Notes under the pieces: model-generated
Seen by the model: only the letters and a program-made list of their open reading frames with translations
Databases searched by the model: none
What the model was told of the DNA's origin: nothing
Virus record (IMG/VR): IMGVR_UViG_3300017747_001659
Location: 1 to 34,324 of that record
Direction: 5' to 3' (one strand)
Length of the DNA: 34,324 nt
Source: a virus
Lineage: Duplodnaviria; Caudoviricetes
Program-made: the position numbers and the translations under genes
Shown: one piece after another, positions 1-34,324 of the stretch
Position numbering within the stretch: position 1 is the stretch's first letter
Layout: the number at the start of each line of letters is the position of its first letter

Positions 1-1575
1 ATGCCTTATAGCTCCGAAAGCGGGAAGGCGTATATTCGTAACATTATTAGTCGCGTTAAACATGACCGGATGCTTGATATAGGTTGCGGAAGTGGCACCT
101 ATGCAAAAATGTTTCCTGAAGCCAGTTGGGTCGGTGTTGAGGCTTGGGAGCCTTACATCAATGAATTTGGACTTAACAACTTTTACGAGCAGATTATTCT
201 TGCTGATGCAAGAGGTCTGAGATTAGCTACTCTTGGTCGCTTTGATGTTGTCGTTCTTGGTGATGTTCTTGAGCATATGGAAAAGATTGATGCTCAGAGA
301 CTTCTTGAGAATGTAAAATGTATCGCTGATACAATTATTGTAAGCATCCCCATAGGATATTACCCCCAAGATGACTACAATGGAAACCCGCACGACAGCA
401 ACATAACAGATAAATGGACAGATTCTGATTTTAGGCAGACGTTAGGGGAGCCTACAGTTGGATACATAGAAAAAGAGATCGGGGTTTATTGCTGGTCAAA
501 CCAAAAGGTTAGGCCAAAAATTTGCGTTTACGCGATTAGCAAAAACGAAGAACAGTTTGTTGAGCGGTGGGCTAAATCGGCAGAAGCTGCTGATGTTCTT
601 GTTATTGCCGATACTGGAAGCACTGATAGAACATTTGAAATTGCAGCTAAGTGTGGCGTTCAGGTTTATGAAATCTGTATATCTCCTTGGCGATTTGATC
701 ATGCTAGAAATGCGTCCATCGCCCTTATCCCCAAGGATGTAGATATTTGCGTTAGCCTTGACTTAGATGAAGTCATGGAGCCGGGCTGGCGCGAAGAAAT
801 AGAACGGGTTTGGACGTCCCAAACAACGCGCCTCCAATATTATTTTGATTGGGGTTGCGGCGTTAAATTTAACTATCAGAAGATACACGCCAGGCACGGG
901 TATCATTGGCACCACCCATGCCACGAATACCCCGTTCCCGATGGTCGTATAAATGAGATATACGCCTACACGGATCGCTTGCTGGTTAGCCATCATCCCG
1001 ACCCGACAAAGAGCCGTGGTCAATATTTAGACCTCCTTGCTCTTTCGGTTAAAGAAGATCCAATCTGTCCTCGAAATGCGTTCTATTACGCGCGGGAACT
1101 GTCGTTCTATTCCCGTTGGGACGAATCAATCGTTGAGTGCAAGCGCTATCTGGCGCTGCCGGGGGCCAACTGGATTAACGAGCGCTCCTATGCGATGCGA
1201 ACGCTTGCCAAGTGCTATGAGGGCAAGGGGGACTTGGGAGAGGCTGAGGCTTGGTGGCTTCGTTCTGCCGCAGAGGCTCCCAATACCCGTGAGCCTTGGT
1301 GCGGATTGGCTACGTTGTATTATACCCAAGCCCGTTGGCAGGAATGCTATGGCGCAGCTATGAGGGCCTTGGCGATCAATAACCGCGAGCTTGTCTATAC
1401 CGTCGATCCCGCCGTTTGGGGGGCGCAGCCTCATGATCTTGCGGCTATCGCGGCTTGGAACCTTGGAATGAGAGATATCGCTGCGGAGCAAGGAAAACTT
1501 GCCGTTGACTTGTCCCCGGACGATTTCAGGCTCAAAAACAATCTGGAGTGGTTTTTGGGCAAAAAGGCAGCCTAA
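1..1575 (+). CDS. SAM-dependent methyltransferase / GT2 glycosyltransferase / TPR-like fusion
   Basis: N-terminal LDIGCGSG and DVLEH motifs. Central KNEE...DTGSTD...FDHARN...LDLDE GT2 motifs. C-terminal helical TPR-like repeats (YYARE, A..W..LA..Y). Confidence 0.85.
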   Translation: MPYSSESGKAYIRNIISRVKHDRMLDIGCGSGTYAKMFPEASWVGVEAWEPYINEFGLNNFYEQIILADARGLRLATLGRFDVVVLGDVLEHMEKIDAQRLLENVKCIADTIIVSIPIGYYPQDDYNGNPHDSNITDKWTDSDFRQTLGEPTVGYIEKEIGVYCWSNQKVRPKICVYAISKNEEQFVERWAKSAEAADVLVIADTGSTDRTFEIAAKCGVQVYEICISPWRFDHARNASIALIPKDVDICVSLDLDEVMEPGWREEIERVWTSQTTRLQYYFDWGCGVKFNYQKIHARHGYHWHHPCHEYPVPDGRINEIYAYTDRLLVSHHPDPTKSRGQYLDLLALSVKEDPICPRNAFYYARELSFYSRWDESIVECKRYLALPGANWINERSYAMRTLAKCYEGKGDLGEAEAWWLRSAAEAPNTREPWCGLATLYYTQARWQECYGAAMRALAINNRELVYTVDPAVWGAQPHDLAAIAAWNLGMRDIAAEQGKLAVDLSPDDFRLKNNLEWFLGKKAA

Positions 1576-1672
1576 ATCCCCGTCTACAAAGGCTTGGAAA
1601 AAGGCTGATTTTATTGTAAAAATATAGGGGCCGCTTTTATGCGCCTCTTATGGATCGCGGAGCCTTCCCTAA

Positions 1673-1909
1673 ATGGAATCTCAAATGATGATTAACCTCG
1701 CAGCCGGGGCAGTGCTGGCGGGGCTGGGATGGTTTGCGCGCGTCCTGTGGGAAGCCGTGAATAAATTGCAGGAAGATCTCCACCAACTGGAGGTTGAGCT
1801 TCCCAGCAACTATGTTCGCAAAGACGAATTTTCGGATAACATGAGAGAAATCAAAGAGATGCTTGGCAAAATCTTTGATCGCCTCGATACAAAAGTGGAC
1901 AAACACTGA
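1673..1909 (+). CDS. small single-TM membrane protein with coiled-coil tail (holin-like)
   Basis: Hydrophobic N-terminal helix INLAAGAVLAGLGWFA followed by a charged coiled coil. Confidence 0.6.
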   Translation: MESQMMINLAAGAVLAGLGWFARVLWEAVNKLQEDLHQLEVELPSNYVRKDEFSDNMREIKEMLGKIFDRLDTKVDKH

Positions 1910-2472
1910 TGCTTCCCATTTTCTACGTCTATGAGCATTGGCGTCTGGATAAGGACGAATGCTTTTATGTCGGAAAAGGAAAGGGAAAACGTGCATACAG
2001 TTCAAATCGCAATCAACATTGGAAAAATATTGTTTCCAAGCTTGAGCGTGAGGGTTCTGCATGGGAAGTCAGGATAGTTGCGTCTGGTCTTTCTGAAAAA
2101 GAAGCTTTTGACCTTGAGGTTGCACGGATAGCTTTTTGGAAAAACAAGGTTGATTTATCTAATAAAACTGATGGAGGATTGGGACATAGCAACCCGACAG
2201 AGGAAACCCGAAAGAAATTGCGCGCGGGAAAAACCGGCAAACCTATTTTTGATAAGATAACCTTAAAAAACAACACATTGAATTTATGGAAAAATCCAGA
2301 ATATCGGGCAAAACAAATGGCTGAACGCCAAATAAGATTCACTAAAGAATTTAGAGATAAGCTGTCAAATTCCCATATTGGTCATAAAGATTCTGAAAAA
2401 ACAAAATTGGAAAAAAGCGAATCTGCCAAAAAGGCATGGGCAAAACGTAAGGAAGCTAACTTATGTCGTTAA
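1909..2472 (+). CDS. GIY-YIG homing endonuclease with NUMOD3-like repeats
   Basis: YVYEH...FYVGKG..R, E..AF.LE and N.TDGG motifs. HSNPTEETRKKL and HKDSEKTK repeats. AT-rich relative to its neighbours. Confidence 0.85.
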   Translation: MLPIFYVYEHWRLDKDECFYVGKGKGKRAYSSNRNQHWKNIVSKLEREGSAWEVRIVASGLSEKEAFDLEVARIAFWKNKVDLSNKTDGGLGHSNPTEETRKKLRAGKTGKPIFDKITLKNNTLNLWKNPEYRAKQMAERQIRFTKEFRDKLSNSHIGHKDSEKTKLEKSESAKKAWAKRKEANLCR

Positions 2473-3173
2473 CTTACACAACGTATGTTGCCCAATTAGC
2501 AAATATTATGGCTGTTGACCCGACGACAGCACAATTTCAAACGATGTTGCCCGGCTGTATCGACTACGCAGAACAGCGCATTTACCGTGAACTTGATCTT
2601 TTGAACACGGTTGTTCGGACAGCGACTTCGACTTTTGTGGCGACAAATCGAAATTTCACTTTGCCAACAACCGCAAATGGCAACTACATCACAATTCAAG
2701 GCATAAATGTCATAACTCCAGCCGGTTCGGCTCCAGATAATGGAACCCGGAATGCTTTGCAGCCGACAACCCGCGATTTCTTGGACACTGTCTGGAACAG
2801 CGTGACAGGGGCTTCGTTGCCTAAGCTGTTCGCAATGATTGATCAGTTCAATATTGTGGTTGGACCTTGGCCTGACAACTCATATACCGTTGAAGTCATT
2901 GGGACAATTCGCCCAAATCCTCTTTCGGTTACGAATACGACAACATTCCTGACCCAATATTTGCCAGATCTGTTTCTTGCCGCCAGCATGATCTTTGCGA
3001 CCGGCTACCAGAGGGACTTTGGCTCACAGGCGGATAATCCCGCACAGGCGGTTTCTTGGGAATCGCAATATGAAAAACTGTTCGCTTCAGCGAATGGTGA
3101 GGAACTGCGTAAGAAATTTGCTGGCCCCGGCTGGACAAGCATGTCGTCAATAGCCAACCCCCCGGTGAGATAA
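2463..3173 (+). CDS. putative head-tail adaptor / tail tubular protein
   Basis: IDYAEQRIYRELDL...GPWPD..Y.V...PDLFLAAS pattern typical of phage adaptor proteins. Lies just before the tail nozzle gene. Confidence 0.6.
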   Translation: MSLTYTTYVAQLANIMAVDPTTAQFQTMLPGCIDYAEQRIYRELDLLNTVVRTATSTFVATNRNFTLPTTANGNYITIQGINVITPAGSAPDNGTRNALQPTTRDFLDTVWNSVTGASLPKLFAMIDQFNIVVGPWPDNSYTVEVIGTIRPNPLSVTNTTTFLTQYLPDLFLAASMIFATGYQRDFGSQADNPAQAVSWESQYEKLFASANGEELRKKFAGPGWTSMSSIANPPVR

Positions 3174-3174
3174 C

Positions 3175-4974
3175 ATGCCTTTTGAAACCCTTAGAATTAT
3201 CCCCAGCGTTGATGTTGAAAAAACGCTGGCGGATAACGCTCAAGGCATTTCCGAATCTAACTTTATCCGCTGGCGGGATAAGCTCCCTGAAAAACGTGGG
3301 GGTTGCCAGCTTTATGCTAATGCTCAGTTTAGTGGGTATATTACAGACTTACATGCTTGGCAGGGTCTTAACCAAGATAAATATCTTGGAATAGGAACAA
3401 CGACTAATCTTTATACATACTCAAACAATTCTGCCAAAGACATCAGCCCGATATCTTATACTGATGATATAACGCCAGATATATCGTCAACATCCGGCGC
3501 TAATGTATTTGTGGTAGATGACCCGGTTTTTACGCCGGTTTCTACATATTATAAGGTTGTATTTAACACTCCCGTTTCGATAGGCGGCGTAATACTTAGT
3601 GGCGCATACGACATTGCTGCGCTTACTGGCGGATCAACATATGAAATTGTTGCCGCAACCAGGGCAACTGCAACCGTCGCCAATGGCGGCGATCTACCTG
3701 AGTTTGTGACTACATCTGGCAGTAGCCTTGTCACTGTCAATTTTGCAGATCACACATATCTCGTTGGTCAGCAAATAGCATTTACTGTTCCTACAACGGT
3801 CGGCGGCATTACAATCTATGGCAATTATATTGTAACTCAAGTTGTTGTCGCCACATCCTTCCAGTTCATAGCTCAGAATGAAGCGACTTCAAGCACCTCT
3901 TCTTTTATGAATGGCGGTGACTTAAATTTAACTTATTGGATAACTGAAGGCCCTCTACCTACCGGCTCTGGTTACGGTATCAATGGATACGGTGATGGTG
4001 GTTACGGAACAGGCGTGGTGCCTCCTGCCCCTGTGTCTGGTTCGACACTAGCCACTGACGATTATTACTTAGATAACTGGGGCGAAACTTTAATTATATC
4101 CCCTGAGGGGTATCCGTTATTTACATGGTCGCCCATATCCAACTTCCAAAATGCGGATATGATCGTCACATCTCCGTTGCAGAATTTAGGCGCGTTCGTC
4201 GCCATGCCCCAGCAACAGATAATGGCCTGGGGATCGACATATAATGGATTGAGCGATCCTCTCCAAATTCGTTGGTGTGACGTTGGCAACTACAATGAAT
4301 GGACTCCATCAGTCACAAATCAAGCTGGTGGTTATCGCATACCTACCGGATCAATTATTAGGCGTGGTTTTCAGGGGCCGTCGCAACAATACTGGTGGAC
4401 GGACATTGATCTCTATGTCGCTCAATATACGGGCCCGCCGTTTGTCTACGGTTTCAGTAAAATAGGATCAGGGTGTGGTCTTATTGCGTCTAAGGCTGTT
4501 GCTCAACTTGGTCCAACAATTTACTGGATGAGCCAGAAACAGTTTTTCATGACCAGTGGGTCAAATGCTCCTCAGCCTATACCGTGTTCTGTTTGGGATT
4601 TTGTTTTTCAAAACCTAGACTGGAACAACGTCGATAACGTGGAAGCAGCGCCGAACTCTCAGTTTAATGAAGTTAGCTGGTTCTTTCCAACTGTTGATAA
4701 TGTTGGGCTGTATCCCGGAGAAAATAACGCATATGTTTGCTATAACGTTTTATATAATGAATGGGATTATGGTTATCTATCAAGGACAGCTTGGATAGAT
4801 CAGTCTGTCCTTACAACATCAAATGGACTTTATGGTCCGATTGGCGCTGGTAGTGACGGTTATATATACATTCACGAAACTTCTAATGATAACGCTGGTG
4901 TTCCGATAAACGCCTATATGAAAACGGGTTATTTTTCACTTACTAATGGGAATGATCTTGTCTTTGTTGATTGA
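3175..4974 (+). CDS. tail tubular protein B / P22 gp10-like packaged-DNA stabilization protein (N-terminal part; in-frame TGA at 4972-4974)
   Basis: Beta-rich, propeller-like sequence (IRWCD..N..W....TNQAG, WTDIDLY, GCGLI, YWMS, RTAWID). The frame continues past the TGA. Confidence 0.65.
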   Translation: MPFETLRIIPSVDVEKTLADNAQGISESNFIRWRDKLPEKRGGCQLYANAQFSGYITDLHAWQGLNQDKYLGIGTTTNLYTYSNNSAKDISPISYTDDITPDISSTSGANVFVVDDPVFTPVSTYYKVVFNTPVSIGGVILSGAYDIAALTGGSTYEIVAATRATATVANGGDLPEFVTTSGSSLVTVNFADHTYLVGQQIAFTVPTTVGGITIYGNYIVTQVVVATSFQFIAQNEATSSTSSFMNGGDLNLTYWITEGPLPTGSGYGINGYGDGGYGTGVVPPAPVSGSTLATDDYYLDNWGETLIISPEGYPLFTWSPISNFQNADMIVTSPLQNLGAFVAMPQQQIMAWGSTYNGLSDPLQIRWCDVGNYNEWTPSVTNQAGGYRIPTGSIIRRGFQGPSQQYWWTDIDLYVAQYTGPPFVYGFSKIGSGCGLIASKAVAQLGPTIYWMSQKQFFMTSGSNAPQPIPCSVWDFVFQNLDWNNVDNVEAAPNSQFNEVSWFFPTVDNVGLYPGENNAYVCYNVLYNEWDYGYLSRTAWIDQSVLTTSNGLYGPIGAGSDGYIYIHETSNDNAGVPINAYMKTGYFSLTNGNDLVFVD

Positions 4975-4986
4975 GTTTTACCAGAC

Positions 4987-5229
4987 ATGAAGTGGGGTCA
5001 ATACTCTCAGGCCCAGAATGCTTCTATAAAAATAACATTCAATGTAACGGATTATGCTGGCCAAGATCCAACGGTGTATGGGCCTTTCACGTTTACCCGG
5101 CAGACGCCTTATATTGAACCTAGATTCCGTGGTCGTTTTGTTCAGATAGTTGTCGAAAGCTCTGACCCCGGAAGTTTCTGGCGCCTTGGCTCTATTCGCT
5201 ACCGCTATGCCACAAGTGGACGCAGATAA
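4987..5229 (+). CDS. C-terminal part of the tail tubular protein (same frame as 3175-4974)
   Basis: RFRGR...WRLG..RY....GRR is a typical C-terminus for this family. Separated from the upstream ORF only by TGA-V-L-P-D. Confidence 0.6.
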   Translation: MKWGQYSQAQNASIKITFNVTDYAGQDPTVYGPFTFTRQTPYIEPRFRGRFVQIVVESSDPGSFWRLGSIRYRYATSGRR

Positions 5230-5591
5230 TGACAGACAATGCCATAATCACATCCGCACAAAATACTGCGGTTGCGATTAACAACCTCGCGTCTGCCACA
5301 AATAATGCATACGGAACGGCTAACTCTGAAACTCAAGGCGGTGGTATAACCACACAAGTTACCACTGGGACAGGTCGCCTAAACAATATAACGATTACTG
5401 TTTCGGCGGCTGCTGAAGTTACGATCTATGATGCAACAAACACATCATCAATCTCAGCATCTAATGTATTAGCGGTTGCCGCCGCATCTGCCGCAGTCTC
5501 AACGATAGTCGTGAACAAAATATACAGTAAAGGGCTGGTTCTTGTTACCGGCGCTGGCGTATCGGCAAACATCACCTATTCGCCGTTCTAA
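5229..5591 (+). CDS. small virion structural protein
   Basis: T/A/N/S-rich beta protein, translationally coupled (TAATG) within the tail operon. Confidence 0.55.
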   Translation: MTDNAIITSAQNTAVAINNLASATNNAYGTANSETQGGGITTQVTTGTGRLNNITITVSAAAEVTIYDATNTSSISASNVLAVAAASAAVSTIVVNKIYSKGLVLVTGAGVSANITYSPF

Positions 5592-5602
5592 GGTCAACTG
5601 AA

Positions 5603-6136
5603 ATGCCGCTCCTCAAAGGTAAAAGCCAAAAAACCATATCCTCCAATATATCGGAGTTGGTTCATTCTGGTCGTCCCCAGAAGCAGGCTATCGCAATAGC
5701 TTTAAGCACGGCTCGCCGCTCCAGGGCGTCGGGTGGAGCGGATCGAAAGGTTTTTCATGGACCAATCGTTACACCGATTCCGGGCAGAACTGACAGGCTC
5801 CCTATCCACGTTTATTCGGGCAGCTATGTCATTCCTGCGGATATTGTTTCCGGTTTAGGGGAGGGCAACACTCTCGCCGGATACGAATCTATAAAGCGCA
5901 TGTTTGGACATCATCTCAAGGCAAAATACGGCCTGAGAGGCTCCTACCATGAGAACCGTGACGTTGTTCCGGTTATCGTGGCTGGGGGCGAATACATACT
6001 GACGCCAGAAGAAGTTGAGGCCGCCGGAGACGGTAATTTGGACAATGGCCACGCCGTTTTGGATGCGTTCGTTAAATCCCAGCGCCGTAAGTTAAGGCAG
6101 AAGCTGGCTAAATTGCCCGGCCCCGCGCAAGACTGA
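5603..6136 (+). CDS. putative internal virion protein
   Basis: Basic N-terminus (GKSQKTISSNISEL...KQAIAIAL), RASGG motif, then two D..P....G.Y.(I/L)P-type repeats. Confidence 0.55.
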   Translation: MPLLKGKSQKTISSNISELVHSGRPQKQAIAIALSTARRSRASGGADRKVFHGPIVTPIPGRTDRLPIHVYSGSYVIPADIVSGLGEGNTLAGYESIKRMFGHHLKAKYGLRGSYHENRDVVPVIVAGGEYILTPEEVEAAGDGNLDNGHAVLDAFVKSQRRKLRQKLAKLPGPAQD

Positions 6137-6143
6137 GGTAAAT

Positions 6144-6608
6144 ATGGAACTTCAAAATTGCCCTGATGTTCGTTTGGCAGAGCTAGACGACCTCCCAGAG
6201 CTTATGCGTTTAACAAAAATAGCCTGCACAGAGGACGCACAGCATACCTATGATGCTGAAAAAGTCCTTAGTGTTTTAAGGCTTCATTTTGAAAAGCGCG
6301 GTGGAGTTGTTGGCGTCGTTGGTGAGAAGGGCAAAGAATTAAAAGCCTACATCATCATGGTTATCAATGAAGTTTGGTATAGCCGCGATCACCATGTTCA
6401 GGAGTTGAGTCTGTTCGTTGCTCCCAATCATCGTCGGTCAAACTACGCCAAACAGCTTATGCAGTTTTCAAAGCAAACGTCTAATGTCTTAAATCTTGAT
6501 TTGACTATTGGCGTTCTATCAAACGAGCGGACGGCCCCGAAGGTTCGTCTTTATCAGCGTCAGTTCCCTGCGGCTGGCGCTTTCTTCGTATATCATCCTG
6601 AAGGCTAA
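6144..6608 (+). CDS. GNAT-family acetyltransferase (virion assembly associated)
   Basis: VRLAELDDLPEL, LFVAPNHRRSNYAKQLM (motif A) and RLYQR. Lies directly before the ejection genes, as in podoviruses. Confidence 0.75.
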   Translation: MELQNCPDVRLAELDDLPELMRLTKIACTEDAQHTYDAEKVLSVLRLHFEKRGGVVGVVGEKGKELKAYIIMVINEVWYSRDHHVQELSLFVAPNHRRSNYAKQLMQFSKQTSNVLNLDLTIGVLSNERTAPKVRLYQRQFPAAGAFFVYHPEG

Positions 6609-6619
6609 GGAATAATATC

Positions 6620-9600
6620 ATGGGCACCAAAGGCGGTTCGGGCGGCGGCTCCAATCAAATGGGCTTTCAGGCGACTACGTCTACCTATACGCCAAACCCA
6701 GAAGCGATGCAGGCGTATCGCCAAGCCCTTGGCATGGCTGAGAACGTCGCAAGCATTCCTTATGAGGCTTATCAGGGTCAAATGACCGCTGGTTTCACGC
6801 CAGACCAGATCGCAGCGTTTCAGGGAACGCGCGAAATGCAGGGTATGGCGCAGCCTTATATCAATGCCGCCACATCCGCCGTTAATCAGTCCATGAATTT
6901 GGCTGATCCGCGCAACTTTACCCCTGCGGCTTTACAGCAATATTACAACCCCTATCAGCAGAACGTCATTGAATCGTCGAAGGCGATGATGGCGCAGCAG
7001 AACGCCCAGCAGCAGGCCGATCTTACGGCCCGCGCTATTCAGCAGGGCGCTTATGGCGGTGATCGTTCTGGCGTTGCTCGTGCGGCCCTTATGGGTCAAC
7101 AGGCGCTTGCGAATCAGCAAGTCTTGGCCGGGCTTCAGCAGCAGGGTTATCAGCAGGCTGTTAGTCAATATAATCAGCAGCAGCAGCAGGCTATTGGGGC
7201 GGCCCAGCAGGGTGCCTACAGCCTTGGTCAGCTTGGCCTTCAGGGTCAGCAAGCGGCGCTTCAAGGTATTCAGGCGCTTCTTGGCACTGGCGGTATGCAG
7301 CAGCAGCTTGGTCAGCAGCAGCTTACGGCTGCTTACAACCAGTGGCTTCAGTCTCGCGCCTATCCCTATCAGCAAGCCAATTTTTATGCTGGTATTGCTT
7401 CAGGTATTGCGCCCAACATGGGCGGCACGACAAATACTATGGGTATCGGCAATAGCCAGACGCAGCAGCAACAGGCTTCTGGCGGTGGTGGCGGCGCTGG
7501 TATGCTTACGTCTGCCCTTTCGTTCCTGCCGATGTTGTTCGGTGGATCTGATAGAGACGATAAGACTGATATCCAATATTTGGGTAAAGACCCGGATACA
7601 GGAGAAAAGCTTTATTCATATCGCTATAAGGGAGATCCTAAATCTTATCCTAAAGTCGTCGGCCCGATGGCTCAGGATATCGAAAAGGATGATCCTGATC
7701 GCGTTCGTGAGGTTGGCGGACATAAGATTGTTGAGGGCCTTGGCCATCTTTCGCCAAGCCAAAGAGAAGGTCGCGCAAATGGTGGTTCTTCCATTTATGG
7801 CTCCCCGACTGTAGACCCGACCGCCTATCAAAAGTCGCCTTATGAAGCGAATCAGGCTTTTGATCCGGGGTTCAAAACTGGCCTTGAGGCGGTCATTGAC
7901 CCGGCGATGGCAAACCAGATTGCCAGAAGTAGATGGGTGTCTCAGCAGCCTGACGAAAGCCAGAGCCAGCAGACCATTGATGAACAGATGCAATATCGGA
8001 ACCCGGAATATAACCTGTTCCCGTATTTTCAGGATGGTCAGCAGTCGCAAAGCCCATTTGATGGCAATGCTGAACGTCCTCAGATGTATGCCGATGGCGG
8101 CGGAGTAGGTGGTCTTGGCGACCTGATGAAGGCCAAAACTCCGTTTGGGGCTGCTGCTCCTTATGTTGAAGCGTTGCCGATTACTCCCGGCAAAGCGCAT
8201 ATTCCTGAGCCTCCGCGCATGAACTGGCTGCCTGGGCTTCCGGGCGGCGGTCCGTCTGGCGGTGGTGGTGGTGGAGGCGGCAGTGGCGGCGGTGGTGGTA
8301 TGCCGAAGCTTCCCAAAATGGGCGGTTCAAAAGCTGCGTCTGCTGGGGCTGCCGCCCCTGAAGCTGCGGCTGCGGCTCAATCCCCTGAAGCTGCGTCATC
8401 CGCTCCTACTCCTGAAGCGGCCACGGCGGCTCCGGCTACAGAAGCTGCTGCGGCTCCAGCCCCGGATATGGGCGCGGCTGCGGCTCCCGCGATGGATGCG
8501 GGTCTTGGCGGTCTTGGTGGTGGGATTGGAGACATTTTCTCCGGTCTTGGCGGTATGCTCCCCATGTTCAACCATGGTGGTCGCGTTCATATGGATGGCG
8601 GGGGCGCTGCTGGTGCGGCTGGACCTTCTGGGGCTATTGGCTCCAGTGGGTTTGAGGGCGCTTTGGGGGCTGGCGTTGGCGCTATTCCGGGCCTCATTGG
8701 TCAGGAAGGAACTGGGACGCTTGGCTCTCTTATGCCTTCGTTCAAACCTGCTCCGACCAAGGGGCCGATGGGCGATATGTCCTATAAGGGTTGGCTTGAT
8801 CGGGCGATGATGCTTGATCCGGGTCCGCAGACGACACCTGAAGAACAGGGACAACCTTCGCTTCCGAAGCCGGGAAGCCAGCCCCCGCGTCCGTTTATGC
8901 CGGGTGAGATGCAGTCCAAGGTCGTTGGTGAGCAGAACAAGGGCATCGACCCCATGCTGATGATGGGCATGGGCAAGATGGGCGGCAATCTTGCCATGTC
9001 CACCATGCTCTCCAATCAGCAGGCGTCGAATGACGCTAAATCATTGCAGAAAGAATACCAGCAGAAACGCGCTGATATTCTGGCGACACCGCAGGCTCCG
9101 GCTGGATATTCTCAGTCCCTCGCCAGCAATATGTTTAATCCGCACACTGGCTTGTTCAATGTGAACTACGGCACCTACTACATGCCGCATTACGCCGATG
9201 GCGGTCGTGTTGGCATGGCTGATGGTGGTGATCCGACTCGTTATCAGCCGACTTCCCGTGACCTTGATTATTGGGCGCGAACGGTTGCCAGAGAGGCTGC
9301 GAACCAAGGCGATAAAGGTATGGCGGCTGTTGCTCATGCCATCAAAAACCGACTTGAGAGCGGCAGATATGGCCGGTCAATTGCTGATGTCGTAACGGCT
9401 CACAACCAGTTTTCGCCATGGAACTACAAAATGCGCGGAACGCATAATGATCCGCGTTTATTGAGCGTTAACAGCCCTGAATATAAAAAGGCTATGGAAA
9501 TTGTTCAGGGCGTTGCATCTGGGAAAATTCCCAACCCAATTGGTTCGGCTGTTAACTTTGCTAATCCTGCTCTTTCCAGTTCGCGTTCACTCCGCACTTG

Positions 9601-12001
9601 GATCAACCCGATGATCCGTAGCGGCAATGCTATTCGCATCGGTGAGCATGTTTTTGGGACGCCGCCTGGCGTTTCTCCGGGTGCGCGCCGTTATGCGGTT
9701 TCTGCCCCCTACGGATCTCCGCAGACGGCTCCGGTTAGTATGGCCAAAGTTCATCCGGTGACTGGTGAGCATCCGGTTGTGGCGGCTGATCAACGTCCGG
9801 TTACTCAGCCTGAACCTATGCCTTCACAGGCGGCCCCGGCTGGTAGCGTTCTTAATCGTATTAACCCCAAAGACCCGTCCGGCCCGCTTCTTGGACAGCC
9901 TCCGATCCCGCCTTCGGCCAATATGCCTCAGACGGCTCCGGCCCCGGTTAAGCCTGGATTTGGCTTTGCCAGCCTGATTAACCCGATGGGAACGGCTCAT
10001 GCTGATGAGGCTGGTCCGTCTATGCCGGAAGGCGTTATCCCGCGAATCCGTCCCGGTTTTGAGGCTATTCAGGGTCCAAGCCAGTTGGCTGGATTGCAGG
10101 CGACCAAGCAACTTAGCCCCACCTCTCTAAATGCGGCGATGGGAACACCCAAGACAGGCATTTCGGGTTTGGACATGGAGCGGTTTACGCCTCCCGGAAT
10201 GGCTGGCGACCGCGATTTGATGGGCGCGCAGCCGCAGGGATTTGGCACATTTGCCCCGTCTGATTTCGGTCCTGAAGCTTCTAAGCCGCAGGCTCCTTGG
10301 GAGTCTCCGGTCATTGCCGAAAGTGGGCCTGAGAGGGCCGCTCCGTCTCCCGCTCCCAAGAGGGCCGAACCTCAAGCTCCGGTTGGTGAGAAGGGCAAGT
10401 TCTTCGGTGATTACCGTGATTACGAACCTTGGGCCAGTGACCCGATTGGCAAGGCTCTTGACGATATCATGGGTGAAAAGCCCATGTCCTCGCACAAGGG
10501 CGCGTCTATGTGGGACGTTGGCGGCGGCGAAACTCAGGGCGGCGGCTTTGACCTTGGCGACATTGGCGATCTGTTCAAGCAATATGGGGGCCGCGTTGGA
10601 ATGGCTGATGGCGGCGATCCGCTGGCCAATATTGATCCTGAAATGTTCAGCGAAGAACCAATGTCAGAAGATCAGTCTGGGTTTACGCCGGAAGCGCTTT
10701 CCGCCGATGATCAGGTTGATCCTAATGATCGCATCGTTGCCACGGATAGACCGGAACAGCGTGAACAGCCGCAGCAGCAACAGCCAGGCTTTGGTGGTCT
10801 GACTTCTCCGATTACTGGCAAGCCTATGGTTTGGGGCCCGGCGTCTCAGGCGCTTCTAGCGGCTGGACTTGGCATGATGGCTTCCGACCGTGTCAACCCG
10901 CTTCAGGCGATTGGCGAGGGCGGTTTGCGCGGCCTTGAGTATTATCAGAGTGCGTCTGCACAGGAGAAGGCCCAGCAGGCTGCTGAGGCCCGCTTGGCCC
11001 GTGAGATGGAACAGCGTAAAACTGCCGAACAGCATTGGCAAACGGAACAGCAGCATAAGCGCAATGTTCTTGAAGCCATGGAGCGCGCTCGTGCCGCCGG
11101 CAAGATTGGGGTTATCGGAACCGATATGAACGGCTATCCCATTCGCGGTTGGGTTTCCGGTGAGAAAGCAGGGCAGCCTCTTGATTCATCCGAATTGTTA
11201 CCAAGCACAATTAAGACTGGCGTAGAAGGGTTGCATGGAGAAGATTATCTAAACACTCTTCCGGGTGATATGGCTCCTACTGTTAAGGCGATTGCTGAAG
11301 GAAAAATGTCCATCCCTCCCGGTAGGTATGGAATGCCATTGCGAAAAGCTGTTACTCAGTATGATCCTGACTATTCAGAACAGCGTAAAAAGGTTCGCGA
11401 TTCTTTTGACTCCACAGATTTCAATAAAGCTGGAGGTCAAATTATTGCTGGCAATACAGCGCTTGGCCATCTTGGCGAATTGTCTGATGCAGCCCATGCT
11501 CTTGGCAATAGAGGGTTGAAGGCATGGAATTGGGCTAGGCAAACTGGCAAAAGTTTAACTTTTGGAAATCCTGAACTTGAGGTTTTCCAAACTGTTAAAG
11601 ACAGGTTTAACGAAGAAGCAACAAAATTTTATCGCGGAACTGGCGGAACAGAAGCTGACATTAAGCGCGCTCTTGATCGTTTAGATGCGGCTAAAACTCC
11701 ACAAGAACTTGATGCTGTTATTGCCGAAGAATCAAAGCTATTTGAAAGTAAAATCAAGTCATTGGAAGATCAATGGCGGAAAACCATGAAATCAGATGCC
11801 ATCGAAACTGGTGGCGACGTTAATTATGAAGTTGTTCGTGGGCACGCCAAGGAAGCGCTAGATAAAATACGCGCAAGAACATCTGGAGAAATTGGCGCAA
11901 CTGAACTTCCGCCTCCTGAAAAACGTCAGGTTGGTATGGAATGGAAGAATAAACACGGCAAGACGATGATTTGGGATGGCAACGGCTGGAGGCCAAAATA
12001 A
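6620..12001 (+). CDS. large DNA ejection/internal virion protein with S74-like autoproteolytic domain and SleB-like cell wall hydrolase domain
   Basis: Gln/Ala-rich N-terminus (NPYQQNVI, GAYGGDR). SDRDDKTDI...GPMAQDIE starts at 7547. ARTVAREAANQGDKGMAAVAHAIKNR...NQFSPWN (Hydrolase_2-like) at about 9260-9660. Confidence 0.8.
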   Translation: MGTKGGSGGGSNQMGFQATTSTYTPNPEAMQAYRQALGMAENVASIPYEAYQGQMTAGFTPDQIAAFQGTREMQGMAQPYINAATSAVNQSMNLADPRNFTPAALQQYYNPYQQNVIESSKAMMAQQNAQQQADLTARAIQQGAYGGDRSGVARAALMGQQALANQQVLAGLQQQGYQQAVSQYNQQQQQAIGAAQQGAYSLGQLGLQGQQAALQGIQALLGTGGMQQQLGQQQLTAAYNQWLQSRAYPYQQANFYAGIASGIAPNMGGTTNTMGIGNSQTQQQQASGGGGGAGMLTSALSFLPMLFGGSDRDDKTDIQYLGKDPDTGEKLYSYRYKGDPKSYPKVVGPMAQDIEKDDPDRVREVGGHKIVEGLGHLSPSQREGRANGGSSIYGSPTVDPTAYQKSPYEANQAFDPGFKTGLEAVIDPAMANQIARSRWVSQQPDESQSQQTIDEQMQYRNPEYNLFPYFQDGQQSQSPFDGNAERPQMYADGGGVGGLGDLMKAKTPFGAAAPYVEALPITPGKAHIPEPPRMNWLPGLPGGGPSGGGGGGGGSGGGGGMPKLPKMGGSKAASAGAAAPEAAAAAQSPEAASSAPTPEAATAAPATEAAAAPAPDMGAAAAPAMDAGLGGLGGGIGDIFSGLGGMLPMFNHGGRVHMDGGGAAGAAGPSGAIGSSGFEGALGAGVGAIPGLIGQEGTGTLGSLMPSFKPAPTKGPMGDMSYKGWLDRAMMLDPGPQTTPEEQGQPSLPKPGSQPPRPFMPGEMQSKVVGEQNKGIDPMLMMGMGKMGGNLAMSTMLSNQQASNDAKSLQKEYQQKRADILATPQAPAGYSQSLASNMFNPHTGLFNVNYGTYYMPHYADGGRVGMADGGDPTRYQPTSRDLDYWARTVAREAANQGDKGMAAVAHAIKNRLESGRYGRSIADVVTAHNQFSPWNYKMRGTHNDPRLLSVNSPEYKKAMEIVQGVASGKIPNPIGSAVNFANPALSSSRSLRTWINPMIRSGNAIRIGEHVFGTPPGVSPGARRYAVSAPYGSPQTAPVSMAKVHPVTGEHPVVAADQRPVTQPEPMPSQAAPAGSVLNRINPKDPSGPLLGQPPIPPSANMPQTAPAPVKPGFGFASLINPMGTAHADEAGPSMPEGVIPRIRPGFEAIQGPSQLAGLQATKQLSPTSLNAAMGTPKTGISGLDMERFTPPGMAGDRDLMGAQPQGFGTFAPSDFGPEASKPQAPWESPVIAESGPERAAPSPAPKRAEPQAPVGEKGKFFGDYRDYEPWASDPIGKALDDIMGEKPMSSHKGASMWDVGGGETQGGGFDLGDIGDLFKQYGGRVGMADGGDPLANIDPEMFSEEPMSEDQSGFTPEALSADDQVDPNDRIVATDRPEQREQPQQQQPGFGGLTSPITGKPMVWGPASQALLAAGLGMMASDRVNPLQAIGEGGLRGLEYYQSASAQEKAQQAAEARLAREMEQRKTAEQHWQTEQQHKRNVLEAMERARAAGKIGVIGTDMNGYPIRGWVSGEKAGQPLDSSELLPSTIKTGVEGLHGEDYLNTLPGDMAPTVKAIAEGKMSIPPGRYGMPLRKAVTQYDPDYSEQRKKVRDSFDSTDFNKAGGQIIAGNTALGHLGELSDAAHALGNRGLKAWNWARQTGKSLTFGNPELEVFQTVKDRFNEEATKFYRGTGGTEADIKRALDRLDAAKTPQELDAVIAEESKLFESKIKSLEDQWRKTMKSDAIETGGDVNYEVVRGHAKEALDKIRARTSGEIGATELPPPEKRQVGMEWKNKHGKTMIWDGNGWRPK

Positions 12002-13776
12002 TGGCTGATTATCTCTCTGACGAAGAAGCCATGAACTATGGCGCTCCAGTTGAAGGCCAAGTTACACCTATGTCAGATGCGCAAGCTGCTGGATTTGGCG
12101 ATCAAGAGCAAGGTATGCGCGAACAGGCTCAGGCTAATCGTGGATATCTTCCCCAAGTCGGTGCGTTTGTAACGGGCGTAGGACAAACCATCCCGTTTTC
12201 TAAGGATATTGCGGCTGGAGTCAACGTCTTAAGATCTGAATTAGGCGGCCATCCTGCCGGAGTTCCAGAACAAGGAACATTTGGCGAGAAATTTGAAGCG
12301 GCAAAGCGCGCGCAGGAGCAGGCTCAAAAAGTTCTTGGCGAAGAATTTCCTTGGACGCAGGCTGGTGGAACGGCTGCTGGCATTGGCGCTCAGATCATGG
12401 CTCCCGGCACCAGAGCTTTAGCCGCTGGTGAGCGGGCTGCTGCTGAGATGGCTGGTGAAGCGGTTCCTAGAGCGCTGGCTCCGGCTGCCCGTGGGGCTGT
12501 CCATGTCGGCACAGGCGCTGGTGTTGGTGCGGCCTATGGCGCTGGTGAAGGCGTGACGGCTGATGAGCGTATGCAGAATGCTCTTATTGGCGCTGGCATT
12601 GGTGCGGCTGGATCGGCTGCTGCTCCTATTGTTGGGACGATAGCTAGGCCGATTGGGCAAAGGCTTGGGCTGGTTAAGCCAACTCCCGGCATTATGTCCA
12701 AGGATGAGTTGTTTGACGCTGCCCGTGATGCTTATCGTGCGTCTGAGCAGCAGGGCATTATGGTTCAGCCTACTGAACTTAGAAATGCTTATGACAACAT
12801 AAAAAACAATCTTACGAACCTTGGCTATCATCCCAAAAATCAGCCTGAAGTCCAAGTTGCGTTAGATGAGCTTTACAAGCTTTCTATGCCCACAATGCAG
12901 GGTAGGCCGAATTATACGACGCTGAAGGGTATTGATATTATCAATCAAATGGCCCGAAATGCTTCGTCCAGCCCTAATCCGCAAACGCGTCTTATGGGTA
13001 AGGCGTTCCACGAAGGTATAGATGATCTTTTAGGTGGCCTTAATCCTAAAAACGTCATTGGAGGGAATGCGCCTGAAGCTGTTAAGTCTTTGCAGGAAGC
13101 TAGAAACTATTGGAAGCTTGCGCGTAAGACACAAAAAGTTGAGGATATGATTGACAATGCTATCCTTGAAACAGCTTCTACTGGATCAGGGGGCAACATC
13201 AATAACAAACTGAAGCAGGCAATTACCAAGATAATTAAAGAGAATAAGCGCAAGCCCGGTGGGTGGACTCCTGATGAGTTGGCTGCCATGCGCGCTGTTG
13301 TTGAGCCTTCTGCTGGGCGTGATTTGGCAAGGCTTATTGGAAAACTTGATCCAAGAGGCAACGGACTTCACATGCTTCTTGAGCTTGGAGCAGTTTCCCA
13401 CAATCCAAAATTTGCTCCTTTGATCGCTGGAGGACATTTAGCAAAGACATATGCGGATCGCGCCACGGCTGCCGCCGTTGATGATCTTCTTGAGCTTATC
13501 CGCGTTGGTGGTTTGAGGAAGAACATGCCCAGAAAGAACCCTACATCCGCTGTTAAGGCGAAGAATGTCGGTATAGGCGCTACGTTGTCTGGAATGCAGC
13601 CTTGGGAACGTGAGGAGCGTAAGGCTGGTGGTCGCGTCTACCCTGCCAAGCGATTGACGCTTTTGGAAAAGGCGGCTCGCAAAGCTCATGGTGAATTGGC
13701 CAATGGCTCCAAGCCTCTTATGAATATGCCGGACGAACATATAGCCCATCAACTCAATATGGCTAAGGATCAATAA
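12001..13776 (+). CDS. DNA ejection/internal virion protein
   Basis: Gly/Ala-rich membrane-active segments (GAGVGAAYGAG, GAGIGAAG). Start at ATG 12001, coupled to the upstream stop (TAATG). Confidence 0.7.
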   Translation: MADYLSDEEAMNYGAPVEGQVTPMSDAQAAGFGDQEQGMREQAQANRGYLPQVGAFVTGVGQTIPFSKDIAAGVNVLRSELGGHPAGVPEQGTFGEKFEAAKRAQEQAQKVLGEEFPWTQAGGTAAGIGAQIMAPGTRALAAGERAAAEMAGEAVPRALAPAARGAVHVGTGAGVGAAYGAGEGVTADERMQNALIGAGIGAAGSAAAPIVGTIARPIGQRLGLVKPTPGIMSKDELFDAARDAYRASEQQGIMVQPTELRNAYDNIKNNLTNLGYHPKNQPEVQVALDELYKLSMPTMQGRPNYTTLKGIDIINQMARNASSSPNPQTRLMGKAFHEGIDDLLGGLNPKNVIGGNAPEAVKSLQEARNYWKLARKTQKVEDMIDNAILETASTGSGGNINNKLKQAITKIIKENKRKPGGWTPDELAAMRAVVEPSAGRDLARLIGKLDPRGNGLHMLLELGAVSHNPKFAPLIAGGHLAKTYADRATAAAVDDLLELIRVGGLRKNMPRKNPTSAVKAKNVGIGATLSGMQPWEREERKAGGRVYPAKRLTLLEKAARKAHGELANGSKPLMNMPDEHIAHQLNMAKDQ

Positions 13777-13778
13777 AA

Positions 13779-14693
13779 ATGGTCGATACATACACAAATG
13801 GCAAACTTGGCCTTATTGAGCCTGCTCGCGGCGGATATGTTGATACATGGGATTTACCGCTTTATGCGAACTGGGAAACACTGGATGCTGCGGTATCTGG
13901 AACAACGTCAATAACACTCTCAAATTCAAATGTCGTTTTGACTGTTCCTACATATCCGACAAACGCAAACCCACCCTCTGTCTCGACATCTTGCCAAAAT
14001 TTGAGGCTTTATCTTACCGGGACATTGGCGGCCAACCTTACCATCTTTATTCCCGCAACAGTTGGTGGGTTTTGGATTGTTGATGACCGAACCACAGCAA
14101 ATGGATACACAATTACCGTTAAGACCACGGCTGTAGGATCTACAGGCGTTGCAACGGTCAATAATAAGACCCTTATAATGTGTAGCGATGGGACAAACGT
14201 GTTCCTTGCTGACAGCGGCAACGTGACAGACTCTTCTCTGCTTGTTCGCCCTGGATCTATCGTTGCCTTTGGTGGAACATCTGCTCCTGCTGGGTATTTG
14301 CTTTGCACGGGTCAGGCTGTTTCTCGAACAACATACGCAGATTTGTTTTCGGCAATAGGAACGACTTGGGGTAGCGGAGACGGGTCAACCACGTTCAATG
14401 TTCCTGATCTAGCAAATATGTTCCTTCGTGGCTCTGGGGCTTCTGCGGTTGGTGTCTATGAAGCCGACGACTTCAAGTCTCATACTCATAGCGTCACTGA
14501 TCCGGGCCATACGCACTCTATCAATTTCCAAGAGGACGACAGAACGGCAGGCACTGGAGCGTATGCGTTCCAATCGTCTAACACTGTTGTCAAAACGACA
14601 GAGAGCGCAACAACTGGAATTACAGTCTCAAGCACTGGCGGTTCGGAGACAAGGCCGAAGAACAGACGTGTCTTGTATATCATAAAGACATGA
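13779..14693 (+). CDS. tail fibre protein with phage tail collar domain
   Basis: PGSIVAFGGTSAPAGYLLCTGQAVSRTTYADLFSAIGTTWGSGDGSTTFNVPDL, HTH metal-binding motifs and ETRPKN C-terminus. Confidence 0.9.
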   Translation: MVDTYTNGKLGLIEPARGGYVDTWDLPLYANWETLDAAVSGTTSITLSNSNVVLTVPTYPTNANPPSVSTSCQNLRLYLTGTLAANLTIFIPATVGGFWIVDDRTTANGYTITVKTTAVGSTGVATVNNKTLIMCSDGTNVFLADSGNVTDSSLLVRPGSIVAFGGTSAPAGYLLCTGQAVSRTTYADLFSAIGTTWGSGDGSTTFNVPDLANMFLRGSGASAVGVYEADDFKSHTHSVTDPGHTHSINFQEDDRTAGTGAYAFQSSNTVVKTTESATTGITVSSTGGSETRPKNRRVLYIIKT

Positions 14694-14815
14694 TGCACCC
14701 CGACCACTACGAAATCCTAATGCGAATATGCAGGGGAGTAGCGATTGTGTGGGTGTGCGTCCTTTGCTTTAAGCTAGGACAAGGTGTTTTTCTTGAGTTG
14801 AGGCATATGCAATGA
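14690..14815 (+). CDS. 41-aa single-TM protein in lysis cassette (not in ORF track)
   Basis: MMHPDHYEILMRICRGVAIVWVCVLCFKLGQGVFLELRHMQ. ATGA overlaps with both neighbours. Confidence 0.55.
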   Translation: MMHPDHYEILMRICRGVAIVWVCVLCFKLGQGVFLELRHMQ

Positions 14816-15348
14816 ACATGGATTATTTCTTCGACCGCATCCGTCGTGCTGTGTTTGGCGGCAAGCTTACACAGAAACAGGTTGATGGAATTAATCGAAT
14901 CCTTGCATATCGTGACGCCAATTGGCCCAAGATGTCGGATGCTGAACTGGCATATTTGCTGGCTACAGTGACCCATGAAACGGCTTTTACTATGCAGCCG
15001 ATTACCGAAATGGGTTCTCAAGCTTATCTGAGGTCTAAAAAATATTGGCCTTGGATCGGCAGAGGATTGATTCAGATCACCTGGAAAACGAATTATGCCA
15101 AATACGGCATAACCAACCCAGATGATGCTCTCTCATGGCCTGTGGCATTGAAGGTAGCTTTTGACGGCATGATTTTTGGCCGATTTACCGGGAAAAAGCT
15201 GTCTGATTACATTAAGCCGGGTAAAACGCCTGACTTTGTTGGCGCTCGCCGGATTATTAATGGAACGGATCGGGCAAATTTGATTGCCGGTTACGCCAAC
15301 TCTTACTTAGACGCCCTCACCCAAGCCAAACAAGGACCGGGAAAATGA
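14812..15348 (+). CDS. endolysin, glycoside hydrolase family 19-like
   Basis: YLLATVTHET, GRGLIQITWKTNY and ARRIING motifs. Confidence 0.85.
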   Translation: MNMDYFFDRIRRAVFGGKLTQKQVDGINRILAYRDANWPKMSDAELAYLLATVTHETAFTMQPITEMGSQAYLRSKKYWPWIGRGLIQITWKTNYAKYGITNPDDALSWPVALKVAFDGMIFGRFTGKKLSDYIKPGKTPDFVGARRIINGTDRANLIAGYANSYLDALTQAKQGPGK

Positions 15349-15485
15349 AAGAAACTTTCGCATATCTGCTGATGGCAGTCATGTATTCTGTCATGCTGTT
15401 GAGTGTTAGTATGTTGGCAGGCTGCGAAAGCGCCAAATTCTATGAGTGTTTGGCGAGGGATCGAACATCAAACCCTTGTAATTAG
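15345..15485 (+). CDS. 46-aa lipoprotein (not in ORF track)
   Basis: MKETFAYLLMAVMYSVMLLSVSMLAG-C lipobox. ATGA overlap with the endolysin stop. Confidence 0.6.
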   Translation: MKETFAYLLMAVMYSVMLLSVSMLAGCESAKFYECLARDRTSNPCN

Positions 15486-15494
15486 GAGAACACG

Positions 15495-15698
15495 ATGAAT
15501 AAGCTTCTTGTTAACTGGAAAACGACCGTTTCTGGCCTGATCCCTCTGGCTGCGTATGGCCTGAACTATTTTGGTCTGTGGCCCAGCGTTATTCCTCTGC
15601 CTCCCTTCGATCAGGTTTGGCCGTTTGTTCTGGCTATCGTTGGCATTGGTGGTTCTGCCAAGGATGCTAACGTGACCGGCGGAACGGTTCAGCAGTGA
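15495..15698 (+). CDS. holin
   Basis: AGGAG RBS. NWKTT.SG motif, two hydrophobic segments and AKD.NVTGG tail. Confidence 0.65.
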   Translation: MNKLLVNWKTTVSGLIPLAAYGLNYFGLWPSVIPLPPFDQVWPFVLAIVGIGGSAKDANVTGGTVQQ

Positions 15699-15910
15699 GT
15701 ATTTTGATCTCAGTCCTCATAGGCGTCCTGATATTGGTATATCTGCTTGTGCGGGTAGCCATGGCCGTGTCTGAGGAAATGGGAAAGATTGAGGAACAGA
15801 AAGAGCGTCTAAAAAAAGACAAGGACTTGGCCGACAAGCGCGCTGCGGAAATGCTAAAGGAGAAAACCCGTGGCGAGGTTGTTGACGATCTTCTTAATGG
15901 CAAGTTTTAG
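15695..15910 (+). CDS. i-spanin-like (Rz-like) protein
   Basis: N-terminal TM plus charged coiled coil. Overlaps a downstream lipoprotein gene. Confidence 0.6.
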   Translation: MSILISVLIGVLILVYLLVRVAMAVSEEMGKIEEQKERLKKDKDLADKRAAEMLKEKTRGEVVDDLLNGKF

Positions 15911-16091
15911 TCTGGCTGGATGCTCTACGCAGCTTAACACGGGGAGCGGTTGCCCCCCGTTGGTTCAATACAGCGCCCAAACCCAGCGTCGGGCGGCTGA
16001 TGAGCTTGAGCGGCTTCCTAAAGATTCCGCCGTTGCTCAGATGATTGTGGACTATGGCAAAACTCGCGCAGCATGTAGAATTACTCAGTAG
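15870..16091 (+). CDS. o-spanin-like (Rz1-like) lipoprotein
   Basis: LAGC lipobox, CPPL motif and C-terminal Cys. Overlaps the i-spanin 3' end in another frame. Confidence 0.7.
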   Translation: MARLLTIFLMASFSLAGCSTQLNTGSGCPPLVQYSAQTQRRAADELERLPKDSAVAQMIVDYGKTRAACRITQ

Positions 16092-16704
16092 TATCTTTTA
16101 CTGGTTTTGTAGCAGCAAGCTCTAAATCCCAACCCCTATCAATTCTATGTATCACTACATAGATTGGCAAATTTGTATTTAATTTATCCATTATTTGTCT
16201 AACTGTTAATTCTTCACCATTATAATTAAATTTTCTACTATTTCGCTTGTTATTATTTTGATCTTTTTGTGTTGCCCATATTACGTTTCCATTGCAATAA
16301 TTTCCATTAACATCAATTCTTTCTAAAGAATAATTTTTAGATGGCCTGCTTCCAATATCGTCTAAAAATTTAATAAAGTCATCTTTCCATTCATTGCAAA
16401 CTGTAATTCCTCGTCCTCCATATAAATTATATGATTTATTTGTTTTATTGTAACACCTAGCTTTCATATCACACCATATATTATACTCATTTAATTTACT
16501 CATATTATGTTTAGTATTTCCTATATTCGTGCAACCACACGATTTTGTTCTTCCATTAATAATATTTGCTCCTATTGCTACCCATTCTGTTCCGCAATCG
16601 CATTTACAATTCCATGTTGATTTTCCATTATTTGATGTTCCGTTTCGGGAAATAATATTAATTATCCCAAAACGTGTCCCAGACAAATCTAACGGTTTAG
16701 GCAT
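16081..16704 (-). CDS. HNH-type homing endonuclease
   Basis: DLSG.RFG, W.CKCDCG, KSCGC, W..MK.RC, YGGRGI.VC.EW and ERIDVNGNY...N..WAT...N.N motifs. Strongly AT-rich. Confidence 0.85.
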   Translation of the reverse strand: MPKPLDLSGTRFGIINIISRNGTSNNGKSTWNCKCDCGTEWVAIGANIINGRTKSCGCTNIGNTKHNMSKLNEYNIWCDMKARCYNKTNKSYNLYGGRGITVCNEWKDDFIKFLDDIGSRPSKNYSLERIDVNGNYCNGNVIWATQKDQNNNKRNSRKFNYNGEELTVRQIMDKLNTNLPIYVVIHRIDRGWDLELAATKPVKDTTE

Positions 16705-16712
16705 ATGATTTC

Positions 16713-16760
16713 TCCCTCTACTGACAATATGGTATAAATATCATTTAGTCAATAGAGGGA
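16713..16760 (-). promoter_or_regulatory. RBS-sequestering hairpin containing a sigma70-like promoter for the HNH gene
   Basis: Minus-strand 13-bp stem UCCCUCUAUUGAC/GUCAGUAGAGGGA (one G-U). TTGACT(16752-16747)-17 nt-TATTGT(16729-16724). Confidence 0.6.
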
Positions 16761-16765
16761 TAGCA

Positions 16766-17395
16766 TTACGATGTAAGAGCGTTAACGGAAGTCACCACAG
16801 CATCCATGCGAGCCGTCTGAATCAGCGGCTTCCCGTAAGGGTCTTTAGGGTCTTGGGCAAGCCATTGAACGGCTACAGGTCCAACCCCCAGGGCCATCCA
16901 ATAGCGGGCTCCCGCGCCCGGTTTCCCATCCCATGACTGGAGATAGGTAAACTGGAGAACATCCTCATACATTTCTCCCGTCTGAACGCGGAACTTGCCA
17001 AGCAAGTTTTCCACATGGACGATCTGGATGCCCTTTGCCAACGCCGGGGGCCAAGACTGGAACGGGTCCATCTTGGGGTAGGTCACTAAATCCTGCCCGA
17101 TGTCGTAATACTCGCCCCAAGCTATCGGCGGGTTCATCACGACCTTTTTGCCCGGATAATCATCCCGCCATTCATTGATCCCGCTACCGACATTGTAGCG
17201 GTAATACCAAGTGTCCTTCCATGTCAAGTGGGCGTCGTAGTCGATGTAAAGCATCGAATCAGAACCTTTGTCATAGGAAAAGACACTGGTAATCGGCGGC
17301 ATACTGTTGTCTGTGGCTGTGTAGTCGAACCGGCGAAGTTCCCCGGTTTTGAACATGGGCCAATATGCAGGCATGAATATCTTGGACATGGTCAT
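16766..17395 (-). CDS. hypothetical protein (aromatic-rich, beta)
   Basis: 209-aa ORF coupled to the upstream gene by an ATGA overlap. No motif recognised. Confidence 0.7.
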   Translation of the reverse strand: MTMSKIFMPAYWPMFKTGELRRFDYTATDNSMPPITSVFSYDKGSDSMLYIDYDAHLTWKDTWYYRYNVGSGINEWRDDYPGKKVVMNPPIAWGEYYDIGQDLVTYPKMDPFQSWPPALAKGIQIVHVENLLGKFRVQTGEMYEDVLQFTYLQSWDGKPGAGARYWMALGVGPVAVQWLAQDPKDPYGKPLIQTARMDAVVTSVNALTS

Positions 17396-18114
17396 TTCCC
17401 CATAGATTTGCGGAGTTCTTCAATCTTACCTTCTTGGCGCACAATTTGATGGCCAAGGTTATTCATAGATACTTTGGAAGATTTGATTTGGTCATTGGCT
17501 TCTGTCAGGGCCTTGTTTGCGATAGCCGCCGCGTCCATTGCGGTTTGCAATGAAGATTTTATTTCATCGTGGATTTTCTTGGCTTCGTTTAATGTCCACT
17601 TGGCCTCCTCAAGATTTGCCAGCAGAGCAGCATTGCTGCGCTCCTCCCCAAAATTTTCAGCCCGGATTGTTTTAACCCAAGCAAGCGGGACGCCAAGATC
17701 CTCCGCTACGCGGGAATCTGTCCACCCATCACTGTATCCTGTGGTTTCATCCAGATAGACTTCGTCGATCTTTGCAAAAATCAGTCGGCGGTCCTCACGG
17801 GACATTGTCGGCGGTTCTTCCGCCTTGATAAAGTTGACCACGTTGCTCTCCTTTTCCGGTTCTTTATTCCGCTTTTTTTGTCTTGCTGCTATGCAATCTG
17901 GGCATGTATCTCCGCTTGCACGGTTGCCTATTTCCCACCCCCTGTGGCGCATTTTCTGCTGGACAAGGGCCATGGCGATTCCATTACCTTTGTTGCCTAG
18001 TGGAAAGGTATCTGTCGCCCCGCATTTATGACAGGTAAATTTGAATGCAGCCATCGGCGGCTGCCCATCCTCTTTTACGGTTGTCCTATCAAAAACCCTT
18101 TCAAAGTGTGACAT
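17392..18114 (-). CDS. Zn-finger / coiled-coil protein
   Basis: Start reassigned to ATG 18114 (GAATGGAG RBS). CHKC...CPDC, HTH-like WTDSRVAEDLGVP and a C-terminal coiled coil. Confidence 0.7.
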   Translation of the reverse strand: MSHFERVFDRTTVKEDGQPPMAAFKFTCHKCGATDTFPLGNKGNGIAMALVQQKMRHRGWEIGNRASGDTCPDCIAARQKKRNKEPEKESNVVNFIKAEEPPTMSREDRRLIFAKIDEVYLDETTGYSDGWTDSRVAEDLGVPLAWVKTIRAENFGEERSNAALLANLEEAKWTLNEAKKIHDEIKSSLQTAMDAAAIANKALTEANDQIKSSKVSMNNLGHQIVRQEGKIEELRKSMGK

Positions 18115-18118
18115 TTCA

Positions 18119-18793
18119 TCATCTCCATTCGCTTTCTGTTTTATAATCTTCTGCCCGCTCAAGATCCTTTCGGCACGGCGGTATCCAGACAAATTTAGTG
18201 CGTGGATCATCATTCCTAATTTCCGGCCTTCCCCATACAAGCCAACAGTAAGCCGTTGCTGTTGAGGCATTTTTGTCAACGCGACCTTTGACCATGGGAA
18301 CTCTTTCACTAAATTGTCCAATGATGTCTGGGGGCTCACTCTTATAGAGTTGATTAAATCGTCGAACTCCTTCCACGAAGCTGGTTCTAACAAGAACTGC
18401 AACAGATCTTCCGGCTCTCTTGCCATGGTTAATAAAATCATGCGCTCTTTTGAATGGTGGGTTGGTAATAACCCATTCAAAATCAGATGGTTCAAACTCG
18501 CCGGATGCAAAATCACATGACCCGAACTGTCCGTTCCAACCGTAATCTGCGATGTCTGTGGACACAACGGATGAGAAATATTCGTTAAGTGGACGGGACA
18601 TAAATCCTCGACCGCAGGCGGGTTCCCATACACGAGAGCGCTGGATTCCATGACCGAACTCACTGGGTTTGATGACATGCTCCATAAGGGCGCGCGTGGC
18701 CCAAGGAGGCGTAGGGAAGTCGTCTAGGCTGTTCAGAGGCTCATGCCGCCTAGCTACGACCGCGTGGGACATGCCGGAGCCAAGATCAACCAT
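18119..18793 (-). CDS. DNA N6-adenine methyltransferase
   Basis: D.FPTP.W, VWEPACGRG (motif I) and ITNPPF (motif IV). Confidence 0.85.
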   Translation of the reverse strand: MVDLGSGMSHAVVARRHEPLNSLDDFPTPPWATRALMEHVIKPSEFGHGIQRSRVWEPACGRGFMSRPLNEYFSSVVSTDIADYGWNGQFGSCDFASGEFEPSDFEWVITNPPFKRAHDFINHGKRAGRSVAVLVRTSFVEGVRRFNQLYKSEPPDIIGQFSERVPMVKGRVDKNASTATAYCWLVWGRPEIRNDDPRTKFVWIPPCRKDLERAEDYKTESEWR

Positions 18794-18983
18794 TTCCCTG
18801 AACCTCTGGGATAATCACGTTCTCAACGTCCAGCTTTTCCCATTCGTCAGTCCCGCGCTGGATCTGAAGCTCCCAACCGGCAAGGACATATTGATCATGC
18901 CCGTTTTGATCAGGTTCAATTTTCCATTGCTGAAGAACGCGAATGTCGGTCAATGCCGGTATTTTTGGTTTACGGGTTGCCAT
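18786..18983 (-). CDS. hypothetical protein
   Basis: 65-aa ORF overlapping both neighbours in operon orientation. Confidence 0.55.
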   Translation of the reverse strand: MATRKPKIPALTDIRVLQQWKIEPDQNGHDQYVLAGWELQIQRGTDEWEKLDVENVIIPEVQGNG

Positions 18984-19461
18984 GAAACTTGCTCCTGATG
19001 GATGCGATTAAGGATGCGATGGGGTTAAGTGTAAGCGGATGGCTTACAGGCTTCGTTTTAACGACGCGGTAGCTATCGCATGGTTTAACCCCAAGGCTAA
19101 CCAAGTCGTTGTAATTAAGGGTTGTTTTGCGGTTGTAGTTTCGGGTTATGTTAGGCTCAAGCTGTTCACGAATCTTTGTCGGGAGACTGCTCATCATTAC
19201 AGCCGTGATGTCTGGCCTACTGACGCCTGTATCAGCCTCATATGCCTGATGGGCTTTAACCACGGCATTTTGGCCAACGCAGACGTTAGGGACGGACAGG
19301 GCCATAACGCAAGCGGATCGGCAGGAGCCAAGGATTTTTACCTTTCGGTTTTCCAAACGGTATTGCCAAGCCATCTGCTGGTATTTTGTCACAAGGCCGC
19401 CGCCATCCTCGTAGATAGCGACCGGCGCATTGTTCGGTGGGGGTGTAGTAAAATCGCCCAT
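18970..19461 (-). CDS. ClpP/crotonase-like fold protein
   Basis: DGGGLV..Y, I.GSCRSAC and downstream KAHQ resemble the ClpP/S49 GG, Ser and His motifs. GAATGGAGG RBS. Confidence 0.5.
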   Translation of the reverse strand: MGDFTTPPPNNAPVAIYEDGGGLVTKYQQMAWQYRLENRKVKILGSCRSACVMALSVPNVCVGQNAVVKAHQAYEADTGVSRPDITAVMMSSLPTKIREQLEPNITRNYNRKTTLNYNDLVSLGVKPCDSYRVVKTKPVSHPLTLNPIASLIASIRSKFHGNP

Positions 19462-19482
19462 GATCTTCCTCCATTCCCCACC

Positions 19483-19513
19483 AATATATTCTTATCTTAC
19501 ATATTGTCAAATT
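19483..19513 (-). promoter_or_regulatory. promoter with palindromic operator
   Basis: TTGACA-16-TATATT on the minus strand. Operator TATCTTACA-tat-TGTCAAATT at 19493-19513. Confidence 0.7.
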
Positions 19514-19862
19514 ACTTTGTAGGTTTAGCCCCGCTGGTTTGCGTAGCGGCGACGGTTGCGGCGAGTTCTGCCTCCAGACCCTTTTCCAGAATGTCGTTGA
19601 TTTGAGTTATTCTGGGATTGGTGGGCTGGTGGGCTGACACTAAAGGGGCGTGGTCGCCTCCCAACGGATAATCAGCCGTCAGATTAAGAACCTTCTCAAT
19701 AAAGCGTTCCCGATCCGCCTCATCGTCCGTGTAGGGCTCATTGCCGCGCCCATGGGCCTCACGGGACGCCTGCATAGCATTCCGTGCAATAGACCGGCAG
19801 CGGGTGCCAAGATCAATATTAGCCGCCTGAACCGATGACAGGCGAGCAACATCAAGACTCAT
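19512..19862 (-). CDS. hypothetical protein
   Basis: Start at ATG 19862 with an AAGGAG RBS. Confidence 0.6.
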   Translation of the reverse strand: MSLDVARLSSVQAANIDLGTRCRSIARNAMQASREAHGRGNEPYTDDEADRERFIEKVLNLTADYPLGGDHAPLVSAHQPTNPRITQINDILEKGLEAELAATVAATQTSGAKPTK

Positions 19863-20025
19863 TTTCGTTCTCCTTCCGCACTTCAATAATAGTGTTTTCT
19901 TTCGGGCCAGTGCGCTGCCCAAAAGGATCTTTGCGGATTCTCTGCCTAATGACACGCAACACGCCTGACGCAGACAAAGCCATGAACAGGCCGGTAAGAC
20001 CCATCCCAATGTAGACCAAACTCAT
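19852..20025 (-). CDS. 57-aa membrane protein (not in ORF track)
   Basis: MSLVYIGMGLTGLFMALSASGVLRVIRQR... ATGA overlap with the upstream stop. Confidence 0.5.
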   Translation of the reverse strand: MSLVYIGMGLTGLFMALSASGVLRVIRQRIRKDPFGQRTGPKENTIIEVRKENENES

Positions 20026-20336
20026 TCGTAGGCTTCCAGCCCATAACCCAGATCATCGCTGGAGCTAAGGTAAGGATCTGCCTCATCAAACGGGCCGCCA
20101 TAGACGCGGGGGGCATCTACAGAAAATTCATTCAACCCGCTGTAGGGGCTGAAACGGTTTCCATAGGGTCCAAAGCGGTTGCAGGGGCTGTCCGGGTAAA
20201 AGCAATTGTTCCACTTTGACCACGGGTTACGAACGCCGTCCGGGGCAAACTGGTTGCGAGATAAGCTGCCAATGTAGTCATCGGCTGCCGCTGTTGTGGA
20301 CGCCATAAGCGCCAAAGCCAGAATCAGTTTACGCAT
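20022..20336 (-). CDS. exported protein with signal peptide
   Basis: MRKLILALALMASTTAAA-D signal peptide, N.FGPYG..FSPYS repeat and GGAGG RBS. Confidence 0.7.
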   Translation of the reverse strand: MRKLILALALMASTTAAADDYIGSLSRNQFAPDGVRNPWSKWNNCFYPDSPCNRFGPYGNRFSPYSGLNEFSVDAPRVYGGPFDEADPYLSSSDDLGYGLEAYE

Positions 20337-20364
20337 GTCATCCTCCATTCTGCTAGTGTTTGCT

Positions 20365-20395
20365 AGCATACGCATATCTTACAGGATGTCAATTA
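20365..20395 (-). promoter_or_regulatory. promoter with palindromic operator
   Basis: TTGACA-16-TATGCT on the minus strand. Operator TATCTTACA-gga-TGTCAATTA at 20375-20395. Confidence 0.7.
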
Positions 20396-20749
20396 CTCAA
20401 ATATCCCACGCCGGGGAGGCAAGGGCATTTTTTCCTTCTTTTCCCGTTTTGGGAAACCACGGGACTGGATTTTTTGCTTGGGTGTTTTAACCCCAAGATG
20501 CAGAGCCTCGACCCTTTTTGCTTTTGCTATCCGGGCGACGTCATCTTTGGTTTTTTCCGCATGGCAAGGCAGGCAAAGCAAACGGCTATTCTCAAAGGTA
20601 GGTTCACCCAAGAGGCCATCGGCGCGTATATGGTCAATCTGCCATTTTGCACATGGCAATCCGCAGTTCTCACAATACACGCGCCCATCTTTGGTAGCAG
20701 CTTTGATGCGCTGAACCATGATGGCTTTGGTAAAGTTCCGCCTAGCCAT
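20393..20749 (-). CDS. small HNH endonuclease
   Basis: CENC...IDHI...N..LLCLPCH..KT motif. Confidence 0.8.
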   Translation of the reverse strand: MARRNFTKAIMVQRIKAATKDGRVYCENCGLPCAKWQIDHIRADGLLGEPTFENSRLLCLPCHAEKTKDDVARIAKAKRVEALHLGVKTPKQKIQSRGFPKREKKEKMPLPPRRGIFE

Positions 20750-20879
20750 TGTTCATTTCCAATGTCTGGCATATTGCATGTTCGACAAGCCATGACTGTG
20801 ACCGTCCAGTCTTGCGAGAAAGCTGGCGCAAACGCTTCAGGATCGGCGCAGAGATTCGGACGTTCAACTGAGCCTTCAA
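20742..20879 (-). CDS. ribbon-helix-helix (CopG/Arc-like) DNA-binding protein
   Basis: QLNVRIS...KRL..LS.KTGRSQS.LVE.AI pattern. TTG start overlapping the upstream TGA. Confidence 0.65.
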   Translation of the reverse strand: MKAQLNVRISAPILKRLRQLSRKTGRSQSWLVEHAICQTLEMNNG

Positions 20880-21187
20880 AGCCTGCGCTCTGCTCTCTCT
20901 GTGGCTTCCTTTGATTGATTTTCGCTGAACCTCATCCTTATCCATTCGAGTTCTACTTTCTTCAGGTTAGCTGATGTCCGGGCGTCCACCATGCCCTGAA
21001 CAAACTTATGCCAATCATCGGTAGCCTTGACCTGTAACTCAGCGCGGCTCACCGGCATATCCCCCAGGGCCGTCATCATCTGAGACAACACGGCTGATTT
21101 TGTCTCCTCCATCAGCCGTGCTGCATGATCAAGTTCAACCCATTCCTTGGCGACCAAACGGTAGCGTTCGGAAAGGTTGGATGACAT
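20876..21187 (-). CDS. helical phage protein in recombination module
   Basis: Coiled-coil 103-aa ORF coupled to the SSB-like gene. Confidence 0.65.
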   Translation of the reverse strand: MSSNLSERYRLVAKEWVELDHAARLMEETKSAVLSQMMTALGDMPVSRAELQVKATDDWHKFVQGMVDARTSANLKKVELEWIRMRFSENQSKEATERAERRL

Positions 21188-21432
21188 TAGAACTCATCTC
21201 CATCATTGCTGCTGTAGCCGCCAGAGTGACCGCCGGACTTTTCCTTGGGCTCACTAACAGACAGGGACATATAGCTGTCGCCGTTTTTGGACTTTTTGAT
21301 CCAGCCCGACAAACGATACTCAACACCATGAACCTTGATGGTTCCGCTTCGATCCGGGTGGTTCTCAGTCTTTTTGTCCTTATTAACAAAAAGAGCGCCG
21401 GTCATGTCTTTGCTTTCGTATTTATCAGCCAT
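21187..21432 (-). CDS. DUF736-like putative ssDNA-binding protein
   Basis: GALF.N..K...HPD..G, LSGW.K and YMSLSV motifs with an acidic/Phe C-terminal tail (DGDEF). Confidence 0.7.
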   Translation of the reverse strand: MADKYESKDMTGALFVNKDKKTENHPDRSGTIKVHGVEYRLSGWIKKSKNGDSYMSLSVSEPKEKSGGHSGGYSSNDGDEF

Positions 21433-22051
21433 TGTTCTCTCCTTTGGCGGAATCATTGATGTGCTTCTCAATCAACTTATATTCGCGAACGATCGTAGCC
21501 TGATCGGTAAGCGTCAGCTTAACTTTGTTAGGCTTATTGCTCACGGTCCATATAGCAAGATCATCCGAAGTCTTACACTTGTGAAGATCCTCAGTCATTG
21601 TCGCAAGCAACACTGCTGATTCACTATTGTCCTTGCCCGTTGATATGGTTGTGACCTTATTAGCGGTATTGCCATCATCATCTTCGCCAGCAATGCCGAC
21701 CGCTGCAAACAAGGCTCCTCGACGGGCATAGGTGAGTGCGGCAAGGCCATCCTGCGGTTTATACGGAACCGCAATCACTGGATAGTGGCTCGCAAGCCAT
21801 TGACCACTGACATGGCCAAGAACCGTTTCAAGCATCAGCAATGTGTCTGTCAGATAAGTGCGCTGAAAAACGCAAATATCGACGGCAGACAGTGCATCGC
21901 GGACAACATTCAAACCTTCGTCCAGCGTCGTGTATGTATTCTTAAAGTGTGAGTTTTTAGCGTTCTTGGCAGGATTTTGGATCGTCTTTTGTGCTTTCGC
22001 AAGCGCGCCAAAAATATCACCGACCACATCACTTTGAAAGGGACTAGGCAT
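21425..22051 (-). CDS. erf: ERF-family single-strand annealing recombinase
   Basis: ALAKAQ...K...N.HFK..Y, H.SGQW and Q..G.ALTYARR...GIAGEDDDGN motifs. Confidence 0.9.
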   Translation of the reverse strand: MPSPFQSDVVGDIFGALAKAQKTIQNPAKNAKNSHFKNTYTTLDEGLNVVRDALSAVDICVFQRTYLTDTLLMLETVLGHVSGQWLASHYPVIAVPYKPQDGLAALTYARRGALFAAVGIAGEDDDGNTANKVTTISTGKDNSESAVLLATMTEDLHKCKTSDDLAIWTVSNKPNKVKLTLTDQATIVREYKLIEKHINDSAKGENNG

Positions 22052-22688
22052 TTTGATTCTCCTTTATCTTGGTTTTGACTTGTTCAACTTCTTCGTTCAG
22101 TTCCTTTATAAACGTCTGGATCATCTCCCTCATGGTTGAAATGAACATTTCATCCCGTTCGACGCGCTGGACATAAATCTGTCCACCTTCCGGCATACGG
22201 GGATCGTAACAAACAAAGTCACACCATTTGCGGCCTGTGCAATCCAGTTGCATTTGTATCTGCGTCAGCCATTTCTGAGGTATGTTGTCCGTCAGAAAAA
22301 TCTCAAGGAATGTCGCTGTATTGGGACACTTAATTTCGACAATCCCGTCATCTCCAACAAGACCATCAGGAGAGCAACCAGCGCCCAGAATATCAGGATG
22401 GTCAACAAAGCCGACTTCAACGACCGGGTCAAAGATCGTGGACGCATATAATGCACGAGCGTTAGGCTCCTGTTCGGTTCCCCATTTCATCGCCTCAGAA
22501 ACAAAACCAACAGCAGTCGTGTTGGTCAATATCTCAAGCAAAAGTTCAGCTTTATAATTGGAGCGACTAGCGGCAAAACCTGATTTTGTCCTAGCCATAA
22601 CGTCCGCAACGCGGGAGGCAGTAACTTTGCCCCTCCGCGCCGCAAACCATTCGTCCGTCCCTTGGACAATGACGTTTGGATTATTCAT
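22044..22688 (-). CDS. YqaJ-like / lambda exonuclease family
   Basis: QGTDEW...R.G..TAS, AMKWG...E, CSPDGL and EIKCP...QIQ.Q motifs. Confidence 0.92.
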   Translation of the reverse strand: MNNPNVIVQGTDEWFAARRGKVTASRVADVMARTKSGFAASRSNYKAELLLEILTNTTAVGFVSEAMKWGTEQEPNARALYASTIFDPVVEVGFVDHPDILGAGCSPDGLVGDDGIVEIKCPNTATFLEIFLTDNIPQKWLTQIQMQLDCTGRKWCDFVCYDPRMPEGGQIYVQRVERDEMFISTMREMIQTFIKELNEEVEQVKTKIKENQNA

Positions 22689-22923
22689 GCTCAGTTCCCT
22701 TGGTTATTTCAGACTCAACAGTTTTCCAAGCTTCGTTAAACGCAAGCACGGCTATTGACAGATGCTTGGCGTATTTAGGATCGACAAATATACCGACCTT
22801 ATCTGTCGCCAGAGTTTCGGTATTATTGTCGCCAATTTCCAAGGCTAAGTGTTTTCCATTCTTATACACAAAAGCCCTGAGCGGTCCATTTGCAAAGTAA
22901 GACACGTTGCTAGACGTCCTCAT
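22681..22923 (-). CDS. hypothetical protein
   Basis: 80-aa ORF with a GAATGGAG RBS. Confidence 0.6.
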   Translation of the reverse strand: MRTSSNVSYFANGPLRAFVYKNGKHLALEIGDNNTETLATDKVGIFVDPKYAKHLSIAVLAFNEAWKTVESEITKGTEHE

Positions 22924-22936
22924 ATTGGTTCTCCAT

Positions 22937-23143
22937 TCAAGCCGCGAGACGAATTATGTCCCGCTTTATTTTGGCGTTCTGTTGCCGGAACACCTCCCGA
23001 CCTTTGGCTGCTTCCCAAGCGCGAGATATGCACTTGCCCCAAGACCAGCCAAGGCCAAGCCTTTGCGACTGCCGCCATTGACGATGTGCATCGCGCATGA
23101 CGGCCTTCCTGTCGTATTTGGGTTTAGTCGTAATCTTCCTCAT
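22937..23143 (-). CDS. small basic early protein
   Basis: AVMRDAH...W..CISRAW.AAK pattern seen in phage early proteins. GGATAGGG RBS. Confidence 0.65.
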   Translation of the reverse strand: MRKITTKPKYDRKAVMRDAHRQWRQSQRLGLGWSWGKCISRAWEAAKGREVFRQQNAKIKRDIIRLAA

Positions 23144-23438
23144 AGTCCCTATCCTTCGCCTTGTAGTTTACGGAATCGTTAACGGCTTCGTAAATATTTG
23201 CGTTGTTCGTCAACGAGTGAAACAGCTTTCCGGTAACGACAAAGTCCGGCCCTAAGTCACCTTCCCGATATTCGCGCAGGATAATGTTATCAATATCCCA
23301 TTCAGGCCCCCAACCGGGATCGCCACCGTAGTTGTAGTCAATCAGGGCGGGAGAGCCCCAATCGGAAACGGTGTATTCAATCACGGCCTCAAATTCGCGG
23401 CCCATGAAGTTCAGGTAGGTGTCAGTTTCGTATGTCAT
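23124..23438 (-). CDS. acidic hypothetical protein, first gene of leftward operon
   Basis: Start at ATG 23438 with a GAATGGAG RBS. Confidence 0.65.
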   Translation of the reverse strand: MTYETDTYLNFMGREFEAVIEYTVSDWGSPALIDYNYGGDPGWGPEWDIDNIILREYREGDLGPDFVVTGKLFHSLTNNANIYEAVNDSVNYKAKDRDYEEDYD

Positions 23439-23461
23439 AGCGGATCTCCATTCCGAACGCA

Positions 23462-23529
23462 TATATACGCTAGCATATGATAGCATGTCAACGGGGGTCT
23501 TGACACTTTGTAAGATATACCCTTAACGT
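23462..23529. promoter_or_regulatory. divergent promoter pair with operator
   Basis: Leftward TTGACA (23491-23486). Rightward TTGACA(23500-23505)-18-TAACGT. Operator GTCTTGACA-ctt-TGTAAGATA at 23497-23517. Confidence 0.7.
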
Positions 23530-23535
23530 ATGGTT

Positions 23536-23724
23536 ATGACTAGAAAAGCCCTCCCCAATCCCAAAACAACCGAAAAGATCGAACAGGTCGCCATTCAGCT
23601 TGGCGCTTCGTCAGGTCAGATTTATCAGTGGCGTCGTCGCGGAGTTTCTGCGGCGTGGCGAATCAAAATTGTTCAAGCGTCCAGCGGTAAAGTTAAACTT
23701 ACGGACTTCCCAGAGGTGATATAA
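23536..23724 (+). CDS. Cro-like HTH transcriptional regulator
   Basis: VA.QLG.S...IYQWRRRGV...W...I...S.GKV motif of Cro/YdaS-like proteins. First gene of the rightward operon (alternative ATG 23530). Confidence 0.75.
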   Translation: MTRKALPNPKTTEKIEQVAIQLGASSGQIYQWRRRGVSAAWRIKIVQASSGKVKLTDFPEVI

Positions 23725-23858
23725 TGGACTGTTATTCCATGCCATTCTGGCTTTTTATCGTAGCCATTACCCCGTTTGTCTTGGCAGCTTGGTTTATGTG
23801 CGGATTATTGATCAATGAAGCGTATACATTGATCAAAATGAAACGGCCCCAAAAATGA
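23724..23858 (+). CDS. 44-aa membrane protein (not in ORF track)
   Basis: MDCYSMPFWLFIVAITPFVLAAWFMCGLLINEAYTLIKMKRPQK. GAGGTG RBS, coupled on both sides. Confidence 0.5.
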   Translation: MDCYSMPFWLFIVAITPFVLAAWFMCGLLINEAYTLIKMKRPQK

Positions 23859-24088
23859 CCGACGACCTTCACGATCACGCGGCGAATTATAGCAGTCTGT
23901 CTTATTCAAAAGCGGACTGGCGGACGAAGATGCTTCGCAGTCTGCCGGAGGATCTTCCGATGTATCAGGTCAAGCGTTTCGAGTATTACAAGGAAGCCGG
24001 TATCCCTGAGACGGTCTACACCGACTTGGATGCTCAAGTGCTTCACCTTGCGCTGCGCGCCCGCTTTCCGGGGTTCAACCAGTGGTGA
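23855..24088 (+). CDS. hypothetical protein
   Basis: 77-aa ORF in operon orientation. Confidence 0.55.
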   Translation: MTDDLHDHAANYSSLSYSKADWRTKMLRSLPEDLPMYQVKRFEYYKEAGIPETVYTDLDAQVLHLALRARFPGFNQW

Positions 24089-24480
24089 TCAAGCGCAGAC
24101 AGGTAGAATCCGGTATTCAACGCGGGATCGTGCAATACATCCGTTCCGTGTTGCCAAGGGCTGTTTTGATGGCAATCCCCAACGGTTCCCAGCGCACGGC
24201 CTCTGGTCGCCCGGCTAATGCTGTTCCGGGTTTCTTGCCGGGAGCGCCTGACTTGATATTGGCTTTACCTAACAAAGAGGTGATTTGGATAGAGGTTAAA
24301 TCGCCCATCGGACGCTTGAGCGATAATCAAAAACACGTTCACGCCATGCTTGAAACGATAGGCCACAAGATCATCTTGGCGCGTTCGATTGACGATATTC
24401 GTGAGGCTTTTGCGTATTACGGTATAAAAACGAAGGACACATGGAATGGAGAACTTAAAGATGGCGAAGGAAGCGATTAA
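24082..24480 (+). CDS. VRR-NUC domain nuclease / Holliday junction resolvase-like
   Basis: E..IQ..I, IPNG, PGAPDL and WIEVKS..GRLS.NQ motifs. Confidence 0.88.
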   Translation: MVIKRRQVESGIQRGIVQYIRSVLPRAVLMAIPNGSQRTASGRPANAVPGFLPGAPDLILALPNKEVIWIEVKSPIGRLSDNQKHVHAMLETIGHKIILARSIDDIREAFAYYGIKTKDTWNGELKDGEGSD

Positions 24481-25054
24481 ATGGCGGCCCGAATGGGTTG
24501 AATACGCCAAAAAAATATTGGCTGCTGGTGCGACCATGGGAGAGGCGGCCAACGGGATAAACCATAAATTTGGTGCAGAAGTCACCCGCAATGCGATGAT
24601 CGGCAAGATTCACCGTTTGAAAGCAGATGGGGATTTCAATTTGCCCCAGCCTGAAAAATGGCATGGCAAGTCCATGGACGTTTTTGTTAGTCACTGGCGC
24701 AGCGGAATATCGTCAACGGATATGGGCCATTATTTTGGAGTTGAAGGAAGCGCTGTTCGGGACAAAGCGTATAAATATGGGTTAACCCCCAGGGGGCAAG
24801 AAACCGGATGGAAAGCTCTCAAAAAAAACGTCCCGGCCAAGCCCAAAGTCCCGTCTGACGGTATTAGCACTCGCACGGAGTTTCCCAATCCAAATGCTAA
24901 AGCTGTGCTGTTTGAGAATTTAAATAGCCGGATGTGTCGTTTTGTTATAGGTGACAAGCCTTTCTATTTCTGCGGGGCCGAAGTCGAACTTGGATCGCCT
25001 ATTCCCTACTGTTCATATTGCAGGAAGGTGATGTATGTGCCCGCAAAGCGCTAG
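24461..25054 (+). CDS. GcrA cell-cycle-regulator-like protein
   Basis: W......K...AG.T....A.......TRNAMIGKIHRL N-terminus and L..L..RMCRF.IGD....FCG......PYC..C C-terminus. GAATGGAG upstream of ATG 24461. Confidence 0.8.
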   Translation: MAKEAIKWRPEWVEYAKKILAAGATMGEAANGINHKFGAEVTRNAMIGKIHRLKADGDFNLPQPEKWHGKSMDVFVSHWRSGISSTDMGHYFGVEGSAVRDKAYKYGLTPRGQETGWKALKKNVPAKPKVPSDGISTRTEFPNPNAKAVLFENLNSRMCRFVIGDKPFYFCGAEVELGSPIPYCSYCRKVMYVPAKR

Positions 25055-25622
25055 GGAGGTTGCGTTGAAAAAAGAAGTTGAAACTATCGACTCAAACAAC
25101 ATCGTCCACTTGTTGGAAAAGCATTACGAAACGACGGGGCTCACGGTTCTTCGTATTGCGGCGTCTGAGTTGCGCCGCTTGTATGAGTTACTTGATCAAG
25201 AAGTGATGCGTATTTCAAACGGTGAACCGGAGAATGTGACCGTCCGTATGAGCGTGGTTCTCAAAATGGCTCACAGGTATTTTGGTATGCCGATTGAGGA
25301 AATCGTGTCTCACAGACGCTCACTGAAATACATCGTTCCGCGTCAGGTTACGGTGTATGTGGCCCGCAAGCTTACAGATCTTTCAACTCCGCAAGTTGGA
25401 AAATGGTTTGGCAATCGTGATCATTCAACAATCGTCCATGCTTGTAAAAAAGTGGAGGATGAGATCGGGAAGGGAAATCAGCAGTGGGTTAAGTATGTCG
25501 ATGAACTTTCTGCTTTGTGTAAAAAAGAAGCCGCTATTGAACATGCTAGAATAGAGGAAGCCAAAAGATGTCTGAAGATAACCAATCTGTCCTTGAGGAC
25601 GCGGCCCGCGTCGAATCCGTGA
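25035..25622 (+). CDS. DnaA C-terminal (domain IV) DNA-binding domain protein
   Basis: I.S.RR....V.PRQ...Y.ARKLT.LS.PQVG..FGNRDHSTIVHA.KKVE motif. No AAA+ domain. Start uncertain. Confidence 0.88.
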   Translation: MCPQSAREVALKKEVETIDSNNIVHLLEKHYETTGLTVLRIAASELRRLYELLDQEVMRISNGEPENVTVRMSVVLKMAHRYFGMPIEEIVSHRRSLKYIVPRQVTVYVARKLTDLSTPQVGKWFGNRDHSTIVHACKKVEDEIGKGNQQWVKYVDELSALCKKEAAIEHARIEEAKRCLKITNLSLRTRPASNP

Positions 25623-25891
25623 CCCTTGAGAGTGTGGATAAGTGCATGGCCATCGTGGATACTGTTTGCCGCGAAAATAATTTTGATGCGTCGGCAATGA
25701 TATTCATGTCGGTCAATATTGCAGCGCATCTGATGGCGCGCGGTCTGTTCTTTGCGGATGGCCCGGACGCCCGCGAACGGCTGCGGACAAATATGCTCAA
25801 TAACGTGTCTGAGATTATTGATTCAGCCCGGCAGCATATTGACCAGTCTGAGCGTGAGCTAAAGCAGAGTAGGATTGTTCGTCCTAATTAA
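25568..25891 (+). CDS. hypothetical protein
   Basis: 107-aa helical ORF with a GAGG RBS. Confidence 0.55.
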   Translation: MSEDNQSVLEDAARVESVTLESVDKCMAIVDTVCRENNFDASAMIFMSVNIAAHLMARGLFFADGPDARERLRTNMLNNVSEIIDSARQHIDQSERELKQSRIVRPN

Positions 25892-25909
25892 CGGTATCCC
25901 CCAAATGAC

Positions 25910-25946
25910 GACGGCGGCTTGACAACAGCCAGCCGCCGTCTATTCT
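25910..25946 (+). promoter_or_regulatory. overlapping hairpin (terminator-like) and promoter
   Basis: Perfect 10-bp inverted repeat GACGGCGGCT/AGCCGCCGTC. TTGACA(25919-25924)-16-TATTCT(25941-25946). Confidence 0.6.
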
Positions 25947-26008
25947 GGGAAAGGTTCGGGGTTGCAGCCCCTAACCGAATGACACTCTTGGAAACGTCGG
26001 AGAACGCT

Positions 26009-26239
26009 ATGCCATCGGCTAGCAAGATAAATATCCCCAAAACTGCCCGTAATCAAGACGCTGCCTATCTGGAAGCGGATATTCTTACGAATTTGCGGCT
26101 GGCTGCTGAGTTTTCTCGCCTAGCCGAATCACATGGCGCGTTGTTCGACGAAAACGGGTTCCGCTATTGCGTGGATCGGTTCCTCGAACACGCCCGTCTT
26201 GTCTCCACCAATCTCAAGAAACTGAGGGAGGTTAGCTAA
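26009..26239 (+). CDS. hypothetical protein
   Basis: ATG 26009 with a GGAG RBS, downstream of the promoter. Confidence 0.6.
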   Translation: MPSASKINIPKTARNQDAAYLEADILTNLRLAAEFSRLAESHGALFDENGFRYCVDRFLEHARLVSTNLKKLREVS

Positions 26240-26299
26240 AGCTTAACCGTTTACGCTCCCTTCAAAGACCGTCTGTCGGAGCAGCTATCCTGCCGTGGG

Positions 26300-26578
26300 G
26301 TTGGGCGCTGGTGTTGGGGGCAAAGTGGCCGACCTACTATACGGTCGGGCGCAATGAGGCACCTAATGGTGTGCCAGCACTTATAAGTCGCCTGCTTGGC
26401 TTATGAGTGTCACCGATGGATCGGGAATCTGTGGGAATGGGGGGTCAATGCCATCCGCCTCCTGCCGCAAGGCTGAAACCACAATGCAGGGGCGCTGACG
26501 GGGCTGGCTCCGAAAGTGCATCACCCCCCGGCAACGGGGGAATTGCGCCTCCAAACAATCACCAAAAGTGCAACCAAC
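26300..26578 (+). ncRNA. candidate large structured RNA
   Basis: Intergenic. Nested long-range helices, at least 6 internal hairpins, G-U wobbles valid on the + strand and GCAA tetraloops (see findings). Confidence 0.6.
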
Positions 26579-27130
26579 ATGACTGACGATTGGGATAAGC
26601 CGACACCGATAAGATCCAAGACGATTGCTGACGTCCTGAAGGACGGTAGCAAAAGTCGGGACTATATGAACGATGAGTTTAAGAGACTGGCTGAGAGAGG
26701 CCGTCAGGCTGAGGAGGCTGTGGCTCGTTATCTGGAACGCTGCGGCTTTGAGGTTCGACTGCCTGAGAAGAAAATACGGGAGAACATAGAGGATCGTAAG
26801 CAGTTCAGTGACGAAGGCGACTTGTTCTACAAGAAGGATGACATCTGGTATCAGGTAGAGGTTAAGAGCCATGACTACAGGACAAAGCCGTTTACCTGTA
26901 TTGCGGACTTTCCGTTTAAGGATGTCCTACTGGCGCGCGAGCATCGGATGAACTTCCGCACAACGTATAAATGGGTTATGGTTTCTAGTGATTTTAGGTA
27001 TGGGGCGGTCACGCCGTTGGAGAGCGTGATCTACTGGTATAAAGCGACAAGAAACAAAAAAAACTACGGAACAACAGAAACGGATTGGTATGTGCCGGTG
27101 TCGCATACCAAAATTGTAAAACTGGTTTGA
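26579..27130 (+). CDS. PD-(D/E)XK-family nuclease-like protein
   Basis: G..AE..V..YL...GF.V, D.GDL and VEVKS motifs. Start uncertain (26579 or a later ATG). Confidence 0.65.
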   Translation: MTDDWDKPTPIRSKTIADVLKDGSKSRDYMNDEFKRLAERGRQAEEAVARYLERCGFEVRLPEKKIRENIEDRKQFSDEGDLFYKKDDIWYQVEVKSHDYRTKPFTCIADFPFKDVLLAREHRMNFRTTYKWVMVSSDFRYGAVTPLESVIYWYKATRNKKNYGTTETDWYVPVSHTKIVKLV

Positions 27131-27144
27131 TAGGAGAAACAAAA

Positions 27145-27684
27145 ATGTTAACACAACTTTATAGGCATTTTGATAAAAATGGACAGCTTCTTTATGTTGG
27201 AGTCTCCCTATCAACGGTAGTTCGGCTCTCTCAACACAGGGAATATTCAAAATGGTATGATCAAATCGCAAATGTAACAATTCAAAATTATAACACCCGT
27301 GAAGAAGCGTTAGAAGCGGAAACTCAAGCAATAAAAAATGAAAACCCAAAATACAATATTAAAAAGACAAAAATAAAAGAAAAGCTAATAGAGCAAAATA
27401 CTCGAATTATTAAGGAAAGAATTGAGGAATCAAAAAAAGATATTATGAAAAGGGCAGTTAATTTTGACATGATTTATACGGTTGAAGATTTGGAAAGAGA
27501 GTTAAGAATAAGCAAAATGATAATTAAAAAAATGATAGATGATAAAAAATTAGGAGCTATTGTATTTAGCAAAATGCGTAAAACAAGTCATGGAATGAGG
27601 GATATAAAAAAATATTACGTCACCGGCTGGCAGCTAATAGACTTCATAGAAAATTGTCAGGCAACGGGTATTTATCCTCAATAG
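27145..27684 (+). CDS. GIY-YIG endonuclease with C-terminal HTH
   Basis: LYRHFD..G.LLYVG.S...R..QH and AL.AE..AIK.E.PKYN motifs. YTVEDL...L.IS HTH. Very AT-rich; AGGAG RBS. Confidence 0.85.
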   Translation: MLTQLYRHFDKNGQLLYVGVSLSTVVRLSQHREYSKWYDQIANVTIQNYNTREEALEAETQAIKNENPKYNIKKTKIKEKLIEQNTRIIKERIEESKKDIMKRAVNFDMIYTVEDLERELRISKMIIKKMIDDKKLGAIVFSKMRKTSHGMRDIKKYYVTGWQLIDFIENCQATGIYPQ

Positions 27685-27700
27685 ACGATAGGGGACTAGA

Positions 27701-29266
27701 ATGGAGCTTAGAGATTATCAGTCGGAGGCTATTCTTAACCTCCGCGAAGCCATCGTAAGGAAAGAAAAACCTGTCCTGTCGGCACCGACCGGATCGGGCA
27801 AAACGCTTATCGCTAGTGAGATATTTTCGCTGGCTAGAGCAAAGGAAAAGCGCGTTGTATTTGTCGTGCCTTTCCTGTCTCTGATTAATCAAACATGGAA
27901 GGCGTTTGAACGCGCCGGTATTGATGGCCGCGATATGGGCGTCATACAGGGCGCGCATGAACTGACGGATTATACTAAGCCGGTTCAGATTGCTTCGGCT
28001 CAAACGCTGGAGCGTCGTCCTCTGTTGCCAAAGGCCGATATTGTCATCTTTGATGAATGCCACATCAATAGGAAAATATATCAGCGCTGGATGAATGAAG
28101 CGCCTGACGTTTATTTCATAGGTCTTTCAGCTACGCCCTGGGCCGTTGGAATGGACGCCTTGTGGACGCAGATGATTATTGTGTCTACGTTGAGTGAACT
28201 GATTCAGAAAGGCCACTTGTCTGAGTTTCGGTATTTTGCTCCCGCACAGCCGGATCTGTCCAAAGTCCGTGTTGCTCGTGGCGATTATGTTGAGGCCGAT
28301 CTTGAGCAAGTGATGAGCAATACCGATTTGATTGCGGATATTGTGAATACATGGCGAGAAAAGGCCAATGAAAGACCGACGTTTTGTTTCTGTGTAAACC
28401 GCCGCCATGCACAGGAGGTTCAGCATCAATTTATTCGGGCTGGCATTCCGGCTGGATATGTTGACGCCTATACGAAGATTGAGGAGCGGGAAGCTTTAGT
28501 CGAACAACTCCGCCGGGGCGACCTGAAAGTCATCTGCAATATTGGCACGATGACGACGGGCGTTGATGCCCCGTTTGTGTCTTGCATTATTCTGGCTAGG
28601 CCGACCAAGTCTGAAATGTTGTTCATTCAGATTGTGGGCCGTGGCTTGAGGAAGGATGAGGCGAGCGGCAAAACTGATTGCCTGATACTGGATCATTCCA
28701 ACACGGCGCTGAATCTTGGTCGCCCGGATGAGATTTATTATGAGACTTTTCGGTCGGGGAAGTCTGCGACGTCGGGAGAGAAAAATAAGAAAGAGAAAGA
28801 GGAGAAGAAGCCAAAACTTTGCCCGCACTGTAAGTTTGTGATGCTCCCGAAGGAGAAAGAGTGCCCGTCCTGTGGATTTGTCATGCCGCCTCCCGTCAGT
28901 GAAATTGAAGTAGCTGATGGGGAGCTTACAGAACTTGGGTTTGCCGGGGTCAGGGCAAAGAATAAAGCTTTGCGCGACGAAAAGCAGGCTTTCTATTCTG
29001 GGTTGCTTTGGATAGCCCGTGACAGGGGGTATAAAACCGGGTGGGCTGATAACAAATATCGGGCTAAGTTTAAGGTATGGCCGCGTGGACTGGACGGGGT
29101 TGCATCTTTCCCTGATGCTTCTGTATTTAATTTTGTGAAGGCTCAAAACATAGCTTGGGCAAAGTCCAAGAATAATCCCGGCAATTCGGCTAAGGAGGCG
29201 ATGTCTCACGAATCAGTCCGGGATAGAGTTCGCGCACTATTTTCTCATGGGAGGCACAATGGCTAG
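27701..29266 (+). CDS. superfamily 2 DNA helicase with Zn finger
   Basis: LRDYQ, PTGSGKT, DECH, SAT, TTGVD, QIVGRGLR and CPHC...CPSC motifs. Confidence 0.92.
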   Translation: MELRDYQSEAILNLREAIVRKEKPVLSAPTGSGKTLIASEIFSLARAKEKRVVFVVPFLSLINQTWKAFERAGIDGRDMGVIQGAHELTDYTKPVQIASAQTLERRPLLPKADIVIFDECHINRKIYQRWMNEAPDVYFIGLSATPWAVGMDALWTQMIIVSTLSELIQKGHLSEFRYFAPAQPDLSKVRVARGDYVEADLEQVMSNTDLIADIVNTWREKANERPTFCFCVNRRHAQEVQHQFIRAGIPAGYVDAYTKIEEREALVEQLRRGDLKVICNIGTMTTGVDAPFVSCIILARPTKSEMLFIQIVGRGLRKDEASGKTDCLILDHSNTALNLGRPDEIYYETFRSGKSATSGEKNKKEKEEKKPKLCPHCKFVMLPKEKECPSCGFVMPPPVSEIEVADGELTELGFAGVRAKNKALRDEKQAFYSGLLWIARDRGYKTGWADNKYRAKFKVWPRGLDGVASFPDASVFNFVKAQNIAWAKSKNNPGNSAKEAMSHESVRDRVRALFSHGRHNG

Positions 29267-29789
29267 GGCTGGTCGCAAGCGCAAAGAAGGGGATCGGTAT
29301 CCCGCTGGCCAAATCAAGCCTGTTGAGGAAGGCCCAGCCCCGGCTGCCATAAAGCGCCTTCGGAACGCCGCCATGATGGGGATGTGTGACCCTCAGTGGG
29401 GTAGCGTGGCGGGCCTTTGTTACCTCCAGAAGATGATTGACGACATAGAGTATGAGGCCGCCAAGCGATTCGGAGATCTTCACGCTCAATATATCGGGGT
29501 GATTGGTGGACCTCGCCCTCCCAAGACATCCACCGGAGAGCGCCCCGCCAGGGCTGCTGATGTCGATGTTGATACGGAACAAGGTGATCGGGAAGCCAAG
29601 CGCCATATATCGGTTATGACCCGATACAATGACGCCCATACCGCATTGCTTATGGTCAGTCCGGCGACTGAGGCCGATTTGATTCGGTTCTGTGCTATGC
29701 CGGGGGAATCGCCAAATGGCTACGAAGGCATGGTCCGGGTTCGGTCTGGCCTCCGGGCGCTGGCGGCTATCTGGAAAATATCCAAATAA
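29259..29789 (+). CDS. phage protein, possible late transcription regulator
   Basis: MARAGRKRK...R.P.G basic N-terminus and helical C-terminus (R.GL.ALA). Last gene of the replication operon. Function inferred from position only. Confidence 0.55.
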   Translation: MARAGRKRKEGDRYPAGQIKPVEEGPAPAAIKRLRNAAMMGMCDPQWGSVAGLCYLQKMIDDIEYEAAKRFGDLHAQYIGVIGGPRPPKTSTGERPARAADVDVDTEQGDREAKRHISVMTRYNDAHTALLMVSPATEADLIRFCAMPGESPNGYEGMVRVRSGLRALAAIWKISK

Positions 29790-29811
29790 AAAAGCCCCGC
29801 CGGAGCGGGGC
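29788..29811 (-). terminator. intrinsic terminator
   Basis: GCCCCGC-4 nt-GCGGGGC stem followed by a U-tract on the minus strand, between convergent genes. Confidence 0.8.
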
Positions 29812-29839
29812 AATTACCAAGGGAGGAAAATTTATCCTC

Positions 29840-30103
29840 TCATGCTTCTTGATATACGTCAAGATAGTAGACAGTGCAGTAATCGCCGCAGGGGTCCATA
29901 TAATCCCAATAGGGACGGCACTGGCCCTTGAGTGTAGAACGCTTGGCTTTCCAACCTTGGCGTATCGCGTCACGATATGCCTGATCGCGGGCTTCTTTGG
30001 CCGCTTCATCAGTAGAGTAGGGCGTCCAGTTACGATCAGCGCGCTGGGCTTTGTTGCCCCAAAGGCGGGAAAACGAAATCTGTCCGTGGTGCGTAATCAT
30101 CAT
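29840..30103 (-). CDS. small early protein
   Basis: Has its own promoter/operator, GAATGGAG RBS and terminator. Confidence 0.7.
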   Translation of the reverse strand: MMITHHGQISFSRLWGNKAQRADRNWTPYSTDEAAKEARDQAYRDAIRQGWKAKRSTLKGQCRPYWDYMDPCGDYCTVYYLDVYQEA

Positions 30104-30128
30104 TGCTCTCCATTCGTTGATGATGATT

Positions 30129-30157
30129 TATCATACACCTTGTAAGATAGATTGCAA
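30129..30157 (-). promoter_or_regulatory. promoter with palindromic operator
   Basis: TTGCAA-16-TATGAT on the minus strand. Operator TATCATACA-cct-TGTAAGATA at 30129-30149. Confidence 0.75.
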
Positions 30158-30207
30158 TAGGGGTGGCAAAATATTTTTTGACTAAATCCCTAACAAACTA
30201 TAAATAA

Positions 30208-30310
30208 GAGGCAGAACCATCTGGTTCTCCTTTCTAACTTATTCGCCGGTCCCTATCCCGGTGATAAGCCCCGCCAGCGTCATCTCCATTCCGCTGGTGG
30301 GGCCTTTTTA
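30208..30310 (+). ncRNA. candidate anti-Shine-Dalgarno sRNA (three hairpins, ending in an intrinsic terminator)
   Basis: Upstream TTGACT (30178) and AT-rich -10. Three stems, two with G-U pairs valid only on the + strand. CU-rich loops and U-tract at 30305-30309. Confidence 0.6.
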
Positions 30311-30511
30311 TTTACGATACTTTTCGTATGTGGCTTTGGCCTTGGCGAAGTGGCCGTTGGTTTCAGATTCGATTTCAGCTTCCGCAAACGGCTTGATTGC
30401 CTCCATAAGCTCATCGACCTTTAACTCTAACTTAGCCATTTCCCAGCGAAGTTGGGCTTCGCCAGATTTATGGGTTCGGATCGTGGTGACGTCAAAGATC
30501 GTGCGTTTCAT
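30308..30511 (-). CDS. hypothetical protein
   Basis: 67-aa ORF with L.EAIKPFA motif shared with the 32902-34324 ORFs. Confidence 0.55.
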   Translation of the reverse strand: MKRTIFDVTTIRTHKSGEAQLRWEMAKLELKVDELMEAIKPFAEAEIESETNGHFAKAKATYEKYRK

Positions 30512-30725
30512 ATTTCGATAATCTTCTGGCTAGTTCTTCGTTCTTCTGTTTCGCACGGTCAAGCTTACGATCCAGAGTCCCAATTTTATCGTATTGCTGT
30601 TGGAGGCCCATGGCGGCCCCCAGCATGATTGCTTGCGCCAATTCCAGCTTTTGCTCCTGATCTACACGGAACGTCTCAAGCTGCTTGATCAGGGGCAGGA
30701 TTTCAATTTTCGGTTTGTTTGTCAT
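30492..30725 (-). CDS. coiled-coil hypothetical protein
   Basis: ORF overlapping both neighbours. Start uncertain. Confidence 0.5.
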   Translation of the reverse strand: MTNKPKIEILPLIKQLETFRVDQEQKLELAQAIMLGAAMGLQQQYDKIGTLDRKLDRAKQKNEELARRLSKYETHDL

Positions 30726-30921
30726 TTTTAGAAGCTTTAATTTTATCGCAATGTTCTTCAAATGACGCCATCAACCGTTCAGTATATTCATCATCTGTCT
30801 CAAAACCGTTAGCTTGAGCATATAGGTTGCGTAAGCCAGTAAGTTCGTCGCGTATAAACATAAGTTCTTCAGCCATTTCACTAAAAACGGCCAACAGGGC
30901 CTCAAATTGATTCTCATTCAT
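30703..30921 (-). CDS. acidic hypothetical protein
   Basis: ATG 30921 with a GAATGGAG RBS. Confidence 0.6.
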   Translation of the reverse strand: MNENQFEALLAVFSEMAEELMFIRDELTGLRNLYAQANGFETDDEYTERLMASFEEHCDKIKASKNDKQTEN

Positions 30922-31035
30922 TTTCCGTCTCCATTCTTCCAGTCTCCCAGGCGCTACGCTACCAGCGCTGTCGGCATTCCGGCTGTTGGCCCGCGCGAGC
31001 CTAGACCTTCTCTGAGAGTGAACCACAATCACTTT

Positions 31036-31089
31036 TTTCTGAAATTTTGTCAAATACCACTTGCATCCTATCTGACAATGTGTAAGATA
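31036..31089. promoter_or_regulatory. divergent promoters with two operators
   Basis: Operators TTTCTGAAA-ttt-TGTCAAATA (31036-31056) and TATCTGACA-atg-TGTAAGATA (31069-31089). Rightward TTGCAT-16-TAAGAT; leftward TTGACA at 31053-31048. Confidence 0.75.
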
Positions 31090-31115
31090 ACACCATCAAC
31101 GAAGGGAGAACGACA

Positions 31116-31298
31116 ATGCTTTATGTGGACGATGTGATGCACATTTTGGGCATAGATAATGACTGGATTGCACGTTGCGTTCTGGCCAAAATGGATTTGG
31201 ACTTTTCAGAATGCACACATGATGAGTTTATCGCTGAGTGTAAACGTGCTGCTGCCGAATTTGTTGATGAATGCGCCAACGCAGAGCAAGGGAGCTAA
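31116..31298 (+). CDS. small acidic early protein
   Basis: GGGAG RBS, directly after the promoter. Confidence 0.65.
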   Translation: MLYVDDVMHILGIDNDWIARCVLAKMDLDFSECTHDEFIAECKRAAAEFVDECANAEQGS

Positions 31299-31301
31299 CA
31301 A

Positions 31302-31505
31302 ATGATCGAACAAATCTGCGATAAATGGGCGCGTTTTCTTGGCCTAGATTGGCATATTGATAGCCGCGCGGAGGATTATTTGGGTGACATCCCAGATCAA
31401 TTCTATGTCGAATACGAAAACGACATGGAATACTTACGCGCTAACTGCGACGATCCTTATGCTGCCGCAATAGCCGCATGGGAGCGCGCGGGGTTGGTGC
31501 CATGA
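31302..31505 (+). CDS. small acidic early protein
   Basis: GGGAG RBS, 67 aa. Confidence 0.65.
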   Translation: MIEQICDKWARFLGLDWHIDSRAEDYLGDIPDQFYVEYENDMEYLRANCDDPYAAAIAAWERAGLVP

Positions 31506-32074
31506 GAGTTCTGATCGCTTGCGAGTTTAGCGGGACGGTCAGGGATGAGTTCACACGGCGCGGTCATTATGCCGTGTCGTGTGACCTTCTTCCTTCTGAG
31601 ACACCCGGACTTCATCACCAAGGCGATGTCAGCATGATTCTGACTGACGGTTGGGATCTTATGATTGCCCATCCCCCTTGCACTTATTTGGCGTCCAGTG
31701 GTCTGCATTGGAACAAACGCAGGCCGGAGCGTGCGGCTCAGACAGAGGAAGCTTTAGATTTTGTTTTGATGCTTGCGAATGCCCCAATTGGGAAAATAGC
31801 TATTGAAAACCCGATTGGCTGCTTATCGACACGTTGGCGCAAGCCGGATCAAATTATTCAGCCTTGGATGTTTGGAGAGGACGCGAGCAAATCAACATGC
31901 CTCTGGCTTCGCGGTTTGCCAAAGCTGAACCCAACGAATGTCGTCAAGAAAGAAAGATACGCGAATCAGACGCCCAGCGGGCAGAATAAATTGGGCCCTA
32001 GCCCTGACCGCTGGAAGGAGAGATCTAAAACATATTTGGGGATTGCCAGCGCTATGGCTGAACAATGGGGCTAA
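31502..32074 (+). CDS. short DNA cytosine-C5 methyltransferase-like protein
   Basis: MRVLIACEFSG (variant motif I), AHPPCTYL (PC), IENP and K.TCLWL motifs. Confidence 0.75.
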   Translation: MRVLIACEFSGTVRDEFTRRGHYAVSCDLLPSETPGLHHQGDVSMILTDGWDLMIAHPPCTYLASSGLHWNKRRPERAAQTEEALDFVLMLANAPIGKIAIENPIGCLSTRWRKPDQIIQPWMFGEDASKSTCLWLRGLPKLNPTNVVKKERYANQTPSGQNKLGPSPDRWKERSKTYLGIASAMAEQWG

Positions 32075-32089
32075 CCCTCATTTTTCTAC

Positions 32090-32118
32090 TTGACGGTTAT
32101 CTGACAATCTGTATAATC
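32090..32118 (+). promoter_or_regulatory. promoter with palindromic operator
   Basis: TTGACG-16-TATAAT. Operator TATCTGACA-atc-TGTATAATC at 32098-32118. Confidence 0.8.
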
Positions 32119-32146
32119 AAATCATCAAAGTGAATGGAGAATCACG

Positions 32147-32413
32147 ATGAAATCTGAACTTGCTGATCGTTACGCCGCCCTGAAAATCGAACTGGAAGCC
32201 GCTCAGGCTGCTCTGGATGCCGTCAAGGCGGAGATCATTGCTACCGGCTGCGACATTCTGGAAGGCGATGACTTCCGGGTGAACGTGGGACTTCAGGAGC
32301 GCACGACCATATCGGCCAAGGAGGCTGAAAAGGTTCTTCCTCCTGAACTGTATGGCGTTCTCGCCAAGACCACGATGTTTCCGGCTGTGCGTTATAAAGC
32401 GATCCGGGCCTAA
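32147..32413 (+). CDS. hypothetical phage protein (N-terminal coiled coil)
   Basis: GAATGGAG RBS. LADRYAALK.E helix followed by a beta hairpin. Confidence 0.7.
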   Translation: MKSELADRYAALKIELEAAQAALDAVKAEIIATGCDILEGDDFRVNVGLQERTTISAKEAEKVLPPELYGVLAKTTMFPAVRYKAIRA

Positions 32414-32414
32414 A

Positions 32415-32603
32415 ATGTCCGTCGCTTGGCGCAGAAAAGAGCCGCGTCATTTAGACCGTCATTCCCAACTTACAAAGGCTGAAGCCGCTACGTTTCAGCT
32501 TATTGAGAAGGGGGTGGCGGTCGATGACATTTGTAAGATCCTCAATATCACCCGTGAGACATTACGGTTGAGGACCAGAATCATTAAGGAAAAGGTTCAG
32601 TGA
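32415..32603 (+). CDS. LuxR/sigma-region-4-like HTH protein
   Basis: LT.AE...F.L...G....DI.K.L.IT.ET pattern. Confidence 0.6.
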   Translation: MSVAWRRKEPRHLDRHSQLTKAEAATFQLIEKGVAVDDICKILNITRETLRLRTRIIKEKVQ

Positions 32604-32911
32604 GATCATCGCCTATCCCTTTCGCCATGCTTGGGCTTGGCATTATCATAGGCGCTGGCCTCACAATGGTATCGGTTCCTATCCCGTCTCAAGGGCTGAA
32701 GTGTCAAACCTATGGAGTTACCCATAAGGTGGTTACGGCTTATGTATTGAAGCCCCCTTCGGCCCCTCCCCCTGAACATATCGTTGTCAAAGAATCTTGC
32801 CCACAAATAACGGAACGGGCCGAAAATGTTAGCGAGCCGGAAATAGCTAAAGCGGATGAAAGTAAACCGCGCAAGCGTCGGCACCACAGGATTAGGAGAT
32901 ATTGGAGATGA
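32600..32911 (+). CDS. membrane-anchored hypothetical protein
   Basis: N-terminal TM, Pro-rich linker and basic tail. Confidence 0.55.
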   Translation: MRSSPIPFAMLGLGIIIGAGLTMVSVPIPSQGLKCQTYGVTHKVVTAYVLKPPSAPPPEHIVVKESCPQITERAENVSEPEIAKADESKPRKRRHHRIRRYWR

Positions 32912-33384
32912 ATGATTATGCCGACTTAATTGTCCAACTTCGCTCCGGCGAGATTGGATACGAGTTAGCTGCCGCCGACGCATTAGAGGCGCAGGCGCGA
33001 CGGATTTCGGAGTTGGGAAAGATGCTCGCCGTTCATCGTCTGGCGGTTGATGTTGACGCCTTGAAAGCCCGCATCGCGGAACTTGAAGCGGAAGTTGCTT
33101 GCAGCATTGTGAGCGGGAACGACGCGCACGAACGGGCGCTTGGGTATGTGTATGAGTTAAATGATGCTGCGGAGATGCTGGCGAACCAAGCGCGGACGCT
33201 TAAAGAGTGGCACGAGCGTATTGTGGAACTTACTGCGGCGCTGAAACCGTTTGCGGACATAGACGTTTCTGACTGCGCTGATGGCCACGTTTGCTATTTC
33301 TGGGGATTTGGCGAGAACGCTGGAAAGGTTAGCGCAGCCGAAGTCCGCGCCGCCCGCGCCGCTTATCTGGGAGAGAAGAAATGA
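32902..33384 (+). CDS. modular (ead/Ea22-like) early protein
   Basis: DY.DLI..LR, AADALEAQARRI.EL, ALKPFA and VRAARAA modules. Confidence 0.7.
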   Translation: MEMNDYADLIVQLRSGEIGYELAAADALEAQARRISELGKMLAVHRLAVDVDALKARIAELEAEVACSIVSGNDAHERALGYVYELNDAAEMLANQARTLKEWHERIVELTAALKPFADIDVSDCADGHVCYFWGFGENAGKVSAAEVRAARAAYLGEKK

Positions 33385-33498
33385 CTGACTACACCGACCT
33401 AATCGCCCGGCTGCGAGAAGATGACCCGGCCACTTGGCCGCCATGCGATGAAGCCGCCGACGCATTAGAGGCGCAGGCGCGACGGATCGCGGAGTTGG
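32971..33498 (+). repeat. direct repeat pair 32971-33016 / 33453-33498
   Basis: 35 identical nt (GCCGCCGACGCATTAGAGGCGCAGGCGCGACGGAT); 44/46 identical overall. Confidence 0.9.
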
Positions 33499-33725
33499 AA
33501 CACACAAGCAAGTGCCACGTAGAAGGTTTCATAAAGCAGTGCGAAATAGCCAATAAGCAAGCGCACCGCATCGCGGAATTTGAAGCGGCGATGAAACCGT
33601 TTTTGATGCGTGGCAATCTTTTCGACGTTTTGTTTGCTGGCTACAGCGATGATAAAATGGCTAACTGTGAATTTAGAGTTGGCGACCTCCGCGCCGTCCG
33701 CGACGCTTTAGGAGAGAAGGAATGA
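33381..33725 (+). CDS. modular (ead/Ea22-like) early protein, paralogue of upstream gene
   Basis: Same modules as the upstream gene. GGAGAG RBS; ATGA coupling. Confidence 0.7.
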   Translation: MTDYTDLIARLREDDPATWPPCDEAADALEAQARRIAELEHTSKCHVEGFIKQCEIANKQAHRIAEFEAAMKPFLMRGNLFDVLFAGYSDDKMANCEFRVGDLRAVRDALGEKE

Positions 33726-33946
33726 CTGAAGAAAAACGAGGCGAGCTGGTAGAAAAGATGGTCGAGGCTTTCAATCAGCACCCGCAAGCATACCCTGGCA
33801 TGTATCGGGCGCTTGAGGTTGCCGAAAAAGAGTTTGCATTAACTCTCATGGAAATTGACGATTGGTTGATGACGCAGCCGAAGGAAGTCATCGCCAGCGC
33901 ACCCGCTTGTATATTCACGACCCGCTACGTTTTGGCTGACCAATGA
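33722..33946 (+). CDS. hypothetical protein
   Basis: AGGAG RBS; ATGA coupling. Confidence 0.6.
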   Translation: MTEEKRGELVEKMVEAFNQHPQAYPGMYRALEVAEKEFALTLMEIDDWLMTQPKEVIASAPACIFTTRYVLADQ

Positions 33947-34077
33947 TTATCGTGGCGAATGTGCGGTGCCGTTGGGGGCTAACGGCGTCGGTGCGCCAAC
34001 TGCACATCGTAAGAGAACCCTCGTCCGCCACATACCTCCGCGCCGCCCGCGCTGCTTTGGAGAATAAGAATGACTGA
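33943..34077 (+). CDS. 44-aa ORF ending in the shared LRAARAAL module
   Basis: ATGA coupling. C-terminus matches its neighbours. Confidence 0.4.
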   Translation: MIIVANVRCRWGLTASVRQLHIVREPSSATYLRAARAALENKND

Positions 34078-34324
34078 CGCAGAAGACGCCGCCGAAAAAT
34101 GGTGGAAAGAAAAGATGGCTGAGGACGTGCCGAATAACGATGATTTAGACGACTTGGCGGTTGCTTACCTTGACGGGGTTGAGCGTGGCAAGGACGCAGC
34201 CCGCGCCCGCATCGCGGAACTTGAAGCGGCGCTGAAAGACACCACCGTTTGCCTTCTCGCAGCGGTATCGCTTCTTGAAAGCGGGGGCAAGAAAGCTGCG
34301 CCAAGTAATAAAATGTTTGACCAG
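34070..34324 (+). CDS. modular early protein (truncated by window end)
   Basis: MTDAEDAAEK...ARIAELEAALK. Frame open to the window end; GGAG RBS. Confidence 0.6.
   Translation, partial: MTDAEDAAEKWWKEKMAEDVPNNDDLDDLAVAYLDGVERGKDAARARIAELEAALKDTTVCLLAAVSLLESGGKKAAPSNKMFDQ

Follow-up and report, generated by a model that had tools for sequence, protein, structure and literature searches.

How does a phage begin to replicate its DNA when its replication region encodes no recognisable primase and no full initiator? The question is raised by the window, the whole of a linear viral record (IMGVR_UViG_3300017747_001659; 34,324 nucleotides, estimated 60% complete). By its genes (VRR-NUC, GcrA, a lone DnaA domain-IV protein, an SF2 helicase) this lake phage is of a temperate, alphaproteobacterial type. 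A sequence-only reading had placed at 26300-26578 a multibranch structured RNA closing exactly at a nuclease start codon, and offered a ColE1 RNA II-like primer, a ribozyme, a translational control element and a nuclease-associated RNA as alternatives. It had also seen no initiator or primase gene in the window. A lone DnaA C-terminal (domain IV) gene at 25035-25622 on the + strand (PF08299, E 3e-22), also carried by the phage records L002, L003 and L004, had been missed; judged from its sequence, its product is a possible accessory or rival initiator.

The element sits between a 76-aa gene (26009-26239) and the gene of a 183-aa PD-(D/E)XK-like protein (26579-27130), 1.1 kb 5′ of the helicase gene (27701-29266; phrog_16, ResIII and Helicase_C by profile matches), all on the + strand. 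The 76-aa gene, to which no function is assigned, has homologues 57-89% identical in L002, L004, L009, L033 and L034; it yielded no family match and no match among cultured phages. The 183-aa protein carries the motif D..GDL..VEVK and gave no Pfam or PHROG match, its nearest named Atlas cluster being PDDEXK_14 (0.93, 32% of members); it is likely a passenger nuclease. No SD-like purine run precedes its ATG at 26579, as had been noted. Between it and the helicase lies a low-GC GIY-YIG and HTH gene (27085-27684) that is missing in L002 and L003, and one contig (X2) joins 27134 directly to the helicase start; the gene is likely a recent mobile insert. In L009 the helicase homologue (L009:3939-6419) has 826 aa, with an insertion after the Walker A motif that we take to be intein-like.

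At 25910-25946 on the + strand, and overlapping with an inverted repeat of 10 bp, lies a predicted sigma70-type promoter (TTGACA-16-TATTCT), the best promoter-like site in 25500-27800 (10/12). Its arms and hexamers are kept, with a variable spacer, in five of five aligned phages, and it is the likely source of a transcript running through the element. A GGGG/CCCC hairpin with a variable loop stands 3′ of the promoter and inverted repeat, within 25910-26008, in five phages; this stretch resembles a c4/CI-type leader, and the matching region of L009 has a BjrC68 match at threshold (39.2 vs 39 bits). The window's strongest local fold is elsewhere, at 30179-30309 (tile 30101-30300, z -7.1), where two hairpins accompany a promoter-like TTGACT..TATAAA and where a GC stem plus T run resembles a terminator; it has no Rfam match and, by its predicted fold, is possibly a small RNA or leader.

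The element is a real conserved non-coding feature at about 26269-26575 on the + strand, corresponding to a predicted RNA of ~300 nt. It is ~90% identical to its counterpart in L002, against 78% for the whole region, and conservation begins ~30 nt 5′ of the start first proposed (26300). Conserved coding was looked for in the overlapping frames of both strands and none was seen: a stop interrupts the + frame in both the window and L002, though none does in the sequences P0002 and P0006, and 1-nt indels shift this frame relative to the nuclease gene; in L002 the ORF on the minus strand does not extend across the element. No match to the element was found by BLASTN among phages or among 72,556 plasmids. 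Pattern scans for relatives returned L002 only in one case and L002 plus nine unrelated sequences among ten in another, while GTDB yielded none and metagenomes the window's own contig only. One RNA library holds a 241-nt contig, ~94% alike and wholly inside the element, a weak hint of expression because contigs cannot show strand, ends or level. At 26485-26523 the window carries L002-type alleles within a background of the type seen in the public-run contigs X8/X11, and either recombination or chimeric assembly may account for this.

Evidence for structure comes from folding and, better, from covariation. With the ends first proposed, the + strand folds at z -4.24, none of 200 shuffles being as good, against -1.67 for the minus strand and -1.95 with DNA parameters. 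The z depends on the ends chosen, however (-2.24 and -1.81 for the L002 homologue), and unbiased 200-nt tiling gives only -1.6 and -2.5 over the element, 12 of 171 window tiles lying at or below -2.86. The element was compared across four variant classes, L002 and the public-run contigs X19, X8/X11 and X18; a second X18 contig (35 nt, five differences) was left out as probably unrelated. A 13-bp stem closed by GUC/GGC (26377-26410, + strand) shows three double, compensatory changes and three distinct single, consistent ones, with no break. The other inner stems show wobble-type or loop changes only (e.g. CCGA/TCGG, CCTGC/GCAGG wobble), and hairpin loops vary while their stems stay constant. 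In the C-G hairpin at 26525-26540 the stem is invariant and the loop changes from GCAA to GCGA in X19, still a GNRA loop.

All the complementary segments that had been listed by eye, with the G6 tract and the TGTGG/CCACA pair, are present in the sequence, and the inner stems are kept in the variants; the outermost helices are not. GTTGG/CCAAC is broken in L002 and X19, TTGGGG/CTCCAA loses four of six pairs in L002 (kept in X19 and X8/X11), and GCGCT/AGTGC loses one pair in X19. Closure exactly at the nuclease start codon is therefore specific to the window strain. Inside, a predicted pseudoknotted core spans 26415-26483 (GATGG 26415-19/CCATC 26451-55; CTGTGGG 26429-35/CCACA 26479-83; G6 26439-44). 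One of its pairs, G26418-C26452, is A-U in X19, provided that a 1-nt insertion is placed after the position, and the remaining core pairs are uninformative because they are invariant. From 26444 to 26512 follow a P3-like helix (GTCA/TGAC, 26444-47/26496-99) around the CCTGC/GCAGG domain, a small hairpin and the anchor TGGCTCCG. A hammerhead-like reading of CTGAC..GAAA was rejected, the core being incomplete; for a ribozyme in general there was no positive evidence and no Rfam match to a catalogued catalytic core. A structured non-coding RNA in the replication slot is thus what the comparisons support.

The slot is itself swappable. In the seven phage records with the 76-aa gene, which marks its 5′ side, four mutually unrelated non-coding elements follow that gene: type A in the window and L002, type B in L003 and L004 (L003:5045-5420, L004:4925-5285; ~370 nt, z -1.68), type C in L009 (L009:2628-3099; z -2.44) and type D in L033 and L034 (L033:4250-4714; z -3.54). 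Types B-D each have a G run and no Rfam match, and add three further uncatalogued non-coding elements.

The sequence-only reading had not recognised the family of the RNA. No Rfam model matches it, and the window gave no match to RF02932 (Betaproteobacteria-1) either at the gathering threshold (49.4 bits) or at E up to 10, nor did L002. Its 3′ 80 nt (GCTGACG..TGGCTCCG-tag..CACCA-tag), however, match the uncatalogued tail of this orphan motif, the common module lying mostly 3′ of the 120-position Rfam model. RF02932 is typed as an sRNA in Rfam, and we take it to come from a 2017 survey of 224 motifs. A pattern built on the 3′ part gave 18 hits, three of them lake-phage contigs that also carry CACCAAAAGTGCA, the 13-nt second anchor, which the pattern did not contain. 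Further scans brought the total to 28 lake-type loci, all of one clade. Four of four lake relatives tested are full-length RF02932 matches (78-81 bits).

A model made from 11 lake sequences shows covariation in P1-P3, and in its alignment the window's 13-bp stem falls on P1. Over 92 kb it scores the window element highest (13.4 bits) and that of L002 next (11.8 bits), the following hit reaching 10.9; this is a weak result and partly one by construction. The link from window to RF02932 scores low (nhmmer E 0.39; lake model E 0.004 vs 0.028 for the best unrelated hit). Common to both are the small hairpin, GCTGACG, the TGGCTCCG-tag, the CACCA-tag, CYGTGGG (window 26429-35) and a first stem closed by GUC/GGC; GCTGACG and TGGCTCCG recur in the window, lake-phage and Burkholderiales copies. 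The window thus has the CYGUGGG motif and a P3 with the 3′ strand GCUGAC by which membership is judged, as well as the extended tail as defined here, GGCTCC-tag ... CACC-tag with coupled tags. Unlike RF02932, its element is ~110 nt longer 5′, has a G6 tract, lacks at the aligned places the P1 loop GUCGG..ACGGCAG and the junction GGYGGCGAAG, and belongs to a phage of alphaproteobacterial type that encodes an SF2 helicase but no initiator fragment. Since the window fails the Rfam model, we regard the element as a remote, enlarged relative of RF02932 and not as a member.

Database searches of phages with the lake form and the Burkholderiales form gave no match. RF02932 was not found in 151 sampled genomes of the class of G007, which is not proof of absence, and present in one of 151 sampled genomes of the order of G010. 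In some lake loci (e.g. L039, L048, L060, L036) a variable hairpin/terminator-like cassette of 100-150 nt is swapped directly 5′ of a nearly constant RF02932 RNA. A subfamily has a different 3′ tail (L277, L285, L286, L288, L290, L296, L297), in several cases followed by iteron-like repeats of the GGATATGCTC type. We found no literature on RF02932 or the element; supplementary motif listings were covered in part, so an earlier listing is possible, and in the available part of PMC10690425 six supplement files held no match.

A further feature, absent from the sequence-only reading, is a repeated tag. In the window AAAGTGCA stands after TGGCTCCG at 26513-26520 (tag 1, a predicted guide segment) and again after CACCA at 26565-26572 (tag 2; with its anchor 26560-26572), both on the + strand, the template strand under tag 2 being the predicted DNA target. 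Two copies in 34 kb are unremarkable alone; the evidence is that the tags change in step. The identical stretch measures 8 nt in the window, 10 in L002, and 11 in both X19 and X8/X11, with three different extensions. In RF02932 copies from Paraburkholderia and Caballeronia both tags read AGGGGCAT, and in one from Burkholderia both read AGGTGCAT. One pattern scan gave 120 hits, mostly chance, with 13 kept, and identical 8-nt tags occur in 10 of the 13 RF02932-like loci found by a tag-free pattern. Over seven tag classes (23 of 25 loci parsed, two not) identity within a locus's own pair averages 6.9 of 8 against 4.5 when permuted, a value reached in 5 of 20,000 permutations. The Rfam model by itself gave 22 hits (two repeating earlier loci), which divide into 12 with a recognisable tag pair, mostly matching at 5-7 of 8 positions, eight with a different tail and no tag pair, and two without a second tag. 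Tag identity within the lake set, a single clade, is mostly due to the construction of the search patterns.

The nearest internal partner of the tags, ATTGCGC at 26542-48, stays constant while they change. That identity on the same strand is kept while internal partners are fixed fits a hybrid of tag 1 RNA with the template strand, which needs such identity. Where tags mismatch, tag 1 has G against A or T against C in tag 2 in seven cases and the reverse in three (by eye), a non-significant bias of the kind expected from wobble in an RNA:DNA hybrid.

What relatives encode bears on the same question. Two relatives are available as complete or apparently complete genomes, G001 (complete, with this element) and G002 (estimated complete, type B). 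In neither did a PHROG search (54 of 58 ORFs in G001 and 65 of 69 in G002, ORFs of at least 90 aa) find a primase, polymerase, DnaB/DnaC or full initiator, and six-frame searches with PF08273, PF13362 and PF13730 and TBLASTN with four primases were negative. Apart from the lone DnaA domain-IV protein, no initiator or primase was thus recognised in either, as for a ColE1-type replicon, although some small ORFs are without annotation. Among 177 records of cultured phages with a helicase of the window's type, the four opened all have an adjacent primase. The Pseudomonas phages PS-1 and YA3 have long unannotated GC-rich gaps before the helicase (L270:2881-3495, L272:2759-3231), with a primase also present; these gaps have no Rfam match.

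In 26 of the 28 lake-type loci a headless initiator lies at most 1.5 kb downstream of the RNA, with 57-75 open codons before the motif; the other two loci have less than 300 nt of downstream DNA. The headless form matches only residues 177-254 of initiator profiles of 288-383 positions, and in 7 of 26 lake relatives the initiator fragment is directly 3′ of the RNA. In L295 (lambda-O-like with HTH_36) and L291, an initiator including its N-terminal part stands downstream of the RF02932 match, and replacement of an initiator by the RNA is therefore not universal.

Our preferred reading, to which we give a probability of about 0.55, is that the element is a ColE1-like RNA-primed origin at which tag 1 would pair with the template strand under tag 2; of the functions first proposed, the ColE1 RNA II-like one therefore reads best. 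It draws on non-coding conservation, covarying stems, the common 3′ module, coupled tags, slot swapping and the lack of any primase or full initiator found in complete relatives; the steps after folding we infer. Against it speak the RF02932 copies that stand next to full initiators or lie outside phages, the Rfam-model hits without a tag pair, the predicted nested fold that pairs part of tag 1, the low scores linking the window to the family, and the lone DnaA domain-IV protein, which could itself act as initiator. The promoter at 25919 would drive a transcript through the element. The transcript would fold, and tag 1 of the nascent RNA would pair with the template DNA strand under tag 2. Host enzymes might then make the resulting R-loop into a primer, through RNase H and Pol I processing or by simple strand opening, and the SF2 helicase might load at the R-loop or remodel it.

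Known systems offer parallels. Like ColE1 RNA II, the element would be a non-coding transcript of a replicon without a recognised initiator (PMC5043065, PMC4412123, PMC4555960), with a G tract and, within the RNA, a segment that could pair with the template strand further downstream. For its hybrid, ColE1 relies on a run of rG that pairs with dC in the template strand (PMC4412123); the primer is produced by RNase H and Pol I (PMC4412123, PMC5043065). In contrast, the element has no sequence homology to RNA II or RNA I (Rfam; 72,556 plasmids), its anchor is a variable mixed-sequence 8-11-mer, no antisense RNA I equivalent was identified, and priming is only predicted. In Ceduovirus (lactococcal c2, bIL67, 923; non-coding PE1 transcript) three unrelated origin types fill one slot, and the non-coding types replicate plasmids without phage proteins (PMC7150918); the interchangeable, unrelated non-coding types A-D are the counterpart here. 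There is no sequence match, origin function was shown there and is predicted here, and the available part of that paper mentions no tag pair (PMC7150918). ARRPOF, GEBRO and PAGEV are likewise structured motifs (223-349 nt) tied to replication regions, ARRPOF lying in a region that allows rep-independent replication (PMC5737381), but they are plasmid-borne, and the element has no Rfam match to these families.

The strongest competitor, which we think unlikely, is that the RNA works co-transcriptionally as a switch or leader, through antitermination, attenuation or translation control: the two tags would vie for a single internal partner and thereby govern downstream genes. In favour of this, the element is part of the early operon and follows a conserved promoter, the next gene lacks an SD, predicted folds allow the tags to pair with GCGCT or TTGCGC, and the internal repeats TCCTGCCG and GGGCGCTG permit alternative folds. 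In nested folding the 3′ half of tag 1 is predicted to be paired inside the RNA, which keeps a switch in play. Against it, the internal partners stay constant while the tags change, the downstream genes vary freely, no terminator-like site was found near the element, and the missing primase and the headless initiators would be left unexplained. Translational control of the nuclease in particular is weakened because the helices covering its start are not conserved.

Somewhat more doubtful is a structured RNA standing on its own, possibly mobile and either trans-acting or selfish, whose tag pair arose by DNA recombination or gene conversion and whose cassettes neighbouring nucleases spread. RF02932 copies in Burkholderiales genomes (L161, L169, L200, L202, L204, L229, L207, L274), one on a 1.5-Mb plasmid, have unrelated neighbours and in some cases a -10-like box of their own; at the eight Paraburkholderia and Caballeronia loci read, the neighbourhoods were non-phage and no replication gene was recognised. 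These orphan copies are possibly mobile or relics and suit such an RNA, as do the frequency of nuclease-like genes next to family members, the recombinant look of the window and the RNA-library contig. Their fit is offset by the fixed position in phage replication modules and by a between-tag segment that ends in the conserved CACCA anchor, unlike an insertion with target-site duplication.

That the downstream PD-(D/E)XK-like protein uses the element as a guide or scaffold, in the manner of HEARO or omega RNAs, we consider very improbable. The nuclease directly follows every type A sequence seen (window, L002, X19, P0002, P0006), yet in L003 the same nuclease stands behind an unrelated type B element, which argues against a guide role. 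Relatives in the family adjoin unrelated genes or none, and the nuclease-like gene of L071 has no BLASTP similarity to the window's; the consistent pairing of one RNA family with one nuclease family that such systems imply was not seen. Equally improbable is a single-stranded DNA structure or a protein-bound DNA origin, for instance for the DnaA domain-IV protein: comparative methods cannot reliably separate ssDNA from RNA motifs (PMC5737381, in its available part) and a perfect DnaA box lies at 25633-41, but the G-U-rich covariation, kept GNRA loop and strand asymmetry speak for RNA, the number of DnaA-box matches (9, against a mean of 6.8) is what chance would give, and the box is kept in L004, not in L002 or L003. 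The GC-skew minimum was discarded as a pointer to the element; it goes with the change in gene direction near 23.5-24 kb.

Returning to the RNA-primed origin, a wider proposal, which we hold tentatively and at somewhat less than even odds, is that a phage family of interchangeable pseudoknotted RNAs finds its own origin by pairing. An 8-11-nt guide would read and open the downstream DNA, become the primer and replace primase and DNA-binding initiator; the window would carry an enlarged alphaproteobacterial form that works with an SF2 helicase and whose specificity could be reset by changing both tags. An RNA-primed origin of this kind, if borne out, would assign a role to an orphan bacterial RNA motif, explain how replication starts in complete phage genomes without a recognisable primase, polymerase or full initiator, and extend ColE1-type priming to a variable anchor of mixed sequence.

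Follow-up and report, generated by a model that had tools for sequence, protein, structure and literature searches.

What does a conserved stretch of non-coding DNA downstream of a 176-aa gene do for a phage that carries it? We analyzed all 34,324 nt of the available DNA (hereafter the window), a 34-kb fragment of a phage of roughly 62 kb, the size of its complete relatives G002 and G003. A sequence-only reading had proposed that positions 30178–30310 encode a small RNA whose loops are antisense to ribosome-binding sites of the phage's own early and middle genes, possibly for RNA-based immunity or as an early-to-late switch. Structural genes occupy positions 1–16,000 and are followed by a leftward recombination block and then by a small helix-turn-helix (HTH) gene, GcrA-like and DnaA-C-like genes, a helicase gene and the 176-aa gene. 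The GcrA-like gene presumably indicates an alphaproteobacterial host, and weak matches in the genome collection fall in Hyphomicrobiales and sphingomonads. The capsid protein is 91–97% identical across five relatives and ∼42% identical to that of the nearest cultured phage. The features discussed below are collected in Table 1.

Table 1. Coordinates of the predicted RNA, its putative target sites and associated features in the window
Feature	Position	Strand	Remark
Predicted ∼100-nt small RNA	30212..30311	+	Fold z -7.8, conserved in close relatives
Predicted sigma70-type promoter	30178..30206	+	TTGAC, 18 nt, TAAATA (-10-like element, 30201-30206); spacing kept in 10/10 phages
Hairpin 1 (AGAACC/GGTTCT)	30213..30228	+	Stem invariant, 5/5 close relatives
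Site 1	30222..30240	+	GGUUCUCC seed and linker ending ACUU; complementary to GGAGAAC-type starts
Hairpin 2	30243..30264	+	Loop UCCCUAUC at 30250-30257; loop 10/10 to gene 23143 start
Hairpin 3 / intrinsic terminator	30268..30309	+	Loop UCAUCUCCAUUC at 30280-30291, then U-tract
Hairpin 3 proper	30268-30303	+	
U-tract	30305-30309	+	
176-aa gene	29259..29789	+	Always precedes the RNA; found in each of 10 phages examined
Convergent 67-aa gene	30308..30511	-	Stop codon overlaps the RNA's U-tract; orthologs in G001-G003
64-aa HTH gene	23509..23724	+	Operator-like box in own promoter; weak HTH matches
Operator-like inverted repeats over early -35	19493-19510, 20375-20393, 23497-23517, 30141-30149, 31069-31089, 32098-32106		
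GAATGGAG tag, gene starting 18114	18119..18130	-	12/12 to loop 3
GAATGGAG tag, gene 19461	19469..19476	-	
Site 1 match, gene 19862	19867..19875	-	Best site 1 duplex in window
GAATGGAG tag, gene 20336	20343..20350	-	
Site 1 match, Erf-like gene 22051	22057..22065	-	
GAATGGAG tag and site 1 match, gene 22923	22926..22938	-	
Loop 2 match, gene 23143	23145..23154	-	
GAATGGAG tag, gene 23438	23444..23455	-	12-nt match
GAATGGAG tag, GcrA-like gene 24461	24444..24451	+	
Helicase start	27687..27706	+	GATAGGG (loop 2 match), then GAATGGAG over start codon
GAATGGAG tag, gene 30103	30108..30115	-	Cassette absent in G001-G003
GAATGGAG tag, gene 30921	30929..30936	-	
GAATGGAG tag, gene 32147	32132..32139	+	

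Folding of 30210–30312 reproduced the three hairpins and the U-tract where they had been placed, with an AUCU loop in hairpin 1 and none of 200 shuffles equally stable, and the two G-U stem pairs noted on the plus strand are present. Over the wider interval 30178–30320, the folding z is -6.7 on the plus strand and -4.8 on the minus strand, and because raw folding energies on the two strands are similar, folding energy alone does not fix the strand. The promoter-like element upstream also held up: a scan with the E. coli consensus missed it, and its TTGAy-N17/18-TA spacing is kept in all 10 phages examined, with the spacer diverging while the hexamers stay. The seeds of the RNA are predicted to be unpaired, yet half of site 1 sits paired within hairpin 1. 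Rfam returned no match to the element at gathering score, the best weak match over the RNA being sX13 (17 bits versus a cut-off of 50), and three RNA runs from the same study contained no contig over the element, which counts neither for nor against the RNA. Judged by sequence alone, the stretch is non-coding and conserved, has its own predicted promoter and intrinsic terminator, and is evidently a real element with a phage-specific target tag. A minus-strand peptide over the RNA was rejected as a candidate, its frame and length not being kept: the mini-ORF has 12 codons in the window, 17 in G001, 10 in G002 and 8 in G003, and its start codon is absent in G004, G005 and G007.

The unit of promoter, hairpin, ACUU linker and terminator lies directly 3′ of the 176-aa gene in 10 of 10 phages. 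A sequence descriptor of this unit matched once each in the window and G001–G008, missed the unit visible by eye in G016 (where it gave a false match in the capsid gene), and had no matches in six records without a detected 176-aa gene, several of which are fragments. Hairpin 1 starts at the predicted 5′ end in eight of nine genomes, G007 being less clean. Across the RNA region, 133 bases are 95–96% identical in G002 and L139, and identity is 88% over 158 bases in G001; conservation of the RNA is far stronger than that of its flanks and adjoining genes. Within hairpin 3, CTCCATTC is kept in five of five close relatives, with the loop's 5′ bases altered in G003, and the invariant ACUU of the linker is accounted for by no proposed pairing. 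The stem covariance that had been suggested as a check yielded no compensatory change, with 0 of 30 stem pairs doubly changed among five close copies that are too alike to reveal covariation. Beyond these relatives, cultured phages gave only four chance 34-nt matches to the element; a loose pattern found 119 loci, and blastn placed the element only in known relatives; and 11 metagenome pattern matches comprised the window itself, the relative L139 and nine chance hits. Among 20 capsid-linked records, one carries a 176-aa gene. The 176-aa protein has no Pfam or PHROG match, its structure model (pLDDT 78) has no PDB match, and one DUF6456 cluster appeared at rank 19 in a protein atlas. After more distant 176-aa homologs, at L156:10500-10640, L157:7390-7510 and L158:5410-5520, a promoter-like element, a terminator and a hairpin with a CCUCCC loop are seen, without an Rfam match. 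L193, a helicase-related phage without the 176-aa gene, carries many short palindromic repeats (AATAAGCATGCTT then T) at 9476-9620 and 10165-10525.

The link between this RNA and the rest of the genome is a short tag at gene starts. Loop 3 contains CUCCAUUC, the exact complement of the 8-mer GAATGGAG, which occurs 11 times in the window compared with 1.15 ± 1.05 times in shuffles, none of 100 shuffles reaching 11. Nine copies lie 4–9 nt upstream of a non-structural ATG, a tenth runs across the start codon of the helicase gene, and the eleventh is the complement within the RNA itself; all 10 copies outside the RNA are thus at non-structural gene starts and none at structural ones. An unbiased count placed GAATGGAG first among start-associated 8-mers in the window and likewise in G001, G002 and G003. 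Three alphaproteobacterial genomes, none known as the host, contain the tag at ∼3 per Mb versus 9 in 34 kb of the window, and the tag followed by ATG 10–12 times per 3.4–4.9 Mb. A literature search for GAATGGAG found no paper.

The individual matches claimed earlier, 12 of 12 nt for loop 3 and its flank at genes 18114 and 23438 and 10 of 10 nt for loop 2 at gene 23143, are all exact. The 9-nt matches at 22926-22934, 22057-22065 and 19867-19875 are exact as well, and they cover part of hairpin 1 (its 3′ arm) in addition to the linker. A third 12-nt match (1714-1725) is intragenic and involves the stem of hairpin 3, so a long match taken singly may arise by chance. A concern raised at the outset was that the matches might be no better than those of a generic anti-Shine-Dalgarno sequence. 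When the CUCC core of loop 3 was fixed and its flanks were shuffled, only 23 of 5000 shuffles were as good on 32 non-structural GGAG starts, the native flanks beating the other 4977, compared with 416 of 1000 on nine structural starts; loop 3 matches the one 4-nt flank that occurs most often at starts in this phage. Predicted duplexes were stronger at 43 non-structural than at 16 structural starts for loop 3 (p = 0.0015) and for site 1 (p = 0.004), with no difference for loop 2 (p = 0.14), in a comparison that ignores accessibility and for which seven called ORFs were dropped and eight starts were added by hand, one of them (30712) misplaced. In the window, four of the six best site 1 duplexes fall on true gene starts (19862, 24461, 22923 and 31116). 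Taken by itself, site 1 is weak in the individual genomes of the close clade, where 117, 407, 354 and 110 of 2000 shuffles were as good. Complementarity to target ribosome-binding sites beyond the generic core was therefore clear for loop 3 and mixed for site 1. In G003, the ortholog of gene 22923 has lost the tag and has a 10-nt site 1 match. Loop 2 appears weak as a pairing site, having few targets and no preference between gene classes; it is altered in G003, where the ortholog of its 10-nt target gene 23143 is absent, a single case. A shortage of GGAG at late genes was significant in only one of four genomes, using a custom gene caller. Two small genes downstream of the endolysin gene (15495 and 15870) differ from most structural genes in that their AGGAGAA starts are moderately complementary to site 1.

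If the RNA reads the tags, the two should change together, and co-variation of loops and ribosome-binding sites in related phages had been proposed as a check. The outcome was split: loop 3 and the tag occur jointly in the four closest genomes and site 1 follows the starts in several lineages, but the match fails in G005, G008 and G016. Loop 3 CUCCAUUC and the GAAT flank co-occur only in the window and G001–G003; in the 12 other records, the four flanks most often preceding GGAG do not include GAAT, and the six other RNAs are without CUCCAUUC. At site 1, GGUUCUCC accompanies GGAGAAC starts in the window and G001–G003, UUUCUCC accompanies GGAGAAAC starts in G004 and G007, and GUCUCUUC accompanies GGAGAGAC starts in G005 and G006 through one G-U pair, a match that therefore works only for a plus-strand RNA. 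The 5′ site 1, rather than loop 3, is the putative pairing site with the widest conservation. Across five lineages, pairing each RNA with its own genome came first of 120 possible assignments when site 1 was scored and second of 120 when the whole RNA was, with site and regions defined after looking. The strongest duplex anywhere in the G006 record falls on a gene start. Among eight RNAs, a genome's own whole RNA ranked 1 in the window, G004, G006 and G007, 2 in G003, 6 in G005 (on nine starts), 5–6 in G016 and 8 in G008, and so came first or second in five of eight genomes. G008 and G016, found later and forming one lineage, keep the architecture with RNAs that do not match their dominant GGAGTC starts, and a prediction of an RNA–start match that we had set beforehand for G016 failed. 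Double-centered ranks of 1/720 are not counted as support, being inflated by RNAs that match nothing well. Given G008 and G016, the RNA–start match characterizes only some members of the family, and the RNA may originally have served a different function. The next gene on the same strand in G005 and G006 has a start to which site 1 is also perfectly complementary, so that pairing in cis is an alternative there. A leftward gene array with a strong GGAGTC start flavor was seen at G008:C1:60650-67812 and G016:C1:12330-16945 (15 of 81 starts in G008), and a simple search of G008 for an RNA matching GGAGTC starts found none.

The timing of the RNA can be approached through its promoter. Since the downstream gene is convergent in the window and in G001–G004, the RNA is the promoter's only obvious product. 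The motif TGTMAGATA occurs eight times in the window compared with 0.26 expected. Most copies form one half of an inverted repeat that covers the -35 of promoters for tagged genes and for the HTH gene, whose 64-aa product we infer to be a candidate repressor of early promoters; the HTH gene looks leaderless, with a start at 23530. In G001 and G002, this operator-like half-site is also found in the RNA promoter, at an identical offset, whereas the window and G003 are without it; from this the RNA promoter would be of the early class. Because of the box shared with early promoters in G001 and G002, a strictly late version of the early-to-late switch is doubtful, and we favor delayed negative feedback on early and middle translation over it.

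Trans repression of the phage's own early and middle genes by the plus-strand RNA is, in our assessment, the most likely mechanism and a probable one. The idea of a multi-target RNA against ribosome-binding sites gains support from tag enrichment, from conservation of the RNA and its promoter spacing, and from the partial covariation of RNA and tag. It starts from what can be read off directly, namely the fold, the promoter spacing, the tag at 10 non-structural starts and its exact complement in loop 3. Host sigma70 polymerase would transcribe the ∼100-nt RNA from early infection onward, and loop 3 would pair with GAAUGGAG, site 1 with GGAGAAC and loop 2 with GAUAGGG. Pairing of the two main seeds with ribosome-binding regions of early and middle genes would block 30S binding and dampen translation of the gene group, while most structural genes would be left untouched. 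As the RNA accumulates it would act as delayed negative feedback, with the small HTH repressor shutting the same early promoters and the stable RNA silencing mRNA already made.

Other readings share parts of this evidence. An RNA that is real but acts as a general anti-Shine-Dalgarno sequence, mainly on host mRNAs, would fit the C-rich anti-Shine-Dalgarno stretches present in all family members, including G008 and G016 where the own-gene match fails, as well as the 7–24 GAATGGAG and GAAAGGAG starts per alphaproteobacterial genome; the tags would then be strong or protein-read start signals, and T4 RegB does cut GGAG in early mRNAs. We find this unlikely, as it accounts neither for the agreement of loop 3 with the most frequent 4-nt flank at this phage's starts nor for the joint occurrence of tag and loop in the same four genomes. 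Less likely again is that the locus is a leftover late-promoter leader and terminator of the lambda pR′-tR′ type, or a convergent-operon terminator zone, whose complementarity reflects inverted copies of a start cassette without any pairing. Here the distant L153 is suggestive, where a promoter-like element and a terminator come after the 176-aa homolog, with a small gene and the terminase large subunit next in line, as is the minus strand of site 1, which in the close clade reads as a perfect start region with ATG. However, the RNA is much better conserved than its flanks and neighbor genes, the minus-strand mini-ORF varies as described above, and in G002 the terminase lies ∼4 kb downstream behind convergent genes.

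Pairing could also aid translation or protect mRNAs, and the RNA promoter in G001 and G002, being of the same class as the target promoters, suggests that RNA and targets would be made together. This is very unlikely, because the GGAG core itself would be covered by the pairing, and from established sRNA biology pairing over the core is expected to occlude the ribosome. A working minus-strand RNA, with tag copies in its loops as a CsrB-like decoy for a tag-binding protein, would draw on the similar minus-strand folding energy, on an ANGGA motif (the CsrA site) in GAAUGGAG, and on possible read-through of the convergent operon to a minus-strand terminator at 29794-29811. We give it very little credence, as promoter spacing and U-tract are on the plus strand in all 10 genomes, the minus strand of G005 and G006 reads GAAG rather than GGAG, and the stem G-U pairs become A-C on that strand. 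Equally improbable is an RNA that maintains dormancy or immunity in the style of P1 c4, for which one could cite the lambda-like divergent early layout with no CI gene in the expected place, an absence that had been remarked on earlier. Tyrosine integrase, S24 repressor, resolvase and ParA (PF00589, PF00717, PF00239 and PF13614) were unmatched in three of three complete relatives, which makes RNA-based immunity unlikely, and a prophage search found no close one among five genome-collection loci (27–31% identity or short matches).

Several known systems invite comparison with the proposed trans repression. Class-wide shut-down of early mRNAs through their Shine-Dalgarno regions is performed by proteins in T4 (RegB and RegA); the logic is the same here, with RNA pairing proposed in place of protein. 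AbcR1/2 are alphaproteobacterial RNAs with C-rich anti-Shine-Dalgarno loops. The cuckoo RNAs (alpha-r14/RSs0680) are likewise alphaproteobacterial, multi-hairpin and equipped with such loops, and are defined by CCUCCUCCC in each of two to four hairpin loops (PMC4615179). The present RNA has no CCUCCUCCC loop, its loops AUCU, UCCCUAUC and UCAUCUCCAUUC differ from each other, and the cuckoo Rfam model was matched neither at gathering score nor among 18 weak matches; unlike cuckoo, it is phage-encoded, with seeds that match the phage's own tags. The c4 RNA of P1/P7 is also phage-encoded and forms three stem-loops, with exposed segments that base-pair to the phage's own mRNA and partly cover a ribosome-binding site; it is processed by RNase P and maintains lysogeny within an immunity system (PMC5320573). 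In contrast, this RNA would have about ten or more dispersed targets in phages without detected lysogeny genes, and it has no match to the Rfam c4 structure. It would thus work like an anti-Shine-Dalgarno sRNA and like c4, yet belongs to neither the cuckoo nor the c4 family. StxS, from the pR′-tR′ leader of Stx phages, is similar as a short promoter–terminator transcript 3′ of a candidate late-regulator gene, and is possibly a leader transcript turned regulatory RNA, acting on rpoS and stx1B (PMC7547250). Our RNA may have descended from a late-promoter leader in the same way. It differs from StxS in having a repeated tag as its target and in that late genes do not follow directly, same-strand late genes lying directly downstream only in L153; the 176-aa protein gave no family or fold match that would identify it as a Q-like antiterminator.

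The tag itself has a parallel in cultured phages. The start-associated sequences (SAS and ESAS) of Cluster K mycobacteriophages and Cluster EF Microbacterium phages are the same kind of over-conserved ribosome-binding-site motif confined to non-structural genes and often adjoin an inverted-repeat promoter element; the passages on SAS in four reports from 2011 to 2025 call its role unknown and name no partner RNA (PMC3203893, PMC11373665, PMC12699233, PMC7302621). One of them leaves open, where it discusses the binder, whether this is RNA or protein, and notes in four Cluster K1 phages one reverse SAS copy away from any start (PMC3203893). The window tag follows the same pattern in 10 of 10 copies outside the RNA; it differs in sequence, in host phylum and in length (8 bp versus 13 bp for SAS), and relative to the SAS reports a complementary structured RNA candidate is present in the same genome. 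The reverse SAS copy of Anaya, situated between genes 96 and 97, forms a hairpin loop with the sequence CCUCCUAUCC; 193 phage records contain the stretch around it, which shows double changes in 11 of 31 pairs. In Anaya, Angelica and Amelie, the second loop of the Cluster K element complements the start-associated sequence, and among ten aligned Cluster K phages three have the exact anti-SAS loop, four have C-rich variants and three have none. The reverse copy is absent from the right 33 kb of Pixie, 29 kb of TM4 and 37 kb of AnnaSerena. The generalization to SAS is accordingly partial. It is possible, and we offer it tentatively, that phages build private translation regulons in which a repeated tag and a small RNA mirroring it co-evolve, with SAS as the targets and the K1 reverse copy as the RNA. 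The Anaya element itself, L230:47800-47925 (about 59800-59925 of the record), is a conserved two-hairpin non-coding element in Cluster K mycobacteriophages, over which several records annotate a hypothetical gene.

The phage sRNAs treated in the relevant passages of a review act on one phage transcript or on host genes (PMC12197685). If our reading is true, one RNA acting on ten or more of its phage's own genes through a shared tag would amount to class-wide RNA control of translation, operating in a phage with no detected lysogeny genes. The proposal would also give a concrete, testable answer to the function of start-associated sequences, for which the Anaya-type hairpin offers a cultured test system in Mycobacterium smegmatis. 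We found no paper describing such an RNA; the 10,000 candidate phage RNAs of PMC10690425, whose supplements were searched in part without a match, may include the family.

Several further features of the window deserve mention. Between the 176-aa gene and the RNA promoter, 29840-30170 holds an inserted cassette for an 87-aa gene, equipped with a separate promoter, an operator box and a GAATGGAG tag; the cassette is absent in G001–G003, where the RNA promoter and the RNA are kept. On the minus strand at 29789-29870, a TTGAC, an 18-nt spacer, a -10-like hexamer, UUUCCUCCCU and a strong terminator suggest a possible second tiny RNA, kept in the window and G001–G003. Starts of the GGGAGG type are seen at the 176-aa gene (window and G001) and, in G002, at the DnaA-C-like gene. 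Three homing-type endonuclease genes (PHROG) at 1909-2472, 16081-16704 and 27145-27684 have little or no DNA match in G002, and a 46-bp direct repeat (96% identical) occurs at 32971-33016 and 33453-33498, in two adjoining small genes.
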